A DNA stretch of 54,795 nucleotides, from the IMG/VR virus record IMGVR_UViG_3300045988_094320. One strand, given 5' to 3'. How positions within the stretch are numbered: position 1 is the stretch's first letter; the number at the start of each line of letters is the position of its first letter. The position numbers were made by a program, and so were the translations under genes. Shown here one piece after another: positions 1-54,795 of this stretch. The DNA comes from a virus. The notes beneath the pieces are model-generated. The model made no database searches, had not been told where the DNA came from, and saw nothing but the letters and a program-made list of their open reading frames with translations.

Positions 1-99
1 AAAAGGGCAGACTATTGACGGTCAGGAAATCAATGCTGTAACAGCTACATATCAAGTAGATGTGATTGTCAACACACAGCAGTCAGACGCAAAAAAAAT
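1..99. repeat. Terminal direct repeat, identical to 54697..54795 (circular-assembly overlap or terminal redundancy)
   Basis: nt 1-99 (aaaagggcagactattgacgg...agacgcaaaaaaaat) recur exactly as the last 99 nt of the window. Confidence 0.95.
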
Positions 100-244
100 A
101 CTTGCCATAGTAGCAAACGTATTTAAGCGAATGAGATTTGAAGTAATATCAATGCCAGAGTTTGATTCAGAAGAAAAGATATATCGAAGTACAGCAAGAT
201 TTAGGCGGCTAATAGCCGCAAATGACAGATTATTAGATCAATAG
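2..244 (+). CDS. Tail-completion / head-tail joining protein, C-terminal part of a gene that starts at GTG 54500 and crosses the circular junction
   Basis: The frame of track ORF 62..244 is open from nt 2 and continues the frame opened at 54500. The combined product is about 146 aa. It lies between the gp10-like gene and the major tail gene. Confidence 0.6.
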   Translation, partial: KGQTIDGQEINAVTATYQVDVIVNTQQSDAKKILAIVANVFKRMRFEVISMPEFDSEEKIYRSTARFRRLIAANDRLLDQ

Positions 245-290
245 ACCGAAAGGTCTTATTTTTTTATAAAAAATTAAGGAGGTATACAAC

Positions 291-767
291 ATGGCATCAG
301 CAGGAGTTTCCACACTTGGAATTACTTTTGGTTATGGAGTAGAAACAACAGCCGGAACAAAACCTACGGCTTTTACACGACTTACCCGTATCAACGCGAT
401 CGGCGGTATCGCAATCGAAACTGAGCAGATTGACGCATCCGCGGTTGAAGATTTTATCACAAGATATGTACGTGGGCGTGGCGACACAGGCGGTTCTTTC
501 CCGGTAACGATCAATTTTACAGCGGAAACGGTCGCAGAATGGGAAAAACTTATCTCTGATTACGAAGCACTCACAGACGGCAAGAGAATGTGGTATGAGA
601 CAATCATTCCCGAATTTGAAAAAGCGTTTTTCGTTGTGGCACAGCCGCCTACGGCATTTCCACAGCCGGAAATAGGGCAAAATGAACTTCTTACGGTTGA
701 AATGAACTTAACGGTTGAAGAATACAAGGGAATGGATACAAAGGTAGCTTTTACACCGGGGGAATAA
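291..767 (+). CDS. Major tail (tube) protein
   Basis: 158 aa with an AAGGAGG RBS 7 nt upstream. It directly precedes the frameshifted chaperone pair and tape measure and is followed by a hairpin attenuator. Assigned by synteny, not by motif. Confidence 0.65.
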   Translation: MASAGVSTLGITFGYGVETTAGTKPTAFTRLTRINAIGGIAIETEQIDASAVEDFITRYVRGRGDTGGSFPVTINFTAETVAEWEKLISDYEALTDGKRMWYETIIPEFEKAFFVVAQPPTAFPQPEIGQNELLTVEMNLTVEEYKGMDTKVAFTPGE

Positions 768-861
768 ATAGCCAGTCGGAAATGAGTAATAGCAAGGCTG
801 TGCTGACTGGTTATGATGAAGAAACAGCCGAGCCAGAGATTGATAAGTATTAAATAGTAAA

Positions 862-887
862 GGGCGGTCTACGGACTGCCCCTTTCC
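862..887 (+). terminator. Hairpin terminator/attenuator after the major tail gene
   Basis: GGGCGGTC-tacg-GACTGCCC (8 bp, one G:T) followed by a T-rich ctttcc tract. Confidence 0.5.
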
Positions 888-925
888 TATGTGAAAAACA
901 TAGGGGGAAAGGAAAAGGTAACAAA

Positions 926-1279
926 ATGAAATATTTTACATTAAATGGAAAAGAATATAAGTCCAAAGAACTTGACTACAATACAGCCTGCGACCTTGAA
1001 GATATGGGTGTTTCACTGGAAATGGCAAATGAACGCCCTATGTCAATGGTACGTGCGTATTTTGCCTGCTGTGCTGATATTAGCAAAGAAGCGGCAGGGA
1101 AAGAAATTGAAGCACATATTGTAGCTGGTGGAAAACTGGATGATGTTATAGATATTATGACAGAAGAGGTTGAAAACAGCAGTTTTTTTCGCGCTCTCAG
1201 CAAGACAACGGAAACGGAAAATGCAGAGAGTACGTCGGAGCAGGGAAAAGAAGAGAAAAAAGAAAGAAGCAAAAATTAA
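926..1279 (+). CDS. Tail assembly chaperone (gpG-like)
   Basis: 117 aa with an acidic C-terminus. It sits upstream of the tape measure and contains an in-frame slippery heptamer, with an overlapping -1 ORF downstream. Confidence 0.75.
   Translation: MKYFTLNGKEYKSKELDYNTACDLEDMGVSLEMANERPMSMVRAYFACCADISKEAAGKEIEAHIVAGGKLDDVIDIMTEEVENSSFFRALSKTTETENAESTSEQGKEEKKERSKN
1183..1189 (+). promoter_or_regulatory. Programmed -1 ribosomal frameshift slippery site T_TTT_TTT
   Basis: The seven-T run is phased X_XXY_YYZ relative to the 926 frame (codons AGT TTT TTT CGC). The -1 frame is open from 1174 to 1668. Confidence 0.65.
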
Positions 1280-1668
1280 GAGATTTGCTTGAAAAAGAAG
1301 TATTTCCGCAGGCGTATGTAATGGGTGTTACGTGGGAACAGTTTTGGAAACTAAACCCACGTAAACTTGATTCTATTTTTGCCGGATACAAAGCCAAGCT
1401 AAAAGAAGATGATTATAAGAACTGGCTAAACGGTATTTATACGCAATCGGCTGTTTTTGTTTCGATAGACATAGCACTGAATGGCAGAAAATCTAAGAGC
1501 AAATATCTAAAACGACCGATTCTTGAAGAAATGGAAAATCAGCAAAATATGTCAGAGGAAGAAATGCAAAAGCAAAGAGAATTGTTTGTTGCAAAACTCT
1601 TGGCAATGCAAGCAAATTTCAATATAAATCATAGGGAGAAATCCAAAAATGAGCAAGAAAGTAATTGA
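1189..1668 (+). CDS. gpT-like -1 frame extension of the tail chaperone (fusion 926..1189 + 1189..1668)
   Basis: The track ORF 1285..1668 frame is -1 relative to 926..1279 and is open back to 1174. This is the classic G/GT arrangement upstream of a tape measure. Confidence 0.6.
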   Translation, partial: SRSQQDNGNGKCREYVGAGKRREKRKKQKLRDLLEKEVFPQAYVMGVTWEQFWKLNPRKLDSIFAGYKAKLKEDDYKNWLNGIYTQSAVFVSIDIALNGRKSKSKYLKRPILEEMENQQNMSEEEMQKQRELFVAKLLAMQANFNINHREKSKNEQESN

Positions 1669-2512
1669 TGTATCATCATATCAAGGTTCAATAAATTGGC
1701 GACTGGTAAAACAGTCAGGCATTGATGGCGCAATCTTAAAGATTATGCGGAAAAACCTTGCTAAAGATAAGTTTTTCGAGGTCAACTACAAAAACGCAGA
1801 AAATGCCGGTGTTCCTGTGATTGGCGTATACAACTACAGTTATGCGACTACAGTTGCAAAAGCAAAGGCGGATGCCAAGAAAGTATTAGAGCATCTAAAC
1901 GGAAGAAAAAAGACCGTATGGCTCGATGTAGAGGACAAGTGCCAACAGGGGCTTGGAGCGGCTCTTATAGGCATCATACGAGCTTACAGAGATATCATTG
2001 TTGCCGCAGGATATGACTTCGGTGTTTACACTGGATACGCATTTTATAACAAATACATTCTACCTTATGGCGGAGTAGATTGTAAGCTGTGGATTGCAAA
2101 ATACGGTATCAATGATGGCAAGTACAATGTCAACCGTCAGCCTGTGGTTAGCGGTAATATGGTCGGATGGCAGTACACGTCCAAAGGAACTGTAGGCGGC
2201 GTATATGGCAAAGTGGATTTAAGTATTTGGTATGAAGATATTGAAAACAATACCGCCGCTGTATCACATAGAAATAATTACCCGGAACCGCGCAGACTGT
2301 TGAAAAAAACAGTACCTTGTCAACGCGGAGAGGATGTTAAGTGGCTTCAATGCGAGCTTGTATATCACGGTTTTCTTGTACGCAAAGACATTGACGGAAT
2401 TTTTGGAAAAGATACGGCAAATGCGGTAGGAAGATTTCAGAAGAAAGTGGGAATAAAAGTCGATAAGAAGTGCGGAGTGGTAACAATCAGTTACCTAAAA
2501 GCAACTAATTGA
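1649..2512 (+). CDS. Endolysin: GH25 muramidase with a C-terminal PG_binding_1 domain
   Basis: The N-terminus DVSSYQGSINW...GIDGAILKI fits the GH25 signature. The C-terminus GEDVKWLQCEL...DGIFGKDTANAVGRFQKKVGI fits the peptidoglycan-binding-1 repeat. No signal peptide. The start overlaps the chaperone extension by 20 nt. Confidence 0.85.
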   Translation: MSKKVIDVSSYQGSINWRLVKQSGIDGAILKIMRKNLAKDKFFEVNYKNAENAGVPVIGVYNYSYATTVAKAKADAKKVLEHLNGRKKTVWLDVEDKCQQGLGAALIGIIRAYRDIIVAAGYDFGVYTGYAFYNKYILPYGGVDCKLWIAKYGINDGKYNVNRQPVVSGNMVGWQYTSKGTVGGVYGKVDLSIWYEDIENNTAAVSHRNNYPEPRRLLKKTVPCQRGEDVKWLQCELVYHGFLVRKDIDGIFGKDTANAVGRFQKKVGIKVDKKCGVVTISYLKATN

Positions 2513-2525
2513 CAACAAAATTTAG

Positions 2526-2556
2526 AGCGGTGTGGATTTCCATGCCGCTTTTTTTA
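2526..2556 (+). terminator. Intrinsic terminator between the lysin and the tape measure
   Basis: AGCGG-13 nt loop-(G)CCGCT followed by TTTTTTT. Confidence 0.6.
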
Positions 2557-2579
2557 ATTTACGGAAAGTTGGTGGAAGT

Positions 2580-5500
2580 ATGGCAGAAGTAGATAGCTTA
2601 GAGATTGCTATAAAAGCGCAGGCAACACAAGCAAATAACGCATTAGATAAACTGGTAAACAATCTTACTAGGCTGTCAAACTCTCTTATGAGCGTAAATA
2701 CAAGCGGTCTCAACGGTTTGTCAAATGGAGTAACAAAGCTGTCTAATGCTATGGCTGGAATCAGCACGGTAAAAACGGCAGATTTTACGAGAGTTGCTAA
2801 TGGAATCACAAAAATTTCAAGCATTGACACGGCTAATTTGAACCGCTCTGCATCTGCAATCGGTATGCTCGGAAAAGCCTTAACACCGCTGACCGCTTCT
2901 GGTGCATCTGACAGAGTTACAGCACTTGCAAAAGCGATTTCACAGCTTGGTTATAAGTCAAGCACAAAAGCCATTGACAATATACCTAAACTGGCTAAAG
3001 CTATGAAACAGCTTATTACAACGCTTTCCGGCGCACCAAAGGTAAGTCAAAATCTTATAGATATGACTAACGCGCTTGCACAATTTGCGCGTACTGGGGC
3101 ATCCGGCGGCAATGCGGCAAAGGCACTTGCGAATAACTTTACCTCTTTTGGTTCTACGGCAGTAAAAGCTAAAAAACATACGTTTTCACTAGCATCCGCT
3201 TTCGGAAAACTATACGCTTCATACTGGCTTCTGATTCGCGGAGCTGGGAAGTTAAAAGAAGCGATCAACATATCATCTGCTTTGACAGAAGTACAAAACG
3301 TAGTTGTCAATACGTTCGGGCAATATACAGATTCGCTTGAAAAATTCTCGAAAAATGCAATACAGCAGTATGGTATTTCTGAGTTGACTGCAAAGCAGAC
3401 AGCAAGTAGGTATCAGGCAATGGGTATCGCAATGGGAGTACCTATTCAGAAAATGTCTGATATGTCTATTGCGTTGACGAAGTTATCCGCTGATATGGCA
3501 TCTTTCTATAATGTAGAGCAAAGCCAAGTGCAGCAGAATTTGCAGTCTATTTTCACTGGCGAGACAGAACCAATGAGAAAATATGGTATCGACCTCACAA
3601 ATGCCACATTGAAAGAATGGGCTTTAAAAGAGGGTCTTGATGCGGATATTTCGTCTATGACGCAGATGGAAAAGACAATGCTTCGATACCAATACGTAAT
3701 GCAGAATACAGCGAATGTGCAGGGGGACTTCGCTAGGACTGCAGATACATGGGCGAACCAGCTTCGTATCTTGCGAGAGCAGTTTAAGGCGCTTGGGGCT
3801 ATTTGGGGCAATGCTTTTATCAATATGCTTAAACCACTTGTCAAGGCACTGAATACGGCTATGCAAGCTGTAATTAAGTTTTCTGAAACTGTTGTAAATG
3901 CGCTTGGGGTTATTTTTGGTTGGAAGATTGAAATGCAGTCCGGCGCAATAGCAGAAGATTACGACACGGCGGCTGGAAGTGCTGATGATTTAGCGGCAAA
4001 CACAGGGAAAGCGGCAGATAATGCTAAAAAGCTAAAACAGCAGTTGCAGGGCTTTGATAAGTTAAACAATCTTACAACAAACCAAGGCAGCGACAGCGGA
4101 ACTGGAAAGGGAAGCGGTGCTGGTGGCGCTACTGGCGGTGCATCTGGCGGCAATCTGAAATTCAATGTTAAGGAAACGGAAAGTTTTTACAAGAGCAAGA
4201 TAAAAACGCTTGAAGGACTTGGAAAGTATATCGGGAATAGCCTGTCAAAAGCTATGGAATCCATTAAATGGGATAAAGTATATAAGAAAGCAAAAGCGTT
4301 CGGTACAGGTCTTGCACAGTTTTTAAATGGTCTTATCAGTCCAAGACTTTTCGGAAATGTCGGAAAAACCATTGCTGGCGCACTTAACACAGCTATCTAT
4401 GCCGCGCTTTCATTCGGAACGACATTTAACTGGAAAAACTTAGGCAATTCGATTGCAAAAGGAATCAATAAGTTTTTTGACACGTTTGATTTCGCAGCAT
4501 TCGGAAAGACCGTCAATACATGGGTACATGGTATATGGACTACTCTTACTACGGCAATCAAGAAGATAAAGTGGGAAAATGTATTAAAAGGAATTACTGA
4601 TTTCCTAGGAGAACTTGATCTCGAAACAGTTTCAATTATTCTTGGTGTCATTACAATCAAAGGAATAAAAAAACTTCTGTTTTCTGAAAAATTCAAAAAA
4701 TGGTTGGGAGAAAAAGCATCAAAGGTAATTGTCAAAGCAATAGCTTCAAAATTGGGAGTAGAAGCGACTTGGTCTGTAGTAGGAAAAACTATTTTAACCA
4801 AGGTCGGCGGAATATTTGCAGGAATCGGCGCAAAAATTGGAGCCACAATAAACATGGCAATAGCTTCTGCTGGCGGTATGCAGGCAATAATTGCAGCAGG
4901 CACCTTAATAGCAGAAACATTATTCGCAGGAATAGCCGCGGCAATAGCAGGATGGAATTTAGGTCAGTGGCTAAATGAAAAACTAACAGGCGAAAAAATA
5001 GATATGTCATTCTCGGAGCAAATGACAGAAATCAAAAATTCCTTTTCTGATGGTTCGTGGAAAGAAGCGTTGAAACTTTGGGGCGACGATATCTACAACG
5101 GTTTTCTTGCTGTTTCAGAATCAGAAGACCAACTTATGAAGCCTGTTAAAGATGGGCTGAATGAAGTGAGAGGAATGTTCTCTGACGGTCAATTCGGAGA
5201 AGCTATGTCTCTTTGGGGGCAAGATATATACGATGGTTTCTTGTCAGTATCGCAGTCGCAAGATAATTTTATGAAGCCTTTTAAAGACAAGTACAATGAG
5301 GTAAAAGGTCTTTTTGCTGACGGACAGTTCGGCGCGGCTATGGGAGCATGGGGCGACGATATCAAACTGAAACTGAACAATGTAAAAGATAGTTTTCTGC
5401 TGACATGGGATAACATAAAGTTAGGCGTTAAAAGCGCATGGCAAGCTACGGTTGACGGTCTGAAAGAAATATGGAACAAATTCGCAACGTGGCTGAACGA

Positions 5501-5900
5501 GAAGCTATCGTTCGATATACCGCCAATCAATATTGCTGGCAAGGAATTATTCGGTGGCACACATATCGACCTCGGCAAAATACCGACTTTTGCAAGCGGC
5601 GGTTATGTTCCAAAGCAGTACAGCTTGCTCATGGCTGGCGAAAATGGTATACCAGAAATCGCAGGAACGGTAGGTGGAAAGACAGCGGTTGCCGGCGGCG
5701 CGGAAATCACGGGCATTAAAGAAGCAATCTTACAGGCATCAAGCAATGAAATGGCTCTACTGAGACAACAAAACACGCTACTGCAAGGTATTCTTGCTAA
5801 AGAGTTTGGCATCAGTCAGTCCGACGTAGGAAAAGCCGCTAGAAGTTATGCAAAGGACTATAACCAGCGGACAGGAAAAGACGCATACAGTTTCGCTTGA
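2580..5900 (+). CDS. Tail tape measure protein
   Basis: 1106 aa from ATG 2580 (RBS GGTGGAAG); the track ORF opens at 2532, inside the terminator. It has a TP901-type core (FYNVEQSQVQQNLQSIFTGETEPMRKYGIDL), a Gly-rich linker, a hydrophobic block and 45-aa tandem repeats. Confidence 0.9.
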   Translation: MAEVDSLEIAIKAQATQANNALDKLVNNLTRLSNSLMSVNTSGLNGLSNGVTKLSNAMAGISTVKTADFTRVANGITKISSIDTANLNRSASAIGMLGKALTPLTASGASDRVTALAKAISQLGYKSSTKAIDNIPKLAKAMKQLITTLSGAPKVSQNLIDMTNALAQFARTGASGGNAAKALANNFTSFGSTAVKAKKHTFSLASAFGKLYASYWLLIRGAGKLKEAINISSALTEVQNVVVNTFGQYTDSLEKFSKNAIQQYGISELTAKQTASRYQAMGIAMGVPIQKMSDMSIALTKLSADMASFYNVEQSQVQQNLQSIFTGETEPMRKYGIDLTNATLKEWALKEGLDADISSMTQMEKTMLRYQYVMQNTANVQGDFARTADTWANQLRILREQFKALGAIWGNAFINMLKPLVKALNTAMQAVIKFSETVVNALGVIFGWKIEMQSGAIAEDYDTAAGSADDLAANTGKAADNAKKLKQQLQGFDKLNNLTTNQGSDSGTGKGSGAGGATGGASGGNLKFNVKETESFYKSKIKTLEGLGKYIGNSLSKAMESIKWDKVYKKAKAFGTGLAQFLNGLISPRLFGNVGKTIAGALNTAIYAALSFGTTFNWKNLGNSIAKGINKFFDTFDFAAFGKTVNTWVHGIWTTLTTAIKKIKWENVLKGITDFLGELDLETVSIILGVITIKGIKKLLFSEKFKKWLGEKASKVIVKAIASKLGVEATWSVVGKTILTKVGGIFAGIGAKIGATINMAIASAGGMQAIIAAGTLIAETLFAGIAAAIAGWNLGQWLNEKLTGEKIDMSFSEQMTEIKNSFSDGSWKEALKLWGDDIYNGFLAVSESEDQLMKPVKDGLNEVRGMFSDGQFGEAMSLWGQDIYDGFLSVSQSQDNFMKPFKDKYNEVKGLFADGQFGAAMGAWGDDIKLKLNNVKDSFLLTWDNIKLGVKSAWQATVDGLKEIWNKFATWLNEKLSFDIPPINIAGKELFGGTHIDLGKIPTFASGGYVPKQYSLLMAGENGIPEIAGTVGGKTAVAGGAEITGIKEAILQASSNEMALLRQQNTLLQGILAKEFGISQSDVGKAARSYAKDYNQRTGKDAYSFA
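5043..5370 (+). repeat. In-frame 135-nt (45-aa) tandem repeat, about 2.4 copies, inside the tape measure
   Basis: FSDGSWKEALKLWGDDIYNGFLAVSESEDQLMKPVKDGLNEVRGM / FSDGQFGEAMSLWGQDIYDGFLSVSQSQDNFMKPFKDKYNEVKGL / FADGQFGAAMGAWGDDI... Confidence 0.85.
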
Positions 5901-5925
5901 TAGATTTTTCCCCTTGTGATATGAT
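5897..5925 (+). promoter_or_regulatory. Sigma70-type promoter with extended -10 for the moron gene
   Basis: TTGATA (5897-5902), 17-nt spacer, TG-a-TATGAT (5917-5925). It overlaps the tape-measure stop codon. Confidence 0.5.
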
Positions 5926-5946
5926 AAGAAAAAAATCACAAGGGGG
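5909..5946 (+). promoter_or_regulatory. 12-bp hairpin that sequesters the moron Shine-Dalgarno sequence
   Basis: TCCCCTTGTGAT (5909-5920) pairs perfectly with ATCACAAGGGGA (5935-5946). The 3' arm contains the SD AAGGGGGA, 8 nt before ATG 5955. Confidence 0.6.
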
Positions 5947-5954
5947 ATATAAAT

Positions 5955-6746
5955 ATGGCACTTATTACTTGCCCGGAATGCGGGAAAGAAGTATCAGACA
6001 AGGCGGCTACTTGCCCTAACTGTGGTTGCCCTTTGCAACAGTCACAACAGACAATTCAAGTCGAGGAATGGAAACCGCAGAAACCAAAGAAAATGAAGAA
6101 CAGTACATTGAGTACATGGGCGGCTGTATTAGCGTTTTTCACGTTTACAAGCCCTATTGGTTTTATTGTAGCCATAGTAGACTTAGCAAAAAAGGATAAA
6201 GAACACAAGCATACAGGTTCCTATTTTGCAATTATATTTTTTGCCTGTATTGTTTTGATGGTATCCTGCCCGAACAAGGACGATGAACCACAGAAAGTAG
6301 GAAGTGTTGAAACAAGTCAGCCTGCTACAACAGATACAAATACTTCTGCGGAATCTGCAAAAAGTAACATATTCCATGTAGGGGATGTGGTTGAAACAGA
6401 AGATTTCAGAATCACATATCTTGAATCGCAGGAATATACAAGCGACAACGAATTTTTACAGCCAAAAGACGGATACAAATACTGGAAATTCACATTTAAG
6501 TTTGAAAACATTTCAAACGATGTGAAGAATGTATCGAGTATAATGGATTGGGAATGTTATGCAGATAATTCAAAGGTAGATCAGACATATCTTGAAATGG
6601 ATAATGGTCTTGACGGTCAGTTATCCGCAGGACGTGAAACACAAGGCTCTTTGTTTTTTGAAGTACCGAACGATGTTCAGAATTTGGAACTTGAATATGC
6701 AATCAGCTATTATGGAAATGACAGAATAGTATTTGTCTCACAATAA
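5955..6746 (+). CDS. Membrane protein with an N-terminal zinc ribbon, TM segments and a C-terminal DUF4352-like beta domain (moron; candidate exclusion or surface protein)
   Basis: CPECG..CPNCGCP is followed by two hydrophobic stretches, and the C-terminus FRITYLE...YWKFTFKFENIS...GSLFFEVP resembles DUF4352. The gene is insulated by its own promoter and terminator between the tape measure and the distal tail gene. Confidence 0.6.
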   Translation: MALITCPECGKEVSDKAATCPNCGCPLQQSQQTIQVEEWKPQKPKKMKNSTLSTWAAVLAFFTFTSPIGFIVAIVDLAKKDKEHKHTGSYFAIIFFACIVLMVSCPNKDDEPQKVGSVETSQPATTDTNTSAESAKSNIFHVGDVVETEDFRITYLESQEYTSDNEFLQPKDGYKYWKFTFKFENISNDVKNVSSIMDWECYADNSKVDQTYLEMDNGLDGQLSAGRETQGSLFFEVPNDVQNLELEYAISYYGNDRIVFVSQ

Positions 6747-6760
6747 ATTGAATAACTTTT

Positions 6761-6790
6761 AAAGGCAGTCGAAATAGGCTGCCTTTTTTA
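6761..6790 (+). terminator. Strong intrinsic terminator after the moron
   Basis: AAAGGCAG-10 nt loop-CTGCCTTT followed by a T run. Confidence 0.8.
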
Positions 6791-6878
6791 TTTCAAAAAA
6801 TAATTCGGTGTTGAATTGGCATCTATCAGAAATGGTAGGTGCTTTTTTAATGCCTATTTTTTAAACAGGAGATTTACG

Positions 6879-7283
6879 ATGGCATACGCTGGATACCTTA
6901 TCAGAGTTGGAAATTATACAATCCCAAAGAAATACATGAGGGCAGAAAAATACGACGTAGTTCTTCACGGACAAGACTTGGATTCGTACCGTGACGCTAA
7001 CGGTCAGCTACAGCGTACAGCCTTGCAGCATACGGTTGTTGATGTAACTTTCTCTACTCCGCCTATGATGCATGAAGTGGTATGGAGAAACCTCATAGAC
7101 AGCATTAGAGCGCAGTATACGAACTCTATTGAGAAGAAGTGCACTGCATCGGTTTACGTGCCGGAAATAGGCGATTACAAGGTGCAGGACGTATATCTTC
7201 CTGATATCAAGACCAATATATACTATGCGGACGATCACGACATTATATACAACGAAATCGAACTGCAATTTATCGGGTATTAA
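6879..7283 (+). CDS. Small distal-tail (Dit-like) component
   Basis: 134 aa from ATG 6879 (RBS CAGGAG). It is the first gene after the tape measure/moron. Assigned by synteny only. Confidence 0.5.
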   Translation: MAYAGYLIRVGNYTIPKKYMRAEKYDVVLHGQDLDSYRDANGQLQRTALQHTVVDVTFSTPPMMHEVVWRNLIDSIRAQYTNSIEKKCTASVYVPEIGDYKVQDVYLPDIKTNIYYADDHDIIYNEIELQFIGY

Positions 7284-7295
7284 GAGGTAGTAATT

Positions 7296-8990
7296 ATGCT
7301 GAATGTGACAGAAAAGACAAAACTGGCATTTTTGCAGAGTAGCAGCCACAAAGAATTGAGTATAACATTCCCGGATCACGACTTGATTGTTGGAAATGCT
7401 AACATTGTTCAAGAGAGCATGGAACTGGAAGAAAGCATTATGTCCGGGAACGATCTTGAATTTATCGGCTGCGAAAGTAGCAGATTTTCTATAGATTTAT
7501 CCGGCACATTGATTGATATAGACGGTGTACCAGTAACCAAGGATTTAACCGGCACCGATATATCTGTTTCTATTAAGGCAAGCGGATCCGAAGAAAGCGT
7601 ACCGCTATTTGTCGGAACCGTAGTTGAGTATGACGGAAAAAGTAATACGCGCAAGAAAACAATCACTGCATATGATGCCTTGTATTGGCTGGGAGATTCA
7701 GTCAAAGGGGAAGTAGACTGGACGGACTACAATACTCTCAAATTTCCTATCACGATAAAGAAATTCAGAAACTGGCTTTTTGGAAAAGTGGGGATTGAGC
7801 AGGAAACCGTTGCACTTCCGGCAGATGATATAGAGACAAGAGGTCTTGACGATTATGTTTACAGTCAGACGAGAAAGTACCAGCGTGGAGAACTGTGTAA
7901 ATATCACGGAAAAGTATATGCAAGAAAGGTATATACCAAACAGAAAGAAATTAGCTTTGAATCTGCAAAGTGGTATCAGCCGGCAGAATATGACAGCACA
8001 AGAGTATACAAATACGGAACGGTGATTACTAAAAACGATGCATTTTATCTGTGCAACAAAGATTTTTCTTCGGCTAAAGAGTATTCAGAGGAAGATTGGT
8101 CGGAAATCGAATTTGAAACGGAATACAGCGACGAAAACACGACATACCTTGACCTTATTAAACTTGTATGTCAGTTAAATTGCGTATGGGGCAGGATCAA
8201 TCGCTATGGAAAGTTTACATATACTTTCCCTACACAGCTGACAGAAGATGATTCTTTTTATCCAGGAGCAGAATCTTTTCTACCAATGTATCCTACCACT
8301 GGTATTGATGATTCTACTGGCACTGATTCGGCAAGTAATTCCGTTCACTATGCGCACTACAAGGAAGCGACATACGAGACATACAAGATAAAACCGCTGA
8401 ACAGGTTCATTGTTCGTGATTCTTCTAAGGATAAAGCTAAAGGAAATGTAGGAACTGGAAAGCGGAAATATATAGTGCAAGGAAACCAGCTGTTATTTGG
8501 TCTTGACAGAATATGGAAAACACAGCTTGCAACGCTTCTAATGGATCAAAATGAGGGTTTCACTTACCAGCCGTTTGAAGCCACGACAATGGGACTTCCA
8601 TATATAGAGTGCGGAGACGTAGCAATGTTTTATGTCTACGATTTCATCAATTCGGCGCAGCAGCAGAAAGATATTTGGGTAGAAATGTCCTTTATTATTT
8701 TGCATAGAAAACTGACTGGCATTCAGCAGCTTATGGATGAGCTGTCTGCAACCGGCGAAAAAGGAAACACGCATATATCCGGCAGTGAAGCGCAAGTGAA
8801 TCAAAACTACACAAACACACAGATTCAGAAATTACAGACCAGCCAAAGCTACACTGAATCAAATGTTGAAAATCTGAATGAGCAGGTGGAACAGTTACAG
8901 GCAAGCGGATTGAAAGTAGAATCGGTCACAGCACTTCCGGCAAGCCCGGATGCAAACACAATCTATCTGATTCAGGGAACGGCAGGTTGA
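7296..8990 (+). CDS. Tail-associated hub / minor structural protein (Tal-like)
   Basis: 564 aa in the second position after the tape measure, with a C-terminal coiled-coil-like segment (NLNEQVEQLQASG). Confidence 0.6.
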   Translation: MLNVTEKTKLAFLQSSSHKELSITFPDHDLIVGNANIVQESMELEESIMSGNDLEFIGCESSRFSIDLSGTLIDIDGVPVTKDLTGTDISVSIKASGSEESVPLFVGTVVEYDGKSNTRKKTITAYDALYWLGDSVKGEVDWTDYNTLKFPITIKKFRNWLFGKVGIEQETVALPADDIETRGLDDYVYSQTRKYQRGELCKYHGKVYARKVYTKQKEISFESAKWYQPAEYDSTRVYKYGTVITKNDAFYLCNKDFSSAKEYSEEDWSEIEFETEYSDENTTYLDLIKLVCQLNCVWGRINRYGKFTYTFPTQLTEDDSFYPGAESFLPMYPTTGIDDSTGTDSASNSVHYAHYKEATYETYKIKPLNRFIVRDSSKDKAKGNVGTGKRKYIVQGNQLLFGLDRIWKTQLATLLMDQNEGFTYQPFEATTMGLPYIECGDVAMFYVYDFINSAQQQKDIWVEMSFIILHRKLTGIQQLMDELSATGEKGNTHISGSEAQVNQNYTNTQIQKLQTSQSYTESNVENLNEQVEQLQASGLKVESVTALPASPDANTIYLIQGTAG

Positions 8991-8994
8991 TGAA

Positions 8995-10347
8995 ATGGCA
9001 AGAAAACAATCAAGTACGATATGGTACCAAGGAAATCCACATAAAGAGATATATTTTCAAGGTCATTACCACGACAAGATGTATAAGGGAAGTCAGCTTG
9101 TGTGGGAAAAACTGGATAATGAATATGCCCCAAATAAATTGTACAGAATATATGATTATGCTACTTGGGATAACAAAACATATTGTATCGTTGCGATGTA
9201 TGATTTCAATCCGTCTACCAAAGAGCAAACTTTTGAAGATGTATATATAGCCAAATTTAACAGCGAAAAAATGTGCCTTGACTTGACTTTAAAAGGATTT
9301 TTGACAAGCGATAATTATGATAACTATTATTTGCACGCTTGCAAAGACGGAATTGTTCTAATCGAATGGGATAGCAAATTTTCAAGCACCAATACTGAAA
9401 ACGAACCTGTAATGAGAATTGCAGATTATCCGCTAAGTAAAAATTCTGTATTTAGAAAAATTGAACAGGGAACATTTACAGAGGATACTACAATCTTTGT
9501 TCCAGCTCATACAAGAAAGGATAAATCGACTGGAACACACTATTATGCCCCACAATATGTATTATTTTCTTCTGATTATTATATAAAGCAAACAATAACA
9601 TCTGAAAATCAAGCGGTTATAACCAAATATAACTATGCAAACGAAGTAATTAAGCAATCAACACCTACTGACTATGCAGTAGAAGGCGCAAGGCAATCAA
9701 GAGTAAGAAATGTATTTGAATTGTCAGGAAATAAATATGTAAGTTACGTGACAACATATAATAGCATCAATACATCGATGGAAAATATACGAGGTCTTCT
9801 TGTAGACAAAGAAATATCATCAAAGGTGCAACAAGTGATTGAAGCTACGAGCGATGCTTATTATCAAATAATCAACACAAGCAATATGGGTCTTACTAAA
9901 ATGTGCCAAAAAAGAGTAATGGCGAGATACAAAGATGGCGTAATTTTCTCAGCATTTATATATCCAAAAACCGGAACCGGATCAATGTATGTTACGATCA
10001 GAAATTATATAGGAAAAGTAGACGGCATATCTATGGTAAATACAGATATATCACCTCATTGTTTCGTTACTTCTAAAAACTCTATTATAATGGTTCATTA
10101 CAACGGCAAAATTGCAGATGTATATGAAATAAAAGAAAATGAAATAAAGAAATTTAGCACAGGAATATCTCTGGGAGTTTCATACACGAGCAGAGAAATA
10201 TGGATAGCAGAAGATGAAAATAATTATTATGTAATATCTGATGGATATTACGCGGATTCAAACTATTATGGCTTGATATATGCATTCGACAAAGAAACTT
10301 TAGAATTTAACGGAACTCGTCAAAATATGAAATATAGGTATATCTAA
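8995..10347 (+). CDS. Tail tip/baseplate structural protein, function unknown
   Basis: 450 aa, beta-rich and Tyr/Asn-rich, lying between the hub and fibre genes. Confidence 0.45.
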   Translation: MARKQSSTIWYQGNPHKEIYFQGHYHDKMYKGSQLVWEKLDNEYAPNKLYRIYDYATWDNKTYCIVAMYDFNPSTKEQTFEDVYIAKFNSEKMCLDLTLKGFLTSDNYDNYYLHACKDGIVLIEWDSKFSSTNTENEPVMRIADYPLSKNSVFRKIEQGTFTEDTTIFVPAHTRKDKSTGTHYYAPQYVLFSSDYYIKQTITSENQAVITKYNYANEVIKQSTPTDYAVEGARQSRVRNVFELSGNKYVSYVTTYNSINTSMENIRGLLVDKEISSKVQQVIEATSDAYYQIINTSNMGLTKMCQKRVMARYKDGVIFSAFIYPKTGTGSMYVTIRNYIGKVDGISMVNTDISPHCFVTSKNSIIMVHYNGKIADVYEIKENEIKKFSTGISLGVSYTSREIWIAEDENNYYVISDGYYADSNYYGLIYAFDKETLEFNGTRQNMKYRYI

Positions 10348-10358
10348 AGGAGATCATC

Positions 10359-12338
10359 ATGGCAAATTACACACCGACTTTTACAAAACCATACCCTAGC
10401 GGATGGGTAGATAAGCCGTCCAAGACGACGCCAGTCACAGCGGCAATAATGAACAGTTATGATACGGCTATTGCGGCACTGGAAGCATATCTTAGAGATA
10501 ATGCGATTGATACGGTTACCGTTAGCGTAGAGCAGTTTCCGTCAGACGGAAGGCAATGGCTTGGAACGATTACAGTTGGAAGCAACCAGTATAGAATCTA
10601 TATGCCATCGTTAAAATACGAAAATTCAGTTTCTGATGGCATTAAGATAGGAACTATCACTTTGGGGGAGCAGTCTTTTGATGTTTACGCCCCCACATCT
10701 TCCGCAGGCGGCAGTACCGTATCAGTAGTTCCCAAAACTCTTACTGGCACAAATATTGCAGAAATTACAGTAGACGGCACTACCTATCAGCTTTATGCAC
10801 CTACTGGCGGAAGCGGTAGCGGAAGCACCGTGACAGCAGAAGCTACGCTGACAGAGGGTACACAGATAGGCAAGATTACGATTGACGGAGTTGAAACAAT
10901 CCTTTATGCACCAAATGGCGGCGGCGGAAGCGTTACAGTAGATTCTGCTCTTTCTACAGAATCAGAGAACCCAGTGCAAAACAAAGTAGTAACCGCCGAA
11001 TTGAATAAAAAAATAGAAACACTTGACGATGAATCACAAGCACCCGATGTAGTCAATTTTGATTTAGATTCTGAACTTTCTCTAACTTCTGTCAAAGGTG
11101 TACAGAACAAAGCCATTGCAGAAGAATTTCAGAATTATGCAAACGGCACTAAAGTTGCAGCAAAAGCTAAAGAAGCAGAAACAGCAAAAACAGCTGCAAG
11201 TGCTACAACCGCACAATCAGCCACAACCGCTGAAAGTGCAACAAAAGCCACACGGGATGCGCAAGGAAATGTAATCGACACAACATATGCAAAAAAGACA
11301 GAAATTCCTCAAGGAGCCGTTGTTGATGATGCTTTATCTGCAAGTAGTACTAATCCGGTACAAAATAAAGTTGTAAAAGCTGAGTTTGACAAGATAAATA
11401 GTAATTTAACTGATTTGAAAATGCTTGGTTGGTCAGTACCAAAAGAATGCCCTGTGCAGAATGAAGCGAATAGTAATCAGTTTGTGCAGAAAGTCGGAAG
11501 AGTTGATTTAGGAAGTCAGGCTTGGACTTCAGTTAGTACAAATACTTCATTATATAGTACATCCATCAAAGATATAAAAACATTATCAAACAATATATTT
11601 TTACTTGGGTATTCTGTTACATCATATGATATTGAAACTTCAAAAATGACAAATAAAAATATAAAAATGTCCGGTTTAGATAAACAAGATTTTTATATTA
11701 AAAATGATTCATATACAGATTTGGATTCATTTAAAAAAGCAATGCAAGGTCAATATCTTTATTATGAACTTGCTACACCTATCACACGCACGATTGACGG
11801 AAATGAGGCTATTAGTCAGTTAAATTCCGATTTATCCAATATAAAAGACGGCACAACGCCTTCTGCGAAAGCTTTAGCTGACGAAGATGGGAATAATATA
11901 AAGAGTACCTATGCAAAGAAAACGGAAACATTCGAGATTGTAACTGAAGATGTTAATGTAGTTCTTAACTCCGATTTATTTGATTCTACCTATAGTGATA
12001 TTACCTGTATACGCATTGGAAAACTTTGTGTTCTAAGTTTTACCATACGTGTTCAAAATAATATATCTAGTACCATAGATAAGATTGTTTTAATGTCAAT
12101 AATAGGAACAAAATATCAACCGAAAAAATTAGGTGCTAGTACTAGTAGAAGACAAATCTTTCAGGGATTTGCTGTTGGTAATTATGACGAGAATGGAAAA
12201 CAATCAGAATCTCTCAATAATACGGTAAGAATTATTACAAGTTCGGATAGTAATTATACGCAAATTATTACAAGAGACAAAAATAGAATAAACTGGAGTG
12301 GTTATGTGCAAGGTCAAATAATGTGGGTAACTGATTAA
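10359..12338 (+). CDS. Tail fibre / receptor-binding protein with internal repeats
   Basis: 659 aa with four modules of about 45 aa ending in Y(A/M)P. It has duplicated ALS..S.NPVQNKVV.AE motifs, an Ala/Thr-rich linker and a divergent C-terminal domain. Confidence 0.7.
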   Translation: MANYTPTFTKPYPSGWVDKPSKTTPVTAAIMNSYDTAIAALEAYLRDNAIDTVTVSVEQFPSDGRQWLGTITVGSNQYRIYMPSLKYENSVSDGIKIGTITLGEQSFDVYAPTSSAGGSTVSVVPKTLTGTNIAEITVDGTTYQLYAPTGGSGSGSTVTAEATLTEGTQIGKITIDGVETILYAPNGGGGSVTVDSALSTESENPVQNKVVTAELNKKIETLDDESQAPDVVNFDLDSELSLTSVKGVQNKAIAEEFQNYANGTKVAAKAKEAETAKTAASATTAQSATTAESATKATRDAQGNVIDTTYAKKTEIPQGAVVDDALSASSTNPVQNKVVKAEFDKINSNLTDLKMLGWSVPKECPVQNEANSNQFVQKVGRVDLGSQAWTSVSTNTSLYSTSIKDIKTLSNNIFLLGYSVTSYDIETSKMTNKNIKMSGLDKQDFYIKNDSYTDLDSFKKAMQGQYLYYELATPITRTIDGNEAISQLNSDLSNIKDGTTPSAKALADEDGNNIKSTYAKKTETFEIVTEDVNVVLNSDLFDSTYSDITCIRIGKLCVLSFTIRVQNNISSTIDKIVLMSIIGTKYQPKKLGASTSRRQIFQGFAVGNYDENGKQSESLNNTVRIITSSDSNYTQIITRDKNRINWSGYVQGQIMWVTD

Positions 12339-12355
12339 AAAGTGAGGTATAAAAA

Positions 12356-12604
12356 ATGTCAGCATTAGAAAAAATAACCGATTGGCTCAAACTAGGAAAT
12401 AAGATAATGATTCCAAAAACCTATGCATCTTGTGTATATGACGAGAATGGACAGACAGTAGAAGCGAGAATGAATTATATTCAGCAGCAGCTTGATTCCG
12501 GCGGCGGTGGTCATGATGGTTTTTTGACTTATGGCGGAGTAGGAGTCGGTGGCGTTGCAACTTATCATGAACTGAGTAAGGCTCCAAATCAACCAACATC
12601 ATAA
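12356..12604 (+). CDS. Hypothetical protein (Gly-rich C-terminus)
   Basis: 82 aa track ORF with RBS GTGAGGT, following the fibre gene. Confidence 0.4.
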   Translation: MSALEKITDWLKLGNKIMIPKTYASCVYDENGQTVEARMNYIQQQLDSGGGGHDGFLTYGGVGVGGVATYHELSKAPNQPTS

Positions 12605-12624
12605 GAAAGAGAGGTATATAAATT

Positions 12625-13368
12625 ATGTCAACTATAATGGGACTTGATTATTTGTACTTGATGGAAAGTGTTATAGATTCAACCGGAAAGACAGATTATG
12701 TTGTGGGTGTTAATCCTGCAAAAATTAAAGCCGCTTTAGGGTTAGAGGTAACTCAGCTGGAAGTGGATTCTACTCAATCAGCAGACACAAATTATCCTTA
12801 CAAATATCTAATTCATTACGCAAATAATAACAATGATGGAATTGTTATCCGAGTTTATAAAGGCAAAAATGGTATAATTGTTTCTCCATATGTAAACGGC
12901 GTTTTGAACTATTCAGAAAGTATTTTAAATATTGCATCAATTTCATCTACATCTCAGCTTGTCATGTATTACAAAAAAAGTGACGATTATGTAGTTACTG
13001 GATTTGCAAGAACCACTGATAATGTCAGGCTGCAAGTTGCGTTTATCAACTATAGCAATGTAGGAGACACAGAAAAGCAGAAATGTATCTTATTTTCAAG
13101 AAATGTATCATCAGAATTATATAAATACATTTTGCCGGGCGGAATATATAATTCTGCATCCAATAAGAACTCATCTATATCAAATGATATCGTCGCATTA
13201 TATCCTTTGATTGATGTGACTGGCAGAATAGTGATATACAAGGCGTATATATCGGCGATAAATAAAAGTATTCTTGACACGTTTTATTTTGTGGTTGATG
13301 GGAAAGCATATATATCACTTATTAGTGGTAATGCATCGGCAAATAAGGTTTGTATTCGGATAAATTAA
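12625..13368 (+). CDS. Hypothetical protein, last gene of the late strand block
   Basis: 247 aa with RBS AGAGAGGT. Very AT-rich coding with no recognisable motif. Confidence 0.45.
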   Translation: MSTIMGLDYLYLMESVIDSTGKTDYVVGVNPAKIKAALGLEVTQLEVDSTQSADTNYPYKYLIHYANNNNDGIVIRVYKGKNGIIVSPYVNGVLNYSESILNIASISSTSQLVMYYKKSDDYVVTGFARTTDNVRLQVAFINYSNVGDTEKQKCILFSRNVSSELYKYILPGGIYNSASNKNSSISNDIVALYPLIDVTGRIVIYKAYISAINKSILDTFYFVVDGKAYISLISGNASANKVCIRIN

Positions 13369-13593
13369 CAGCAAACTTAACTTAAGAAAGAAAGGAAAAC
13401 ATATGCACAATTTCCCCAACTTTGCCACAACTTAGTTTCCTGAAAGAGTTGTCGATGAAATTCTCTTGAATCTGCCGAAAAGAAGTGCTATTGTACAAAT
13501 ACGCCTTGCATATGTACGCATGGCGCAATCAATCTCTGGCGCGTGGGCTTGTCCCGACAACAGGCTCACGCATAATGTGTGAAAGGGGAAAAT

Positions 13594-13722
13594 ATGGACG
13601 ATGGAGAAGTCAAAAAACATTACATAAGCGAAATTACAGAAATGATCTCAAAAATAAATGATGCAGGCACTTTAGAGTACCTGCATACATTCATAAAACT
13701 TTTTCTAAAGAAGTGGGGATAA
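13594..13722 (+). CDS. Small hypothetical protein (42 aa), not in the ORF track
   Basis: ATG 13594 preceded by AAAGGGGAA. It encodes MDDGEVKKHYISEITEMISKINDAGTLEYLHTFIKLFLKKWG and is convergent with the repressor gene. Confidence 0.35.
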   Translation: MDDGEVKKHYISEITEMISKINDAGTLEYLHTFIKLFLKKWG

Positions 13723-13724
13723 CC

Positions 13725-14093
13725 TCACTTCTTCTTTTTGGATAGCATAACATCTATCATATCTAAGATAGTCTCTTTGTCTCTTTGTTCGAGAAGAGAT
13801 AATTTCCAAAGCAAATCGATATCGTTTTCAGCTACGCTAGAATTATCTTTTCTCGCTGGAGAAACGTCAAATCCCATAAGCCACGCTTCGGAAACATTCA
13901 ATGCCATTCCTAAAACAACTAATTTTTCTTGACTAGGTTCAAACCTACCGGATACATACTGGCTGATATCCGACTTATTCATTTTCACGCCATATTTTTT
14001 ACAATACGGTAAAGATAAATTGAGGATATCGACTTGCTTCAGTCTTCTTTCTTTCATTATCTGTTTGAGCCTGTCAGATGTTGTTTCTTTCAT
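13725..14093 (-). CDS. CI-like repressor, XRE-family HTH
   Basis: LKQIMKERRLKQVDILNL...SDISQYVSGRFEPSQEKLVVLGMALNVSEAWLMG is an HTH_3 signature. ATG 14093 has a GGAGGAA RBS. The gene is divergent from the Cro-like gene. Confidence 0.85.
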   Translation of the reverse strand: MKETTSDRLKQIMKERRLKQVDILNLSLPYCKKYGVKMNKSDISQYVSGRFEPSQEKLVVLGMALNVSEAWLMGFDVSPARKDNSSVAENDIDLLWKLSLLEQRDKETILDMIDVMLSKKKK

Positions 14094-14140
14094 AGTGCTT
14101 TTTCCTCCTTCCGATATTGAATATACCACATTTCAAACTT

Positions 14141-14183
14141 AAGTTCAATATATAAAACTAAAAAAGTAAAAAACATTGAACTT
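14141..14183. promoter_or_regulatory. Operator-like inverted repeat AAGTTCAAT ... ATTGAACTT
   Basis: 9-nt arms at 14141-14149 and 14175-14183 share the GTTCAA/TTGAAC core with the palindrome at 14224. Confidence 0.5.
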
Positions 14184-14188
14184 TTTAA

Positions 14189-14217
14189 TTGACAAGTACA
14201 TAATGCGGTGCTATTAT
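14189..14217 (+). promoter_or_regulatory. Early rightward promoter
   Basis: TTGACA (14189-14194), 17-nt spacer, TATTAT (14212-14217). Confidence 0.7.
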
Positions 14218-14223
14218 ACAATT

Positions 14224-14241
14224 AGTTCAAGTTGCTGAACT
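14224..14241. promoter_or_regulatory. Operator palindrome AGTTCAAGTTGCTGAACT
   Basis: Perfect 6+6 inverted half-sites AGTTCA/TGAACT immediately downstream of the -10. Confidence 0.6.
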
Positions 14242-14265
14242 AAAACTCAGAAAGGAGAGTATATA

Positions 14266-14490
14266 ATGGCATTTAATTACAGTAGGTTAAGAGGTCGAAT
14301 TGTTGAAAAATTTGGAAGTCAGGCTGACTTTGCAAAAGCGTTCGGTTGCTCAGAAAGAACACTGTCTCTTAAAATGACAGGAAAAAGACCTTGGAAGCAG
14401 GTTGAAATTCTAAAGGCAATTAAATTACTGGAATTATCCAAGGACGATATACAGGAATATTTTTTTGCCTTGGAAGTTCAGGACATTTAA
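14266..14490 (+). CDS. Cro-like / early HTH regulator
   Basis: 74 aa with RBS AAAGGAGAG. GSQADFAKAFGCSERTLSLKMTGKRPW is HTH-like. It is the first gene of the rightward operon. Confidence 0.65.
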   Translation: MAFNYSRLRGRIVEKFGSQADFAKAFGCSERTLSLKMTGKRPWKQVEILKAIKLLELSKDDIQEYFFALEVQDI

Positions 14491-14493
14491 CTT

Positions 14494-14784
14494 TTGCGAT
14501 TATTTCACAGGAAAGGAGTTGAGATATTGAGCAGAATAAAGGTTCGTGCAGTTTCGTTTTTCAATAGGCATTTTGTAAAAAAGAAATTTTTGAACAGTAT
14601 GTTCGTTGTCCCTTTTTGCAAAGACGGAAAAATGTATCTGCACATTTCGCAGGTATGCAGAGACGGAACAAGAGTTGTAAAAAGAACATTCCTCATTGAG
14701 CATTTGGTTGATGATAACTTGGCGGTTACGAACCAAACGCTCGCAGAAGAAAAAAGAGTGTTTAAGAATCCTACATTACTTTAA
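14494..14784 (+). CDS. Doubtful ORF
   Basis: Track ORF with a TTG start and a basic, low-complexity product. Its 3' end overlaps the better-supported minus-strand gene. Confidence 0.2.
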   Translation: MRLFHRKGVEILSRIKVRAVSFFNRHFVKKKFLNSMFVVPFCKDGKMYLHISQVCRDGTRVVKRTFLIEHLVDDNLAVTNQTLAEEKRVFKNPTLL

Positions 14785-14947
14785 TCCATGTAGTGTATCC
14801 GCACTCTTTGCATTCTGGCAACATTTCGCCTGTATGCTTTATGACGATAACTCCATTACTGTTTTCGCCACCGCACTGCATACATACATATGTACCTTTA
14901 TCTACGGTCTCATATGTCTCGAATGTTCCAGAAAAGACGTTACCCAT
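14771..14947 (-). CDS. 58-aa rubredoxin-like zinc-ribbon protein (below the ORF-track size cutoff)
   Basis: ATG 14947 has RBS AAGGAGGTG at 6-nt spacing. It encodes MGNVFSGTFETYETVDKGTYVCMQCGGENSNGVIVIKHTGEMLPECKECGYTTWIKVM and has its own extended -10 promoter. Confidence 0.6.
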   Translation of the reverse strand: MGNVFSGTFETYETVDKGTYVCMQCGGENSNGVIVIKHTGEMLPECKECGYTTWIKVM

Positions 14948-14977
14948 ATTTGCACCTCCTTATTATTTAATATGGAG

Positions 14978-14986
14978 ATTATATCA
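14978..14986 (-). promoter_or_regulatory. Extended -10 promoter (TGATATAAT on the minus strand)
   Basis: Plus-strand ATTATATCA is the reverse complement of TG-a-TATAAT, about 30 nt upstream of ATG 14947. Confidence 0.5.
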
Positions 14987-15006
14987 CAAAAAGGAAGTGA
15001 ATTTAA

Positions 15007-15165
15007 TTGAATGTAGTGACGGATTATTCAGAAAAGGTAAAAGATATCCTCTACCAGCAGTTGAAAATGTTGGCAGAGGAAAGTAGAAAAACGGATAGCG
15101 TAGAAACAAAGCTAAAGATTGCCGCTGAGATAGACAGGATTGCGGACACTTTGCTTAAAGATTGA
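15007..15165 (+). CDS. Possible small helical protein (52 aa, TTG start)
   Basis: Open frame ..NVVTDYSEKVKDILYQQLKMLAEESRKTDSVETKLKIAAEIDRIADTLLKD with AAGGAAG upstream. Not in the track frame list. Confidence 0.3.
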   Translation: MNVVTDYSEKVKDILYQQLKMLAEESRKTDSVETKLKIAAEIDRIADTLLKD

Positions 15166-15177
15166 AAGGGGATTGTC

Positions 15178-15363
15178 GTGACAGGAACATTGATAACACT
15201 AAAAGGAGTGCTCAATACGCTCAAAAGTATTGACGGTACACTGAAACGTATTGAGCAGTCTTTAAATGCAGAGAATCAGCATGTAGTAATCAAAGATGCT
15301 ATTACTCATGCATTCATCGGAGATAAATATAAACCTACAACAGGCAGGAAAGGAGAGGCATGA
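15178..15363 (+). CDS. Hypothetical protein
   Basis: 61 aa with a GTG start and RBS AAAGGGGA. Its stop overlaps the next start. Confidence 0.4.
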   Translation: MTGTLITLKGVLNTLKSIDGTLKRIEQSLNAENQHVVIKDAITHAFIGDKYKPTTGRKGEA

Positions 15364-16157
15364 ACGAATTACAGATTTTTAATTCCGATGTATTCGGAAA
15401 CATTCGTACAACAGAAATTGAAGGAAAACCTTATTTTGTTGCTACCGACATTGCAACAGCGCTTGGTTATGCGACACCTAGAGATGCAATTTCAAGACAT
15501 TGCAAGGGAGTCGTGAAACGCGACACCCCTACATCTAGTGGCGTACAGTCCATGTCATACATAAATGAGGGGGATTTGTACAGGCTGATTATGAAATCCA
15601 AACTTCCGTCAGCAGAGAAATTTGAATCATGGGTAATGGACGAGGTTCTGCCAACAATCCGCAGGCATGGGATGTATGCAACGGAAGAACTAATTGCTAA
15701 CCCAGATTTGGCAATTCAAGCCTTTACAGCTTTGAAAGCGGAACGAGTGAAAAATGCAGAACTGGAAAGCACTGTACAGCAGATGGATAAGGTAATAACA
15801 GAACTGACACCGAAAGCAGACTATGCAGACAGGATTTTATCGTCAAACGACTGCATGACCGTTACGCAGATTGCGCAGGACTATGGCTTATCCGCAGTTT
15901 CATTCAATCGGATTTTGAGCCGCGCAGGTATTCAGAGAAAAGTCGGAGAACAGTGGATTTTGTACGCAGAGTACCAAGGCAAGGGATATGTGCAGAACAA
16001 AACTTACGACTACGAAAAGTCAAACGGAACCACTGGCACAAAGTTATCGACCGTGTGGACGCAGAAAGGCAGGATGTTCCTGTACAACAGGCTGAAAGAA
16101 ATCGGAGTTTATCCAATGATGGAGAAAGAAGAAAGGAGACAATATGAAGGGTTATAA
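15360..16157 (+). CDS. Antirepressor (Bro-N + KilAC domains)
   Basis: The N-terminus LQIFNSDVFGNIRTTEIEGKPYFVATDIATALGY fits Bro-N. The C-terminus MTVTQIAQDYGLSAVSFNRILSRAGIQRK fits KilAC. Confidence 0.85.
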   Translation: MNELQIFNSDVFGNIRTTEIEGKPYFVATDIATALGYATPRDAISRHCKGVVKRDTPTSSGVQSMSYINEGDLYRLIMKSKLPSAEKFESWVMDEVLPTIRRHGMYATEELIANPDLAIQAFTALKAERVKNAELESTVQQMDKVITELTPKADYADRILSSNDCMTVTQIAQDYGLSAVSFNRILSRAGIQRKVGEQWILYAEYQGKGYVQNKTYDYEKSNGTTGTKLSTVWTQKGRMFLYNRLKEIGVYPMMEKEERRQYEGL

Positions 16158-16998
16158 GGGATTTAACAAGGATTTTACTTGCCTTGAAAAACAGTATGAA
16201 GAAAACACTGATTATGAGGAAAACGGAGATGATATTTGTAAACAGGGAGTTATGCATTTTTGCAAAAATCCGTGGGATGTTCTTAATTATTATCCATTAG
16301 TGGATGATAATGGAAACTTTTCAGAATTTGCAGAGGTAGAGGCGGACGGTGATATTTTTGAAAAAGAAAATAAGTGCGCCTCTACAAAATTACATATTGG
16401 TGAAAAGTTAGGATTGAAAGGCTTTATAAAGGCTTGCGTAAATTTTACATTAGAAAAAACAAAATACAATGCTGATTCAAAAGAAGATTTATTGAATGAT
16501 AACGAATGCGATTCCGCAAAGATTGGCAGTAGTGGAGATTCCGCAAAGATTGGCAGTAGTGGAGATTCCGCACAGATTGGCAGTAGTGGAGATTCCGCAC
16601 AGATTGGCAGTAGTGGATATTACGCAAAGATTGGCAGTAGTGGAGATTCCGCACAGATTGGCAGTAGTGGAGATTCCGCAAAGATTGGCAGTAGTGGAGA
16701 TTCCGCAAAGATTGGCAGTAGTGGAGATTCCGCACAGATTGGCAGTAGTGGAGATTACGCAAAGATTGTATCGGAAGGTAAAAATTCTGTTGTTATGGCT
16801 GCCGGATATAATTCTATTGCAAAGGCAAAGGTTGGTAGTTGGATTACTCTTGCTGAATGGGTTCAAACAAACGAAAGATACAAAAACGGAGATCTTATTT
16901 GGATTCCCAAATTAGTAAAAACAGAGTATGTAGATGGAGAACGCATTAAAGAAGATACATTCTACAAATTAAAAAATGGAGAGTTTAAAGAAGTATGA
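16144..16998 (+). CDS. Nonapeptide-repeat protein (N-terminal domain resembles the DUF7666 family)
   Basis: 284 aa. MKGYKGFNKDFTC..YEENTDYEE is followed by about 9.6 copies of GDSA(K/Q)IGSS and then a SVVMAAGYNSIAKAKVGSWITLAEW tail. Confidence 0.7.
   Translation: MKGYKGFNKDFTCLEKQYEENTDYEENGDDICKQGVMHFCKNPWDVLNYYPLVDDNGNFSEFAEVEADGDIFEKENKCASTKLHIGEKLGLKGFIKACVNFTLEKTKYNADSKEDLLNDNECDSAKIGSSGDSAKIGSSGDSAQIGSSGDSAQIGSSGYYAKIGSSGDSAQIGSSGDSAKIGSSGDSAKIGSSGDSAQIGSSGDYAKIVSEGKNSVVMAAGYNSIAKAKVGSWITLAEWVQTNERYKNGDLIWIPKLVKTEYVDGERIKEDTFYKLKNGEFKEV
16510..16767 (+). repeat. 27-bp in-frame tandem repeat, 9 full copies plus one partial
   Basis: The unit gattccgca(a/c)agattggcagtagtgga is nearly identical between copies. 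Variants encode K or Q, and two units are YYA/DYA. Confidence 0.95.
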
Positions 16999-17477
16999 AG
17001 AAACTGTTAGTAATCACATTATCCGTTTTTATATTTTTGCCACAGTCAGTTATGGCAAAGGAAGAAATTGAGCAGACACATATCAGCGTTGAAGCACAGG
17101 TTTCGTGCTACGAGTACGGAGAAATGTATGATATCTGCCCGGAACTTCTTATGGCAATGATTGAAGCAGAAAGCAGTGGAAATCCAAAAGCCGAAAATGG
17201 AGACTGCAAAGGTCTGATGCAGATTTCAGAGAGATGGCACACAGGGCGCATGGCAGAAATCGGAGCAGATGATATTTGGAGTGAAACTGACAATATTCAT
17301 ATCGGCGCAAATTACCTTCACGAACTGTTTAACAGGTACGAAGATGTGGCACTGGTGCTGATGGTTTACAACGGCGAATCTGATGCTGTAGAGAAAGCAA
17401 AAAACGGACATATAAGCGATTATGCGCGGAAGATACTTGACAGAAGCGCAGAGTTAGAAAGATGGAAAGGAAAGTGA
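16995..17477 (+). CDS. Secreted lytic transglycosylase (SLT domain)
   Basis: Signal peptide MKKLLVITLSVFIFLPQSVMA, catalytic motif MIEAESSGNP, and GLMQISERW. Confidence 0.8.
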   Translation: MKKLLVITLSVFIFLPQSVMAKEEIEQTHISVEAQVSCYEYGEMYDICPELLMAMIEAESSGNPKAENGDCKGLMQISERWHTGRMAEIGADDIWSETDNIHIGANYLHELFNRYEDVALVLMVYNGESDAVEKAKNGHISDYARKILDRSAELERWKGK

Positions 17478-17482
17478 TTAGT

Positions 17483-17614
17483 ATGTATATACCACCGTTC
17501 TGGTGCGGTGTAGCCGCAACACTTTTGGCTGAACTTGTAGCAACTATTATTTACGCTGCCGTATCACTAAAAAATGATGATATCAACGATAGCAACAATA
17601 GCAGCGAGGGCTAG
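17483..17614 (+). CDS. Small membrane protein (43 aa), not in the track
   Basis: MYIPPFWCGVAATLLAELVATIIYAAVSLKNDDINDSNNSSEG, with one TM helix. Confidence 0.35.
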   Translation: MYIPPFWCGVAATLLAELVATIIYAAVSLKNDDINDSNNSSEG

Positions 17615-17617
17615 CCT

Positions 17618-17776
17618 ATGAGTGTATCGAGGAAAGTCAAGCATAGAACAATGCTTGCAATCGGAAAAGACTGGATTTACGTGTATGGAAATGAAACACA
17701 CGTAAAAATCAAAAATGCCAAAACAGGGCAGACAAAAACACTTGTGAATAGGAAGAAAAGGAGAAAACGAAAATGA
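17618..17776 (+). CDS. Small basic protein (52 aa), not in the track
   Basis: MSVSRKVKHRT...LVNRKKRRKRK, tightly packed between neighbouring genes. Confidence 0.3.
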   Translation: MSVSRKVKHRTMLAIGKDWIYVYGNETHVKIKNAKTGQTKTLVNRKKRRKRK

Positions 17777-17886
17777 AAATTGTAACAGATTTCAATCAAA
17801 TGTCGGTTGAGGAATTACAGGTAATCGCAGATCACTTAGGTTTCGGTTTTGTGATCGACGGTGGGAAAATCGTGGAGGTAGAGTAA
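17773..17886 (+). CDS. Small protein (37 aa), not in the track
   Basis: MKIVTDFNQMSVEELQVIADHLGFGFVIDGGKIVEVE. ATGA overlap upstream; the stop abuts GTG 17887. Confidence 0.3.
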   Translation: MKIVTDFNQMSVEELQVIADHLGFGFVIDGGKIVEVE

Positions 17887-19806
17887 GTGAAGGCACTGAA
17901 AATTAAGTCAATCGAATTATCGAATTTTATGAAATTCGGGTCATTTAAGGCGGATTTTTCGGATTTTACCAAGATTTCCGGAATGAATGCAGAGGGAAAG
18001 TCAACAATCGCAACAGCTATCTTATGGCTTCTGTTTAATTGCGACTATGATATGCACGACAATCCGGCAGTCAGAAGAACCGTGGACGGAAAGCCGGTAG
18101 ATGATATGGACGTGTCCGTAACAGCCGTATTTTACATGGACGGTAAAGAGGTAATTGCTACCAAGATGCAGAAAAGAAAGTACGGAAAAGACGAAATTTC
18201 TTACAAGGATGATAATTCGTATGAAGTCAACGGCGTTCCGAAAACACTTACAGCATTCAATGAGTATTTTGAGATCGTACCTAAAACAGACAAGATTTAT
18301 GTTATTCCGAATGCGTTTCTCGCAAAGAAGCCGGATGATATGAGAGCCGTTCTTTTTGCATTGGTTGACGGTATTACAGATCACGATATCGCATCCAGAG
18401 CTGACGAATTATCGGAACTGGTTCCGCTGTTAGAGAAATACACCGCGGAAGAACTGAAAGCCATGAACAATAAGGCATCCAAAGATGGGAAAGATATTTC
18501 TGCTGACAGGAAATCCAAAATTGACGGCGGCATGGAACTGATCGCGCAGAAACAGGAACTTGATCTTGCGGAAGTAGAACTGAAAAAGAAAGCACTGGAA
18601 GATCAGCTTGCGGACTGCCTTGAAAAACAGAACGGCGCAGAAGGGCTTCTTGTAGCGTACGACAAAGCAAGCTCTGACGCTCTGAAACTTAGATTTGATC
18701 TATCTGATATGCAGAATAAAGCGAATGCGGAAGCCCGAAAGAATAAGGACGATGCAAGCAAAGAACTGGCACTTGCAGGAATAGAAGTCGGAAAACTCAA
18801 CCATGAGTTAGAGCGTGTTGCTACACACATGGCTACCATGTCAGATAAGGCAGACGCGGCAGAAGCCGGGAGAAAAGATCAGGCTGAAAAATGGAAGCAG
18901 GCAAAGGAACGCGTATTTGACGAAAACAGCCTTGTTTGCCCATATTGTGGTCAAGAGTTGCCGCAGGACAAGAAAGAAGCCATGATGGCTGAATTTGAAA
19001 GCCACAGGGCAGAGGAATTAAAGTCTATCGAAGCAAACGGAAATCTTTTCAGGAAAACCAAAGAAGAATGCCTTGCAGAAATCGAAGCAGACAGGGAAAC
19101 AGTTGAACGACTGGAAAAAGAGATTAGAAAAGCAGAAGAGAAGCAGGCAGAACTGAAAGAAAAGTACAATTCATTGCCGGATTCCGTGGACGTTTCACAG
19201 ACGGAAGAATACAAGGAAATCGAGAAAAAAATTGCAAAATGCGAAGAAACAATGAAGCAGTTTGATTCTACAGCCGGATTGAAAGAAGAATTGAAGCAGC
19301 AGGAAAACGAGATCAGAAAACAGATTGTTGACTGCAATAGTCAATTATCGGCAGCAGACACTACGGACATTGAGAATCAGATTGCTAAGTGGAAAGAAGA
19401 ACAGAAAAATGCGGAACAGGCTGTAGCAACGGCAGAAAAAATTCTGTATCTACTAAAACAGCTTGATAAGTGCAAGAACGAGAAATTGACCGAAGAAGTC
19501 AATAAACACTTTTCACTTGTTAAATGGAAACTGTTTGACTATGCAAAGAACGGCGAATACAAGAATTGCTGTATACCTACGGTTGACGGAAAGTCGATTC
19601 TTGATATTTCCAGTAACAAGGGCAATCGAATACTTGGAAAAATCGATATTTGCAGTTCATTTCAGAAAATCAAAGGTATTTCGATGCCGATTATTCTTGA
19701 TGATGCAGAAAGCCTTGACAGCGGAAATCTGAAAACAATATCAGAAATGGTTGAATCTCAGTTAATCGCACTGATCGTAACTGATAAAAAAATGAAAATC
19801 GAATAG
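17887..19806 (+). CDS. Rad50/SbcC-like SMC-family ATPase with a zinc hook
   Basis: Walker A GMNAEGKST, a long coiled coil interrupted by CPYCGQ (CxxC hook), and a C-terminal Walker B/D-loop MPIILDDAESLD. Confidence 0.75.
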   Translation: MKALKIKSIELSNFMKFGSFKADFSDFTKISGMNAEGKSTIATAILWLLFNCDYDMHDNPAVRRTVDGKPVDDMDVSVTAVFYMDGKEVIATKMQKRKYGKDEISYKDDNSYEVNGVPKTLTAFNEYFEIVPKTDKIYVIPNAFLAKKPDDMRAVLFALVDGITDHDIASRADELSELVPLLEKYTAEELKAMNNKASKDGKDISADRKSKIDGGMELIAQKQELDLAEVELKKKALEDQLADCLEKQNGAEGLLVAYDKASSDALKLRFDLSDMQNKANAEARKNKDDASKELALAGIEVGKLNHELERVATHMATMSDKADAAEAGRKDQAEKWKQAKERVFDENSLVCPYCGQELPQDKKEAMMAEFESHRAEELKSIEANGNLFRKTKEECLAEIEADRETVERLEKEIRKAEEKQAELKEKYNSLPDSVDVSQTEEYKEIEKKIAKCEETMKQFDSTAGLKEELKQQENEIRKQIVDCNSQLSAADTTDIENQIAKWKEEQKNAEQAVATAEKILYLLKQLDKCKNEKLTEEVNKHFSLVKWKLFDYAKNGEYKNCCIPTVDGKSILDISSNKGNRILGKIDICSSFQKIKGISMPIILDDAESLDSGNLKTISEMVESQLIALIVTDKKMKIE

Positions 19807-19815
19807 GAGATCAAA

Positions 19816-20079
19816 ATGGAAATTAAAAGAGAAACCACAGTGATGGTACTTACTACAGACGGAAAAGAAATCCGTGAAGGGAATTACGTTGTTTTCAATG
19901 CATCGGGAAGATGCCATGCAGGTTATTTCGCCGGAATTAGCAAGAAAGGTGCTTTGATTTTTAAAAGCATTATTTATGGCACAGATGTTACTTTTCATGT
20001 GATGCCTAAATGCATCGAAACAATTTATAAGGCTTCAATCAAATTGTCAGCAGAAAGCGAGGAAAAGAATGAGATTTAA
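19816..20079 (+). CDS. Hypothetical protein
   Basis: 87 aa track ORF in the operon. Confidence 0.45.
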   Translation: MEIKRETTVMVLTTDGKEIREGNYVVFNASGRCHAGYFAGISKKGALIFKSIIYGTDVTFHVMPKCIETIYKASIKLSAESEEKNEI

Positions 20080-21109
20080 TGCAGGAGACAATGTAAGAGT
20101 AAAGAAATTTAAAGAAAGACCTTTCTATTGGAATTGTGAAGGAAAAATGGATCATCTGATGGGGAAAGTTGTAAAAATTGAACGTACCGTAAACAGTAGA
20201 TATGTAGTGCGCGATTCCAAAAATGATTGCGATTGGATTTTTAGAGATGATGATCTTGAGCCGGTAAATGGAACCATCGTTATTTATAGCAAAGACCGTG
20301 AAGTTATCGCTCTTGACAAGGCTACAGGAGATAAAGCTATCGCACGTTGCAATCCGGCAGATGAATACGATTTCCGAATTGGTGCCAAATTGGCATTTGA
20401 ACGTCTCATGAACGGAAATAAAGAAAACATCACAGTTGAGGATATGCGAAAGAGGTTAGAGTCCTATTGCGGCAGTAGATCGTGCAGTGATTGCAAATTA
20501 AAATCCCCAACGTGTCGTTGCGGGATGGGTGTTCATTTCATGACAAAAGGCACAGCCGGTAATTACGCAATGAGCGACGAAGAAATCAAAGCTGCATTTA
20601 ATATCATATTTGGCACCGGCATTAAAGAGGTCAAACCGAAAGAACCGCATAAATTCAAAGTTGGCGATATTGTCAAGGGTAATTCGGAAAGTGATGGAAG
20701 GTACGCTATTACCACTAGCAATATGACAAGGGGCAAAGTTACCCATGTTTCAGAAAGCGATGCCATCACGATTGAAGTGTTAAGTCATAAGACCATGCCG
20801 AATGAAGTTGGGAAAGAATATGTCGATGTTGAATCTAAGTATTTTGACCTTGTGGAAGAAACGCCAAAGCTTTACAACGGCAAGATTATTTTTACTAAAG
20901 GAGACAACATATTCAAAACCGGTCATATTTACGAGGTTAACGATGGAAGAATAAACACGGATCAGTATGGACGTGTTCCTGCAGAAGAACCCTTTAAGGA
21001 TATTGAAGATGTGAAAGATTACTTTGTAGGAAAACGTGACGGAAGCAGAAAGAGAAAAAGAGGATGGTCGCAGTACACTCTTGAATTGATGGAAGTTAAG
21101 GAAGATTGA
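20069..21109 (+). CDS. Hypothetical multi-domain protein (repeated SH3/KOW-like GDxV modules)
   Basis: 346 aa with FNAGDNVRVKK.., FKVGDIVKGNS.., GKIIFTKGDNIF.., and a central CSDCKLKSPTCRC motif. Confidence 0.5.
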   Translation: MRFNAGDNVRVKKFKERPFYWNCEGKMDHLMGKVVKIERTVNSRYVVRDSKNDCDWIFRDDDLEPVNGTIVIYSKDREVIALDKATGDKAIARCNPADEYDFRIGAKLAFERLMNGNKENITVEDMRKRLESYCGSRSCSDCKLKSPTCRCGMGVHFMTKGTAGNYAMSDEEIKAAFNIIFGTGIKEVKPKEPHKFKVGDIVKGNSESDGRYAITTSNMTRGKVTHVSESDAITIEVLSHKTMPNEVGKEYVDVESKYFDLVEETPKLYNGKIIFTKGDNIFKTGHIYEVNDGRINTDQYGRVPAEEPFKDIEDVKDYFVGKRDGSRKRKRGWSQYTLELMEVKED

Positions 21110-21132
21110 CTAAAAGAAAGTGAGGAATATTT

Positions 21133-21360
21133 ATGATTTTATCCCAAAATGGAGAAGTTCAGGCACATGGTAATATAGCCGAATTGTCAGCAGATTTATT
21201 TGTAATTCTGCGTGTAATGAGAAAAAGAATAGGAGACAAATGCGTTGATATGGCATTGAAAAATTCACAACTTTCCGATGAAGAATTTTTAGAAGAAGTT
21301 AAAAGAACGAGAGAAGCAATGAGTTGCCTTAAAAATCTTTTTAAGGAGGAGGAAAAATAA
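21133..21360 (+). CDS. Hypothetical protein
   Basis: 75 aa track ORF with RBS AGTGAGGAA. Confidence 0.45.
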   Translation: MILSQNGEVQAHGNIAELSADLFVILRVMRKRIGDKCVDMALKNSQLSDEEFLEEVKRTREAMSCLKNLFKEEEK

Positions 21361-21362
21361 TT

Positions 21363-22436
21363 ATGGCAGAGAATACATCGGTTTCAGATAAAAAAGCATT
21401 TACCACTTCGTTAAGCGAGTGGAGTAATACAATGACAGGACTTATCATCAACGATTATAAGGCTGTCGGAATGGATATGGACGATTACGCAAAAGAGTGT
21501 GCTATGGAAGCTATGACAAGCATATTTAATCTTGTTAAGAGCGACCCTAAGATTAACATGGGAAACCTTGATACAAGTAATTTAAGGGGCATTGTCAAGC
21601 GTTGTGCAAGCCTTAAGTTGAATGCTAGTGCATATCCAAGAGAGTGTTATTTTCAATTAAGGAATGTAAAAATAGGAACTGACACGCAGACAGGCAAAGA
21701 TATATGGCAGAAACAGGTTGAAATGGGAATCGAGGGTACAGGTTATGACTCTTTGCTTGCAAACTACGGAAAAGATGTTAAACAGGTATATCCGTATTGG
21801 GTAATTAAAGAGGGTGACAAGTACATACCGCCTAAACATAAAGGGCTTACAGTTACAGAGCCAGAGTGGGAAGAAAACGGATTATCTGATAAGGCAGTAA
21901 GGGTTGTGTATCCTGTTAAGCTGTTAGACGGAACAGTAACATATCTTTCTGCTGATAGAGACAGTGTTAAGGTAAATCTTTTAGCTCATGTTAAGCAAAA
22001 CTTAATGAATGAGACTTTTGGTGTTTGTGAGGATAGATACCACGCGGCACCAAAGCAGAAAGCAGAAATTAAGGCTAAGAAAGATGAGATACTTAACGCC
22101 TTAAGAGCGTGCAAGACAGTAGATGAAATGCTTGAATGCGAACTTGCAAGACCTTTTATAAGCGGTGCTTGGATTGATACCCCAGAGAGCATGATTCAAA
22201 GAAAAATGTGCAACAATGCTACAAGAAAATATCCAAAGAATTATGACCCAATGGCACGACAGGCACAGGTTGAAATGGACGAGGTATATCAAGTTGCACA
22301 GGCTGAAATCGCCGAAAATGCTAATACTGTTGAGTTTATAGAAGATAAGGCAGATGTAGTTGACACCACGGCAACAGGAGCAGCTGACAAGCAGTCAGAG
22401 GAGCTACCACCATTTATGCAGAGCGAGGAGAACTGA
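21363..22436 (+). CDS. Possible ssDNA-binding/annealing recombination protein (function uncertain)
   Basis: 357 aa lying between the SMC-like ATPase and the MBL nuclease. It has an acidic C-terminal tail, EELPPFMQSEEN, reminiscent of SSB-type tips. No firm motif recognised. Confidence 0.35.
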   Translation: MAENTSVSDKKAFTTSLSEWSNTMTGLIINDYKAVGMDMDDYAKECAMEAMTSIFNLVKSDPKINMGNLDTSNLRGIVKRCASLKLNASAYPRECYFQLRNVKIGTDTQTGKDIWQKQVEMGIEGTGYDSLLANYGKDVKQVYPYWVIKEGDKYIPPKHKGLTVTEPEWEENGLSDKAVRVVYPVKLLDGTVTYLSADRDSVKVNLLAHVKQNLMNETFGVCEDRYHAAPKQKAEIKAKKDEILNALRACKTVDEMLECELARPFISGAWIDTPESMIQRKMCNNATRKYPKNYDPMARQAQVEMDEVYQVAQAEIAENANTVEFIEDKADVVDTTATGAADKQSEELPPFMQSEEN

Positions 22437-22437
22437 T

Positions 22438-22770
22438 ATGAGAGTGATTTCACAGGACGGAACAATTGATATGCCATATGAAGAGGTGATTATTCAGAGA
22501 TTCAGGTCAAGAATTTATTTTCTGAATAAAAACTTAACAGGCATTGAGTCGCTTAGTGATGACATGCAAATTGCTGAATATCCCACCGAAGCAAAGGCGA
22601 TTAAGGCTATGGAAATGCTTAGAGAAGCATATAACAATAATGAGTTTTATCATTGCACAGCCACAACAAATACATTTCAAGAAACTATTAGTCTTTTAAG
22701 CAACGAAAAATTCAAAGAGGTAACAAGCGAGTATTTTCAGTTTCCACAGGATGATGAAATTGAGGTGTGA
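22438..22770 (+). CDS. Hypothetical protein
   Basis: 110 aa from ATG 22438 (RBS GAGGAG). The track ORF start at 22360 overlaps the upstream gene. Confidence 0.45.
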   Translation: MRVISQDGTIDMPYEEVIIQRFRSRIYFLNKNLTGIESLSDDMQIAEYPTEAKAIKAMEMLREAYNNNEFYHCTATTNTFQETISLLSNEKFKEVTSEYFQFPQDDEIEV

Positions 22771-23504
22771 GTATGAGATTAAAATGCTTAGGCTCATCGT
22801 CAGCTGGAAATTGCTATCTGCTAACTTCCGAAAGTGGAGAAACACTTATTCTTGATTGCGGAATACCGATTAAGGAGATTAAGAAAGGCTTGAACTGGAA
22901 CATTAAAGATGTTGTGGGTGTGTTATGCACCCACAGCCACCAAGACCATAGTAAATCGGTTAAAGACTTAAACAATATGGGTATTCCTGTATGCACACCA
23001 TATAAAAAGTTACTTATGAGCCAGTTTTTATCTAACTCATATTTCACAGTCAGAACATTTGATCTAACAACAGTAGACGGCAGGTGGACACACACAAATG
23101 CAGATGGTAGCGAATGTCCGTGCTACGGATTTTTGATTTCGCACAATGAAATGGGAAGAATGATTTATGCGACCGACACAGAATTGATTAAGTGGAAATT
23201 CAAAGGAATAAATCATATTCTCTTAGGCGTGAACTATGACAAGGATTTAATCGACAGGGATAACGCAGGCAAAGCTAATCACGTATTCAGAGGTCATTTA
23301 TCCATTGACACGGCTTGTGATTTTGTTAAAGCAAATTATTCAGATAGCTTGCAGAATGTTATAATGTGCCATCTATCGGCAGAAAATGCTGATAGTGATA
23401 GTTTTATCGAGAAGATGAAAAAAGTTGCCAGAAATGCAAATGTGGACGTTGCGGTTGCAGGGAAAAGTTGGGATTTGAAAAATCCTAGTGAATGTCCGTT
23501 TTAG
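22767..23504 (+). CDS. Metallo-beta-lactamase-fold hydrolase/nuclease
   Basis: LGSSSAGNCYLL...HSHQDH (HxHxDH) motif, 245 aa. Confidence 0.8.
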   Translation: MSMRLKCLGSSSAGNCYLLTSESGETLILDCGIPIKEIKKGLNWNIKDVVGVLCTHSHQDHSKSVKDLNNMGIPVCTPYKKLLMSQFLSNSYFTVRTFDLTTVDGRWTHTNADGSECPCYGFLISHNEMGRMIYATDTELIKWKFKGINHILLGVNYDKDLIDRDNAGKANHVFRGHLSIDTACDFVKANYSDSLQNVIMCHLSAENADSDSFIEKMKKVARNANVDVAVAGKSWDLKNPSECPF

Positions 23505-23516
23505 AAAGGAGACCAT

Positions 23517-23669
23517 ATGGCTAAGTATAAAGATATTTTAGGAAATATGAGAGAGTGTGAGGATAAGACAATAACAATCAGCCTCGAAAGATACAATACT
23601 TTGATTATTAAAGAAGCTATTGCCGATTGCCTTGTAGAAGCCAAGAAAAAAGAGGAAGAAGATAATTAA
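23517..23669 (+). CDS. Small protein (50 aa), not in the track
   Basis: MAKYKDILGNMRECEDKTITISLERYNTLIIKEAIADCLVEAKKKEEEDN, with RBS AAAGGAGA. Confidence 0.35.
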   Translation: MAKYKDILGNMRECEDKTITISLERYNTLIIKEAIADCLVEAKKKEEEDN

Positions 23670-23684
23670 GAGGGAGATGAATAT

Positions 23685-23948
23685 ATGAGACTTAAAGATA
23701 CTACAGGAAGATTTGATAGTAGCAAATTCTACAAAGGCAAGTACAAAAAGTTTGAGTGCCATATAAATTATTCTTCTAATGATGATATTTGGTATTATTG
23801 CATATCGTCTAATGATGAAAGAGATATAAGACACAATAGCTTGTGGAGCGGTGAAAAATTTAAAACACAGGAAGAATGTGTAAATGCTTGTCAGAAATAC
23901 ATTGATGAGGTAATCAAAGGCAGAAAGGAGAAGAAATGGGGACATTAA
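23685..23948 (+). CDS. Hypothetical protein
   Basis: 87 aa track ORF with RBS AGGGAGA. Confidence 0.45.
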   Translation: MRLKDTTGRFDSSKFYKGKYKKFECHINYSSNDDIWYYCISSNDERDIRHNSLWSGEKFKTQEECVNACQKYIDEVIKGRKEKKWGH

Positions 23949-24253
23949 CAGAAAGAAATCCTTTGTGGATCAATGATGAAATGTGGGAAAGTGCTTGCGA
24001 GCCAGACTGTGAAGAAATAGACGCAGTATATCGAAAGCTAAAAGAATATGAGGACTTAGAGGAACAGGGCAGAATTGTTAAATTGCCTTGTAAGGTGGGA
24101 GATACCGTTTATTTTATAAAAAACAGTGAAACAATAGTCAAGTGCAAAGCAGATATGATATTTATCGGTATCTTTTGGGAAGAATTTGGTAAAAAATGGT
24201 TTCCGACAAGAGAAGAAGCAGAAGCAAAACTGAAAGAATTGAGAGGGCAGTAA
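23936..24253 (+). CDS. Hypothetical protein
   Basis: 105 aa track ORF overlapping its neighbours. Confidence 0.45.
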   Translation: MGTLTERNPLWINDEMWESACEPDCEEIDAVYRKLKEYEDLEEQGRIVKLPCKVGDTVYFIKNSETIVKCKADMIFIGIFWEEFGKKWFPTREEAEAKLKELRGQ

Positions 24254-24618
24254 TGAGTAAACGAAAAGCAATACCTAAAAAAGTGAGACAATCTGTATAT
24301 ATCATGCATAACGGACATTGCGCTTACTGCGGCAAGAAGATTGATTATAAAGATATGCAGGTAGACCATGCAACACCACTTAGGATAGGTGGAGCAGACG
24401 ACATTTCAAATTACATGCCAGCTTGTAGGAGCTGCAACCACTATAAAGCCACTTTAGATGTCGAGAGATTTCGAAAGTATCTTTCAGAAATACATAAAAG
24501 GCTTATGCGTGACAGCATACCTTATCAAGTGGCGGAGCGGTTTGGAATCGTTAAGCATGTGTCTGACGATGTGAAATTCTATTTTGAAGAATTGAGAGGT
24601 AGAGAAGATGGAAAATAA
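24253..24618 (+). CDS. HNH endonuclease
   Basis: From ATG 24253 (TAATG overlap): GHCAYCGKKI...QVDHATPL...NYMPACRSCNHYK. Confidence 0.85.
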   Translation: MSKRKAIPKKVRQSVYIMHNGHCAYCGKKIDYKDMQVDHATPLRIGGADDISNYMPACRSCNHYKATLDVERFRKYLSEIHKRLMRDSIPYQVAERFGIVKHVSDDVKFYFEELRGREDGK

Positions 24619-24892
24619 GTGTAAAAATTGTATTGCAAGGAATATGTGCGAGGATGTCACAGGAAGTTGTCAAGAAGCTATAGGCTATGCAAATACTATT
24701 TATAACAGAGCTCTTGGTGATTTGCGAAATGAATTAAAAAATCATTATGCAGAGCACAATATTGATAGTGTTTTAGGAGATAAAGACGCAGATGATTATT
24801 CTTATGCAATAGCTTGCAATTATCTTGAAGATTATATTGATGAAATGACAGAGAAGTTGAAGAGAGGTAGAGAAAATGAAAGTAGTAATTGA
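24608..24892 (+). CDS. Hypothetical protein
   Basis: 94 aa track ORF. Confidence 0.45.
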   Translation: MENKCKNCIARNMCEDVTGSCQEAIGYANTIYNRALGDLRNELKNHYAEHNIDSVLGDKDADDYSYAIACNYLEDYIDEMTEKLKRGRENESSN

Positions 24893-25256
24893 CATACCTA
24901 AAGATTTCACAGGAGATTATATTACTGATAAATTCAAAGATTTCTTTTCGAGGGTTATTGCAGATATTGATTGCAAAGGTATGTGTGGTAGATATGAGAA
25001 GGAAATTTCTGAAATGTTCTTAAAAGCATTTGATGATAGTGAAGAAAAGATTTTTTGCAACTGCCAGCACAATAGTAATTCAAGAGATAATGAGCCTTGC
25101 TGTAGGTGCGATAGCAGAAAGACCAATGCCGAAAGGATAAGGAATATGTCGGATGAAGAACTAGTAGAATTTCTTGTCGGATTTAAAAACACATTTGGCG
25201 AAGAATACGAAGGACAGGGCAGTTGCTTGGATTGGTTGCAATCGGAAGAAGAGTAG
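24876..25256 (+). CDS. Hypothetical protein with a C-terminal MSDEEL...WLQSEEE module
   Basis: 126 aa. Its C-terminal 40 aa are paralogous to the next small ORF. Confidence 0.45.
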   Translation: MKVVIDIPKDFTGDYITDKFKDFFSRVIADIDCKGMCGRYEKEISEMFLKAFDDSEEKIFCNCQHNSNSRDNEPCCRCDSRKTNAERIRNMSDEELVEFLVGFKNTFGEEYEGQGSCLDWLQSEEE

Positions 25257-25293
25257 GATCGTTGATATGACAAACGCATAGAAAATTAGAAGA

Positions 25294-25455
25294 ATGTCGG
25301 ATGAAGAGCTGGCAGATTGGCTTCATAACATGTGTGATTTTGAAAAGGACGAAGAACCTTATAAGTCAATTTGCAATCTTGACACAGAGAAAGAAGAGGA
25401 AATCCATGATAGTTACGGAGATTTATTAAAATGGCTTCAATCAGAAGCAGAATAG
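25294..25455 (+). CDS. Small protein (53 aa), a stand-alone copy of the MSDEEL...WLQSEAE module; not in the track
   Basis: MSDEELADWLHNMCDFEKDEEPYKSICNLDTEKEEEIHDSYGDLLKWLQSEAE. It shares the 14-nt ATGTCGGATGAAGA with 25146. Confidence 0.4.
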   Translation: MSDEELADWLHNMCDFEKDEEPYKSICNLDTEKEEEIHDSYGDLLKWLQSEAE

Positions 25456-25463
25456 GAGGTAAT

Positions 25464-25748
25464 ATGAAGTATATAAGCAATGCAAAATATGGAGATCCGG
25501 TTGAGTCTGGAACTATTTACAGGGGTGATAGCAAAAGATTAGGTATATGTGTTCACACACTATACGGTTGCGGAGAAACGCTATATATGAATTGTCAAGC
25601 ATTAAATATCCGCGATAGAAAATTAAATAGTGCATCTTTGATAGCCGCTATAAATGAAGCTCAATCATTGGTGAAACAGGAACTTGATTTACTCGGCAAG
25701 GAACTTAATGCCATATTGAATGGTGAGATTGAAATATCAAGGTATTAG
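25464..25748 (+). CDS. Hypothetical protein
   Basis: 94 aa from ATG 25464 (RBS AGGAGGT). Confidence 0.45.
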   Translation: MKYISNAKYGDPVESGTIYRGDSKRLGICVHTLYGCGETLYMNCQALNIRDRKLNSASLIAAINEAQSLVKQELDLLGKELNAILNGEIEISRY

Positions 25749-25760
25749 AAAGGATAGAAC

Positions 25761-26243
25761 ATGGAAGATAGATATTTATTCAAGGCGAAGGAACTTGATG
25801 ATGGAGAATGGGTGCAAGGATATTGTGTAAAAGGTTTGGATGCGTTTGAGAATTGTGAAGAAGCACACATAATATTTGAACCTAACACAATGTTTTATTC
25901 TAGTGGAGAGACAGACGGATGGTACAAAGTAGACCCAACCACAATCTGCCAGTGTACTGGCTTAAAAGACAAGAACGGCAAGCTGATTTGGGAGAACGAT
26001 ATTGTTTCTTTTGAAGATACAGGAGAGGAAGGATATGAATACAAAGAAGGATTTGATTTTATAAATAAGGCAATGGTCGAATTTGCAGAAGGGCGTTGGA
26101 GTTTAACTGACTTTGCAAGTGATAACAGTGGTGTTATGGATGAAATGTATGACCATGCTGAATTTATGGAATTTTGGCAATGTTGTGAAGTTATCGGCAA
26201 CAAATTTGACAATCCTGAGTTATTAGGGAGGAACGACGAATGA
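25761..26243 (+). CDS. YopX-family protein
   Basis: YLFKAKELDDGEWVQGY...QCTGLKDKNGKLIWENDIV is the typical YopX signature. Confidence 0.8.
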   Translation: MEDRYLFKAKELDDGEWVQGYCVKGLDAFENCEEAHIIFEPNTMFYSSGETDGWYKVDPTTICQCTGLKDKNGKLIWENDIVSFEDTGEEGYEYKEGFDFINKAMVEFAEGRWSLTDFASDNSGVMDEMYDHAEFMEFWQCCEVIGNKFDNPELLGRNDE

Positions 26244-26953
26244 GTGTAAAACCAATATTATTCAACACAGAAATGGTTCGGGCTATTCTGGGCGGACGGA
26301 AGAGTTGTACAAGGCGAATTTGCAAAGATGCCAATGAGTGTACTGTGCCGGATATGGATTTTTACAACGCTGACAAGAGAACTTATGCAGTACATAACTT
26401 TGCAGATAAGAAACATACGGAGCAGTTAAGCATAGCAGAAAGAACTTGCCCTATCTGTCCGGGAGATATCCTGTACGTTCGGGAAACATGGGAGCGTTTT
26501 GAATGTTGGAACTGTGATGGAGACGAAAGAGGGAATTGCCCCAAAGAACCAAAGAAAAGCGTTTTGGATAAAACATTGGGTTGCTATATGTATCGAGCAA
26601 CAGATGAAATAAGTGGAGACGCAAAGTGGCATCCATCTATTCATATGCCGAAAGAAGCCGCACGTATTTGGCTTAAAGTTACGGATGTGAGGGTGGAACG
26701 GCTGCATGACATCACATATAATGGAGCACTCCGAGAGGGTTCAGAAGGTATAAGATGCGATCATGTAGCACTCGGGGTGCATGGATGTACAGATTGCATG
26801 AATACTGGATGGATTGAACCGCCACAGGTCGAATTTATGCAGATATGGGACAGCACCATCAAGAAGCCTGACCTTGACCAGTACGGATGGGATGCAAATC
26901 CGTGGGTGTGGGTTATCGAATTTGAGCGATGTGATAAGCCGGAAGGAGTGTGA
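26240..26953 (+). CDS. ASCH-like (PUA-fold) protein
   Basis: N-terminus KPILFNTEMVRAILGGRKSCTRRI, followed by ILYVRETW and HMPKEAARIWLKVTDVRVERL. Confidence 0.55.
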   Translation: MSVKPILFNTEMVRAILGGRKSCTRRICKDANECTVPDMDFYNADKRTYAVHNFADKKHTEQLSIAERTCPICPGDILYVRETWERFECWNCDGDERGNCPKEPKKSVLDKTLGCYMYRATDEISGDAKWHPSIHMPKEAARIWLKVTDVRVERLHDITYNGALREGSEGIRCDHVALGVHGCTDCMNTGWIEPPQVEFMQIWDSTIKKPDLDQYGWDANPWVWVIEFERCDKPEGV

Positions 26954-26957
26954 ATTT

Positions 26958-27305
26958 ATGGAAGATAACAAAAATGAAATGTCAATAACAGAAGCTATTG
27001 AAAGGTGCGACATTATGCTAAACGCTATCAGCATCAATGGCGCAGAGAAAGGTTTTGCAAATTATGATAATGGATTTCCAGATTGTGTAGTAATGAAATC
27101 CCTTATTAGAAGATGCAAATGGGCTTTGAAAAGGCAGATACCGAAGAGGGCATATCATATATCTCCTGTAGATGATAATGATAATGCGAATGTGGAGTGC
27201 CCAGAGTGCCATGCCACAACAGATTATGCAGTCAATGTAATTAAAAGAGGGCATTGTTGGAAGTGTGGGCAGTTATTGGATTGGAGTGATGAAAATGACG
27301 ATTGA
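26958..27305 (+). CDS. Hypothetical protein with a C-terminal zinc ribbon
   Basis: 115 aa from ATG 26958, with CPECH...CWKCG. Confidence 0.45.
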   Translation: MEDNKNEMSITEAIERCDIMLNAISINGAEKGFANYDNGFPDCVVMKSLIRRCKWALKRQIPKRAYHISPVDDNDNANVECPECHATTDYAVNVIKRGHCWKCGQLLDWSDENDD

Positions 27306-27618
27306 TGAAGCAATAGAACATTCAAAAGAAAAAGCTAAGGAACAGAGATATTATGCGAATTTTGAGCGAAACGGAATGATGTATCAGTCTTGCATTAAAT
27401 GTGCAGAGGAACACGAACAGCTTGCAGAATGGTTGGAAGAACTGAAAGCCATGAAAAACCTTGATAAAACCAATTTTATCGATGGCTATAATAGAGGAAT
27501 TGATGATTTCTTGAAAGAAGCAGATGCAACATTCCCTATGCAGAGTGACGGAACAGCGGTCTTGAGACGATTAGAAAAGATTGCTGATAGGTTAAAAGGC
27601 GGTGGTTCTGGTGAGTAA
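27295..27618 (+). CDS. Hypothetical protein
   Basis: 107 aa from ATG 27295 (RBS GGAGTGA). Confidence 0.45.
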   Translation: MTIDEAIEHSKEKAKEQRYYANFERNGMMYQSCIKCAEEHEQLAEWLEELKAMKNLDKTNFIDGYNRGIDDFLKEADATFPMQSDGTAVLRRLEKIADRLKGGGSGE

Positions 27619-28207
27619 ACCAAATTATAGGCAGATATATGCAAAGAAAGCAGCTAGAGAAAATCGAATTAAGTCTATTTGCCCTAACATTTCAAACACA
27701 AGCGGTATATATGCGTTTTATCGGTCAGATGAAGCAGGTATTCGCAGGAGTTACGTGGGGCAAGCAGTAAACCTTTTGGAAAGATGCGCTTCACACCTTG
27801 GAGAGTATGACCATATAGCATTAAGCCTAAAAAAACACGGGTTTTACAGTGAGGACAATCCTTGTGGTTGGAAGTTGGATTTTAAGACTTGCCCTAAATC
27901 TGAATTAGATGAAAAGGAAGTTGCTACGATCAAGCAATTTGCTGACAAGGGATTTCAGATGTACAACGTCACAGCCGGTAGCCAAGGGCAAGGGAAGTTG
28001 ATAACAGGTCAATACAAGCAACCTAAGACCTATACGCAGGGCATACAACAAGGATATAAAAAAGCTTCAAAAGAAGTTGCGCATTTATTTGAATTGCACC
28101 TTGATTATAAGACTAAATCTGAACCCCCTAACAAAAATCAAGAAAAAGCATTGAATAAATTTTTGGAGTTTTTAAATTATTGCAAAGGAGATTCTGGAAA
28201 TGAATGA
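27602..28207 (+). CDS. GIY-YIG nuclease (free-standing homing-endonuclease-like)
   Basis: SGIYAFYRSDEAGIRRSYVGQAVNLLERCASH fits GIY-x10-YVG with downstream R and E residues. GTG start. Confidence 0.7.
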   Translation: MVLVSKPNYRQIYAKKAARENRIKSICPNISNTSGIYAFYRSDEAGIRRSYVGQAVNLLERCASHLGEYDHIALSLKKHGFYSEDNPCGWKLDFKTCPKSELDEKEVATIKQFADKGFQMYNVTAGSQGQGKLITGQYKQPKTYTQGIQQGYKKASKEVAHLFELHLDYKTKSEPPNKNQEKALNKFLEFLNYCKGDSGNE

Positions 28208-29144
28208 GATATGGAAAAGCGTTGTCGGATATGAAAATCTTTATGAGGTATCAAGTTTCGGTCGGGTCAGGAGCGTTGATAGGACAACTATTGGGAAAAC
28301 AGCTTTTAGTGATGATTCTTTGTATCATTTTAAAGGAAAAATATTGAAACAAGGAAATAGGAAAACTTCTGGAATGCCTTATAAGCAGGTTGTTCTTTAT
28401 AAAAACAAGGAACACAAGACTGTTGCCGTACACAGATTGGTTGCAGAGGCATTTATACCCAACCCTGATAATTTGCCTCAAGTAAATCATAAGGACGAAA
28501 ATCCAAGCAATAACAATGTTAGCAACCTTGAATGGTGCACATGTAAATACAATGTGAATTACGGAACTGCAACCGATAGGAGAGCACTAAAGACAAGAAA
28601 TAATGCATACGATCAAAAACCTGTTATATGCTTGAATACAAATATTGTCTATCGAAATAGTTGTGAGGCAGAGAGAAAAACAGGAATAAAGGCAAATACT
28701 ATTAGAGAGTGCTGCAAAGGTAATTACAGCAATGCCGGCGGGTTCAAATGGCAGTATGCCAACGAAGCCGATGTTACAATCAAAAGCGTGGGTGCTCAAG
28801 AAATGGCAATACTAGACACTATGTTTAAAATTGAAAAAGAAAAGGGGATTATTTCATATTTAAAAAATTCAGTCGTTGTATCGACAGCTGAAATTTCCAA
28901 CAGGCTAAATATTTCTGCTTATGAGGTTAGGAAATCAATTAGAAAACTTGTTGGATTAGGGCTTGCAGAGAAAAGCGCAATTGGCAAGAAGTATATAAAA
29001 CCAAGCGAAGTAAATGAATGCCAAGTTTCGGGGCATATTCCGCCAGAAATAGGATTTTCACTAACAAAAACAGGATTTAAGGTATCACAGAAACAGTATG
29101 AGAAGTTTATGGATTTATTGAAAGTGGGTGAAGATAATCAATAA
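28200..29144 (+). CDS. HNH homing endonuclease (NUMOD4 + HNH_3 + C-terminal HTH)
   Basis: IWKSVVGYENLYEVSSFGRVRS fits NUMOD4. HRLVAEAFIPNP..LPQVNHKDENPSNNNVSNLEW fits HNH_3. There is a winged-HTH-like tail. Confidence 0.85.
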   Translation: MNEIWKSVVGYENLYEVSSFGRVRSVDRTTIGKTAFSDDSLYHFKGKILKQGNRKTSGMPYKQVVLYKNKEHKTVAVHRLVAEAFIPNPDNLPQVNHKDENPSNNNVSNLEWCTCKYNVNYGTATDRRALKTRNNAYDQKPVICLNTNIVYRNSCEAERKTGIKANTIRECCKGNYSNAGGFKWQYANEADVTIKSVGAQEMAILDTMFKIEKEKGIISYLKNSVVVSTAEISNRLNISAYEVRKSIRKLVGLGLAEKSAIGKKYIKPSEVNECQVSGHIPPEIGFSLTKTGFKVSQKQYEKFMDLLKVGEDNQ

Positions 29145-29313
29145 AGACTATGACTGTCATTGCTGGAACGATTATCCGAACGAGAATCATAGATACTATG
29201 GATATTCAGATACACCGAAAAAGAGCGGCAAATGGAAATGTGTTGATTGCTACGAATATGTGGGCAAATCCAAATTCGGTGCAACGCATTGTAGGAAGAA
29301 AGTAACTAACTAA
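29128..29313 (+). CDS. Small Cys/His-rich protein
   Basis: 61 aa track ORF. Confidence 0.4.
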   Translation: MKIINKDYDCHCWNDYPNENHRYYGYSDTPKKSGKWKCVDCYEYVGKSKFGATHCRKKVTN

Positions 29314-29332
29314 AAATCAAAGAAAGGAATAA

Positions 29333-29361
29333 GGTTGTCCGGACATAAAACCTAGGTTTCC
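29333..29361. promoter_or_regulatory. Bipartite double palindrome, copy A (TGTCCGGACA + AAACCTAGGTTT)
   Basis: 10-mer at 29336-29345 and perfect 12-mer palindrome at 29348-29359, about 16 nt upstream of ATG 29378. Confidence 0.7.
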
Positions 29362-29377
29362 TTTTGGTAGATTTAGA

Positions 29378-30232
29378 ATGTATAAAAAGAAGATTAAATG
29401 TGAGATATATCGTGATTCTATGCAGAATTACAAGAAATACGCAATACCGCCAGCACAGCTTATTATTGCAGATGTTCCTTACAATGTAGGAACTAACTTC
29501 TATGGAAGTAACCCTATGTGGTACAACGGCGGCGATAATAAAAACGGAGAGAGCAAACTTGCGAAAAAGGCGGCTTTCAATTCAGATTTTAATTTTAATC
29601 TGTATGAATACTTCCATTTTTGCTCAAAAATGTTGAAAAAAGAGGACGCAAAGCCTATCGCAAGGGGCAGAAGTAGTAACAGTCCTTGTATGATTGTATT
29701 TTGTTCATTTGAACAGTTATCAACATTGATTGTGGCGGCAAAGAAGCATGGATTTGTAAATTACATACCTTTAGTGTTTGTTAAGAATTACAGTCCACAG
29801 GTACTTAAAGCAAATATGCGTATCGTAGGGGCTACGGAATATGCGCTTGTGCTTTATCGAGATAAACTTCCGAAATTCAGAAATGGTTGTCAGACAGACG
29901 AGAACGGAAAGAATATCAGAGGGACGGGTCGCATGGTATTTAATTGGTTCACATGGGAGAAAGACGGTAAAGACATACCGAAGATTCACCCAGCGCAAAA
30001 GCCTGTTGCAGTTATTAAGAAGTTGATTGAGATTTTTACGGACGAGGGCGACGTGGTTATCGACCCTTGTTGTGGTAGCGGTAGCACACTTAGAGCCGCC
30101 GCAGAACTTGGCAGAAGTGCTTACGGATTTGAAATTGACAGGAACTTTTACGAGCGAGCAAAGAATGAAATGCTTTTATTTGATAGAGATCAGCAAATGT
30201 CTATATTTGACTTAGAGATTGATAAGGAGTGA
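29378..30232 (+). CDS. Orphan DNA methyltransferase (N6A/N4C, beta class)
   Basis: Motif IV ADVPYNVG precedes HPAQKP and motif I VIDPCCGSGST. No adjacent restriction gene. Confidence 0.85.
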   Translation: MYKKKIKCEIYRDSMQNYKKYAIPPAQLIIADVPYNVGTNFYGSNPMWYNGGDNKNGESKLAKKAAFNSDFNFNLYEYFHFCSKMLKKEDAKPIARGRSSNSPCMIVFCSFEQLSTLIVAAKKHGFVNYIPLVFVKNYSPQVLKANMRIVGATEYALVLYRDKLPKFRNGCQTDENGKNIRGTGRMVFNWFTWEKDGKDIPKIHPAQKPVAVIKKLIEIFTDEGDVVIDPCCGSGSTLRAAAELGRSAYGFEIDRNFYERAKNEMLLFDRDQQMSIFDLEIDKE

Positions 30233-30918
30233 GAAAAGTGGCAGAAAGACGTATGTTTACAAAAAGGATAACTGAAAGTGACTCTTTTTTAGATATGCCC
30301 AGTAGTACGCAAATGTTGTATTTTCATTTTTCTATGAATGCGGATGATGATGGATTTGTGAATAACCCAAAGAAAATACAAAAAATGTGCGGTGCTTCTG
30401 ATGATGATTTTAAATTGCTGATTGCAAAATCATTTATCATACTATTCGACAGCGGAATAATCGTAATAAAGCATTGGAAAATGCACAATTACATTCAGGC
30501 AGACAGGTACAGACCTACAGATTATGTAGAAGAGAAATCTATGCTTGGAATCAAGTCAAACAAGGCTTATACGTTGGATGTATCCAAAACGGATACAGAA
30601 TGTATACAGAATGGATACGTAGGTAAGGTAAGTATAGATAAGGATAGTATAGATAAGGATAGTATAGGGGAGAGTGTGAGAGTGGAAAAAGCTAAACGCT
30701 TTTATCCGCCCACTCTTGATGAAGTTAAACAGTATTGCGAAGAGCGGAAGAATAATATTGATCCGATGGCATTTATTGATTTCTATTCGAGCAAAGGTTG
30801 GATGATTGGGAAAAATAGAATGAAAGATTGGAAGGCGGCTGTTAGGACTTGGGAGCGAAAAAGAAAAGAACAATCCCGGGCAGAAAGCAGCGTATATGAC
30901 GAATGGAGGGATGCCTAA
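30229..30918 (+). CDS. Replisome organizer (phage replication initiator)
   Basis: N-terminus RRMFTKRITESDSFLDMPSSTQMLYFHFSMNADDDGFV fits Phage_rep_org_N. The C-terminus is DnaD-like (FIDFYSSKGWMIGKNRMKDWKAAVRTWE). Confidence 0.75.
   Translation: MRKVAERRMFTKRITESDSFLDMPSSTQMLYFHFSMNADDDGFVNNPKKIQKMCGASDDDFKLLIAKSFIILFDSGIIVIKHWKMHNYIQADRYRPTDYVEEKSMLGIKSNKAYTLDVSKTDTECIQNGYVGKVSIDKDSIDKDSIGESVRVEKAKRFYPPTLDEVKQYCEERKNNIDPMAFIDFYSSKGWMIGKNRMKDWKAAVRTWERKRKEQSRAESSVYDEWRDA
30631..30670. repeat. 15-bp iterons (2.6 copies) inside the replisome organizer gene; candidate ori
   Basis: agtatagataaggat x2, then agtatagggg; they encode SIDKDSIDKDSIG. Confidence 0.55.
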
Positions 30919-31544
30919 TGACAAGAGAGGAAACGATAGAGCTTCTAATGATGATACAAGCAGCGTTCCCAAATTACAAGCCGCAGGATAAAACGGTAGC
31001 TGTCAATACTTGGTTTCTGATGCTTGCAGATTATCCGTATCGGCAAGTGCAGATGGCGCTTAAAGCCTATATTGCGACGGATACAAGTGGATTCGCACCG
31101 AGCATCGGGCAGATTATTGATAAGATACAAATAATAGCCGATCCTGCGGAACTGAACGAAATGGAAGCATGGTCGCTTGTCGGCAAGGCTTTACGCAATG
31201 GAAATTACAAGCCGAGAGAAGAATTTGAGAAATTGCCCGATCTTGTGAAAGAAGCGGTAGGAAGCCCGGAAAACATACATAACTGGGCGCAGTCTGACAT
31301 AAAGAGCATTGAGAGCGTGATCCAGTCCAATTTTATCAAGAGCTATCGGCTTGTTGTGAACAGGCAAAAGGAAATGCAGAAATTGCCAAAAGACATAAAA
31401 GCTGTGATTTCCAGCAGTAGGACCTGCATCGGCAAGGAAATTGAAACATCACAAAAGACTGCGTTGGAAGCAAAAGAAGAGCCGGCAGAAGAACGAAAAT
31501 GCATTCCTATGCCGGATCGTTTGAAAGAAAAACTGAAATTGTAG
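30918..31544 (+). CDS. G39P-like helicase loader/inhibitor
   Basis: From ATG 30918 (TAATG overlap): TREETIELLMMIQAAFPNYKPQDKTVAVNTWFLMLADYPYRQVQMALKAY..FAPSIGQII. Confidence 0.65.
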   Translation: MTREETIELLMMIQAAFPNYKPQDKTVAVNTWFLMLADYPYRQVQMALKAYIATDTSGFAPSIGQIIDKIQIIADPAELNEMEAWSLVGKALRNGNYKPREEFEKLPDLVKEAVGSPENIHNWAQSDIKSIESVIQSNFIKSYRLVVNRQKEMQKLPKDIKAVISSSRTCIGKEIETSQKTALEAKEEPAEERKCIPMPDRLKEKLKL

Positions 31545-31554
31545 GAGGTAAAGA

Positions 31555-31585
31555 GGTTTGTCCGGACAAATAAAGCTAGCTTTAC
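31555..31585. promoter_or_regulatory. Bipartite double palindrome, copy B (TGTCCGGACA + AAAGCTAGCTTT)
   Basis: 10-mer at 31559-31568 and perfect 12-mer palindrome at 31572-31583, about 12 nt upstream of ATG 31598. Confidence 0.7.
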
Positions 31586-31597
31586 TCACACAATTAT

Positions 31598-32221
31598 ATG
31601 TACGACAAAGAAAGATACGAAAGACTGAAAGCAGAGGGCATATGTGTATCATGTGGGAAACCAAATGATCGAGTCAATAGAATTTACTGCTCAAAATGTC
31701 AAAAAGAAAGAAGCGAAAAACTGACAGAAACAAGAAGATGGTATGCCAAAATGGGATATTGCCCGAGGTGCCAAAAAAACAAATTGTTTGGATCTGAAAA
31801 GGTATGCCCTGAGTGCACTGCTGAAAATACGAACAGGATCGAAAGAAAGAGAGAAATTAGCAGGGAAAAATACAATGAGTACATGAAAGATTACCATAAG
31901 AAATTACACAATCAGAGGAAAGTGGATGGTATTTGTACTCGCTGTGGAAAAGTAAGCGTAAAAGGAACAGGATATTATACCTGCATAAAATGCAGGGAAA
32001 AAGAAAGAAAAAATATATATCCGCGAGAATACGGCTGGGCGAGAGTTGCCGAGGGTAAATGCTTCTTTTGCGGAGAGCCAGTGAAGAAAGGCTATAAGGT
32101 ATGTGAAAAACACTGGAAGTCAAATTGTGAGAATGCGAAAAAGGCGGACAGAAGCTATCTGCAAAGAACGAACAAATTGTTTTTTAGGAAGAAAGGGAAA
32201 TGCGTAAATGAGACTAATTGA
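31598..32221 (+). CDS. Cys-rich protein with repeated CxxC...CxxC zinc-ribbon modules
   Basis: 207 aa with at least four modules (CVSCG..CSKC; CPRC..CPEC; CTRCG..CIKC; CFFCG..CEKH), each followed by basic helices. No SD upstream. Confidence 0.55.
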   Translation: MYDKERYERLKAEGICVSCGKPNDRVNRIYCSKCQKERSEKLTETRRWYAKMGYCPRCQKNKLFGSEKVCPECTAENTNRIERKREISREKYNEYMKDYHKKLHNQRKVDGICTRCGKVSVKGTGYYTCIKCREKERKNIYPREYGWARVAEGKCFFCGEPVKKGYKVCEKHWKSNCENAKKADRSYLQRTNKLFFRKKGKCVNETN

Positions 32222-32441
32222 TGCAGAAAAATTGATAGAAGAATTTTCGGGAACAGGTAATTTTGATGCTGTTGAAGTAAGAAGTAGAATAGCATATACT
32301 CCAACAGCATATGACTTAAATAAGGTTGTGGAGCAGCTGGAAGCAGAGAAAGGAACATACTTTGACGGATTGCCTTGCGAGGGTACGAAGATAACAGTTA
32401 ATGCAGCAATCGAAATCGTGAAATCAGGAGCAAAGCAGTAA
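32208..32441 (+). CDS. Hypothetical protein
   Basis: 77 aa track ORF. Confidence 0.4.
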   Translation: MRLIDAEKLIEEFSGTGNFDAVEVRSRIAYTPTAYDLNKVVEQLEAEKGTYFDGLPCEGTKITVNAAIEIVKSGAKQ

Positions 32442-32456
32442 AAAGGAGAATGGCTT

Positions 32457-32855
32457 ATGAGGTTATCAGAACTGACTAAGCCAGAGATTGATGCAATCGT
32501 CGGAAATGCTAATTTTACGGAAGAAGAATATCAAGTGTTCCAGTATTTATCTAAAGGTGTAACACTTGATGAAATGGTTTATAGGTTAAAGCTATCGAAA
32601 GCTACTATTTCAAGAATTGTATTCAAGGTCAAAATGAAAATAGAAAGGATTGATAAAATGAAGCAAAATATACCTGTATGGGAAAAAATCACAATGACAG
32701 TAGAAGAAGCTGCAGAATATAGCAGCATTGGCATAAACAAAATCAGAGAGCTTTCAAGCGATCCCAGATGTAATTTTGTTATCTATATAGGCAAAAAGCG
32801 GTTAATAAAGCGAAAAGAGTTTGAAAAGTTCATTGCTGATAATGTGGAGTTGTAG
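32457..32855 (+). CDS. Fusion of a sigma-70 region-4-like HTH and an excisionase-type HTH (Xis-like)
   Basis: N-terminus FTEEEYQVFQYLSKGVTLDEMVYRLKLSKATISRIVFKVKMKI. C-terminus MTVEEAAEYSSIGINKIRELSSD...KKRLIKRKEFEKFI. It lies immediately upstream of int. An internal ATG at 32658 has an AAAGGA RBS. Confidence 0.6.
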   Translation: MRLSELTKPEIDAIVGNANFTEEEYQVFQYLSKGVTLDEMVYRLKLSKATISRIVFKVKMKIERIDKMKQNIPVWEKITMTVEEAAEYSSIGINKIRELSSDPRCNFVIYIGKKRLIKRKEFEKFIADNVEL

Positions 32856-32861
32856 ACTTAT

Positions 32862-32903
32862 AAAGCCTTATGTGATATTATATGTATTTGCATAAGGCTT
32901 TTT
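32862..32903 (+). terminator. Terminator hairpin whose loop contains the int promoter
   Basis: AAAGCCTTATG (32862-72) pairs with CATAAGGCTTT (32891-901), followed by TT. The loop carries extended -10 TG-a-TATTAT (32873-32881). Confidence 0.6.
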
Positions 32904-32926
32904 CCATACAGAAAGGAGCGTAAAAG

Positions 32927-34057
32927 ATGGGAAAAGACCTAAGAGGTAAGGAAATAGGGCAGGGTTTGTCCCAAAGGAAAGATGGGTACTATGTCGCTAG
33001 GTATACTGACAGGTACGGAAAGCGCATACAAAAACTGTTCTTGAAAATGAGAGAAGCCCAAAAATGGCTTTCAGAAAATAAGTATGAGGAGCAACACTCA
33101 AATATAGACTTTCCATCGGACATGATTGTTGAATCGTGGTTCCAATACTGGATTGCAATAAAAGAGAAAACAGTAAGACCGAATACCGTCAGAAATTACA
33201 GAGAGCGTTATAACAGGAATATAAAGCCGATAATAGGGAATAAATTATTAAGAGATGTAAACAGTATTCATTGTCAGCAAATATTTAACAAAATGGATGA
33301 TGAAGGATACAGGAAATCGACAATATATCAGACAAGAATCGCATTATACAATATGCTGCAATATGCATTTGACAACGATGTAATAAGAAAAAATCCATGT
33401 ACGAGGTCTGTTATATCTGATATGGGAAAAGAATCCGCGAAGAAAGAAGCACTCACAATAGAAACACAGAAAAAATTCTTGGAGTATGCTTCCGGTATGT
33501 CTTATGAATATCAATATAGATTTATTCTACAGACTGGATTGAGAACCGGGGAGCTTGCAGGTTTAAAGTGGGAAGATATAGACTTTAAAGGCAGAACACT
33601 TACGGTCAGCAGAAGTTTGGAGTATAGACATTCAGCAGGTGAATGGAGAGAGGGGCAGCCGAAGAGTAAATCCGGGTACAGGACTATACCCCTGACAGAT
33701 GAAGCAATTTATATCCTAAATAAGCAAAAAGAGAAAAATGCGCATCTGAAATTTGTCGAAATGCAATGGAAAGACAGAATATTTTTGTGCAAAACCGGAG
33801 CACCTGTTAAGAACAGCACATATGACACGGCGTTATTTAAAATATGCGACAAGGCAAAAATTCCTAGATTCTCAATGCATGTATTGCGTCATACATTCGC
33901 TACGAGATGTATAGAAGCCGGAATGATGCCGAAAACTCTTCAAACGATTTTAGGACATTCAAATATCGGAATAACTATGAATCTTTACGTGCACACAACA
34001 GACGACCAGAAGAAAATAGAAATTGAAAAAGTGGCAAAAGCACTAAAAGTTGTGTAA
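32927..34057 (+). CDS. int: Tyrosine integrase
   Basis: 376 aa with ..GLRTGELAGLKWEDIDF.. and HVLRHTFATRCIEAGMMPKTLQTILGHSNIGITMNLYVH (R..HxxR..Y catalytic signature). Confidence 0.95.
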   Translation: MGKDLRGKEIGQGLSQRKDGYYVARYTDRYGKRIQKLFLKMREAQKWLSENKYEEQHSNIDFPSDMIVESWFQYWIAIKEKTVRPNTVRNYRERYNRNIKPIIGNKLLRDVNSIHCQQIFNKMDDEGYRKSTIYQTRIALYNMLQYAFDNDVIRKNPCTRSVISDMGKESAKKEALTIETQKKFLEYASGMSYEYQYRFILQTGLRTGELAGLKWEDIDFKGRTLTVSRSLEYRHSAGEWREGQPKSKSGYRTIPLTDEAIYILNKQKEKNAHLKFVEMQWKDRIFLCKTGAPVKNSTYDTALFKICDKAKIPRFSMHVLRHTFATRCIEAGMMPKTLQTILGHSNIGITMNLYVHTTDDQKKIEIEKVAKALKVV

Positions 34058-34318
34058 AATTGGTACATAATTGGTACATAAAAATAAAACAAAGACAAAG
34101 AAATGCGATAAAACAGGCATTTCTGGTAAGGAGAAAGTTGAAATGAAATTAGGCATCGTAGTTAATTGACGTTTTTTATATAAATTTACGTGGTTTAATA
34201 TATTGCTACAAATACCTATTTTATTGAGTTTTTTGAGTTTTTGTGAAATTGTATATTTTTATATATTTTCACGTATTTTTATAAAAATTGGTACATAATT
34301 GGTACATAACTGGTACAC
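34058..34318. other. attP-like region: five direct 11-bp arm-type repeats flanking an AT-rich core
   Basis: aattggtacat x2 (34058-34079), then aattggtacat x2 plus aactggtacac (34286-34318). About 205 bp of AT-rich DNA lies between, with the inverted GTGAAA/TTTCAC pair. Confidence 0.55.
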
Positions 34319-34337
34319 GGAAAAAGCCTTATGCAAA
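34319..34337. repeat. 19-nt perfect inverted copy of 32887..32905
   Basis: GGAAAAAGCCTTATGCAAA is the reverse complement of TTTGCATAAGGCTTTTTCC. Confidence 0.95.
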
Positions 34338-34353
34338 ATGAGAATAAATTGAT

Positions 34354-34381
34354 AAGAATGTGAGAACCACATTCTTTTTTT
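34354..34381 (+). terminator. Strong intrinsic terminator downstream of attP
   Basis: AAGAATGTG-agaac-CACATTCTT followed by TTTTT. Confidence 0.8.
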
Positions 34382-34416
34382 ATGCGCCAAAATATAGCCA
34401 TAAGGAGTTGATAGTT

Positions 34417-34578
34417 ATGTTTTCGGACACAGTTTTAGAAAAGATATTTGCAATGCCGGATATGCAGATGCTTGATCTTCAAACACAATCAAACATTGTG
34501 CACGGCATTGAGACAATACTGGAAAAAGAGGAAAAGAAGAATGCTGATGAATTTCAGTCAGATGGGAACGCCGAATAA
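34417..34578 (+). CDS. Small hypothetical protein
   Basis: 53 aa from ATG 34417 (RBS TAAGGAG). The track ORF start at 34360 lies inside the terminator. Confidence 0.35.
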   Translation: MFSDTVLEKIFAMPDMQMLDLQTQSNIVHGIETILEKEEKKNADEFQSDGNAE

Positions 34579-34649
34579 AGATGTATTTTTGACACAGGAT
34601 GAAACAAATATATTGGTCGAAGCTGAAAAAGCGGAAAGAGAGGAACATT

Positions 34650-35120
34650 ATGCAGCCTTACCCAAATCCAAATTACTACCAGAACTATATGCAGCCGCCG
34701 CAGCAGATTTATAGTCAGCCGGCAGTACAGCAGTACCAGCAACCTTCATATATGCAGCAGGCAGCGCAAAGAATAAACGGAAGAGTGGTGCAGTCCGCAG
34801 ATATGATTACCGCAAACGATGTCCCGATGGATGGATCGGTTGCGTTCTTTCCCACACAAGATCTGTCAGAGATATACGCAAAGAGTTGGGATGCGAATGG
34901 CAAAATCGTTACAAGGCTTTTTAAGCCTGTTTCAGATTCACACCCTTCCAATCCCACACAAGAAACAGAAAAATTGAAAATAGGGCTATCAGACGAAGCC
35001 ACAGAGGTATTCAACAAGCACTTTGATACACTGTTTTTCAAAATAGAAGAACTGGAAAAGAAAATTGACGAGAAATCTTTGACTAAGACTAATGCAAGAA
35101 CAAAAGTTAGTCAAGATTAG
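34650..35120 (+). CDS. Protein with a Q/P/Y-rich N-terminus and a conserved-looking beta domain
   Basis: 156 aa from ATG 34650 (RBS GAGAGGAA). The first 40 residues contain 13 Q, 7 P and 7 Y, followed by INGRVVQSADMITANDVPMDGSVAFFPTQDLSEIYAKSWDANGKIVTRLFKPV. Confidence 0.55.
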   Translation: MQPYPNPNYYQNYMQPPQQIYSQPAVQQYQQPSYMQQAAQRINGRVVQSADMITANDVPMDGSVAFFPTQDLSEIYAKSWDANGKIVTRLFKPVSDSHPSNPTQETEKLKIGLSDEATEVFNKHFDTLFFKIEELEKKIDEKSLTKTNARTKVSQD

Positions 35121-35154
35121 TCCAAGTTTAGTCTAAAAATAGGATGGTGGCTTT

Positions 35155-35385
35155 ATGATGAATCAAGGAATTATACAGGCAATAAATAAATTAAAGACAA
35201 TCAGGAACCCACAACAGGCAGCCATGCAGGCATTGCAGAATGCAGCAAGGCAAGGAAATCAAATGGCAAGCGGAATTTTGCAGAATATCCAGTCTGGAAA
35301 CATGGCAGGCGTAGAGCAGACACTTAATAATTTTATGGGTGAAAATGGAATCAGTATGAATGATATAAGTCAAATGTTTAGATAA
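35155..35385 (+). CDS. Small Q/N-rich helical protein
   Basis: 76 aa track ORF. Confidence 0.45.
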   Translation: MMNQGIIQAINKLKTIRNPQQAAMQALQNAARQGNQMASGILQNIQSGNMAGVEQTLNNFMGENGISMNDISQMFR

Positions 35386-35398
35386 ATAGTACATATTA

Positions 35399-35434
35399 GG
35401 GTTTTGTCCGGACAGAGTAAAAACCAAGGTTCCC
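35399..35434. promoter_or_regulatory. Bipartite double palindrome, copy C (TGTCCGGACA + AAACCAAGGTT)
   Basis: 10-mer at 35405-35414 and imperfect second palindrome at 35421-35431, 33 nt upstream of ATG 35468. Confidence 0.65.
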
Positions 35435-35467
35435 TATTTGTAAATAAACAAATGGAGGTAAACTAAT

Positions 35468-36238
35468 ATGTTTAGTAACGGAGTAAGCCTTGCTGACATT
35501 GCGGCAGTAACGGGCAACAACAGAGACAATGATGGTATGTGGGGCAATGGCGCATGGTGGATTGTCATTCTCTTAATTTTCGGGTGGGGAGGCTTCGGCA
35601 ATAATGGCTGGGGCGGTAACGGTGCCGGAAATGGTTATACAGATGCGGCAATTCAGAGAGGTTTTGACAATCAGGCTGTTATCAGCAAACTTGACGGTAT
35701 CACAAACGGTCTGTGTGATGGATTCTATGCTGTAAACAACAGTATGCTTACAGGTTTCAACGGAATCAACACCAATATCATGCAGACAGGCTATGGCATC
35801 CAGCAGGCAATCAACGCTGACACAATCGCGAATATGCAGAACACAAATGCATTGCAGGCGCAGCTTGCAAACTGTTGCTGCGAAACTCGTGAAGCTATTC
35901 AGGGTGTAAACTACAACATGGCAACCAACACTTGCGCATTACAGAACACCATGAACAGCAACACAAGAGATATCATCGACAGCCAGCAGGCAGGAACGAG
36001 AGCGATTCTCGACTATCTGTGTCAGGATAAGATCGCAACATTACAGGCTGAGAACAGCGATCTCAGACAAGCTGCATCACAGGATAGACAGAATGCACTT
36101 CTGACTACTGCAATGACAGCGCAGACACAGCAGATCATCAATTCTGTAAACCCACCGGCAATCCCAGCATATGTTGTTCCTAACCCAAACACATATGTGC
36201 CATACGGATGCGGATGCAATCAGAGTTGCGGATGCTAA
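35468..36238 (+). CDS. Membrane-anchored N/Q/G/W-rich protein with a Cys-rich C-terminus
   Basis: 256 aa with RBS GGAGGT. A TM segment (WWIVILLIFGW) is flanked by GNG/WGG repeats. There is a long N/Q/T/A-rich region with a CCC motif, and the protein ends YGCGCNQSCGC. Confidence 0.6.
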   Translation: MFSNGVSLADIAAVTGNNRDNDGMWGNGAWWIVILLIFGWGGFGNNGWGGNGAGNGYTDAAIQRGFDNQAVISKLDGITNGLCDGFYAVNNSMLTGFNGINTNIMQTGYGIQQAINADTIANMQNTNALQAQLANCCCETREAIQGVNYNMATNTCALQNTMNSNTRDIIDSQQAGTRAILDYLCQDKIATLQAENSDLRQAASQDRQNALLTTAMTAQTQQIINSVNPPAIPAYVVPNPNTYVPYGCGCNQSCGC

Positions 36239-36354
36239 TTACAACAGAATAATTGAGTATCTTAATTAAGTTTAACTCGTTTTCAACAGGTTAAAAATGG
36301 TTTTAACGAATTAAAACATGATTATGTCTGCAAAAGCAGTATTACTTGTAAACC

Positions 36355-36390
36355 AAGGGGCAGACTGAAATATGTTTGCCCTTATTTTTT
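36355..36390 (+). terminator. Intrinsic terminator
   Basis: AAGGGGCA-loop-TGCCCTT followed by ATTTTTT. Confidence 0.6.
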
Positions 36391-36409
36391 GAAAGAGAGG
36401 TAAATAAAT

Positions 36410-36832
36410 ATGGCAGAATTTACAGGAATTGCATTACAAACAGTTGCCGCAGGAGAAGATGTTGCTTTTACAGAAACACCAGTATGTGGTAGCAAGTGCA
36501 TTGTTCATAGACAGGGAAGCGGTATTGTCAAGTTAAGAGGTATTACAAACCAGTGTAGAGCAAGATTTCTTGTATCGTTTAGTGGAAATATTCAGATACC
36601 AACAGGCGGTACGGTTGGAGCTATCTCACTTGCACTTGCGGTAGATGGCGAGCCTTTGCAATCAACACGAATGATCGTAACACCGGCGGCAGTAGAAAAT
36701 TTCTTTAACGTATCAGCACAGGCATACGTTGATGTACCTTGTGGTTGTTGCAGTACAGTATCTGTGCAGAACACATCTACACAGACTATTGAGGTTCAGA
36801 ACAGTAATTTGATTGCGATAAGGGAGGCTTAA
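36410..36832 (+). CDS. Small beta-rich protein resembling the BclA C-terminal / C1q-TNF-like domain
   Basis: 140 aa. The pattern ..QTVAAGEDVAF..GSGIVKL..FLVSFSGN...GAISLALAVDGEPL....VSAQAYVDVP..STVSVQN...IEVQNSNLIAIRE matches my memory of exosporium BclA-C-type domains. No collagen repeat. Confidence 0.5.
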   Translation: MAEFTGIALQTVAAGEDVAFTETPVCGSKCIVHRQGSGIVKLRGITNQCRARFLVSFSGNIQIPTGGTVGAISLALAVDGEPLQSTRMIVTPAAVENFFNVSAQAYVDVPCGCCSTVSVQNTSTQTIEVQNSNLIAIREA

Positions 36833-36836
36833 TATT

Positions 36837-37466
36837 ATGCACAAATGGGCTAAACAGATAATGGAATGCGTCAAGGCTAAGGTTGACGGAATTGGAATTG
36901 ACAATTTTGAAGGGCAAAATCTTGACGATTTAAAGGATTTTACAGAAATAGCGAAGAACATAGCTTGTTTTGACAAGGATTACAGAATCGTTGAAGCTAT
37001 GGAAAAGTCAGAAGATAATGAGGATATTATGCGTATGCTCGAACAGTACGAAGATTATCCGGAACGCAGATTTTACGACCATTACAGATATGCCGATGGC
37101 AGATTTGCACCAAAAGGTCGCGGAACATACCGCAGAGGTTATGAAGAGCCGCCGTACTGGCACATGACACCAGAGCGTTATCACGACATGGAATACAGCC
37201 GTGATATGGATAGGGGAAATGGTCGTATGTACTATACGGAGCCTACGCACACAGAAAGCCGGTATGAAAGCGCAAAGAGGGCTTACACAGAATCAAAGGA
37301 ACTGCACAAAGGAAATGAGCCGCAGGACAAAGAAGCAAAAATGCGCGAACTGGAAAAGTACATGAAAGAAATGTCAGATGATCTGCTGAATCTGATGAAA
37401 GGAATGTCACAGGAAGAAATGAATATGGCAAAGTCCAAATTATCAGTCCTTGTCAGCAAAATGTAA
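36837..37466 (+). CDS. Tyr/Arg/Glu-rich protein, unknown function
   Basis: 209 aa with a central low-complexity region RRFYDHYRYADGRFAPKGRGTYRRGYEEPPYWHMTPERYHDMEYSRDMDRGNGRMYY. Confidence 0.55.
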   Translation: MHKWAKQIMECVKAKVDGIGIDNFEGQNLDDLKDFTEIAKNIACFDKDYRIVEAMEKSEDNEDIMRMLEQYEDYPERRFYDHYRYADGRFAPKGRGTYRRGYEEPPYWHMTPERYHDMEYSRDMDRGNGRMYYTEPTHTESRYESAKRAYTESKELHKGNEPQDKEAKMRELEKYMKEMSDDLLNLMKGMSQEEMNMAKSKLSVLVSKM

Positions 37467-37470
37467 AAAC

Positions 37471-37503
37471 AAAGGCTATGGGTGCAATGCTCATAGCCTT
37501 TTT
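37471..37503 (+). terminator. Intrinsic terminator
   Basis: AAAGGCTATG-11 nt-CATAGCCTTT followed by TT. The RBS AGGAG of the next gene follows directly. Confidence 0.75.
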
Positions 37504-37516
37504 AGGAGTTGATTAT

Positions 37517-37843
37517 ATGATATTTACAGTAAATGGAAATAACTGGATACTGCAATATGTAAGACCTAGCAGCGAAGAACTGCGCAGGTCAGACGGCGTA
37601 TACACTCTCGGCGTTACCGACAATACAACCAAAACGGTAACGATTGCGGATAACCTGTCAGATCGAATGACAGACAAGGTACTATGCCATGAGTTGACGC
37701 ACGTTTACAGCTTCGAGAATGGCTGCCACATGGATATGCACACAGAAGAGATAGTTGCGGATTTTCTATCTCTGTATGGTCGAGATATCGTGTACATGGC
37801 TGATGATCTGATGAAGATTTTCCCAAGAAAAGTTGCGTACTAA
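37517..37843 (+). CDS. ImmA/IrrE-like or SprT-like zinc metalloprotease (HExxH)
   Basis: 108 aa from ATG 37517, with ..TVTIADNLSDRMTDKVLCHELTHV.. Confidence 0.55.
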   Translation: MIFTVNGNNWILQYVRPSSEELRRSDGVYTLGVTDNTTKTVTIADNLSDRMTDKVLCHELTHVYSFENGCHMDMHTEEIVADFLSLYGRDIVYMADDLMKIFPRKVAY

Positions 37844-38092
37844 TTAGATTTATGCAAGCTGGAAAACTGGATTTTGAAAATCTTGATAAAAACACTAAAA
37901 AGATCTGCTTTCAAAAAATTTTTCACGAAAAAAATTTCAAATCGGGGAGAATTTGAACCCCCCCCGGTACCATTTTACAGGCTCAAAAACCAAAACGGCG
38001 TTTTTGACGAATTTTACAAAATTTTCGTGAAATTTGGGTTGGAAAATTGAAAATGATTTATAGTGCTTTCGGTTCGTAGATGATACTGGGCC

Positions 38093-38263
38093 TGTCCGGG
38101 CGCGTGCTGATCTTTTCGCTGATCTTTTACGGATCGCCGGCATATTAAACAAATGCCATATATACCGCTGTACCTGTTTGATTGTTCTGATCTTTCGCCA
38201 TGCTCCGGCATATGGAATCTGGGCGCACCTGTCCGGGTGTCCTTCTTGCTGATCTTGTCCGGG
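38093..38263. repeat. Cluster of short repeats: CTGATCTT x4, TGTCCGGG x3, CCGGCATAT x2
   Basis: CTGATCTT at 38107, 38119, 38187 and 38249. TGTCCGGG at 38093, 38230 and 38256. CCGGCATAT at 38137 and 38205. There are five GATC sites within about 150 bp. Confidence 0.85.
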
Positions 38264-38301
38264 CGTGGTTGCAGAATTTCAGAGTGCACAAATTAAAGGC
38301 T

Positions 38302-38329
38302 ATAAGATGCGAATATTTGCACCTGTGAA
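38302..38329 (-). promoter_or_regulatory. Minus-strand promoter P2 (diverged duplicate of P1)
   Basis: Read on the minus strand: TTCACA, 16-nt spacer, TCTTAT. Confidence 0.4.
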
Positions 38330-38401
38330 CGCGCATAACGCCATCAGAGCCATGCAAGACATGCAAGACATATAAATACACTTATAGATATAATTAAGGC
38401 T

Positions 38402-38430
38402 ATAATATGCCTATATTGTCAAATTGTCAA
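38402..38430 (-). promoter_or_regulatory. Minus-strand promoter P1, near consensus
   Basis: Read on the minus strand: TTGACA (38430-38425), 17-nt spacer, TATTAT (38407-38402). Confidence 0.6.
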
Positions 38431-38459
38431 GGTATGAAAAGAAGCCGAGAAAATCCCGG

Positions 38460-38654
38460 CTATTGTTCGATGATTTCAAAGCATTTTTGTATTTCTTCCA
38501 GACTGTGACAGCATTCCCCGCCTGGATAACGATATATAGCCATATAATCGCCACAGCCTAAAGGTTGTATATCTTTCAAATATGCTCTATATCCTCCGTT
38601 CCCTTTTATAATCTTTGGGTATCCGTCTTTCCTCATTTTTTCAATTATTGTCAT
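38460..38654 (-). CDS. Small Cys-containing protein (64 aa)
   Basis: ATG 38654 with RBS GGAGGAA at 7 nt. It is the last gene of the leftward operon and is followed by a hairpin at 38441-38461. Confidence 0.5.
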   Translation of the reverse strand: MTIIEKMRKDGYPKIIKGNGGYRAYLKDIQPLGCGDYMAIYRYPGGECCHSLEEIQKCFEIIEQ

Positions 38655-38744
38655 GCTCTTTTTCCTCCATATTCTAATTTTATCCCAGTTACCCGGGTAA
38701 AAGCAAGCCGGGGAATCGAACCCCGGAAGCACCGACCTTGCTAA

Positions 38745-39077
38745 TTATTTGCTTGCTAAAATCTCCCTTGCTAATAAATCCCAGTAAAGGCTATCGCCGC
38801 GCTTGTCAAGCCACTTTTCGGCTTCTTCTGTGCTTTCGTCTAACCATTCAGCCATAAGCTGGATAATATCATAATAACTATAATCAACGCCAACGCCCAA
38901 ACCTCTCAGCCATTCTATGCAGGCGTTACGCTCTCCAAGTCTTGCAATCGCCCAACCGTATTCACTTACAAACTTTTCCTTAATGTCCTTAATTGTGATA
39001 AGCTCTTCACTCTGTGCAACCTCTGCCAAATAATTTCTAACCGCTACTTTAACTTCCTTGCTGTTTGTTCTTCTCAT
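38745..39077 (-). CDS. Acidic helical protein (110 aa), unknown function
   Basis: Track ORF; Trp/Glu-rich C-terminal half. Confidence 0.55.
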   Translation of the reverse strand: MRRTNSKEVKVAVRNYLAEVAQSEELITIKDIKEKFVSEYGWAIARLGERNACIEWLRGLGVGVDYSYYDIIQLMAEWLDESTEEAEKWLDKRGDSLYWDLLAREILASK

Positions 39078-39105
39078 TTCTTTTTACCTGTGCTATAATA
39101 TAGCT

Positions 39106-39168
39106 ACCTTTCTTTTTTTGATTGGTGGCGGCTTGTGCTTGGTAGGCGTGCCGCCTTTTTTCTTTTTT
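39106..39168 (+). ncRNA. Candidate cis-antisense sRNA of about 60 nt
   Basis: A perfect extended -10, TGCTATAAT (39091-39099), lies about 27 nt upstream of hairpin GGCGGC (39127-32)/GCCGCC (39150-55), which is followed by TTTTTTCTTTTTT. It is antisense to the intercistronic leader of the minus-strand operon. Confidence 0.4.
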
Positions 39169-39233
39169 GGTCTGCCATCATCAGCACCGGGAGACCGTCC
39201 CGCGGTGGACGCTCCAAGGTCGGAGCGTTTCGG

Positions 39234-39386
39234 CTAAATCATGTTAATTGCTTCGGCGTTTAGTTCTATGCATTTCTGGTTGCATCTTTCGATTGATCCA
39301 GTAAAAACGATCTTGCCTGATCCGTTTATTTCTTCAACAACGCAATAACCGAAATAATCGTTATAAGATACATAATATTTTGGCAT
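39234..39386 (-). CDS. Small protein (50 aa), not in the track
   Basis: MPKYYVSYNDYFGYCVVEEINGSGKIVFTGSIERCNQKCIELNAEAINMI, with RBS GGAGCTGGGAAG. Confidence 0.4.
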   Translation of the reverse strand: MPKYYVSYNDYFGYCVVEEINGSGKIVFTGSIERCNQKCIELNAEAINMI

Positions 39387-39401
39387 CTTCCCAGCTCCTT
39401 T

Positions 39402-39515
39402 CTATTTCTCAATCAGCTTAATATCCTGATCGGATTCAATCGCTGTTACTTCTGATCTTGTAAATTCCTCTGATCCTACATACATACCGTTTACATAAAT
39501 TCTATAAGTTTTCAT
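39402..39515 (-). CDS. Small protein (37 aa)
   Basis: MKTYRIYVNGMYVGSEEFTRSEVTAIESDQDIKLIEK, with RBS AAAGGAAG. It is the internal start of track ORF 39402..39776. Confidence 0.35.
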   Translation of the reverse strand: MKTYRIYVNGMYVGSEEFTRSEVTAIESDQDIKLIEK

Positions 39516-39577
39516 TTGCTTTTCTTCCTTTCGTTTGGCGCTTGGTTTTTCTTTTGATAGCTTTATTATAACAGATA

Positions 39578-39717
39578 TAAGGCACAAAACAAGTCGGAAT
39601 ATTATACAAATATAAGGCACAAAACAATTATTCTTTTGTGCAATGTGTATAAGGCACAAATATATTGAGACACTTATATATAGAAGAAAAATAAAACCTT
39701 GACATATAAGGCACAAA
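39578..39717. promoter_or_regulatory. Four direct TAAGGCACAAA boxes in the divergent promoter region
   Basis: Boxes at 39578, 39613, 39650 and 39707. The last sits between TTGACA (39699) and TATTAT (39722) of the RHH gene promoter. On the other strand the boxes overlap two TATAAT-containing leftward promoters. Confidence 0.7.
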
Positions 39718-39759
39718 GCAGTATTATATCTATATAATATTAAAAGGAGGTTGTGAGAT

Positions 39760-39954
39760 ATGAACGAAGAACACAAGACAAGCGAAGCACAAAGAAAAGC
39801 TATATATAATTATGATAGCAAATTTGAGCGGATCAATTGCAGATTCCAAGCAGGCACAAAAGACAGAATCAAGGCATTGAAATATTCGGCGAATGACTTT
39901 ATAAAATTGGCGGTTGCCGAAAAGCTGGAGCGCGAAGAAAAAATATTGAAATAA
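39760..39954 (+). CDS. Ribbon-helix-helix (CopG/Arc-like) DNA-binding protein
   Basis: 64 aa with RBS AAAGGAGG. ERINCRFQAGTKDRIKALKYSANDFIKLAVAEKLERE fits the beta-strand plus two helices RHH pattern. Confidence 0.5.
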   Translation: MNEEHKTSEAQRKAIYNYDSKFERINCRFQAGTKDRIKALKYSANDFIKLAVAEKLEREEKILK

Positions 39955-39997
39955 GGCACAAAATACTATTGACATGTAAGGCACAAAATGATATCAT
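39952..39997 (+). promoter_or_regulatory. Two more TAAGGCACAAA boxes and a second boxed promoter
   Basis: Boxes at 39952 and 39977. TTGACA (39969-74), 17-nt spacer containing a box, TATCAT (39992-97). Confidence 0.6.
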
Positions 39998-40045
39998 AAG
40001 ATCAAACAAAAACGAAAGGGCAGCTAAGGCTGTAGGGTGGTTGAG

Positions 40046-40285
40046 ATGAAAACAGAGGATATTAGAAAAATTCTTGCACATGGTACAAACATGACAGAAC
40101 GCGACATAGAAAGGCATATAAAAGATGGCGTTTCTGTATACGATAACACGGATGCAGGATACAAAGACTATGAGCGAGAGTGTATAGCAGGTTTAATTGA
40201 TCCGGAAGAGATCCCGGAAATGTGGAAAAGTTTGGAAACAGTAGAAAACGGTGTGAAAAGCTACAAGATTGATTTTGTTTTATAG
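40046..40285 (+). CDS. Hypothetical acidic protein
   Basis: 79 aa from ATG 40046 (RBS GGGTGG). Confidence 0.45.
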   Translation: MKTEDIRKILAHGTNMTERDIERHIKDGVSVYDNTDAGYKDYERECIAGLIDPEEIPEMWKSLETVENGVKSYKIDFVL

Positions 40286-40297
40286 GCTCAAACATTT

Positions 40298-40327
40298 AGC
40301 CCCGGCTGAAAAGCTGGGGTTTTCTTT
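40298..40327 (+). terminator. Intrinsic terminator
   Basis: AGCCCCGGC-tgaaaa-GCTGGGGTT followed by TTCTTT. Confidence 0.65.
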
Positions 40328-40364
40328 GGTTGCCGTTTGGTTGCCGTTTGGTTGCCAAGTGGTT
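40328..40364. repeat. 11-bp direct repeats GGTTGCCGTTT, about 3.3 copies
   Basis: Copies at 40328-38, 40339-49 and 40350-60 (GGTTGCCAAGT), then GGTT. Confidence 0.9.
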
Positions 40365-40444
40365 AACAATACAGCTAAAAACAAGGCTGCCAAAACAGCT
40401 ACAAGCCGCATAAAAACTGGATTTTGACAAAAAGCAGATAGGGT

Positions 40445-40515
40445 ATACATACCCTATACATACCCTATGCATACTGTATCCATACTGTATACATAGTGTA
40501 TCCATACCGTATACG
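40445..40515. repeat. 11-bp phased iterons AT(A/C/G)CATA(C/G)(C/T)(C/G)T, 6.5 copies
   Basis: atacataccct atacataccct atgcatactgt atccatactgt atacatagtgt atccataccgt atacg. Confidence 0.9.
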
Positions 40516-40516
40516 C

Positions 40517-40591
40517 AAAGAAAAAAGAGAAAAAGAAAGCAGAAAGAAAAGAAGCAAAAGAAAGAGTAAAGAATAAAGATAAATAAAGAAA
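40517..40591. repeat. Polypurine tract (plus strand), followed by about 140 bp of AT-rich DNA with a central (CG)3 block
   Basis: 75 nt with only 6 pyrimidines. The region 40600-40736 is almost pure A/T except tatatatcgcgcgcggatatat. Confidence 0.85.
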
Positions 40592-47839: not shown

Positions 47840-48271
47840 ATGACAACGAAAGAATATTTGAATCAAATAGGAACATTGAATGATCTGATAAATGAAAAGC
47901 TGTTAGAATTATCACAGTACAAAATTAGACATATGAGCATATCTTCCGTTGAAAACAAAGAACGCGTTCAGACAAGCCCTAATTTTGATAAATATACTGA
48001 TATTGTGAATGAAATTATAGAAAAGGAAAAGGAAATCGATTACTTGACAGATAGATATGTCAACTTAAAAGAAAAAATAAAAATGCAAATAAGAATGCTG
48101 GATAATCCATCTTACAGAAAATTGCTTTTTGACAAATATATTTTTTTCAAAAGCGTACCTCAAATTGCTACAGAAAGAAATATAACAACAAGTGCAGTAA
48201 AAAAGGCACAAAAAACAGCAATCAAAGAATTTGAAAAAAAACATGGCACAATATATTGTATTTATAGTTGA
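47840..48271 (+). CDS. DUF1492 / sigma-70 region-4-like transcriptional regulator
   Basis: EYLNQIGTLNDLINEKLLEL...VQTSPNFDKYTDIVNEIIEKEKEID...LDNPSYRKLLFDKYIFFKSVPQIATERNITTSAVKKAQKTAIKEF. Confidence 0.65.
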   Translation: MTTKEYLNQIGTLNDLINEKLLELSQYKIRHMSISSVENKERVQTSPNFDKYTDIVNEIIEKEKEIDYLTDRYVNLKEKIKMQIRMLDNPSYRKLLFDKYIFFKSVPQIATERNITTSAVKKAQKTAIKEFEKKHGTIYCIYS

Positions 48272-48296
48272 CTTCCACCCCTATATGTGGTATTAT
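48268..48296 (+). promoter_or_regulatory. Near-consensus promoter inside the morphogenesis block
   Basis: TTGACT (48268-73), 17-nt spacer, TG-g-TATTAT (-10 at 48291-96). Confidence 0.65.
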
Positions 48297-48355
48297 GGCA
48301 ATGTGAAAAAGTATAAGTGTTTTCTCATATCCCCTCGTAACAAGTGTTTGAAAAG

Positions 48356-48381
48356 GCATCGCAGTAATGCGGTGCTTTTTT
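48356..48381 (+). terminator. Intrinsic terminator about 60 nt downstream of the 48268 promoter
   Basis: GCATCGCA-gtaa-TGCGGTGC (one G:T) followed by TTTTTT. Confidence 0.7.
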
Positions 48382-48394
48382 CATGGAGAATTTT

Positions 48395-48586
48395 ATGAAA
48401 GAAAAGAAGATATATTGTCCTAAATGCGGTCGCAAAGTGGCTACATACGATGGACGATCCCAAATAGATATCGTTGTGAAATGTAAAAAATGCAACAAAA
48501 AAATCGTGTACAGGGTTGCGACAGGAGATATTGAAGTAAAGCCGTTACCAGTAAGACAGACAACAAGCGGAATGACGTTTATCTGA
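48395..48586 (+). CDS. Com-like zinc-ribbon protein
   Basis: 63 aa from ATG 48395 (RBS GGAGA). IYCPKCGRKVA...VVKCKKCNKKIVY resembles Mu Com-type regulators. Confidence 0.5.
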   Translation: MKEKKIYCPKCGRKVATYDGRSQIDIVVKCKKCNKKIVYRVATGDIEVKPLPVRQTTSGMTFI

Positions 48587-48599
48587 TGCAGAGGTGTGT

Positions 48600-50042
48600 A
48601 TGAACAGAAGATTTTTACAGGACATCGTAAAAGGATGTTACGGTAGAAAAATTGCATATACGAATGTTGAGCAGATAACAGAAGCTAATGTCGTACAAGT
48701 AATCGGAAACTGCATCGGTGCATTTTATTACAACAAAACAGTAATAAAATATCTATGGGACTACTACAAGGGAGATCAACCGATTCTGTATAGACAAAAG
48801 GTAACAAACGAAGATATCACAAACAGAATCGTGGAAAATCATGCCTACGAAATTGTTCAGTTCAAAGTGGGTCAGACATACGGAGAGCCGATACAATTCA
48901 TTAGCCGAAAGGATGATAAAGTAATCAACAAGGCTGTGGATATGCTCAATGATTTTATGGCAGATGCTAATAAACAAGAAAAGGATATCAAAGCTGGCGA
49001 ATGGCAATCTGCAACTGGTACATCATTCAAGGCAATACAGCCGTTCATAGGGGAAGTACCGTTGAGAATTGTGGCACCTACTCCAATGAACACTTTTGCA
49101 ATTTATCAAGAGGGAACAGAAGAAGCTCTTTTAGTAGTTCAAGAGTTGAAAGATGAAAACGGTAAAATGTATAAACTGGCGTTTTCTGATACAAAATCTT
49201 TCAAAATAGTTGATGGAAAACTGGAATACTCAAAATTGCATACATATGGCGCGATTCCGATTGTTGAATTTCCGAACAATCACGAAAGGATATCGGATAT
49301 CGAACTTGTTATTGGAATGCTGGATGCAATCAATAATATGCAGTCTAATCGAATGGACGGAGTAGAGCAGTTTGTACAATACTGGATCAAATTTATAAAT
49401 TGCGACATAGATCAAGAAGAATTTGAAAAAATGAAAGAAAGCCATGCGCTTACTGTAAAATCAAATAATTCTGATAATAAGTCCGATGTGGATATTATGA
49501 CGCAGGAACTGGATCAAACACAGTGCCAAGTGGCTAAAGACGACTTATGGAATAATACGTTGTCAATTTTGGCAATTCCAAATAAACAGGGAAACACCGG
49601 CGGAGATACACAGGGAGCCGTCGAACTTCGTAATGGATGGGATTTTTCAAAGACAAGAGCAAAATTGAAAGACCCTATTGTAAAATCGGCAGAAAAGAAG
49701 CTGGCATATGTTGCATTGAATGTCCTGAAAATTGCAGGAATTGATCTGAAATTATCTATAAGAGATTTTAATGTCCAGATCAATCACAGTCCGCAAGATA
49801 ATATGTACACTAAGGCACAGACGCTTACAGTATTGTTGCAAGCCGGCATACATCCTCTTATTGCCATAACTACTGTTGGTCTTTGGGGAGACGCGGAAAA
49901 GACATTTAACTTATCAAAACCGTATCTCGAAAATCTATATAAGACTATTGATGATGCAGAAGCGCAGCAGGAAAAGGCAAAAGAAATCGTAAATCAAATG
50001 AATAAACAGCAGAAAAAGCAGTTACCGAGTAATAATCGGTAG
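48600..50042 (+). CDS. Portal protein (SPP1 gp6-like)
   Basis: 480 aa from ATG 48600. YLWDYYKGDQPILYRQK...NRIVENHAYEIVQFKVGQTYGEPIQF is the typical portal N-terminal signature. Confidence 0.9.
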   Translation: MNRRFLQDIVKGCYGRKIAYTNVEQITEANVVQVIGNCIGAFYYNKTVIKYLWDYYKGDQPILYRQKVTNEDITNRIVENHAYEIVQFKVGQTYGEPIQFISRKDDKVINKAVDMLNDFMADANKQEKDIKAGEWQSATGTSFKAIQPFIGEVPLRIVAPTPMNTFAIYQEGTEEALLVVQELKDENGKMYKLAFSDTKSFKIVDGKLEYSKLHTYGAIPIVEFPNNHERISDIELVIGMLDAINNMQSNRMDGVEQFVQYWIKFINCDIDQEEFEKMKESHALTVKSNNSDNKSDVDIMTQELDQTQCQVAKDDLWNNTLSILAIPNKQGNTGGDTQGAVELRNGWDFSKTRAKLKDPIVKSAEKKLAYVALNVLKIAGIDLKLSIRDFNVQINHSPQDNMYTKAQTLTVLLQAGIHPLIAITTVGLWGDAEKTFNLSKPYLENLYKTIDDAEAQQEKAKEIVNQMNKQQKKQLPSNNR

Positions 50043-50050
50043 CTGTTTTT
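50019..50050 (+). terminator. Terminator-like hairpin overlapping the portal stop codon
   Basis: CAGTTACCGA-7 nt-TCGGTAGCTG (one G:T) followed by TTTTTATTTT. Confidence 0.5.
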
Positions 50051-50138
50051 ATTTTATAAAATTTGCACCTATGCGTGAAATAGGAGAACTCGGCAGGAGC
50101 AACCTGCGACAACAAAAGCGTGAGTAACGGAGGTAATC

Positions 50139-50717
50139 ATGACAAGAGAACAGGCAAAACAGAACCTTATTTCAATCGGAGTGGCAGAGCCTACAGATGA
50201 GCAAATCACAAACTATCTGAATCAGGTAAACGACGAAACGCAGAAAGAAAAAGACAGGGCAGATGGCTACAAGGCTAAAGCTGACACGGCAGATGGTTTA
50301 CAGAAACAGCTTGACGAATTGCAGGCTGGAAATCTGACAGAGCTTGAAAAGGCAAATAAGGCATTAGACACAGCTAATCAGCAGATCGCAGAATTGCAGA
50401 AAAATAATGCTATTAGAGATTTACGTGAAAAGGCTATGACCGATTTCAAAGTAACAGCAGAACAGGCAAAAACGATTGTCAAAGACGATGGGAGCTTTGA
50501 TACGGCTGCTCTTGGAAAAATTATGTCCGAAAAAGAAACCGCCGCAGCACAGGCGAAAGAACAAGAAATCGCTGGTAAACAGGATATTCCGGGCGGTGGT
50601 AGCACAGGCGGCGGAAAAGATAAAACAGAAGCGGAAAAAACCGCAGAAGCAATCGGAAAAACACTGGCTGGAACAAATGAAGCAGCCAAAGCGATTGTAG
50701 ATGGATATTTAAAGTAG
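50139..50717 (+). CDS. Scaffolding protein
   Basis: 192 aa, highly charged coiled coil, lying between the portal and capsid genes. Confidence 0.7.
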   Translation: MTREQAKQNLISIGVAEPTDEQITNYLNQVNDETQKEKDRADGYKAKADTADGLQKQLDELQAGNLTELEKANKALDTANQQIAELQKNNAIRDLREKAMTDFKVTAEQAKTIVKDDGSFDTAALGKIMSEKETAAAQAKEQEIAGKQDIPGGGSTGGGKDKTEAEKTAEAIGKTLAGTNEAAKAIVDGYLK

Positions 50718-50727
50718 GAGGTTAATC

Positions 50728-51090
50728 ATGAAAGTACAGAACAAAATTGTTACAACCCAAAAAGAAATCTTGAAAAGAAAGCTGGGTGGAGAGCTGTTTG
50801 AGGAAATCACTCTTGATGCAAGTGCTTTTACTGACGGTGTTTGCAAAGCAGGTAGTCCGATTGCAGCAGACGGAAAATTCGTAAACGGAAGAACAACAGA
50901 GGGTGATAGCGTTTCGGCTAACGATGCCGCACCGGTTGGTATTTTACTTACAGATGTATATGAAGAAAACCCTAACGGAACAATCGTTAAGGCATTTGCT
51001 TGTGTAAACACCGCAAATGCTAACGCAAATGCAGGTATCACAATCGCCGATGCAGTAAAGACTGCATTATCGTTGATTGTTTTTGAATAA
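50728..51090 (+). CDS. Head decoration-like protein
   Basis: 120 aa directly upstream of an E-type major capsid gene, in the position of lambda gpD. Assigned by synteny. Confidence 0.5.
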   Translation: MKVQNKIVTTQKEILKRKLGGELFEEITLDASAFTDGVCKAGSPIAADGKFVNGRTTEGDSVSANDAAPVGILLTDVYEENPNGTIVKAFACVNTANANANAGITIADAVKTALSLIVFE

Positions 51091-51159
51091 TTAGTAACCG
51101 GCTATTGATTAGAGATAGTTGCTAACCGCAGATAGATAGCGGTAGAAAGTGAGGAAATA

Positions 51160-52227
51160 ATGAATATTAGAGATGTATATAGCGCTAAAAACATTGCGTT
51201 AGTACAGACGCAAGTTGCAAGTAATAAGATTGCATATCTCGGCGCTGGATTGTTTCCAGCGAAAAAGAAAATGGGACTTGATCTGAAATGGATCAAAACC
51301 TCAAAAGGTTTGCCTGTTTCTCTTGCACCATCAAATTTTGATGCAGTATCGACATTAAGAAGCCGTGAAGGATTCCAGCTGACTGAAACAGAAATGGCAT
51401 TTTTCCGTGAATCAATGCTTATAAAAGAATCAGACGAGCAGGAAATCATGCGCGCGCAGGACAGCACAGATCCGTATGCAACGGAAGTCTTAAGCAGAAT
51501 TTTTGATGATGCCAATACGCTGGTTGATGGCGCAAATGTTGTACCAGAAAGAATGATTATGCAGTTACTGGCTCCAGCAGACGGAAATCCAAAGATTTCT
51601 ATTCAGGCAAACGGTGCAACATATGCATACAACTACGATCCGCAAAACACATACAAACAAAACAATTTTGCTTCAATTTCAACTAGCACTGATAAGTGGA
51701 GCGATACAACAAATTCTGAACCTATGGCAGACGTTCAAAAAGGATTAGATGCCGTAGAAGCAGCAACAGGCGAAAGACCCACAATCATGATCGTGTCTCG
51801 TAAGACAATGGACTACTTAAAGCAGAATGCAAAGATCAAGTCAGCAATTCTTGCGCAGAACACAACCGCAAACATCTTCATGAATGATAACCGTGTCAAA
51901 GAGGTATTCTCAAACGAGCTGGGCATCAGAATTATTGTATATGCAAAACAGTACAAAAAAGAAGATGGAACGGTCGAGAAATTCTATCCGGATGGATTTG
52001 CTACGCTTATCCCAAGTGGCGCTCTTGGTAATACATGGTACGGTACCACACCGGAAGAGAGGACACTGATGGGTAAATCTACAGCAGATGTATCCATCGT
52101 TAATACAGGTGTTGCGGTAGCAGTTACAGTATCAGAAGATCCAGTACAGACAAAAACTACTGTATCAGAAATCGTTCTGCCATCCTATGAAAGAATGGAT
52201 AGCACATATGTAATCAAGTGCTACTAG
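51160..52227 (+). CDS. Major capsid protein (lambda gpE-like family)
   Basis: 355 aa. The N-terminus IRDVYSAKNIALVQTQVASNKIAYLGAGLFPAKKKMGLDLKWIK and the overall pattern fit the capsid protein E family. Confidence 0.85.
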   Translation: MNIRDVYSAKNIALVQTQVASNKIAYLGAGLFPAKKKMGLDLKWIKTSKGLPVSLAPSNFDAVSTLRSREGFQLTETEMAFFRESMLIKESDEQEIMRAQDSTDPYATEVLSRIFDDANTLVDGANVVPERMIMQLLAPADGNPKISIQANGATYAYNYDPQNTYKQNNFASISTSTDKWSDTTNSEPMADVQKGLDAVEAATGERPTIMIVSRKTMDYLKQNAKIKSAILAQNTTANIFMNDNRVKEVFSNELGIRIIVYAKQYKKEDGTVEKFYPDGFATLIPSGALGNTWYGTTPEERTLMGKSTADVSIVNTGVAVAVTVSEDPVQTKTTVSEIVLPSYERMDSTYVIKCY

Positions 52228-52231
52228 GAGG

Positions 52232-52486
52232 TTGCTTATGAAATACGACCATGCTGTTAAATATAACGGTACTTGGTATGCGCCTTTTGAAGAAATCAAT
52301 GAGGGAGTAGTTGATTCTACTCCCTCTGATAATTTCATGAATAAGCCGGTATATACCAAGACGGAAATAAACAGAATGAGCACAGCGGATCTGCAATCGC
52401 TAGCGAAATCAGAAGGTATCGAAGATGCAGAAGAAAAGACGGGTACAGAGTTAAAACAAATCTTAATCAACAGGTTTGCATCGTAG
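52232..52486 (+). CDS. Small protein with a Rho-N/SAP-like helix-extended-helix motif
   Basis: 84 aa, with MSTADLQSLAKSEGIEDAEEKTGTELKQILINRF. Confidence 0.45.
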   Translation: MLMKYDHAVKYNGTWYAPFEEINEGVVDSTPSDNFMNKPVYTKTEINRMSTADLQSLAKSEGIEDAEEKTGTELKQILINRFAS

Positions 52487-52495
52487 GTGGTAATC

Positions 52496-52876
52496 ATGGC
52501 AGAATACAGCATTTTGGAGCAGGTTAAAATCCGGCTGAAACAATTTCATATTGAGACGGTTACAAATGAGGACGAAACTACTTCCGACGTTGTTGTATTT
52601 GACGAGCCGCAGAATAATCCACTGATTGAGCAGTTAATCAAACAGGCAAAGCAGGATATTGTGGCTATGCGGAACTATCCAAGCACATATACGTCAGATA
52701 GAATCGAGGATGACCTTAAAAACTACGAAGCAGTTATTGTGAATTTGGTTGTGTATGATATGTCGCAAGCTGGCGAGGAATTTATGTCAAGTTTCTCCGA
52801 AAACGGTGTAAGCCGTAATTGGAGAAACCGAAGTGAGCTGTTCGTTGGCGTATATCCGTTTGCCAAAGTCTTATAG
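52496..52876 (+). CDS. Head-tail connector (gp6-like)
   Basis: 126 aa from ATG 52496 (RBS AGGTGG). Position and size are typical. Confidence 0.6.
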   Translation: MAEYSILEQVKIRLKQFHIETVTNEDETTSDVVVFDEPQNNPLIEQLIKQAKQDIVAMRNYPSTYTSDRIEDDLKNYEAVIVNLVVYDMSQAGEEFMSSFSENGVSRNWRNRSELFVGVYPFAKVL

Positions 52877-52980
52877 AAGATTGTGCGTTACCGTGTTTGC
52901 TATGCGGATGCGGTAGCAGGCGGCACACTTTAAGGGCGGTGGGCGGTGTGCCAACAAAAAAGAAAGGCGGTATATGATTG

Positions 52981-53289
52981 ATGACTATTGAGGTATCAAC
53001 AGCAATCATTATAAGCGTGTTATCACTAGGTTTTTCCGTCTTTATGGGATTGAAAAGCAACAAGCGTACAGATACAAAAGATATTGAAGATCGCGTGAAA
53101 GAAAACACAAGAATCAATATGAAACTGGATGCAATATTAGATACCATCAACGAGATGAAAGATGAAAGGTCAGAAATGACAAAGAAATTGGCGGAACACG
53201 ATTCAAGGATAGCAAAAATCGAATCAAGTGCCGCTTCTGCTCATCACAGGCTAGATGGTATTGAAGAAAGATTAAACGGAAAGGAATGA
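52981..53289 (+). CDS. Membrane-anchored coiled-coil protein (XhlA-like / holin accessory?)
   Basis: 102 aa from ATG 52981. The N-terminal TM segment VSTAIIISVLSLGFSVFMGL is followed by a coiled coil. Confidence 0.45.
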   Translation: MTIEVSTAIIISVLSLGFSVFMGLKSNKRTDTKDIEDRVKENTRINMKLDAILDTINEMKDERSEMTKKLAEHDSRIAKIESSAASAHHRLDGIEERLNGKE

Positions 53290-53293
53290 TAGT

Positions 53294-53488
53294 ATGAGAG
53301 ATTGGAAACAGTGGGCTAAAGCCGCAGGAATTAGAGCAATTAAGACTATTGCGCAGGCAGCTATCGCAGGAATCGGAACAGCGGCAGCCATGGGAGCTGT
53401 AGACTGGAAATATGTTTTATCCGCGTCTGTGCTGGCTGGAGTATTGTCATTGCTTACTAGCGTAGCAGGGCTTCCAGAGGTAGAGTAA
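53294..53488 (+). CDS. Holin (phage r1t-holin-like)
   Basis: 64 aa. WAKAAGIRAIKTIAQAAIAGIGTAAAMGAVDWKYVLSASVLAGVLSLLTSVAGLPE matches the r1t-type holin pattern, with two TM helices. Confidence 0.7.
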   Translation: MRDWKQWAKAAGIRAIKTIAQAAIAGIGTAAAMGAVDWKYVLSASVLAGVLSLLTSVAGLPEVE

Positions 53489-53976
53489 TGTCACTTGATA
53501 TCAACAAGCAGAAAATGACATATGCACTTCCGACAGGTCAACAGCCAAAATACGAACTGGATTCTGATGGAAATATAGCTTATGAGGGCTATATGGGAGA
53601 AGATGGTCTATTTGTTCCATATCTTGATGATGATGGAAACAAAATACCAAAACTGACAGGAGATACGATAGATACTTATTCGGCTCCTGTTATTTTTTAT
53701 TCTTCCATCAACAACAAGCTAAACGAAGTGCTTGCGAAGGAATTTGGTATTGACGATTCTACAAATTATGCACAGCTTGTCACTGATAAAGAAGAGTTTC
53801 CGCTGAAAGTCGGGGCTCTGATATGGAAAAAGTCAGAAGTTGTTTACACGGTTATCAATGGCGAACCTATGGTAGATGCTACGACCGCAGATTACATGGT
53901 CAAAGGCGTAGCAGACGAAGGATTGACAGTTGACCTGTATCTGCTACAAAAGAATGTTAAAAATGCGGAGCAGTAG
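53488..53976 (+). CDS. Head-tail joining protein, unknown family
   Basis: 162 aa track ORF with an ATGA overlap with the holin. Confidence 0.45.
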   Translation: MSLDINKQKMTYALPTGQQPKYELDSDGNIAYEGYMGEDGLFVPYLDDDGNKIPKLTGDTIDTYSAPVIFYSSINNKLNEVLAKEFGIDDSTNYAQLVTDKEEFPLKVGALIWKKSEVVYTVINGEPMVDATTADYMVKGVADEGLTVDLYLLQKNVKNAEQ

Positions 53977-53979
53977 GAT

Positions 53980-54513
53980 ATGGCAAAAAAAATCACTATA
54001 ACTCTATCACAGAAGTCCGTACAAGACGCTATAAGCCAAATTAAGGCATACCAAAATGACTTGACATATAAATGTCAGCTATTGGCTGAAAAGCTGGCAG
54101 AAAAAGGCGTAGAGATCGCAAGACTGCAATTAGCAGACCTTGATGCCATATTCACTACAGAACTGATTTCAAGTGTTCATGCGGAATACAAAGGAAGTGT
54201 AAAAGGCGGCGGTATATGGGCGGTAGTAGCTGGTACAGATCATGCAATGTTCGTAGAGTTTGGTACTGGCATTGTCGGTAAAAGATCGCCGTATCCCGGC
54301 AAATTGCCGGAAGGTGTTGACTGGCAGTATGCAAGCGGTAAGACAATCAGGCAGCTAGCAGATGGTCGGTATGGTTGGTTTTATCAAGACGATAACGGAG
54401 AGTGGTGGTTCACGGAAGGTATGCCAAGCAGACCATTTATGTACTACACGGCGCAGGAGCTTGAAAAAATCGTGGTTGAAACGGCAAAGGAGGTATTCAG
54501 TGGAAATCGATAA
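53980..54513 (+). CDS. HK97 gp10-like head-tail/tail component
   Basis: 177 aa, with AMFVEFGTG...PSRPFMYY. Confidence 0.6.
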   Translation: MAKKITITLSQKSVQDAISQIKAYQNDLTYKCQLLAEKLAEKGVEIARLQLADLDAIFTTELISSVHAEYKGSVKGGGIWAVVAGTDHAMFVEFGTGIVGKRSPYPGKLPEGVDWQYASGKTIRQLADGRYGWFYQDDNGEWWFTEGMPSRPFMYYTAQELEKIVVETAKEVFSGNR

Positions 54514-54795
54514 TTTATGGGTTTTTGACAATGAAACAAGGATAATCAGTAACCTTAACTCTTTTGCTATCCCTGTATTGAAGCAGAATTTTACAAACAT
54601 GAAATTCCAAAAGGGAATCACGATTACAAATTTGAAAAGCAGACTGGCAGGAACGATATTTCCGACCATATACGTGCACGAAATGAGCGGCACGGAAAAA
54701 GGGCAGACTATTGACGGTCAGGAAATCAATGCTGTAACAGCTACATATCAAGTAGATGTGATTGTCAACACACAGCAGTCAGACGCAAAAAAAAT
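54500..54795 (+). CDS. Tail-completion / head-tail joining protein, N-terminal part (continues at nt 100 after the circular junction, ending at 244)
   Basis: GTG 54500 lies 6 nt after AAGGAGG (54487-93). The frame stays open to the window end and is in phase with 2..244. Confidence 0.6.
   Translation, partial: MEIDNLWVFDNETRIISNLNSFAIPVLKQNFTNMKFQKGITITNLKSRLAGTIFPTIYVHEMSGTEKGQTIDGQEINAVTATYQVDVIVNTQQSDAKK
54697..54795. repeat. Terminal direct repeat, identical to 1..99
   Basis: Exact 99-nt identity with the window start. Confidence 0.95.

What the first reader, a model, noticed from the sequence alone, without database searches (positions are those of the whole stretch)
5897..6790. Self-contained moron whose SD is masked only in read-through late mRNA
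Between the tape measure and the distal tail gene lies a zinc-ribbon/TM/DUF4352-like membrane protein gene. It has its own promoter (TTGATA, 17-nt spacer, TG-a-TATGAT, 5897-5925) and a strong terminator (6761-6790).

A perfect 12-bp hairpin (5909-5920 with 5935-5946) buries the SD AAGGGGGA. The predicted transcription start of the moron promoter (about 5932) lies between the two arms.

Transcripts from the moron promoter would therefore lack the 5' arm and be translatable, for example in the lysogen. Late read-through mRNA would contain both arms and keep the gene silent. This would be a neat way to restrict a conversion or exclusion gene to the lysogenic state.
Basis: partly seen in the sequence, partly recalled or inferred. 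Interest (0 to 1): 0.6.

Follow-up and report, generated by a model that had tools for sequence, protein, structure and literature searches.

The report
Insulated accessory-gene cassette in phage tail operon
A gut prophage carries an add-on membrane-protein gene between two tail genes, and its promoter lies inside an RNA hairpin that hides the ribosome-binding site only in transcripts arriving from upstream; this is the trick known from phage T4 and insertion sequences, seen here in a temperate-phage accessory gene.

Summary
The -35 TTGATA (5897-5902) overlaps the tape-measure (TMP) stop. A 17-nt spacer leads to TGaTATGAT (-10 at 5920-5925). A 13-bp stem (5908-5920 with 5935-5947, one G.U) buries the SD AAGGGGGA. 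Two tandem terminators follow the gene, not one.

This ribosome-binding site is the most occluded of 91 crude gene calls in the window. Opening it costs 12-15 kcal/mol in read-through RNA and about 1-4 kcal/mol in RNA started at the cassette's own promoter.

About 85 of 92 related phages and prophages (Lachnospiraceae hosts) with a readable junction join TMP directly to the next tail gene, so this is a true insertion. Close relatives keep the same promoter, hairpin and terminators but carry a different 76-aa gene.

Three diverged lineages (L118, L131, L038) rebuild the same design from different sequences. Homologous genes placed elsewhere sit behind a terminator and have ordinary ribosome-binding sites.

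The cargo is a zinc-ribbon, membrane-helix and DUF4352 beta-sandwich envelope protein. A role in phage exclusion is plausible but untested.

The mechanism matches T4 genes e, soc, 49 and I-TevI, and IS10 read-through protection. No transcript data could be obtained, and lysogen-only expression is not shown. An earlier scan note describes a similar hairpin in an E. coli prophage.

The parts
2581..5900 (+). Tape measure protein gene. The ORF is open from GTG 2532; the probable start is ATG 2581, behind the SD GGTGGAAG. It is the presumed source of late read-through transcripts.
   Evidence: PHROG 1535 tail length tape measure, E 1.7e-62; sequence
5897..5902 (+). -35 hexamer TTGATA, overlapping the TMP stop codon TGA at 5898-5900
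   Evidence: invariant in 11 sequence variants of close relatives
5917..5925 (+). TG-extended -10 element, TGaTATGAT. The predicted transcription start is about 5931-5934, inside the hairpin loop.
   Evidence: It is TATGAT or TATTAT in relatives, and the TG is always kept.
5908..5920 (+). 5' arm of the hairpin (anti-SD, UUCCCCUUGUGAU). It lies wholly in the promoter spacer plus the first base of the -10.
5935..5947 (+). 3' arm of the hairpin (AUCACAAGGGGGA), which contains the Shine-Dalgarno sequence AAGGGGGA at 5940-5947
   Evidence: SD opening costs 12.5 kcal/mol in read-through RNA and 2.1 in promoter-initiated RNA.
5955..6746 (+). Cargo gene, 263 aa: N-terminal zinc ribbon, two predicted hydrophobic helices (52-78, 87-103), a low-complexity linker, and a C-terminal DUF4352/DUF5067 beta-sandwich
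   Evidence: Pfam; AlphaFold2 model; Foldseek matches to Firmicute lipoprotein and secreted beta-sandwich proteins YcdA, YxkC, YjhA and MPT63
6761..6792 (+). Intrinsic terminator T1 (10-bp stem, 6-nt loop, T run)
   Evidence: conserved in all relatives whatever the cargo
6818..6849 (+). Second intrinsic terminator T2 (11-bp stem, T6)
6879..7283 (+). DUF6711 tail gene. It holds the position of a distal tail protein and directly follows TMP in most relatives.
   Evidence: Pfam PF20458, E 3.5e-38; junction survey

Best explanation
The region 5897-6849 is a self-contained accessory-gene cassette (a moron). It is inserted at the tape-measure/DUF6711 junction of a temperate siphophage of about 54.8 kb that infects human-gut Lachnospiraceae.

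The cassette has four parts: a host sigma-A-type promoter with a TG-extended -10, a short leader, a cargo gene and two tandem terminators.

The anti-Shine-Dalgarno strand of a 13-bp RNA hairpin is encoded inside the promoter spacer. This has two consequences:
- RNA polymerase that arrives from the tape-measure gene in the late operon transcribes both arms. The hairpin closes over the SD and the cargo is poorly translated.
- RNA polymerase that starts at the cassette's own promoter begins in the loop, about 5932. It makes a 23-nt leader that lacks the 5' arm, so the SD is open.

The hairpin therefore acts as a translational insulator. It uncouples the dose of the cargo protein from strong late transcription. 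Combined with occlusion of the promoter by read-through polymerases, it should lower expression late in infection. Expression from the prophage or early in infection is left intact.

The cargo is a membrane-anchored envelope protein. Its most likely job is to protect the lysogen from other phages or to alter its cell surface.

Shown here: the anatomy, its statistical rarity, conservation, cassette swapping, recurrence in diverged lineages and the thermodynamic contrast. Inferred: promoter activity, the start site, the existence of read-through RNA, differential translation and the protein's function.
For: 1. Anatomy and rarity. This is the most occluded ribosome-binding site of 91 crude gene calls. 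The hairpin lies in the top 0.2% of local folds. TG-extended promoters are enriched (6 observed against 1.6 expected), and this promoter is of that class.

2. Thermodynamics across 10 relatives. SD opening costs 7.5-15.7 kcal/mol in read-through RNA and 0.7-4.0 in RNA starting 7 nt after the -10.

3. True insertion. About 85 of the 92 surveyed DUF6711 loci (phage contigs and Lachnospiraceae MAG prophages) in which a TMP end could be located have the TMP stop 9-84 nt before the DUF6711 start. The window family has a 978-nt insert.

4. Cassette swap. L012, L013, L014, L017, L029 and L033 keep the promoter, hairpin, SD and ATG (homology up to window 5958) and both terminators (homology from window 6742). 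Between them they carry a different 76-aa zinc-ribbon ORF.

5. RNA-type variation. The pair 5916-5939 is G-C, G-U or A-U in different relatives. C/U changes opposite the G run keep pairing. In all, 94.9% of cells are paired, against 50-62% when partners are slid. The G.U pairs make the structure specific to the + strand RNA.

6. Independent rebuilds of the design in the same slot:
- L118: ATGACA-17-TGaTATATT, 16-bp stem over the SD, opening energy 21.9 long against 5.4 short, z -4.8.
- L131: TTGATA-17-TGgTATCAT, 23-bp stem, 22.5 against 4.3, z -6.2.
- L038: TTGAAA-17-TGgTAATAT, 13-bp stem over the AUG, 12.6 against 1.8, z -3.1.
All of these exceed the maximum (10.3) seen for 92 control DUF6711 ribosome-binding sites.

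7. Contrast with other positions. Homologous cargo genes elsewhere in phage genomes, and in L155 after a long upstream ORF on a short contig (L007, L008, L040, L155), are preceded by an intrinsic terminator and a TGgTATAAT promoter. Their ribosome-binding sites are ordinary, at 6.3-7.8 kcal/mol. Transcriptional or translational insulation therefore seems to be used as alternatives.

8. Temperate lifestyle. The window has a tyrosine integrase (32927..34057), a KilAC/Bro antirepressor and a CI-like repressor on the minus strand, 60 bp from a TG-extended promoter. Relatives sit in MAG contigs of up to 323 kb.

9. Precedent. In T4 genes e, soc, 49 and I-TevI, long transcripts sequester the SD or AUG, while transcripts from a promoter in the 5' strand of the hairpin are translated (PMC3014915, section 29).
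Against: - There is no experimental or transcriptomic evidence for promoter activity, the start site or read-through RNA.
- Covariation within the close family is not statistically significant: 107 of 500 shuffles reach the observed score, with only one clear compensatory pair.
- One relative, L001, carries a C-to-A mismatch in the stem, which lowers the opening energy to 7.5 kcal/mol.
- Several promoter-bearing cargoes in the same slot show weak or no sequestration: L129 5.3, L154 5.0 and L134 7.2 kcal/mol. The design is therefore recurrent but not obligatory.
- The two strong terminators after the cargo mean late transcription must pass terminators anyway. Why no upstream terminator is used here is unexplained.
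- A constitutive sigma-A promoter would also fire in lytic growth, so strict lysogen-only expression does not follow.
Confidence: 0.6

Rival explanations
1. The promoter-like motif is not functional. The gene would then be expressed only from late operon mRNA, and the hairpin would simply hold translation of a potentially harmful membrane protein at a low level throughout. It would be a constitutive translational damper, not a switch between two transcripts.
For: - Consensus promoter matches are common in A+T-rich DNA: 30 matches of at least 10/12 against 25 expected.
- The -35 overlaps coding sequence and the stop codon, so part of its conservation could come from the TMP gene.
- No transcript data are available.
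Against: - The TG-extended class is enriched (6 against 1.6), and one such site lies just upstream of the CI-like repressor's divergent partner.
- A TGnTAnnnT element at 17 nt from a -35-like hexamer recurs in every diverged hairpin-bearing lineage, and the hairpin follows it rather than the TMP stop (L038).
- The -10 lies in the unpaired loop yet keeps its key positions.
- Homologs elsewhere have terminator, then TGgTATAAT, then gene.
Confidence: 0.12
2. The hairpin is a translational-coupling device. Ribosomes terminating at the TMP stop codon would melt the base of the stem, where the anti-SD lies, so the cargo would be translated from late mRNA in proportion to TMP translation.
For: The stem starts only 7 nt (window), about 5 nt (L118) or about 1 nt (L131) after the TMP stop, and the anti-SD sits at the stop-proximal base of the stem.
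Against: - With the stop codon in the A site, a ribosome covers or unwinds mRNA only to about +13 to +15 from the first P-site base. This is established ribosome-footprint knowledge. That reaches about 5907-5909, so at most 1-2 of the 13 pairs would open in the window.
- In L038 the stem lies 30 nt beyond the stop but still overlaps the promoter's -10. The hairpin therefore follows the promoter, not the stop codon.
- Coupling needs no promoter, yet one is conserved.
Confidence: 0.1
3. The stem-loop is mainly an RNA processing or stability element, or a weak attenuator, at the 3' end of the TMP message. Its overlap with the SD would be incidental.
For: - It is a stable hairpin directly after a long gene.
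- The late operon holds several hairpins after genes.
- L110 has a terminator-like hairpin at this position.
Against: - No U tract follows the stem.
- In four independent sequence versions the 3' arm always covers the SD or AUG, and the 5' arm always lies at or upstream of the -10.
- At 13 bp, the stem is shorter than usual RNase III substrates (general knowledge).
Confidence: 0.08
4. The inverted repeat is a DNA operator. A dimeric repressor would bind the two 13-bp half-sites that flank the -10 and start site, and would switch the cassette's promoter on or off.
For: The inverted repeat is centred on a promoter, and the phage encodes HTH regulators.
Against: - Symmetry is kept only as RNA pairing on the + strand. 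There are many G.U cells, which would be mismatches of symmetry in DNA.
- Arm sequences differ completely between lineages, and the spacing between arms varies: 5, 14, 18 and 40 nt. That does not fit a fixed protein dimer.
- The centre-to-centre distance of 27 bp is not a whole number of helical turns.
Confidence: 0.05

Closest known systems
Phage T4 genes e (lysozyme), soc, 49 and I-TevI; also mobE of phage Aeh1 (reviewed in PMC3014915, section 29)
   Same: - An RNA hairpin sequesters the SD and/or AUG in long transcripts that read in from upstream.
[quoted passage not shown]
- For gene e, the review reports a 100-fold effect.
   Different: - In T4 the silent RNAs are early or middle and the active ones come from phage late promoters (gp55). 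Here the silent RNA would be the late operon read-through, and the active one would come from a host sigma-A-type promoter with a TG-extended -10.
- The phage here is temperate and infects Firmicutes.
- The gene is an exchangeable accessory cassette, not a core lysis, capsid or nuclease gene.
- Nothing has been tested experimentally here.
IS10/IS50 protection from external read-through transcription
   Same: A mobile unit shields translation of its gene from transcripts that start outside it. It does so by pairing the ribosome-binding site with a sequence that lies upstream of its own start site.
   Different: Those are a transposase gene in an insertion sequence. This is a phage accessory gene inside a structural operon. 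There is no sequence relationship.
Morons of HK97 and lambda-like phages, for example the HK97 gene 15 superinfection-exclusion moron in the tail operon (Juhala et al. 2000 and Cumby et al. 2012, from my own knowledge and earlier scan notes)
   Same: - An extra gene with its own promoter and terminator sits between tail genes.
- It is absent from relatives.
- It encodes a small membrane protein and is presumed to be expressed from the prophage.
   Different: - The slot is different (TMP/DUF6711, not chaperone/TMP), as are the host phylum and the protein family.
- I know of no description of a ribosome-binding-site-sequestering hairpin nested in the promoter for those morons.
Mpr of Mycobacterium smegmatis and DUF4352 proteins of temperate mycobacteriophages (PMC9262609, PMC12596739)
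   Same: Membrane-bound proteins with a C-terminal DUF4352 domain. Mpr gives resistance to phage D29, and escape mutants map to a minor tail protein. The phage-encoded DUF4352 proteins occur in temperate phages.
   Different: - The N-terminal part here is a zinc ribbon, not the Mpr nuclease region.
- No sequence relationship beyond the Pfam domain was tested.
- The nearest structural matches are Firmicute lipoproteins and secreted proteins.
- No defence activity has been shown, and there is no PADLOC hit.

Membership tests
Moron (Hendrix/Juhala sense) | Extra gene present at a junction where related phages have none | tested here: met
   About 85 of the 92 surveyed DUF6711 loci with a locatable TMP end have TMP and DUF6711 9-84 nt apart. 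The window family has a 978-nt insert.
Moron (Hendrix/Juhala sense) | Own promoter upstream | tested here: inconclusive
   A strong motif, TTGATA-17-TGaTATGAT, is conserved and recurs in other lineages. No activity or 5' end data exist.
Moron (Hendrix/Juhala sense) | Own terminator downstream | tested here: met
   Two canonical intrinsic terminators at 6761-6792 and 6818-6849 are conserved in all relatives. This is at the sequence level only.
Moron (Hendrix/Juhala sense) | Base composition different from the flanks | tested here: inconclusive
   GC is 0.34-0.41 in the cassette and 0.42-0.47 in the flanks, a modest dip.
Promoter-nested RBS-sequestering hairpin (T4 e/soc/49/I-TevI type) | A hairpin includes the SD and/or start codon | tested here: met
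   The 3' arm 5935-5947 contains the SD at 5940-5947. Opening costs 12.5-14.6 kcal/mol.
Promoter-nested RBS-sequestering hairpin (T4 e/soc/49/I-TevI type) | A promoter placed so that its transcripts lack the 5' strand of the hairpin | tested here: met
   The 5' arm lies in the spacer plus the first base of the -10, so any start from this -10 is downstream of it. The same geometry holds in L118, L131 and L038. Promoter function itself is untested.
Promoter-nested RBS-sequestering hairpin (T4 e/soc/49/I-TevI type) | Longer transcripts from upstream promoters run into the gene | not testable with these tools
   This is inferred. There is no terminator between the TMP stop and the gene, and TMP and DUF6711 are adjacent in relatives. 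No RNA data exist.
Promoter-nested RBS-sequestering hairpin (T4 e/soc/49/I-TevI type) | Long transcripts are poorly translated and short ones well translated | not testable with these tools
   Only the thermodynamic prediction is available.
DUF4352 (PF11611) / DUF5067 (PF16729) domain proteins | Profile match above Pfam's gathering score | tested here: met
   DUF4352 scores 58.9 bits (cut-off 25.9) and DUF5067 39.4 bits (cut-off 27). The model's beta-sandwich matches YcdA, YxkC, YjhA and MPT63.
Mpr-type phage-resistance protein | N-terminal nuclease region plus TM plus DUF4352, with demonstrated phage resistance | tested here: not met
   The N-terminus is a zinc ribbon. There is no PADLOC match and no functional data. 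Only the C-terminal domain family is shared.
Temperate phage | Integrase and repressor module; relatives integrated in bacterial genomes | tested here: met
   Phage_integrase, E 3.6e-30; ANT/Bro antirepressor; CI-like repressor PHROGs. Relatives lie on Lachnospiraceae MAG contigs of up to 323 kb.

The most novel reading that the evidence does not exclude
The TMP/DUF6711 junction of Lachnospiraceae prophages may be a hot spot for exchangeable envelope-protein genes. Their expression module would be a conserved 'translational insulator', with an anti-SD written into the spacer of a sigma-A promoter. This would make prophage-state expression blind to late transcription.

The insulator may be needed because the DUF4352 membrane protein acts on tape-measure-dependent DNA entry. 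If made together with the phage's own tape measure, it would poison the phage's own tail assembly or its progeny.
Probability: 0.15. Interest if true: 0.7.

Novelty: new variant of a known kind. Interest (0 to 1): 0.5.

Why it matters
Accessory genes of prophages shape how gut bacteria resist other phages. How such genes stay correctly dosed while sitting inside operons that are transcribed massively during lytic growth is seldom addressed.

This case offers a concrete, testable answer for an abundant but little-studied group, the Lachnospiraceae prophages of the human gut. A promoter is nested in a hairpin that hides the ribosome-binding site, and this layout was rebuilt in several lineages.

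The case also marks the TMP/DUF6711 junction as a place to look for new envelope-acting exclusion genes. The principle itself is not new, since it is known from T4 and IS10. The gain is in scope and in a usable design rule, not in a new mechanism.

Tried and rejected
- The window's own assembly is not held.
- GenBank phage collection: no useful relative, only one 85-nt match.
- Exact-pattern scan of IMG/VR for the regulatory region returned only the nine contigs already known.
- A profile of the two-helix cargo type found no further IMG/VR lineages.
- The first genome-contig scan with a single protein found nothing. The alignment-based scan worked.
- Rfam: only sub-threshold matches driven by the terminators.
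- PADLOC: no match for any of ten cargo proteins.
- PDB by sequence: nothing for the cargo or for DUF6711.
- Formal covariation test on nine close variants: not significant. One row (L004) is misaligned by one column, which accounts for most of the 'unpaired' cells.
- The repeat finder with an exact-seed inverted-repeat search did not rank the hairpin among its 25 longest.
- L154 (P0004, 49% identical cargo, same slot) has an 11-bp hairpin around its -10 but no clear SD sequestration.
- Complex prediction was not used. No binding claim is made.
- Membrane topology is unresolved. Two predicted helices with a basic loop do not fit simply with a cytoplasmic zinc ribbon and an extracytoplasmic beta-sandwich.
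Full report
**Observation**

- TTGATA at 5897-5902 contains the tape-measure stop codon (TGA, 5898-5900).
- A 17-nt spacer follows. TG at 5917-5918 precedes A5919 and then TATGAT at 5920-5925. The scan lists this site (10/12, TG present).
- Bases 5909-5920 pair with 5935-5946. One of these pairs is a G.U wobble. The adjacent U5908-A5947 pair extends the stem to 13 bp, with a 14-nt loop.
- RNAfold gives this stem as the minimum-energy and centroid structure (z -3.5; 1 of 200 shuffles folds as well). The hairpin alone is -19.5 kcal/mol.
- The SD AAGGGGGA (5940-5947) lies in the 3' arm, 7 nt before ATG 5955.
- The ORF 5955..6746 (263 aa) has Zn_Ribbon_1 and DUF4352/DUF5067.
- A canonical terminator follows at 6761-6786.

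**Is it more than chance?**

- Among 27,375 overlapping 46-nt windows of the + strand, the hairpin ranks about ninth after overlapping windows are collapsed (top 0.2%). Most of the stronger folds are terminators.
- I made 91 crude gene calls and computed the energy needed to open positions -16 to +3, with 120 nt of upstream context. This gene ranks first, at 14.6 kcal/mol (median 5.1, sd 2.9).
- Promoter matches of at least 10/12 are not enriched in general (30 against 25). Those with a TG extension are enriched: 6 against 1.6 +/- 1.4. All six are on the + strand.
- One of the six (14189) lies 60 bp from the 5' end of the minus-strand CI-like repressor gene, and another (39969) lies next to the second block of minus-strand ORFs. 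The cassette's promoter therefore belongs to the class most likely to be real in this phage.

**Context**

- The window looks like a whole siphophage genome of about 54.8 kb, read almost entirely on one strand. It holds major tail, chaperone, TMP and tail genes, the large terminase, a tyrosine integrase, a KilAC/Bro antirepressor and a CI-like repressor. It is therefore temperate.
- Near-identical contigs of 53-55 kb occur in IMG/VR and in human-gut assemblies.
- More distant relatives of the DUF6711 gene lie on contigs of Roseburia and other Lachnospiraceae MAGs, up to 323 kb long. This names the host group and shows integration.

**It is a true insertion, and the cassette is modular**

- In 92 of the 99 surveyed DUF6711 loci a long upstream ORF (the TMP) could be located. 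In about 85 of these its stop lies 9-84 nt before the DUF6711 start. The window family has 978 nt there.
- In L012, L013, L014, L017, L029 and L033, DNA homology to the window runs through the promoter, hairpin, SD and ATG up to base 5958. It resumes at 6742, just before the terminators. In between lies a different 76-aa ORF encoding a zinc-ribbon protein with a glycine-rich hydrophobic core.
- The expression signals are thus a conserved socket, and the coding sequence is exchangeable.

**Conservation of the hairpin**

- Eleven sequence variants of the regulatory region were found.
- The pair 5916-5939 is G-C in the window, G-U in six variants and A-U in L035.
- C/U changes in the 5' arm opposite the G run stay paired as G.U. 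Only L001 has a mismatch.
- On a nine-row alignment, 94.9% of cells pair, against 50-62% when partners are slid. However, the covariation score is not significant (107 of 500 shuffles). The close family alone does not prove an RNA structure.
- The many G.U pairs do argue for RNA of the + strand and against a DNA palindrome.

**Recurrence in diverged lineages**

This is the strongest evidence. Other cargo-bearing TMP/DUF6711 slots were examined. Opening energies are given as read-through RNA against promoter-started RNA.

| Locus | Cargo | Promoter | Stem | Opening energy (kcal/mol) | Fold z |
|---|---|---|---|---|---|
| L118 | zinc ribbon, two helices, DUF5067 | ATGACA-17-TGaTATATT | 16 bp; 5' arm in the spacer, 3' arm covers GAGGGGGA | 21.9 / 5.4 | -4.8 |
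| L131 | zinc-ribbon protein | TTGATA-17-TGgTATCAT | 23 bp | 22.5 / 4.3 | -6.2 |
| L038 | protein 48% identical to the window's | TTGAAA-17-TGgTAATAT | 13 bp; overlaps the -10 and covers the AUG | 12.6 / 1.8 | -3.1 |

- In L038 the intergenic sequence is unrelated to the window's.
- All three opening energies, and those of the window family (14.6 and 17.8), exceed the maximum of 10.3 seen for 92 control DUF6711 ribosome-binding sites (median 5.5).
- Loop lengths differ (5, 14, 18 and 40 nt) and so do the arm sequences. The topology is constant.
- In L038 the stem lies 30 nt beyond the TMP stop but still sits on the promoter. The hairpin therefore follows the promoter and not the stop codon.
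- The design is not universal. L129, L154 and L134 have TG-extended promoters but ordinary or weakly occluded ribosome-binding sites. L110, L117, L121 and L135 lack a clear promoter.

**Contrast with the same gene family elsewhere**

Homologs in other positions, and L155 after a long upstream ORF on a short contig (L007, L008, L040, L155), are each preceded by an intrinsic terminator and a TGgTATAAT promoter. Their ribosome-binding sites are ordinary, at 6.3-7.8 kcal/mol. Shielding from upstream transcription is thus achieved either by a terminator or, in this slot, by hiding the ribosome-binding site.

**Mechanism proposed**

- The 5' arm lies within the spacer and the first base of the -10. 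Any transcript from this promoter must therefore lack it. With a start about 7 nt after the -10 (5931-5934), the leader is about 23 nt and the SD is open.
- SD opening costs 12-15 kcal/mol in read-through RNA and 0.7-4 in the short RNA, across ten relatives.
- Read-through from TMP is inferred. No terminator lies between the TMP stop and the gene, and TMP and DUF6711 are contiguous in relatives.
- I read the hairpin as a translational insulator that uncouples cargo dose from late transcription. Together with occlusion of the promoter by elongating polymerases, it should turn expression down late in infection.
A sigma-A-type promoter should also work early in infection.

**Rivals**

- Non-functional promoter with a constitutive damper (0.12). 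This is countered by the recurrence of TG-extended promoters at fixed geometry and by conservation of the -10 inside an unpaired loop.
- Translational coupling to TMP (0.10). Established ribosome footprints mean a terminating ribosome reaches only about 5907-5909, which is 1-2 pairs. L038 places the stem 30 nt from the stop.
- Processing or stability element, or attenuator (0.08). There is no U tract, and the 3' arm always lies on the SD or AUG.
- DNA operator (0.05). G.U-only symmetry, variable spacing and unrelated arm sequences argue against it.

**The cargo**

- The AlphaFold2 model has mean pLDDT 69, rising to 79-91 over most of the C-terminal domain. It shows a small N-terminal ribbon, helices at 52-78 and 87-103, and a beta-sandwich at 139-261.
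- Foldseek matches Firmicute lipoproteins and secreted proteins: B. subtilis YcdA, YxkC and YjhA, a C. difficile beta-sandwich, an S. aureus lipoprotein and M. tuberculosis MPT63. The domain is therefore most likely extracytoplasmic.
- Most homologs have a zinc ribbon, one helix and DUF4352. The window type has an extra helix, which leaves the topology unresolved.
- At least 414 homologs exist, mostly on phage-sized contigs from gut samples.
- The only studied DUF4352 membrane protein, Mpr of M. smegmatis, gives resistance to phage D29, and escape mutations lie in a minor tail protein. DUF4352 proteins also occur in temperate mycobacteriophages (PMC9262609; PMC12596739).
- This makes an exclusion or defence role plausible, at perhaps 35-40%. 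However, the N-terminal region differs, no PADLOC model matches and nothing has been tested.
- Other cargoes in the slot are also envelope proteins: a lipoprotein in L134, multi-pass membrane proteins in L121 and DUF5067 in L129.

**Comparison with what is known**

- The logic is that of T4 genes e, soc, 49 and I-TevI (and mobE of Aeh1). Long transcripts sequester the initiation region, while a promoter in the 5' strand of the hairpin gives translatable RNA (PMC3014915, section 29).
- From my own knowledge, not checked here, it is also the logic by which IS10 and IS50 shield transposase translation from outside transcription.
- The differences here are the temporal sense (late read-through silent), a host-type TG-extended promoter, a temperate Firmicute phage, and an exchangeable accessory gene in a structural operon.
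- I found no paper that describes this for a moron. The library is limited, so absence there is weak evidence.
I did not check it.

**Verdict**

- It is a new variant of a known kind of control, of moderate interest.

Noticed in passing
window 1649-2551: A GH25 muramidase plus PG_binding_1 gene (287 aa, endolysin PHROGs) sits between the tail chaperone G/T genes and the tape measure gene. Its start overlaps the end of the upstream ORF. A strong terminator (2524-2551) lies just before the probable TMP start (ATG 2581). A lysin inside the tail module, at the classic HK97 gene-15 slot, is unusual. The 247-aa ORF at 12625..13368, where a lysis gene would be expected, has no family match.
   Followed up: partly
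L012 3643-3873 (also L013, L014, L017, L029, L033): This is the alternative cargo in the same expression socket. It is a 76-aa protein with CxxxxC and CxxC knuckles at its two ends and a glycine-rich hydrophobic middle. It has no Pfam or PADLOC match.
   Followed up: partly
L038 3882-3971: Directly after the DUF4352 gene lies a start-less open frame ending ...KFTCDDCGKIFD*. It resembles the C-terminus of the 76-aa alternative cargo (...KFVCSKCGKVFEKKI*). It may be a remnant showing that the small gene was the earlier occupant of the slot.
   Followed up: no
L038 4031-5676: Two further cargo genes sit between the DUF4352 gene and DUF6711. One is 303 aa (precomputed Pfam DUF4747, not reproduced in my scan) and the other is a 240-aa membrane protein. 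A promoter-like TTGATT-16-TATAAT lies before them. Another contig with the same DUF4352 protein lacks them.
   Followed up: no
L002, L014, L029, L037, between the two terminators (equivalent to window about 6793): A roughly 54-nt insert made of GAGTT(A/G)A-like repeats lies between terminators T1 and T2 in some relatives. It occurs independently of which cargo they carry.
   Followed up: no
window 48268-48586: Between the terminase region and the portal gene lies a TG-extended promoter (TTGACT-17-TGgTATTAT). About 50 nt further on is a terminator-like hairpin (48352-48382). A 63-aa zinc-ribbon ORF starts at 48396. This looks like a leader-attenuator arrangement or a small RNA followed by a small gene.
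   Followed up: no
window 40437-40504 and 40633-40681: There are clusters of overlapping imperfect palindromes and AT-rich repeats (GGGTATACATACCCTAT-like units). They lie downstream of a TG-extended promoter at 39969 and may be an origin or operator array.
   Followed up: no
window 862-881, 2524-2551, 6761-6849, 48352-48382, 50014-50050, 52295-52326: Many intrinsic-terminator-like hairpins lie inside the late structural operon on the coding strand. Late transcription must therefore read through terminators, either by an antitermination factor or by leaky termination. No late regulator could be named.
   Followed up: partly

Follow-up and report, generated by a model that had tools for sequence, protein, structure and literature searches.

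An undescribed twin-palindrome intergenic element in human-gut temperate phages

In Cluster K mycobacteriophages, the inverted repeats known as ESAS have been interpreted as operator-like (PMC3203893). At the RNA level, possible parallels to the locus reported here are the STAB-SD elements, in which 30S subunits bind to a Shine-Dalgarno (SD)-like sequence, and the Com protein of phage Mu, which acts on mom mRNA. The twin-palindrome element described below is intergenic, occurs in human-gut temperate phages, and is undescribed; Rfam has no family for it.

The window, i.e., the whole stretch of 54,795 nucleotides that was analysed, is a complete circular phage genome (54.7 kb). The 10-mer TGTCCGGACA was found in it exactly three times (Table 1), whereas a genome of this length should contain about 0.05 exact copies. 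With one mismatch allowed, four matches were obtained versus 0.59 expected, and none of 100 shuffles reached four. Each copy is intergenic, lies on the coding strand and is followed by a second palindrome (n=3). A covariance model run over the whole window returned three strong matches (48-62 bits), all on the coding strand, with the next best at 14 bits. The three copies read from the sequence in the initial annotation were all recovered at their positions, the 10-mer was invariant as claimed, and the distances of 16, 12 and 33 nt from motif to ATG were correct. The second element is indeed a perfect 12-bp palindrome in copies A and B (AAACCTAGGTTT, 29348-29359, and AAAGCTAGCTTT, 31572-31583), although the palindromes of copy B are really two abutting 14-mers, and the string printed for this copy, at 32 letters, is longer by one A than its 31 positions allow. 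The exchange of C-G for G-C at positions 4 and 9 is real, and covariation of this pair was seen across the family.

Other parts of the initial annotation required correction. Half-sites TGTCCGGG are present at 38093, 38230 and 38256 as listed, but also at 7441 and 26456, and the three near 38 kb are part of a different repeat, CCTGTCCGGGYG...GCTGATCTT. The version lacking the 10-mer, GGTTAAAACCTAG at 43741, exists but was not recognised as an element by the covariance model; it adjoins a tRNA-like match. The presumed avoidance of palindromes is not notable in this genome for CCGG (observed/expected 0.82) and only mild for CTAG (0.58). A sigma-70 promoter was rejected, with no promoter-like hexamers at the sites, and so was an intrinsic terminator, canonical terminators being located elsewhere (34354 and 36356); both results, together with those of the covariance model, agree with the earlier statement that the motif is neither.

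The motif first noticed forms only the core of a modular inter-cistron element about 50 nt long, which is always on the sense strand, with the stop codon of the upstream gene 0-14 nt ahead of it. Its purine-rich 5' part resembles a ribosome-binding site (RBS), with AGGAGG or AAAGGAA, 7-9 nt, and TTG. The same TTG opens mini-hairpin 1 (TTG-NNN/NNN-CAA), which is separated by a linker of 0-5 nt from mini-hairpin 2 (AAA-NN-nn-NN-TTT). The pyrimidine-rich, anti-SD-like 3' arm (ACTCC, TTCCTTT or CCCTA) pairs with the purine arm to give helix P1. Copy A fills the gap between TAA 29311-29313 and ATG 29378. In copy B the TTG is at 31558, 9 nt past the SD-like AGGAGG; a reading frame initiated at TTG was not conserved in relatives.

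Table 1. Coordinates of the element copies, their parts and the adjoining features in the window.
Feature	Position	Strand	Evidence or remark
10-mer TGTCCGGACA	starts 29336, 31559, 35405	+	exact-match search, no fourth exact copy
Copy A, whole element	29318..29369	+	covariance model 57.1 bits, E=1.9e-10
Copy A, SD-like purine 5' arm of P1, GAAAGGAA	29322..29329	+	paired with 29358-29365 in MFE fold
Copy A, hairpin/palindrome 1, TGTCCGGACA	29336..29345	+	
Copy A, hairpin/palindrome 2, AAACCTAGGTTT	29348..29359	+	
Copy A, pyrimidine 3' arm of P1, TTCCTTTT	29358..29365	+	MFE fold; overlaps end of hairpin 2
N6/N4 DNA methyltransferase gene	29378..30232	+	after copy A; Pfam PF01555, 8e-27; no SD at ATG
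Copy B, whole element	31541..31593	+	covariance model 61.8 bits, E=1.8e-11
Copy B, SD-like AGGAGG	31543..31548	+	overlaps TAG stop (31542-31544) of upstream helicase-loader gene
Copy B, hairpin/palindrome 1, TTTGTCCGGACAAA	31557..31570	+	perfect 14-mer
Copy B, hairpin/palindrome 2, TAAAGCTAGCTTTA	31571..31584	+	perfect 14-mer; abuts palindrome 1
Copy B, 3' arm CTTTACTC	31580..31587	+	complementary to GAG(G)TAAAG 31545-31553, MFE folds
Uncharacterised basic protein gene, four CxxC...CxxC zinc ribbons	31598..32221	+	after copy B; no SD
Copy C, whole element with outer TACAT...TGTA stem	35386..35442	+	covariance model 48.1 bits, E=1.7e-08
Copy C, hairpin/palindrome 1	35405..35414	+	
Copy C, hairpin 2, AACC-AA-GGTT	35422..35431	+	
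Copy C, outer helix TAGGG (35397-35401) / CCCTA (35432-35436)	35397..35436	+	cognate pairing best of 11
Membrane-anchored protein gene (phrog_16490)	35468..36238	+	after copy C; own SD GGAGG
Intrinsic terminator after membrane-anchored protein gene	36356-36383		

Relatives were collected from related IMG/VR contigs with a structure-blind nhmmer profile, resulting in 365 copies, 126 of them distinct; one Lachnospiraceae MAG prophage also carries the element. In Dulem virus 39, the covariance model found three syntenic matches, all on the coding strand, and human-gut phages share the positional synteny with a phage of the lemur gut (terminase 80% identical). Hairpin 1 occurs as 8 alleles and hairpin 2 as at least 18, nearly all perfect palindromes within invariant flanks. 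The inner five pairs of hairpin 1 were Watson-Crick in all 126 distinct elements, across the 8 alleles. Among 40 distinct elements, pairing reached 95% in hairpin 1 and 87% in hairpin 2, compared with 33-49% in slid controls, and double changes were present at 12 of 17 pairs, a value reached by none of 500 shuffles. The pairing of the element is under constraint. Where pairs deviated from Watson-Crick, most read as G.U on the sense strand (three G.U alleles versus one A.C in hairpin 2), and the C-to-T and A-to-G variants of P1 in L006, L015, L234 and L405 can still pair.

The outer helix P1 covaries between classes, with the arm pairs AAAGGAA/TTCCTTT, GGAGxTAAAG/CTTTACTCC, TAGGG/CCCTA, AGAGG/CCTCT and GATAG..AAAGG/CTATCCTTT. 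Cognate flanks paired at -9.9 kcal/mol and non-cognate flanks at -6.1 kcal/mol; the cognate combination was best for every representative of classes A, C and D, and for copy A it was better than all 12 non-cognate flanks. Energy calculations gave no corresponding signal for the hairpins. The two hairpins on their own are thermodynamically marginal, RNAfold did not form either of them but P1 plus X1:X' instead, and in copies A and B the calculated folding energy was no better than that of shuffled sequence (z -0.7 and -1.0). Moreover, the symmetry runs through the hairpin centres and would imply loops of 0-2 nt, which are impossible for standard RNA hairpins.

This symmetry leaves room for a DNA-level role, in which the twin palindromes, with short inverted repeats on both sides, could form hairpins on a transiently single-stranded, G-rich lagging-strand template or small cruciforms. 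They could serve replication, as a priming or loader entry site beside helicase-loader genes, or form fragile, recombinogenic joints that bracket exchangeable modules. We consider this reading rather unlikely, and the strongest of the competitors. The lack of excess RNA stability is in its favour, as is the extension of the symmetry to the central dinucleotide (self-complementary in 40/40 elements for hairpin 1, as CG, AT or GC, and in 28/40 for hairpin 2) and to the pair beside the centre, which also covaries. According to the Hilbers/Blommers loop-folding rule, known two-base DNA loops are closed by C-G, and this pair closes the centre of hairpin 2 in 36 of the 40. Hairpin alleles are discrete, without intermediates, and reshuffled relative to the flanks, a pattern as compatible with templated symmetrisation or recombination of the DNA as with selection on RNA. 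In the window, the methyltransferase/DnaD-like/G39P-like genes lie between copies A and B, and in Dulem virus 39 the counterparts of these two copies enclose an SNF2-to-replicative-helicase block. Mosaic junctions coincide with the element: contigs agree in the 5' flank and the element, but past the 3' arm their sequences are unrelated. The recombination target named in the initial annotation thus gains weak support from the breakpoints, but no nuclease or recombinase was consistently linked with the element (the integrase is of the tyrosine type in the window and of the serine type in the MAG). Spontaneous extrusion of a cruciform requires longer arms than the 5-7 bp present here. Pairing exceptions favour G.T on the sense strand, though hairpins on that strand would fit as well. 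The DNA-level reading also leaves unexplained the strictly conserved, strand-specific RBS-like 5' arm, the constant 8-10 nt between 3' arm and ATG in class B, the SD-less downstream genes, and the fact that the element keeps strictly to the sense orientation across at least 15 gene contexts.

The gene after copy B has homologues (41-94% identity) that carry the element immediately 5' in 79 of 80 loci; a search for relatives of known function detected none for the four-zinc-ribbon protein. Such a site before a regulator-like gene suggests autoregulation, and four zinc ribbons would match four half-sites. Under a duplex-operator reading, essentially the first option of the initial annotation, one or two phage proteins, possibly this one, would bind TTG-N6-CAA and AAA-N6-TTT and repress or time downstream transcription. 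In agreement with this, the dyads are perfect, their outer triplets (TTG/CAA, AAA/TTT) and centre are conserved, and the ESAS repeats have been read likewise. We nevertheless regard it as improbable. The inner 4-6 bp vary among the alleles yet stay symmetric, for which there is no reason if the protein does not read them. Cores are exchangeable and differ within one genome (contig 3300045988_035850 combines TTGGTCGACCAA at site B with TGTGCGCACA at site C; two TGTCCGGACA and one TGTGCGCACA in Dulem virus 39), and the zinc-ribbon protein does not vary along with them (identity 0.94-0.95 within and between allele groups), which speaks against a single dimeric regulator that reads the sequence. 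The palindrome centres are spaced 13, 14 and 17 bp apart in the window, the sites lie inside a long operon without promoter-like hexamers, and neither the covarying outer helix nor the RBS-like arm would be needed.

The 5' 16-mer of copy B, AGGAGGTAAAGAGGTT, is found elsewhere as an ordinary RBS immediately 5' of the ATG of unrelated phage genes. The element might accordingly be a largely passive, small palindromic insertion between RBS and start codon, nano-MITE-like or produced by quasi-palindrome template switching, spread by recombination and kept symmetric by mutation (templated correction) instead of selection. Its flanking inverted repeats resemble terminal repeats, it occurs in many unrelated gene contexts, and its symmetry reaches the centre. 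Little probability is assigned to this origin. The 16-mer is invariant among relatives and the flanks are 100% conserved, at a flanking synonymous divergence of 0.12-0.25 (dS ~0.2); the synteny extends to the lemur-gut phage, and the zinc-ribbon gene is almost never without the element. The putative terminal repeats differ between classes, unlike those of a transposase-recognised element, and no target-site duplication or transposase was seen.

An SD-energy scan, which favours SD-bearing starts, placed nearly all genes at -6 kcal/mol or better and picked internal starts for the genes at 29378 and 31598. No SD is visible 5' of either ATG, as had been stated for these two genes. A strong SD-like sequence (AAAGGAA; tAGGAGG), missed in the initial annotation, is instead located at the 5' edge of the element, 48-49 nt before the ATG in classes A, B and D, the last seen only in relatives. 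Closure of the hairpin would still leave this arm some 12-14 nt away from the ATG, and a simple 'split RBS' therefore fails. The slots 3' of the element are occupied by DNA methyltransferases of several unrelated types and by the zinc-ribbon protein family; in relatives, the slot after copy A is taken by methyltransferases of unrelated types or by an HNH endonuclease.

About 80 relatives have, at the position of copy C, either the element or one perfect palindrome enclosed by the same TACAT...ATGTA stem, and distant phages carry the single palindrome only. Counterparts of its hairpin 2 were AACC-AC-GGTT, AACCGGTT and TGACCGGTTA, and those of its outer helix AGAGG/CCTCT in the Dulem homologue and TGGG/CCCA in the L142 type. 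As the gene after copy C has its own SD and distant phages have the single palindrome, one mechanism may not cover all copies.

The interpretation given in the initial annotation is partly supported. Its RNA double hairpin gating translation is the best-fitting direction, because the element is in sense orientation with an RBS-like 5' arm, the genes that follow lack an SD, the flanks covary and the exceptions are mostly of the G.U type; the hairpins themselves are marginal, with pairing that continues up to a centre of 0-2 nt. From the sequence comparisons, we tentatively favour a cis-acting mRNA element that governs translation or stability and is also a joint for module exchange. It would most likely act within the transcript of the long early/replication operon, where P1 and the two hairpins may form a junction or, alternatively, an extended hairpin P1+P2. 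This structure would lock the RBS-like arm and cover roughly -10 to -55 of the next cistron, which in classes A, B and D is without its own SD; the start codon of this cistron follows the 3' arm by 9-14 nt in class A and by 8-10 nt in class B. Translation of the downstream gene and/or the stability of its 5' end would then depend on opening or protecting the structure. Ribosomes terminating just 5' of the element might open it, or 30S binding at the SD-like arm, for which a likeness to STAB-SD elements is proposed. A trans factor may take part as well. First among the candidates is the four-zinc-ribbon protein, the gene for which nearly always follows the element; Com and mom mRNA would be the parallel. 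The element would double as a joint at which phages exchange downstream genes, since only about 25 flank bases are conserved.

The bipartite double palindrome described in the initial annotation is a solid observation, and much stronger than that first reading could see. An alignment of copies from many phages gave a five-part layout in which the motif is the core of a larger intergenic element. Part 1 is a purine-rich arm resembling a Shine-Dalgarno (SD) sequence; it reads AAAGGAA in class A, tAGGAGG-TAAAG in class B, TAGGG in class C and AAAGGAGG...GATAG in class D, which occurs in relatives only (classes A-D are element types defined by their flanks). Part 2 consists of GGTT(T) followed by hairpin 1, TTG-NNN|NNN-CAA, part 3 is a linker of 0-5 nt, and part 4 is hairpin 2, (T)AAA-NN-nn-NN-TTT(A). 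Part 5 is a pyrimidine-rich arm complementary to part 1 (TTCCTTT, CTTTACTCC, CCCTA and CTATCCTTT, in the same order of classes). The outer helix formed by the two arms, P1, was predicted by RNAfold in every class. Constancy is limited to the flanks, the junction bases and the outer triplets, all of which are conserved to 100%.

All three copies (A, B and C) were located in the window where they had been reported, with one letter corrected in the string of copy B. The 10-mer TGTCCGGACA occurs exactly three times. With up to one mismatch allowed, four matches were counted against 0.59 expected, and none of 100 shuffles reached four. The palindromes of copy B are two abutting perfect 14-mers. Palindromes of at least 10 bp are not generally enriched in the window (41 versus about 58 in shuffles), and adjacent double palindromes are confined to the motif sites. 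A covariance model detected three copies, and no more, in the window; Dulem virus 39 has three as well, in syntenic positions, and every one of these copies lies on the coding strand. The half-sites proposed near 38.1-38.3 kb and the fragment at 43741 do exist; they fall outside the element family, belong to other repeats and are not seen by the covariance model.

Coordinates of the element copies, adjacent genes and other features in the window
Feature	Position	Strand	Remarks
Copy A	29318..29369	+	upstream stop codon 8 nt before the arm
Methyltransferase gene	29378..30232	+	no SD visible
Copy B	31541..31593	+	upstream stop codon overlaps AGGAGG
Zinc-ribbon protein gene	31598..32221	+	no SD visible
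Copy C	35386..35442	+	upstream stop codon 4 nt before the outer stem
phrog_16490 membrane protein gene	35468..36238	+
AATTGGTACA(T/C)AA repeats	34045-34317		directly 3' of the tyrosine integrase gene, beside a terminator; probably arm-type integrase sites of attP
Canonical terminator	34354-34376
Canonical terminator	36356-36383
Divergent regulatory region with HTH genes	13725-14129 / 14266	- / +
Divergent regulatory region with HTH genes	39402-39776 / 39760	- / +	separate from the preceding region
Strong sigma-70-like promoter	near 38402-38430	-
Strong sigma-70-like promoter	near 39699-39727	+
Strong sigma-70-like promoter	near 39969-39997	+
Type II hammerhead ribozyme	39166-39235	-	Rfam RF02276, 63.2 bits (gathering score 37); flanked by two minus-strand genes in the putative lysogeny/regulatory region
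Gene-free region	38085-38270		three copies of a different repeat, CCTGTCCGGGYG then GCTGATCTT; sole GGCC of the genome (~38088); terminator-like hairpins; an origin or a non-coding RNA are possibilities
Suppressor tRNA, anticodon UUA	43228-43313	+	86 nt, reads the UAA stop codon; the genome reads well in the standard code
tRNA-Gln(UUG)	43535-43608
tRNA-like match	43672-43735		fourth match; borderline in Rfam, not called by ARAGORN
tRNA-Ser(GCU)	44035-44119
Ten tandem 27-nt units	16456-16822		inside the gene 16144-16998; encode a 9-residue protein repeat

Bases 1-99 of the window recur at 54697-54795, which shows it to be the whole of a circular phage genome, 54,696 bp in length. Its G+C content is about 39%, almost all genes lie on the plus strand, and most are preceded by a strong SD. 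Among annotated relatives the nearest is Dulem virus 39, which comes from lemur faeces (80% amino acid identity of the terminase); the others are uncultured human-gut phages in IMG/VR and one prophage in a Lachnospiraceae MAG, so the host is probably a member of the Lachnospiraceae. On the plus strand, an HNH endonuclease gene and a small ORF precede copy A, which is followed by genes for an N6/N4 DNA methyltransferase, a DnaD-like loader and a G39P-like helicase loader. Copy B is followed by the genes of the Cys-rich zinc-ribbon protein, a 77-aa protein, a Tn916-type excisionase and a tyrosine integrase. Between the integrase and copy C lie the attP-like repeat region with its terminator and two small genes, and the phrog_16490 membrane protein gene after copy C is again followed by a terminator. 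Intergenic gaps are very few within the operon of about 20 kb, and copies A and B occupy two of them. The layout, with its two separate divergent HTH regions, is unusual in that the integrase is placed at the end of the long rightward operon. GGCC occurs once in 54.7 kb (observed/expected 0.01), and several 6-bp palindromes are nearly absent (ATTAAT 0 versus 13.5 expected, TGATCA 0 versus 12.9, GAATTC 1 versus 16.5, AAGCTT 3 versus 20, CAATTG and CTGCAG 4 each versus about 16), which indicates strong restriction avoidance.

A motif scan of IMG/VR yielded 51 loci, and protein-anchored and flank-anchored retrieval, in which no palindrome was presupposed, added several hundred. A structure-blind nhmmer profile collected 365 copies, 126 of them distinct. 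Eight alleles of the hairpin 1 core were present (TGTCCGGACA, TGTGCGCACA, TGGTCGACCA, TGACCGGTCA, TGTCGCGACA, TGTCATGACA, TTCCCGGGAA and TGCGCGCA), and none of the 126 distinct elements departs from Watson-Crick pairing in the five inner pairs of this hairpin. At least 18 alleles exist for hairpin 2, with the arms AAACC/GGTTT, AAAGC/GCTTT, AAAAC/GTTTT, AAATC/GATTT and AAAGT/ACTTT; the exceptions, small in number, are a G.U pair in three alleles only and an A.C pair in one. Both sides had changed in 12 of the 17 pairs of a 40-sequence alignment, in which 88% of the cells were paired, compared with 74% after shuffling (the observed value was reached in 0 of 500 shuffles) and 33-49% when the partner column was slid. 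The helices are thus kept by compensatory changes, as is characteristic of structured cis-regulatory RNA, and the flanks covary too. Cognate 5' and 3' flanks pair at a mean of -9.9 kcal/mol versus -6.1 kcal/mol with flanks from other classes, and the cognate flank was the best pairing partner for every representative of classes A, C and D. In view of this family-wide covariation, the single compensatory base change noted initially is one instance of a pervasive pattern. A motif-pattern search of GTDB genomes for a host or prophage gave 86 matches, all of them chance-like (unrelated flanks, high-GC genomes).

The element always lies on the sense strand, with an upstream stop codon just before it. 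Its 5' arm is a textbook ribosome-binding site (RBS) with a TTG 7-9 nt downstream, and the 16-mer AGGAGGTAAAGAGGTT of this arm stands directly before the ATG of unrelated phage genes. The gene after the element lacks an SD in classes A, B and D, where 48-49 nt separate the SD-like arm from the ATG; in class B the ATG follows the 3' arm at a constant 8-10 nt. The reported absence of an SD upstream of the methyltransferase and zinc-ribbon genes was borne out, and an SD-favouring scan picked internal starts for both. A simple split RBS was rejected because a spacing of 12-14 nt is left over. A conserved leader peptide starting at the TTG was discarded since 1-nt indels shift the frame and the stop, the ORF ranging from MSGQ followed by a stop to 36 codons. 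Bypass as in gene 60, readthrough or frameshifting to join the flanking ORFs was likewise rejected: the frames are mismatched, the A-run before the ATG varies in length, and upstream and downstream genes assort independently.

The view that the motif is neither a terminator nor sigma-70-like was upheld. A scan of 26000-41000 for -35 and -10 hexamers 16-18 nt apart gave nothing at any of the three copies, and the best promoter-like match found by eye was TTGTCC-17-TTTACT (4/6 + 4/6) at copy B only. A scan for intrinsic terminators (G+C-rich stem, 3-8 nt loop, then a U-run) returned the two canonical terminators and none of the copies; there is no T-run 3' of copies B and C. Rfam 15 covariance models gave no match on the copies at the gathering threshold, nor at E-values up to 5 in 29000-36000. 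A MITE- or REP-like element was rejected, as the outer inverted repeats differ among classes A-D and the window showed neither a target-site duplication nor a transposase. Every hairpin core is a type II-like palindrome of 6 bp; the idea that the cores are restriction sites was dropped because TCCGGA (8 copies), CCTAGG (2) and GCTAGC (5) are neither confined to the element nor unusual in the window, and because the same hairpin alleles stand before unrelated methyltransferase types.

The reading tentatively favoured is a cis-acting mRNA element that controls translation and/or stability of the next, SD-less cistron, possibly with a zinc-ribbon effector. Most variants of P1 replace C by T on the pyrimidine side or A by G on the purine side, which keeps G.U pairing on the sense strand, and RNAfold predicts P1 and P2. 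The z-scores of copies A, B and C were -0.7, -1.0 and -2.7, copies A and B being no more stable than shuffled sequence. This missing excess of RNA stability speaks for a DNA-level hairpin or cruciform with a role in replication or recombination, a possible but less probable reading. It is further favoured by a symmetry that takes in the centre: the central dinucleotide of hairpin 1 was CG, AT or GC in 40 of 40 sequences, that of hairpin 2 was self-complementary in 28 of 40 (25% expected), and the pair beside the centre covaries as well. The loops left are 0-2 nt long and are not formed by standard RNA hairpins, which is why RNAfold ignores hairpins 1 and 2. The alleles are also discrete, without intermediates. 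Both lines of evidence could be reconciled if pairing were selected at the RNA or single-strand level while quasi-palindromes underwent fast templated symmetrisation in DNA.

The operator for a single dimeric regulator that had been suggested initially found no support, and a duplex operator in general is considered quite improbable. Such an operator should have one half-site sequence throughout a genome. Hairpin 1 is identical at the three sites of the window, but hairpin 2 differs there, and in relatives hairpin 1 also differs within one genome. The spacing of the two palindromes is variable, and the constancy is confined to the outer triplets, junction bases and flanks. Co-evolution of the alleles with a linked protein was rejected: identity of the zinc-ribbon protein next to the element is 94-95% whether sequences from one hairpin-allele group or from different groups are compared, and the divergence of the upstream helicase-loader gene is uncoupled from the allele. 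Hairpin alleles are common to backgrounds about 0.2 apart in synonymous divergence, yet different in close ones. A passive palindromic insertion is regarded as equally improbable, so that the mRNA element ranks before the DNA-level role, and both before these two.

Across contexts, the slot after class A is occupied by an HNH endonuclease or by DNA methyltransferases, which belong to several unrelated types. Classes B and D are followed by homologous proteins that are basic and carry four CxxC...CxxC zinc ribbons; now and then an SNF2 helicase or a methyltransferase takes their place. The element lies immediately upstream, on the same strand, at 79 of 80 IMG/VR loci with a zinc-ribbon homologue (41-94% identity), and also upstream of the homologue in the Lachnospiraceae prophage. 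The gene block always comprises the zinc-ribbon gene, a small HTH/Xis gene and an integrase, whatever the integrase type. Searches with the zinc-ribbon protein of Pfam, PHROGs, NCBIfam and PDB sequences, and of PDB and BFVD with AlphaFold and Foldseek, returned nothing informative: Pfam gave weak double-zinc-ribbon matches only, and the confident model (pLDDT 86) had no structural match and no named relative. The tight linkage of element and gene suggests, by analogy with Mu Com/mom, that the protein may autoregulate, and makes it the prime candidate for the trans factor of the element.

In class A, conservation extends over the upstream flank and the element, and the sequence past CCTTTTGG is unrelated between contigs; the class B element was found behind at least 8 different upstream sequences. 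On this sequence pattern, the element would also be a module junction. At the position of copy C, more distant phages (loci L158, L166 and L162 and about 60 similar ones) carry a single perfect palindrome some 50-70 nt upstream of the phrog_16490 homologue, namely CAATCTGGCCAGATTG, TCCCGGCCGGGA or ...AACCCGGGAC..., enclosed, as in copy C, by the TACAT...ATGTA outer stem. Placing perfect palindromes at this junction thus seems to be a broader practice, of which the twin-palindrome core would be one form.

No description of the element was found in Rfam or in the searchable literature, where the 10-mer retrieved unrelated eukaryotic and mycobacterial papers only, mostly on p53-type response elements. 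The nearest concepts are Mu com/mom, SAS/ESAS, PeSL and STAB-SD, and the element could be assigned to none of them. In phage Mu, a DNA-modification gene is translationally silenced by mRNA structure around its start, and this structure is remodelled when a small zinc-finger protein of the phage binds a hairpin immediately upstream of it. The SD-less DNA methyltransferase genes after a structured element and the tightly linked zinc-ribbon gene appear analogous. However, Com has about 62 aa and one zinc ribbon, whereas the protein in the window has 207 aa and four ribbons, with no Pfam Com match, no PDB sequence match and no structural match. In Mu the sequestered RBS is that of mom itself, whereas here the sequestered SD-like sequence lies about 49 nt upstream of the ATG. 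Split RBSs are known from T4 genes 38 and 25, in which a hairpin bridges a far-upstream SD and the start codon. The distant SD, the folded segment between and the phage setting are shared, but in the element the residual spacing is about 12-14 nt plus the helix width, compared with 5-9 nt, and the SD-like bases are inside a helix.

The start-associated and extended sequences (SAS/ESAS) of Cluster K mycobacteriophages (Pope et al. 2011, PMC3203893) are, like the element, short repeats restricted to the non-structural half of temperate siphophage genomes. They likewise stand in one orientation right before start codons, in unusually large intergenic gaps, with an AGGAG core and inverted repeats alongside and genes of different families downstream. 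The SAS, however, is a 13-mer, GGGATAGGAGCCC, 3-7 bp before the ATG and itself at the RBS position, and it is present in 11-19 copies (PMC3203893), whereas the element has its SD-like arm 48-49 nt from the ATG, leaves the RBS position empty and occurs three times per genome. The repeats of ESAS are 17-mers, imperfect and spaced by 4-13 bp, and they do not covary as RNA helices, in contrast to two perfect, strongly covarying mini-palindromes within an outer helix. The two are dissimilar in sequence and come from phages of hosts in different phyla.

Promoter-early stem-loop (PeSL) mobile regulatory cassettes of T4-type phages (Arbiol et al. 2010, PMC2839356; Comeau et al. 2014, PMC4122927) are also small conserved intergenic cassettes with a stem-loop, which flank variable genes at indel or mosaic breakpoints. 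Like PeSLs, the element would thus act as a point of genetic exchange, and as a putative module junction it is comparable to them. PeSLs, however, combine a terminator-like stem-loop with a sigma-70 early promoter and are numerous in hyperplastic regions of large lytic myoviruses, whereas the element, found as three syntenic copies in a temperate siphovirus-like genome, has neither promoter hexamers nor a U-tract. It shares the boundary behaviour of PeSLs and lacks their promoter.

STAB-SD or polypurine 5' mRNA stabilisers of Firmicutes (Agaisse & Lereclus 1996; for phage SP82, Hue, Cohen & Bechhofer 1995) are described in PMC7509114 as protecting downstream RNA by ribosome binding without translation; RNase III processing sites of SP82 (Panganiban & Whiteley 1983) are cited in PMC4838370. 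According to these secondary accounts, a perfect SD-like purine tract off the RBS distance is shared with STAB-SD, and a position in a Firmicutes phage early transcript beside conserved intercistronic hairpins with STAB-SD and the SP82 sites. By the same accounts STAB-SD genes have a normal RBS, which the gene after the element lacks, and the SD-like tract of the element is itself base-paired. This tract is present and conserved; its likeness to STAB-SD is one of description, and an effect on mRNA stability is a candidate only.

It is on balance unlikely that all steps hold of a wider proposal, in which the element and the zinc-ribbon protein would together make up a hitherto undescribed phage regulon that acts post-transcriptionally. 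In it, the protein would read the shape of the twin mini-hairpins together with the conserved junction bases, in mRNA or in equivalent single-stranded DNA, and thereby switch the clamp of SD and anti-SD arms. This would time its own gene, the exchangeable DNA-methyltransferase (anti-restriction) slot and the following excision/integration block, with the self-symmetrising palindromic cores able to drift freely as alleles.

Whatever the mechanism, the perfect, allelic, centre-inclusive palindromes pose an evolutionary puzzle of selection on structure versus templated symmetrisation. If the element functions in the way suggested, it would mark precise joints of cargo exchange, useful for annotation and as insertion sites in engineering, and would be another case of an RBS look-alike serving as a structural or regulatory part instead of an RBS. 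A large family of unnamed multi-zinc-ribbon phage proteins would gain a function. The element would then be a widespread, portable expression-control module of abundant human-gut temperate phages of the Lachnospiraceae type, with control over genes for evasion of host defence (DNA methyltransferases) and possibly, through the block ending in the integrase, over lysogeny.

Follow-up and report, generated by a model that had tools for sequence, protein, structure and literature searches.

A covarying inverted repeat around int and attP, split by integration into ychF, suggests end-to-end pairing of an integrase mRNA in gut phages

The window analyzed here, a complete circular phage genome of 54,795 nt, contains an integration region whose features are collected in Table 1. 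An excisionase-like ORF with a Tn916-Xis domain in its C-terminal half (PF09035, E = 3.7e-23, aa 69-128) and a weak GerE/LuxR-type HTH in its N-terminal half (PF00196, E = 0.0018, aa 19-62) lies directly upstream of a tyrosine integrase gene, and arm-type repeats (2 + 3) flank the core, which is the composition of a Tn916-type Xis/Int module; relatives carry lineage-specific repeats equivalent to those of the int-proximal arm.

Table 1. Coordinates of the features of the int-attP region in the window.
Feature	Position	Strand	Basis or remark
Excisionase-like ORF, 132 aa	32457..32855	+	Tn916-Xis domain and weak HTH (see text)
Predicted int promoter	32853..32881	+	-35 TAGACT 32853-32858, TG 32873-32874, -10 TATTAT 32876-32881
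A, 5' arm of post-xis hairpin, AAAGCCTTATG	32862..32872	+	A:A' complementary at 11/11 positions; present in predicted fold
A' (left copy), TTTGCATAAGGCTTTTTCC	32887..32905	+	3' arm of terminator-like xis hairpin plus T run; predicted first bases of int-promoter transcript
int Shine-Dalgarno (SD) AAAGGAG	32912..32918	+	Sequence read; outside the repeat
Tyrosine integrase gene, 376 aa	32927..34057	+	PF00589, E = 3.6e-30; PF14659, E = 7.8e-11
int-proximal arm, 2 arm-type repeats TTGGTACATAA	34060..34081	+	Sequence read; repeat family D1
Phage-borne replacement of host ychF start	34130..34169	+	SD GGAG 34130-34133, then ATG and first codons
attP crossover (overlap) region GGCATCGT	34152..34159	.	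Comparison of the window with attR of contig L004 and attL of contig L094
int-distal arm, 3 arm-type repeats: TTGGTACATAA twice, then CTGGTACAC	34288..34318	+	Repeat family D1
A2 (right copy), GGAAAAAGCCTTATGCAAA	34319..34337	+	Exact reverse complement of A'; goes to attL upon integration
Intrinsic terminator, 9-bp stem, 5-nt loop, T run	34354..34381 (stem-loop 34354-34376)	+	Backbone common to phages with other int cassettes

The xis stop codon is followed by a hairpin that fits an intrinsic terminator, its arms A and A' forming 11 Watson-Crick pairs with a G.U extension, followed by TTTTT. The 84-nt leader segment that contains it has a predicted fold of -20 kcal/mol (z = -2.8), and equivalent hairpins are present in relatives; a simple terminator scan missed it because, on Watson-Crick pairs alone, its loop is longer than 8 nt. 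An earlier note on this DNA had described the left copy of a 19-nt repeat as the 3' arm of the hairpin that ends the xis-like gene, and both the 5' arm and the T run are indeed in place. The same note had placed an extended -10 in the hairpin loop; the loop does contain the predicted int -10 (TG-n-TATTAT, 32873-32881), belonging to a candidate promoter with 9 of 12 matches in addition to the TG and a distance of 17 nt between TAGACT and TATTAT, and the element is kept across the family, a TGnTAnnnT-type motif occurring at the equivalent position in all relatives examined. A' starts 5 nt past this -10 hexamer and ends 6 nt short of the int SD, with the same gap in other lineages. The int promoter and the transcript ends are predicted ones throughout.

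A' and A2 are exact reverse complements over 19 nt and form the sole perfect inverted repeat of at least 18 nt in the window. At a tolerance of up to 3 mismatches chance would yield 0.05 matches, and the number found was not equaled in any of 100 shuffles; the score of the repeat was likewise reached by none of 100 shuffles of the region 3' of int. No further copy of the sequence was found in the genome at up to 3 mismatches, nor did a repeat search of the region find a local partner for A2. The repeat is therefore genuine and not a chance occurrence, and sequence reading and shuffles agree with the earlier description of perfect inverted repeats around int and an attP-like region, in which the right copy lies just past the arm-type repeats (it adjoins the last of them, 34310-34318) and ahead of the terminator, with 16 nt to the stem. 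Terminator prediction gave no hit between int and A2.

According to prophage junction contigs, strand exchange occurs within the opening codons of the host gene ychF. Differences between phage and host set the limits of the crossover, at 34149 and 34151 to its left and at 34160 to its right, and the attR junction of contig L004 runs on into YchF, the phage supplying a replacement of the ychF start that in the free phage reads as a mini-ORF, MKLGIVVN* (34143-34169). The arm-type repeats had been taken to mark attP, with a core somewhere within about 34081-34285; the junction contigs show that the real attP does lie between the arms and that the crossover falls inside this interval. As integration targets, neither tRNA nor tmRNA genes are present at the att sites, and the only RNA genes seen in lineages that do not use ychF were of the Clostridiales-1 and skipping-rope types, unrelated and at distances of about 340-420 nt or more.

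Integration separates the two copies of the repeat. The attR contig L004 is without A2 and the attL contig L094 has it, A' and int staying at attR; in a second lineage nine attL contigs agree both on the crossover and on the presence of A2 at attL, and three of the nine also bear int at the opposite end. The expectation that the right copy would shift to the opposite prophage end thus holds in two lineages, in which, as for lambda sib, a site distal to int and beyond attP is split from int by integration. In both lineages the attL contigs consist of host upstream DNA, a remnant ORF of 7-8 codons and, about 170-210 nt on, A2 and the terminator, so that A2 at attL sits 3' of the displaced host ychF promoter region. 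An integrase lineage that targets the first ychF codons and replaces the ychF promoter and 5' end also bears on the effects of prophages on host physiology.

The repeat extends well beyond the window. It is found in free phage of at least 11 int-cassette lineages, whose Int proteins are 33-100% identical, and always in two corresponding positions, with the left arm some 36-49 nt 5' of the int start codon and the right arm some 255-306 nt beyond the stop; these lineages span several arm-repeat types, several att cores and approximately seven different helix sequences (TTTGCATAAGGC, ACTGTATAAGGC, TGTTGAGGCTC, TATTATATAAAGGCTC, TATATCAAGGCT, TATAGTGGCTC and ATGCCACGGCT). In most of them the repeat score was reached by none of 100 shuffles. 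Scoring was ungapped and judged against shuffles, as RNAduplex comparison of the leader with the downstream region over-extends and is noisy. At about 24 ychF-integrated loci no repeat was found beside int, only a background score; among mid-distance relatives (L015-L017) none was seen either, an absence that is uninformative rather than negative because all are integrated copies. Distant-mode searches of deposited phages gave no relative of the region, Rfam gave only a sub-threshold SpR14 match (28 bits vs 50, E = 0.28), which overlies the hairpin on the minus strand, and literature searches found no account of such an arrangement; conservation of the repeat across int-cassette lineages, as read from these alignments, is a new result.

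The two arms change together. Both sides have changed in 14 of 20 pairs, and 86% of cells are paired, compared with 32-53% when the partner column is slid, a level reached by none of 500 shuffles in an alignment that was registered by best match at each locus and whose lineages share descent. This covariation lay beyond the view of the earlier note, and it considerably strengthens the case for complementary int mRNA ends. Furthermore, the Watson-Crick run of A2:A' is longer than that of the local hairpin A:A' in eight of nine sequence-distinct lineages (for example 19 vs 11, 15 vs 6 and 18 vs 7), with A2:A' duplex energies of -21 to -33 kcal/mol, and in L204, where A' has a C-to-T change, A2 carries the compensating base but the hairpin is left with a G.U pair; A2 is thus, to judge from these comparisons, tuned to A'. 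It also travels with its own int cassette: A2 differs with the cassette, where the terminator and the next gene are common backbone, and at the hybrid att sites of tandem prophages A2 is non-cognate and instead matches the leader of the integrase with the adjacent arm-repeat type, found on another contig. Complementarity has its exceptions, in that a widespread lineage (73%) has a fixed C.A mismatch in mid-helix (9 + 8 bp), and in the window's own group the outer one to three bases of A2 vary with no matching change in A'. Mismatches across lineages are few events of mixed types with no clear excess of G.U over A.C, and they do not prove that the constraint is on int-strand RNA rather than on DNA.

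Folding of the 1,494-nt predicted int mRNA pairs nt 1-18 with A2 in both the MFE and centroid structures; A2 has its partner at the 5' end, across 1.4 kb, and 16 nt downstream of A2 the terminator forms a separate hairpin. On this predicted mRNA the 5'-UTR and 3'-UTR share 19 perfect pairs, in a helix that is present in the folds and covaries. The suggestion that the int mRNA of the circular phage could form a 19-bp duplex between its ends is consistent with this modeled end-to-end fold of the full-length transcript. We propose that int has its own promoter, with its -10 in the loop of the post-xis hairpin, and that transcripts from it would start within A' and would therefore be without the 5' arm of the hairpin. 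On free circular DNA such a transcript would cross int, the 260-nt attP and A2 and end at the terminator; A' and A2 would then form a duplex of 15-19 bp, joining the extreme 5' end to the 3' end beside the terminator hairpin. Integration at GGCATCGT would sever the DNA between int and A2, and in the lysogen the int message would therefore continue into ychF with no partner in cis. Int output would in this way depend on attP being intact, and because integration sends the two halves to opposite prophage ends the pairing probably reports the integration state. We infer both pairing in vivo and any effect on Int; irrespective of the sign of such an effect, we give cis RNA pairing of the int mRNA ends that is broken by integration a slightly better than even chance of being correct.

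With respect to sign, we favor a closed loop that would guard the 5' end of the int message against 5'-end-dependent decay: the free phage must integrate, and if the loop shields the message, then the free phage would make more Int than the prophage. This sign comports with a duplex that includes the extreme 5' end and stops before the SD. A 14-bp pairing of the 5'- and 3'-UTRs limits RNase cleavage of B. subtilis hbs mRNA (PMC5737220), and in ICEclc int expression rises specifically in the circular state (PMC5812530). A protective loop suits the anatomy at least as well as negative sib-type control does, although the choice is one of judgement, and the analogies with lambda sib, which is the phage precedent, and with icaR would count against it, both being negative. 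Pairing that is broken by integration and is also protective is therefore offered tentatively, as a joint claim that is on balance unlikely. The same cis 5'-3' pairing might be destructive instead, following true sib logic, which we regard as doubtful: the duplex would be cut by RNase III or would block initiation as in icaR, a cut would strip the protective 3' terminator hairpin and leave a monophosphorylated 5' end, and free or replicating phage would then make little Int, with a stable prophage transcript without A2 and a lysogen primed for excision. The structural and comparative evidence for pairing applies equally to this variant, and perfect duplexes of 15-19 bp are plausible RNase III substrates. 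Moreover, in lambda, sib reduces the Int yield of transcripts extending as far as the distal site (PMC2951348), and the 3'-UTR/5'-UTR duplex of icaR is an RNase III substrate by which IcaR is reduced (PMC3868564). However, a transcript from the int promoter gives Int without Xis, as an integrating free phage needs, and its destruction in the free state conflicts with lysogenisation unless another promoter supplies Int; nor is the SD ever inside the duplex, in the window or in other lineages, and in some lineages the duplex measures 11-15 bp, which is short for an RNase III substrate.

Pairing in trans is the weak point of any integration dependence, which is not watertight: A2 at attL may still be transcribed, and since it lies downstream of the displaced ychF promoter, with promoter-like sites in attP as well, trans pairing could outlast integration. 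Carried further, A2 would lie within a small antisense RNA that ends at the terminator and tunes the int (int-ychF) message by pairing with its 5' end. This RNA would be made from the displaced ychF promoter in lysogens or from a promoter in the int-distal arm in both states, and the position of A2 beyond attP would then be no integration sensor. This is quite improbable, even though the attL order of host DNA, remnant ORF, A2 and terminator in two lineages is what it predicts, the host flank of L094 contains a TTGAAA-17-TATAGT site, and promoter-like sites between core and arm repeats aim at A2 in the window (34175-34204), L117 (11/12), L252 (10/12) and L232. Promoter-like match counts in AT-rich regions are not above those of shuffles, the repeat is kept with other att cores and backbones for which no host transcription into attL is known, the free-phage int transcript holds A2 anyway and intramolecular pairing should dominate, and in tandem lysogens the neighboring A2 is non-cognate. 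Alternatively, both copies could be bound as DNA by a single protein of the cassette, for example Xis, Int or another regulator, with one copy an operator over the int transcription start and the other at the outer edge of the int-distal arm, in which case they would covary because both must fit the same protein; we consider this improbable. A and A' do flank the -10 like operator half-sites, A2 adjoins arm-type sites, excisionases that repress int promoters are known (TorI/KplE1; PMC2951348), Xis diverges along with the cassette, and the mismatch spectrum favors RNA no more than DNA. Yet a near-perfect match of 15-19 bp at two sites only, in many lineages, is longer and cleaner than typical protein sites and always has the terminator T run within it; A2 fits the complement of A' better than it fits A, which is not expected of two equivalent protein sites; A2 is located beyond the arm sites and away from the core; TTCAC(A/G)TATTT-like repeats between core and arm sites would be better placed as Xis sites; and the genome has no further copy. 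A repeat with no regulatory role, whether left over from a duplication, marking the termini of a mobile int-attP cassette as inverted repeats or bounding an invertible segment, would account for the exact bracketing of int and attP in phages whose int cassettes have clearly been swapped among backbones, but is already disfavored and very improbable, as complementarity persists through approximately seven helix variants between which the flanking attP DNA is unalignable. No inverted form was found, xis being upstream on the same strand at all 165 of 165 int-oriented loci, and homology to backbone-sharing phages ends in xis (~32750-32800) and resumes at ~34800-35640, not at the repeats.

If cis pairing broken by integration is correct, end-to-end mRNA pairing would be added to the sib principle as a new mechanism, and this would be the first 5'/3'-UTR interaction known to be switched via DNA rearrangement; it would also provide a sequence signature that separates free phage from prophage and matches attL to attR in metagenomes. 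Retroregulation of int from beyond attP is a textbook idea that essentially rests on lambda and its close relatives, and what is defined here is a conserved, covarying, recombination-split element with exactly placed parts in dozens of phage genomes from human and animal gut. A combined reading is conceivable, though rather unlikely, in which temperate phages of gut Firmicutes have an integration sensor and, in those that target ychF, the displaced half is also transcribed from the orphaned ychF promoter as an antisense RNA against the phage-driven int-ychF message, so relaying the activity of the host promoter to the gene from which it has been separated; it would amount to a widespread undescribed sensor in which the int message closes on itself by 15-19 bp and recombination splits an RNA helix.

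Lambda sib is a local extended hairpin over the tI terminator; it arises solely in read-through transcripts of antiterminated pL transcription, where RNase III cleaves it. A2 has no such local hairpin over the int terminator: its predicted partner is the start of the message, at a distance of 1.4 kb, in a transcript from a predicted int promoter and not from read-through, and the two elements have no sequence relationship. Of the earlier proposal of sib logic built from different parts, the positional logic therefore stands, as the copies are split by integration, and a sib-like local hairpin does not. Common to both systems are the gene order xis, int, attP, element and a cis element past attP, 3' of int and co-oriented, that integration separates from int, with the consequence that free and integrated DNA can differ in int expression (PMC2951348 for lambda).

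Closer in its pairing is icaR of Staphylococcus aureus, also a Firmicute, in which the 3'-untranslated part of an mRNA pairs with its own 5'-untranslated part; that pairing covers the SD, blocks initiation and makes an RNase III site (PMC3868564), whereas the duplex predicted here takes in the extreme 5' end and leaves 6 nt free ahead of the SD (last base of A' 32905, first base of the SD 32912; other lineages are alike), and the recombination site between the partners would allow DNA rearrangement to switch the pairing. The B. subtilis hbs mRNA offers long-range UTR-UTR pairing of similar length with ribonuclease protection (PMC5737220), a role that is here proposed, but hbs is a chromosomal housekeeping gene with no recombination switch. 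In ICEclc, as proposed here, int expression is tied to the joining of the element's two ends, and integrase is made in greater amounts from the excised circle, presumably favoring reintegration (PMC5812530). Control there is transcriptional, through an outward-facing promoter (Pcirc) set upstream of int when the ends join; the far-end element described here lies downstream of int in the same orientation and carries complementarity and no promoter, so that a circularisation-dependent promoter of this type was rejected. KplE1 intS/TorI likewise links int expression to the att region and the excisionase (PMC2951348), as is proposed here, but its int promoter overlaps attL and is repressed by DNA-bound Int and TorI, whereas the predicted int promoter here is 1.2 kb from the core. 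The best reading of the element is thus a 5'-3' pairing of the int mRNA that would share the positional logic of lambda sib, would be built from different parts and would stand nearer to the UTR pairings of icaR and hbs.

The window carries a 99-nt direct terminal repeat in its 54,795 nt and is therefore a circularly closed phage assembly of ~54.7 kb; its G+C content is 39%. The repeat locus is found where the early, rightward gene block ends, in a region with no DNA-level relative among deposited phage genomes. The earlier note had described perfect 19-nt inverted repeats (left copy A', right copy A2) on either side of int and the phage attachment site (attP), and reading of the sequence reproduces them exactly; they are the only perfect inverted repeats of at least 18 nt in the genome, with a chance expectation of 0.05 matches when up to three mismatches are allowed. 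A' forms a hairpin with a 5' arm (A) that follows xis, and the 18-nt loop contains TG-n-TATTAT, with TAGACT 17 nt upstream. Opposite this int leader hairpin, on the minus strand, lies a promoter-like site (TGGAAA-18-TATAAT, 10/12 matches; also at 4975-4947 in the related locus L117) that would read antisense into xis.

Features of the window at the repeat locus and elsewhere
Feature	Position	Basis or remark
Tape measure	2532-5900	PHROG match
RecT	21363-22436	PHROG match
Xis-like ORF	32457-32855	Tn916-Xis domain PF09035, E = 3.7e-23 (aa 69-128), preceded by weak GerE/LuxR-type HTH (aa 19-62)
A	32862-32872	hairpin 5' arm
A'	32887-32905	3' arm and T run of hairpin
Promoter-like site, minus strand	32906-32877	
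Tyrosine integrase ORF	32927-34057	PF00589, E = 3.6e-30
TAAAAT-loop hairpin	34100-34125	
ychF Shine-Dalgarno, ATG, first five codons	34130-34169	
Strand-exchange core	34152-34159	
TTCAC(A/G)TATTT-like repeats	~34186-34197, 34268-34278	
A2	34319-34337	adjoins third arm-type repeat on its 3' side
Terminator stem, 9 bp	34354-34376	starts 16 nt past A2
tRNA, anticodon TTA	43228-43313	86 nt
tRNA-Gln(TTG)	43535-43608	
tRNA-Ser(GCT)	44035-44119	
Large terminase	46084-47838	PHROG match
Portal	48594-50042	PHROG match
Major head protein	51160-52227	PHROG match

The excisionase ORF is a fusion of the HTH with Tn916-Xis, only the Xis part being present in several relatives, and homology to phages that share the backbone (phage DNA common to phages with different int cassettes) stops between the two halves. 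In L009 / L103 (~4954 onward) int of a close relative is broken at codon 318 by unrelated DNA with a ParA-like gene, which reflects either insertion or a chimeric assembly. The TTA-anticodon tRNA (which reads the UAA stop codon) lies beside tRNA-Gln and tRNA-Ser shortly before the terminase gene; it is a possible suppressor tRNA and may be a sign that a stop codon is reassigned in late genes.

Ten viral contigs encode an integrase 96-97% identical to that of the window. One of these, L004, tracks the phage to ...ATGAAATTAGGCATCGT and then runs on as TGGCCTTCCCAACGTAGGGAAAAGT... (translation MKLGIVGLPNVGKSTLFN), a continuation identified as ATPase YchF (NCBIfam TIGR00092, E = 9.5e-43); since phage DNA here passes into YchF coding sequence, L004 is an attR junction. 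L094, retrieved using the sequence right of A2 as query, has host DNA ...AACAAAATGAAACTCGGCATCGT joined to AGTTAATTGAC..., after which come the three arm repeats and then A2 with the terminator; it is an attL junction. Phage/host differences at 34149 and 34151 (TTA vs CTC), together with one at 34160, confine strand exchange to GGCATCGT, within the ~34081-34285 interval anticipated in the earlier note, and the junction contigs set A2 and int at opposite prophage ends, as its layout had predicted. Because attP contains the start of ychF with its Shine-Dalgarno sequence, integration replaces the ychF promoter, 5' UTR and upstream region with phage DNA and preserves the reading frame; no terminator was found between int and ychF at attR, and a mini-ORF (MKLGIVVN*) is left at attL and in the free phage. 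The stretches concerned are 34130-34169 of the window, 5190-5487 of L004 and 1-200 of L094. More divergent integrases, of 68% and 55% identity, occupy the same site in one Lachnospiraceae and one Oscillospiraceae MAG. The 73% lineage adds nine attL junction contigs whose host flank is different; three of them bear A'-int at the opposite end as well, and each thus represents a whole prophage with A' at one end and A2 at the other.

About 20 nt before the ychF Shine-Dalgarno sequence a small hairpin whose loop has a TAAAAT-like motif (CCGTAAAATNAAGG) is conserved at the same position in L015, L016, L146, L160, L165, L173, L204 and L252, lineages that differ in their arm repeats; it may serve as a ychF promoter in lysogens or as a host-factor site. 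The DNA flanking integrated relatives includes a Clostridiales-1 RNA (L233, 6606-6773, minus strand) and two skipping-rope RNAs (L243, 6604-6682 and 9165-9243, plus strand), all above Rfam gathering scores.

Alignment-based scans yielded 160 additional loci with integrases 33-73% identical, each scored for how well the 72 nt preceding the int Shine-Dalgarno sequence complement the 600 nt past the stop codon (best ungapped match, compared with 100 shuffles). Free-phage DNA of 11 lineages has such a repeat, its left arm beginning 36-49 nt upstream of the ATG and its right arm lying 255-306 nt past the stop; helix sequences and arm-type repeats (GGTACA, GGTGTAG, GGTGTMAA, GGTGTCAA, GTGTGTA) vary among lineages, and the att core is different in five.

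Inverted repeat in free-phage lineages
Lineage	Int identity	Repeat
Window group	96-100%	16-21 nt, perfect
L117 group	73%	18 nt, one C.A
L181	72%	one bulge
L146 group	70-72%	17 nt
L165 / L188	65%	15 nt
L204	58%	19 nt, one mismatch
L213	47%	15 nt
L232	36%	26 nt, two mismatches
L244	36%	17 nt, two mismatches
L252 / L253	34%	18 nt, two mismatches
L248	33%	15 nt, one T.G

By shuffle scoring, complementarity is not above background at ~24 loci where ychF follows int, and L243, the integrated twin of free L244, has no repeat. When 19 distinct loci are aligned ungapped and in register, both sides change in 14 of 20 pairs and 86% of cells are paired, versus 32-53% with the partner slid 1-3 columns, values reached by 0 of 500 shuffles; the register was taken from the best match at every locus, and the lineages are related by ancestry, so that the ~seven distinct helix sequences are the robust part of this covariation evidence. 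An inverton is unlikely, as 0 of 165 loci have the inverted form, and the same goes for a terminal-repeat cassette, as mosaic boundaries fall inside xis and beyond 34800. The repeat region matches no Rfam family.

Several 'free' loci without the repeat (L160/161, L171, L173/175, L191) have hybrid att sites: around the ychF core, the arm-repeat type of the int side differs from that of the far side, which indicates tandem integration of two different prophages at ychF. At these loci A2 matches the leader of the integrase using the far-side arm type, found on another contig: the L171 leader ATCAAGGCTCT pairs with AGAGCCTTGAT in L160/L173/L175, and the L160 leader GTATTGAGGCTC with GAGCCTCAGTAC in L171 (one G.U). 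A2 follows the far-side arm type and its integrase's leader and therefore belongs to the int cassette; the terminator and next gene (MFSDE...) are backbone, common to phages with quite different cassettes.

In the predicted transcript 32888-34381, nt 1-18 pair with A2 beside the terminator hairpin in minimum-energy and centroid folds; terminator prediction for the window, L117, L232 and L252 gives none between the int stop codon and A2. The Watson-Crick run is longer in A2:A' than in the local hairpin A:A' in 8 of 9 sequence-distinct lineages (19 vs 11, 17 vs 11, 15 vs 6, 18 vs 7, for example), and a change of A' in L204 has its counterpart in A2 but leaves a G.U in the hairpin. The A2:A' duplexes have energies of -21 to -33 kcal/mol. 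Together these observations suggest that A2 is selected for pairing with A'; it does not have the look of one more protein site. Complementarity starts 4-9 nt past the -10 element, close to where the transcript is predicted to begin, and in every case extends over the T run. Conceivably the repeats are instead operator DNA bound by a protein of the cassette, with which mismatch types lacking strand bias are consistent; however, A2 is better matched to A' than hairpin arm A is, and the TTCAC(A/G)TATTT-like repeats, which lie between the core and the far arm sites, have a more suitable location for the excisionase. These repeats, with equivalents in L117, L232, L244, L248 and L252, are candidate excisionase-binding sites.

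The selected feature is thus most likely an RNA helix that joins A2 to the 5' end of the transcript from the int promoter. Such a helix could form in cis only with attP intact. A protective closed loop, giving more Int from free DNA, is slightly favoured because the duplex includes the extreme 5' end, spares the Shine-Dalgarno sequence and concerns the transcript that yields Int but no Xis; a destructive, sib-like effect of the same pairing is nearly as likely. It is also possible that an antisense RNA carrying A2 acts in trans in lysogens, since at attL the ychF promoter region, cut off from its gene, lies upstream of A2, a complication that goes beyond the scheme first proposed; A2 may also have its own promoter.

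As judged from sequence, the A'/A2 element is well defined and conserved, and its pairing would constitute a directly testable proposal; full-text literature searches, which brought up lambda sib, KplE1, ICEclc, icaR and hbs, found no description of pairing between an int 5' end and sequence past attP. The earlier note saw the logic of lambda sib built from different parts, and the comparison agrees: sib, like A2, lies beyond attP and is parted from int on integration (PMC2951348), but its structure and the transcript affected differ. Mechanistically nearer to A'/A2 are the 5'/3'-UTR pairings of icaR, which is negative via RNase III (PMC3868564), and of hbs, which is protective (PMC5737220). 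A pneumococcal element next to ychF alters ychF expression (PMC6375853), and ICEclc, in which int expression goes up in the circular state, is similar in logic to A'/A2 (PMC5812530).

Follow-up and report, generated by a model that had tools for sequence, protein, structure and literature searches.

A conserved phage gene module pairing a BclA_C-fold protein with a putative membrane protein in phages of gut Clostridia

Genes and signals of the block

The window analyzed here is the whole stretch of 54,795 nucleotides from IMG/VR virus record IMGVR_UViG_3300045988_094320. Its positions 34417 to 37843 carry + strand ORFs for an acidic protein, a Q/P/Y-rich protein, a 76-aa Q/N-rich protein, a membrane protein, a 140-aa beta protein, a Y/R-rich protein, and an HExxH protein, and the block is split by three terminator-like hairpins:

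34354..34376, + strand: terminator-like hairpin with T-run, 9-bp stem (hairpin scan), between the attP-like region and the first module gene
34417..34578, + strand: 53-aa acidic ORF, RBS AAGGAG, the first gene of the block in this lineage
34650..35120, + strand: Q/P/Y-rich protein, 156 aa, ATG at 34650 in an ORF that opens at 34599 (phrog_21718)
35155..35385, + strand: 76-aa Q/N/M-rich helical protein (ORF list)
35405..35414, no strand: TGTCCGGACA palindrome, 63 nt upstream of the membrane-protein gene
35468..36238, + strand: membrane protein, 256 aa (phrog_16490)
36356..36383, + strand: terminator-like hairpin (hairpin scan), in the 171-nt spacer between the membrane-protein and BclA_C-fold genes
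36410..36832, + strand: stand-alone BclA_C/C1q/TNF-fold protein, 140 aa, conserved GCC motif (phrog_20016)
36837..37466, + strand: Y/R-rich protein, 209 aa (ORF list)
37472..37503, + strand: terminator-like hairpin AAGGCTATG/CATAGCCTT with T-run, read from the sequence; 9-bp stem (37472-37500), 11-nt loop
37517..37843, + strand: HExxH metallopeptidase-like protein, 108 aa, ATG at 37517 in an ORF that opens at 37478

The two downstream hairpins (36356-36383 and 37472-37500) lie where the original prediction had placed terminators, at 36355 and 37471; the hairpin at 37472 was missed by the scan because of its 11-nt loop. The hairpin at 34354..34376 would shield the module from read-through from the integrase gene or, in a lysogen, from host DNA. 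Two genes probably start downstream of the point where their ORFs open: the Q/P/Y-rich gene at 34650, not 34599, and the HExxH gene at 37517 (RBS AGGAG), not 37478. For the latter, the downstream start is preferred because the ATG at 37478 falls within the hairpin and homologues agree with 37517.

The block's proteins are the compositional extremes of the whole window's proteome. When the 72 + strand ORFs of the window were ranked by the best 40-aa stretch of each protein, the block reached 0.68 for Q/P/Y content (median 0.20), 0.65 for G/N/W (median 0.22), and 0.38 for Y/R (median 0.15). As had been proposed, the products are unlike phage housekeeping proteins, and searches of Pfam, NCBIfam, and PHROG matched no housekeeping, virion, or DNA-metabolism family.

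The TGTCCGGACA palindrome, expected to occur once in the block, is present there as a single exact copy at 35405, with further exact copies at 29336 and 31559. Allowing at most one mismatch gave 4 sites, 3 of them exact, against 0.59 expected by chance. The motif also precedes the genes at 29378 and 31598 with similar flanks and holds the same position in the related loci L003-L006. It is a candidate operator for a phage regulator.

Properties of the encoded proteins

From its pattern and clustered cysteines (CGCC, found as PCGCCS in the 140-aa ORF), the protein at 36410 had been likened to C1q and the BclA C-terminal domain, with a TNF-like jelly roll as the feature to look for. Structure prediction bears this out: the AF2 model (pLDDT 87.6, pTM 0.83) has this fold, and its best Foldseek match in the PDB is 9h38, the C-terminal domain of F-BclA (E 1e-7, TM 0.73), in the company of ExsFA, BxpB, and BclA (TM 0.67-0.75 and E 1e-7 to 5e-6 for the exosporium matches). 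TNF ligands and C1QL2 follow, and the phi812 spike knob and the short-fiber domain of A-1(L) are also matched; in BFVD the structural matches include collagen/C1q proteins and stand-alone phage proteins of 130-143 aa. Pfam BclA_C (PF18573) was matched by 7 of 67 diverse relatives (best E 2.3e-10) and not by the window's own protein, even at E<=1; at the sequence level its BclA_C homology appears transitive, via these relatives. Homologues form 711 clusters at 50% identity. The best 150 of these span 76-196 aa, mostly about 135-160 aa, and contain no long fusion proteins or anchoring domains.

The same jelly roll forms the C-terminal domain of BclA, including the F-BclA tip of F-ENA spore appendages. 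There, however, the domain sits at the tip of a long collagen-like stalk that also has an exosporium leader, whereas the phage protein stands alone, has neither collagen-like GXX repeats nor a leader (no TIGR03720-type match in NCBIfam), is paired with a membrane protein, and carries the conserved GCC motif. ExsFA/BxpB (ExsF), which anchors BclA and F-Anchor in the exosporium basal layer, is likewise stand-alone and of similar size, with the same fold (TM about 0.72) but no detectable sequence similarity. ExsF acts in Bacillus sporulation, whereas the module belongs to phages, one of which infects a non-spore-former. The partners of ExsF carry an exosporium-leader motif, which NCBIfam searches did not find in the phage module neighbors; for the Pro-rich partner peptide that ExsF binds, the proposed phage analogue is a Pro-rich tail encoded by the adjacent gene. 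C1q/TNF-like knobs of phage fibers and spikes and the collagen-C1q proteins of giant viruses belong to the same fold class, but phage fiber knobs are the C-terminal parts of long tail-module fibers, while the protein described here has no stalk and is encoded outside the tail module.

That adjacent gene (35468) encodes the features first noticed in it, an AWWIVILLIF core flanked by GNG/WGG runs, a CCCE motif, and the ending YGCGCNQSCGC. A short acidic N-tail precedes the hydrophobic helix, with its flanking G/N/W runs; after it come long helices, rich in N/Q/T and carrying GLCD and CCCE motifs, then a coiled coil, and the C-terminus combines a Pro-rich P(I/V)PAYVVPNP motif with a Cys-rich tail, of which P.PAYVV.P is conserved across the family. 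The helix is the only strongly hydrophobic one in the module; the remaining module proteins lack hydrophobic segments, whether N-terminal or transmembrane. K/R residues are slightly more numerous C-terminal to the helix, and this small difference in flank charge weakly favors an N-out/C-in orientation. The AF2 model is helical, with low confidence (pLDDT 40.8).

A bacteriocin-like function had been offered as an alternative; the membrane protein would then be the toxin or the immunity factor. Its Gly/Trp-rich hydrophobic sequence and Cys-rich tail do recall some bacteriocins; an accessory cassette with its own terminators would also suit one. We consider it highly improbable: no leader peptide, transporter, modification enzyme, or bacteriocin family was matched, the protein is 256 aa long and mostly helical coiled coil, and a conserved 5-gene synteny with a BclA_C-fold protein is unlike any known bacteriocin locus.

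Apart from the BclA_C-fold protein, the module proteins are orphans. Q, P, and Y make up 27 of the first 40 residues of the Q/P/Y-rich protein, as originally counted. The family alignment shows this low-complexity N-terminus followed by a conserved beta domain of about 50 aa (INGRVVQS...SEIYAKSWDANG) and a coiled-coil/K-rich C-terminal tail; the family comprises two related sequence types (hhalign probability 94%) and had no match in Pfam or among PDB sequences. Most loci have a protein of like size and composition in the 76-aa slot, although homology between its two sequence types could not be demonstrated with hhalign. The Y/R-rich protein has the core ascribed to it, with 14 Y and 13 R in the 80 residues 71-150. 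This core is disordered and rich in Tyr, Arg, Gly, and Asp, and it lies between helical acidic N-terminal and K/E-rich C-terminal parts; positional equivalents with YSRDGYSRD-type cores occur in 39 loci, the two types of this slot compare at an hhalign probability of 52%, and neither Pfam nor NCBIfam gave a family match.

The GerQ-like style seen in the protein at 34650 and the spore-coat likeness of that at 36837 come down to composition, with no Pfam or NCBIfam match to either protein. What the module has in common with GerQ, CotC/CotU, ExsY/CotY, and Ena is likewise compositional, namely an N-terminus rich in Q, a core rich in Tyr, and vicinal cysteines, a likeness not based on homology. 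GerQ (PF09671) and other spore-coat families found no match, also among 142 diverse module proteins, nor did exosporium-leader and Ena families match any module protein in Pfam or NCBIfam.

Conservation and genomic position

Each core protein has more than 7,900 homologues, and a syntenic module of 5-7 genes recurs in phages of Lachnospiraceae and Oscillospiraceae. The gene order is common to 62 loci in genomes labeled Lachnospiraceae, Oscillospiraceae, Ruminococcus, and Acutalibacter and in phage records; the hosts are mainly Lachnospiraceae, Oscillospiraceae, and Ruminococcus-type bacteria. What had been proposed as an undescribed type of conversion module is instead a conserved module of thousands of phages, not specific to one lineage. 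The core runs from the Q/P/Y-rich protein through the Q-rich helical protein of about 76 aa, the single-pass membrane protein, and the small Cys-containing beta protein to the Y/R-rich disordered protein. The membrane-protein gene lies directly 5' of the BclA_C gene in 56 of the 62 loci. In L012-L016 cargo is inserted in the spacer between these two genes (DNA methyltransferase, radical SAM, and PAPS-reductase-like genes), and two phages have another small Cys-rich protein in the BclA_C partner slot.

In the window, tandem 11-nt TTGGTACATAA repeats at 34060 and 34288 flank an AT-rich stretch directly after the tyrosine integrase gene, where an attP site is plausible. The module follows integrase and attP in the window phage and in L002-L010, and the expectation that it would sit at a prophage edge holds for L003-L006, in which the block borders on host genes (pur, Fe-hydrogenase, and FHA). 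Most Oscillospiraceae-type loci also have it at a prophage edge or next to the attachment site. Elsewhere it is not tied to attP. In other loci it lies 3' of holin and endolysin and 5' of a reverse-oriented integrase or host mnmE. Phage_min_cap2 and scaffold/MCP flank it in eight loci (L011-L016, L028, and Dulem virus 35), with the integrase of Dulem virus 35 about 17 kb away from this head region, and in Dulem virus 36 the module lies directly 3' of the receptor-binding protein gene.

The head-region loci and Dulem virus 36 could indicate a virion-associated module, in which a BclA_C trimer, perhaps with the low-complexity proteins, decorates the capsid or tips a fiber, and the membrane-like protein is packaged or ejected or serves as an assembly factor. 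The module is always co-oriented with the late genes, beside or within them; its proteins other than the membrane protein lack hydrophobic N-termini, as virion proteins would; C1q/TNF-like knobs are frequent in phage fibers and spikes, two of which Foldseek matched; and the module occurs in Ceridwen, a phage known from lytic growth only. We nevertheless find a virion role doubtful. The module moves among phages with differing structural gene sets, most loci lie beyond the lysis cassette, internal terminators split it, and the head-region site also houses the non-structural cargo named above. Tailed-phage virions do not typically include a true hydrophobic transmembrane helix or low-complexity proteins rich in Q/N/Y/R, PHROG holds no structural annotation for the module, and the best 150 of the 711 BclA_C-protein representatives are all short and stand-alone, without an anchoring domain.

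Proximity to lysis genes points elsewhere. Since the module is directly 3' of holin and endolysin in most loci, a membrane-anchored complex could serve superinfection exclusion or the control of lysis timing, useful for temperate as well as lytic phages, and the module's carriers include temperate phages and one known from lytic growth only. At the core of the module stands a membrane protein whose short, putatively external N-tail is conserved, and in the window lineage the module occupies the prophage edge, where Gram-positive phages often carry exclusion genes. Known exclusion proteins, however, are encoded by single small genes, not by modules of 5-7 genes with low-complexity partners; no module protein matched PADLOC models at E<=0.01 or any holin, antiholin, or spanin family; and the module adjoins holin/endolysin in many loci but not in the window phage or the head-region loci, some loci being far from lysis genes. 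A role of this kind is rather unlikely.

Butyrivibrio virus Ceridwen bears on the original proposal of lysogenic conversion. Under that proposal, products made in the lysogen or, for spores, in the mother cell would alter the coat or exosporium of the spore or the surface of the cell. The Ceridwen module lies 3' of the lysin gene, and the phage has no annotated integrase or excisionase and has been seen only in lytic growth (PMC7372960). The module is consequently not restricted to temperate phages. The Ceridwen host, Butyrivibrio fibrisolvens, belongs to a genus not known to form spores, and Lachnospira, the nearest cultured host of the window lineage, is described as non-spore-forming. Conversion would explain why the closest solved structures are the exosporium proteins F-BclA, ExsFA, BxpB, and BclA. 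The many Cys residues of the module proteins, their Q-, Y-, and R-rich sequences, and their lack of export signals would suit proteins that, like coat proteins, assemble in the mother-cell cytoplasm; the prophage-edge position here, the integrase-adjacent one in many other loci, and the block's own terminators fit as well, and spore-formers are frequent among the hosts, many Lachnospiraceae and Oscillospiraceae forming spores. For display on the surface of a lysogen, on the other hand, proteins without hydrophobic N-termini have no obvious export route. The module also lies deep in the late operon, far from the attachment site, in some phages, and no GerQ, coat, exosporium-leader, or Ena family was matched. 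Coat and exosporium genes are also absent from a survey of the sporulation genes of gut phages (PMC10294663), which likewise counts against conversion. Given Ceridwen, the variable position, and the missing family matches, the spore- or surface-remodeling cassette is weakened as an explanation, and we consider a spore-remodeling role unlikely.

A candidate membrane-anchored complex

We favor, with a probability of roughly 0.45, the reading that the block is a conserved, mobile accessory module of tailed phages of gut Clostridia encoding a membrane-anchored complex capped by a BclA_C-fold trimer. That it is a conserved module of the phage cycle, not a spore-specific conversion cassette, is probable. 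The membrane protein would be oriented so that its short acidic N-tail faces outward and its long helical domain, with its cysteines, projects into the cytoplasm, where the remaining module proteins, having no hydrophobic segments, would stay. The BclA_C-fold protein would trimerize, as solved members of the fold do, and might dock on the conserved Pro-rich, Cys-rich C-terminal tail of the membrane protein. This docking follows the example of the ExsF trimer, whose clefts bind the Pro-rich exosporium-leader peptide of both BclA and F-Anchor (PMC12357932). The low-complexity partners would contribute a cross-linkable layer, and the assembly would be expressed and work in the phage's own infection cycle, not in lysogenic conversion of spores. 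The docking and the assembly on the cytoplasmic face are the more doubtful details of this proposal.

The two central genes are tightly paired. An 87% identical membrane protein is paired with a 61% identical BclA_C protein in L024, and one of about 40% with an 83% identical BclA_C protein in L011-L016; the two genes recombine independently, which counts against the membrane-anchored complex. The alternative Cys-rich partner in two phages means that any interaction cannot need fine co-adaptation. Abundant cysteine is unusual in a cytoplasmic assembly, the membrane-protein model, at its low pLDDT, is unreliable, and the proposed orientation depends on a small charge difference; these points also speak against the complex.

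Among known arrangements, the module resembles the morons found between lysis cassette and attachment site in temperate phages of Gram-positive hosts, both in its position in most loci and in having its own terminators. Morons, however, are single variable genes, whereas the module is a conserved multi-gene unit found also in the head region and in a phage known from lytic growth only, and no module protein matched known conversion, exclusion, or defense families in Pfam or PADLOC. Internal terminators and a prophage-edge position would be equally expected of a moron expressed in the lysogen, a further point against the membrane-anchored complex.

The genes flanking the core vary between lineages. 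Ten loci have a homologue of the 53-aa acidic ORF (40-62% identity) in its place; in other phages the core is preceded by a small protein in which certain Cys, His, and Asp positions are invariant. On the 3' side, the HExxH protein has weak DUF6782/SprT/M78 matches and a peptidase annotation (phrog_1233/13742) and follows the module in this lineage only (16 loci), its slot in other lineages being filled by a protein of about 110 aa that is, by hhalign, unrelated to it; across other phages, either of two mutually unrelated proteins of about 110 aa comes after the core.

Composition and setting of the block

The two ends of the window overlap exactly over 99 bases (1-99 and 54697-54795), so the assembly is circular and covers an entire phage genome, about 54.7 kb in size and laid out as follows.

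1-12338: long unannotated ORFs, which we take to be tail genes
about 15-32 kb: replication and recombination region (Pfam: AAA ATPase, RecT, HNH endonuclease, DNA methylase, G39P-like loader)
32457-32855 (+): Tn916-type excisionase (C-terminal Tn916-Xis domain, E 4e-23)
32927-34057: tyrosine integrase
34354-34376: terminator-like hairpin preceding the block
34417-37843 (+): the block
38460-39776 (-): small reverse-strand gene cluster, followed by the packaging genes
46084: terminase large subunit (Pfam)
48594: SPP1-type portal (Pfam)
51160: major capsid protein (Pfam)

Immediately after the integrase gene, an AT-rich stretch is bordered by tandem 11-nt repeats of TTGGTACATAA (34060 and 34288), an arrangement that looks like attP and its arm-type sites. 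In the excisionase, an N-terminal HTH region resembling GerE/LuxR or sigma-70 region 4 (weak, E 0.002) is fused to the Xis domain; six related prophages (L003-L006, L008 and L028) instead have a separate sigma-70 r3/r4-like gene of 155-164 aa on the opposite strand, directly upstream of the module, the syntenic gene set to which the block belongs.

The original prediction had singled out the block for the extreme composition of its products and for its own terminators, and both observations held up. The product of 34650, most likely the true start of that gene, has Q, P or Y at 27 of its first 40 residues. In the membrane protein (35468), GNG/WGG runs surround a single hydrophobic helix (AWWIVILLIF); the protein also has helices rich in N, Q and T and a CCCE motif, and it ends in YGCGCNQSCGC. 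Clustered cysteines (PCGCCS) are present in the 140-aa product of 36410, and the product of 36837 has a core of 80 residues with 14 Y and 13 R. The top-ranked 40-residue windows among the 72 + strand ORFs for Q/P/Y (0.68, median 0.20), G/N/W (0.65, median 0.22) and Y/R content (0.38, median 0.15) all come from the block, which also holds two further ORFs of 53 and 76 aa. A terminator scan detected the hairpin expected near 36355 (at 36356-36383); the one at about 37471 (9-bp stem, 11-nt loop, T-run) is plain by eye and was left out by the scan's loop limit. The final gene, encoding an HExxH protein, most likely starts at 37517, since the ATG at 37478 falls within this hairpin and homologues begin MVFTING.

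The TGTCCGGACA palindrome noted earlier in the block occurs there as an exact copy, 63 nt upstream of the membrane-protein gene. The window has three exact copies (29336-29345, 31559-31568 and 35405-35414), and a search allowing at most one mismatch gave four sites against 0.59 expected by chance. The exact copies share similar flanks (GGTT...AAA.C.AGG.TT) and are all intergenic, just upstream of the genes for the DNA methylase, a zinc-ribbon protein and the membrane protein, making TGTCCGGACA a candidate operator. Its core, TCCGGA, is also recognised as a type II restriction site, and the phage has a gene for an N6/N4 methylase.

Several RNA features lie outside the block. Just upstream of the terminase gene is a tRNA cluster (43228-43313 (+), 43535-43608, 43672-43735 and 44035-44119). 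Rfam identifies its first, 86-nt member as a tRNA (41 bits), and ARAGORN assigns this the anticodon UUA, which would decode the UAA stop; the others are tRNA-Gln(UUG), tRNA-Ser(GCU) and, at 43672-43735, a borderline tRNA match. Stop-codon recoding is not evident, as the phage's long ORFs are intact under the standard code. A hairpin, CCGGGGTTCGATTCCCCGG, at 38708-38726 (-) inside the reverse-strand ORF 38460-38732 fits the tRNA T-arm consensus. No tRNA is predicted at this site by ARAGORN or Rfam, and the hairpin may be what is left of a tRNA gene. Within the same reverse-strand cluster, just downstream of the module, is a type II hammerhead ribozyme at 39166-39235 (-), scoring 63.2 bits for Rfam RF02276 (gathering score 37, E 8e-11), and the DNA around it is 88-94% identical in related loci L002-L005.

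A stand-alone BclA_C-fold protein in a widespread module

AlphaFold2, given an alignment of 26 close relatives, produced a confident all-beta model of the 140-aa protein (pLDDT 87.6, pTM 0.83). Its best Foldseek match in the PDB was the C-terminal domain of F-BclA, found at the tip of F-ENA spore appendages (E 1e-7, TM 0.73), followed by ExsFA/ExsF/BxpB, then BclA, then TNF-family ligands (EDA, 4-1BBL) and C1QL2. Among predicted viral structures, the best matches were stand-alone proteins of 130-143 aa from uncultured sipho-, podo- and myoviruses, followed by collagen/C1q proteins. The window's protein itself matched no Pfam model; seven of 67 diverse relatives, scanned singly, matched Pfam BclA_C (best E 2.3e-10). 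The resemblance to C1q and the BclA C-terminal domain originally proposed for this product was thus correct for the fold and, transitively, for homology. BclA is defined by its collagen stalk and exosporium leader, whereas the window's protein has neither. An exhaustive search found homologues in 711 clusters at 50% identity, the best 150 of which are all 76-196 aa long, most about 135-160 aa, and include no long fusion proteins.

Homologues of the 140-aa protein and of the 256-aa membrane protein each number more than 7,900 in a large protein collection. A scan of one genome per species found 56 loci. Genomes of Lachnospiraceae, Oscillospiraceae, Ruminococcus, Acutalibacter and their relatives account for most of them; a few came from bins assigned to Bacilli, Mollicutes or Bacteroidota and may reflect misbinning. 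In 56 of 62 loci, the gene immediately upstream of the one for the BclA_C-fold protein encodes the membrane protein; no membrane-protein homologue was found upstream in the other six, several of which are short or start at the BclA_C match. Clustering of neighbouring ORFs revealed a wider syntenic module.

Genes of the module in order, on one strand throughout
Gene 1: protein of about 125 aa with invariant Cys, His and Asp positions (24 loci; absent from the window)
Gene 2: Q/P/Y protein, of two related sequence types (hhalign probability 94%)
Gene 3: Q-rich protein, about 76 aa
Gene 4: membrane protein
Gene 5: BclA_C-fold protein
Gene 6: Y/R/S/D/G-rich protein with helical ends
Gene 7: one of two unrelated proteins of about 110 aa; the HExxH type in the window's lineage

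The protein that usually opens the module (phrog_3754; L001:7074-7451 and 23 other loci) has an invariant Asp-Cys, His and Asp, a pattern resembling the Cys-His-Asp triad of papain-like or transglutaminase-like enzymes. The family has no Pfam or PDB-sequence match; given its Q-rich neighbours, it could be a processing or cross-linking enzyme.

All module proteins but the BclA_C-fold protein lack a Pfam family, and the other families likewise had no PADLOC or PDB-sequence match. For the block's own proteins, scans of Pfam, NCBIfam, PHROGs and PADLOC gave nothing beyond PHROGs of unknown function and weak metallopeptidase matches. Ten representatives of the module families were scanned, and then 142 diverse members (membrane, Q/P/Y, Y/R and Cys-His-Asp families and one labelled f8) were searched singly against Pfam, where no family recurred. 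Single-sequence and profile searches of the PDB gave nothing significant for BclA_C-fold families A1 and A5, Cys-His-Asp family A3 or Q/P/Y family A4; PDB sequence searches with the membrane protein and with an alternative partner protein found in two phages were equally negative. Literature searches on BclA-like phage proteins and on sporulation genes carried by gut phages turned up no description of the module.

The block encodes a new stand-alone, membrane-partnered variant of the BclA_C/C1q fold, within a widespread and otherwise orphan phage module. The module is common, conserved and not described in the literature searched, and ranks among the commoner unannotated gene sets of phages of Lachnospiraceae and Oscillospiraceae, host families that dominate the human gut. 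Knowing that its anchor gene pair encodes a membrane protein and a stand-alone BclA/ExsF-fold protein makes a piece of gut-virome dark matter accessible to direct testing.

Genomic position and a probable role in the phage infection cycle

Pfam and PHROG annotation of neighbouring genes revealed three recurring contexts. In the first, the module follows the lysis genes: Dulem virus 33, bajarodcaudo virus 5 and many prophages of Oscillospiraceae type have tail genes, endolysin (CHAP, or Amidase_3 with PG_binding_1), holin and module in that order, and next comes either host mnmE or an integrase on the reverse strand accompanied by an HTH repressor. In mouse Lachnospiraceae prophages (L011-L016, L028) and Dulem virus 35, whose integrase is about 17 kb away, it lies between Phage_min_cap2 and the scaffold and major-capsid genes. 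It follows int-attP in the window, Dulem virus 39 and L003-L010. The expected location at the prophage edge is right for the window's lineage, and the L003-L006 prophages have host pur, Fe-hydrogenase and FHA genes right next to the module. The module itself is not tied to the edge.

The spacer that separates the membrane-protein gene from the BclA_C-fold gene holds only a terminator in the window. In mouse Lachnospiraceae prophages L012-L016 it is a hot spot for insertions (for example L014:6825-7940, L016:6979-7941 and L012:7226-7939), with a DNA methyltransferase, radical SAM protein or PAPS-reductase-like protein as variable cargo. Dulem virus 33 has a reverse-strand endonuclease gene just ahead of the membrane-protein gene. 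We considered the head-region location as a sign of a structural role, an argument weakened by this cargo inserted in the same region.

Among phage records, the only cultured phage with the module is Butyrivibrio virus Ceridwen; the other carriers are uncultured gut phages. Ceridwen encodes the Cys-His-Asp, Q/P/Y, small Q-rich, membrane (29% identity to the window's, E 2e-16), BclA_C-fold (43%), Y/R and approximately 110-aa proteins, all downstream of lysin, and the portion of its record that we examined has no integrase. Its host, B. fibrisolvens, is not known to form spores. The closest cultured host of the window's lineage is Lachnospira intestinalis (89% identity in the 140-aa protein); Lachnospira is described as non-spore-forming. 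Cultured material exists for experiments, both Ceridwen and lysogens such as L. intestinalis CLA-AA-H89B and Lachnospiraceae and Acutalibacter isolates.

The original prediction proposed a cassette that remodels the spore or cell surface. Its structural guess proved sound, and conversion keeps some weight from the exosporium proteins that are the best structural matches and from a composition reminiscent of coat proteins. The functional part was only partly supported: Ceridwen, seen only in lytic growth (PMC7372960), the head-region location and the lack of hydrophobic N-terminal or transmembrane segments in module proteins apart from the membrane protein all fit poorly with a function limited to lysogens or spores. 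A survey of sporulation genes in gut phages does not name coat or exosporium genes among those it gives (PMC10294663). A bacteriocin-like function, raised as an alternative, found no support.

We think that the module most likely serves the phage's own infection cycle. A rival, virion-associated role, as capsid decoration, fibre tip or ejected proteins, has three observations in its favour: the module runs in the direction of the late genes, its products other than the membrane protein have no hydrophobic N-terminus, and C1q-like knobs are frequent in phage fibres. Against it, the module moves between unrelated structural gene sets, usually lies beyond the lysis cassette, is surrounded by accessory cargo and includes a true membrane helix. 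That membrane anchor and the holin and endolysin neighbourhood would instead suit a second rival, superinfection exclusion or lysis timing, although no defence or lysis family was matched and a module of five to seven genes with low-complexity partners is unlike known examples.

A possible cross-linked assembly

Within the membrane-protein family (35 members), the helix is preceded by a short acidic flank (0.3 K/R and 2.3 D/E) and followed by one with slightly more K/R (1.0), which weakly favours an N-out/C-in topology; all module parts would then meet at the cytoplasmic face of the membrane. The AlphaFold2 model of this protein was unusable (pLDDT 40.8). Toward its C-terminus, a strongly conserved motif, P(I/V/T)PAYVV(P/Q)(N/P)P, precedes the Cys/Gly-rich tail. 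Crystallography of ExsF bound to F-Anchor's Pro-rich leader places such peptides in the trimer clefts (PMC12357932). By analogy, we propose that a BclA_C-fold trimer may cap the Pro-rich, Cys-rich tail of the membrane protein encoded by the adjacent gene.

A more speculative reading, to which we give a probability of about 0.15, is that the module builds a coat-like, covalently cross-linkable layer during infection. Its components would be a membrane anchor, a trimeric connector of BclA_C/ExsF type and low-complexity building blocks rich in Q, Y, R and Cys; most phages would add the small Cys-His-Asp protein, which might process or cross-link them. Progeny virions might be tethered or enclosed by such a layer, or it might serve as armour for the infected cell. 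If the module does build a cross-linked assembly, this would be a structure of a kind new among those that phages make, and spore-surface architecture would have a counterpart in, or have been borrowed by, phages of gut Clostridia. Should the module instead turn out to decorate capsids or to act in exclusion, names could still be given to six or seven orphan families.

We rejected strict co-evolution of the gene pair, as the identities of the two genes are uncoupled between loci and two phages have a different partner; judged from these sequences, the pairing is not finely co-adapted. The partner slot in those two phages holds an unrelated Cys-rich protein of about 130 aa.

L066:7746-8165: alternative partner protein of bajarodcaudo virus 5
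L067:4624-5007: alternative partner protein of Dulem virus 36

These proteins, about 127-139 aa long, show no relation to the BclA_C-fold family that hhalign could detect (probability 1.6%). They carry an N-terminal GFGCGGC motif and an ICICVAQ motif, and the membrane protein beside them retains its tail.
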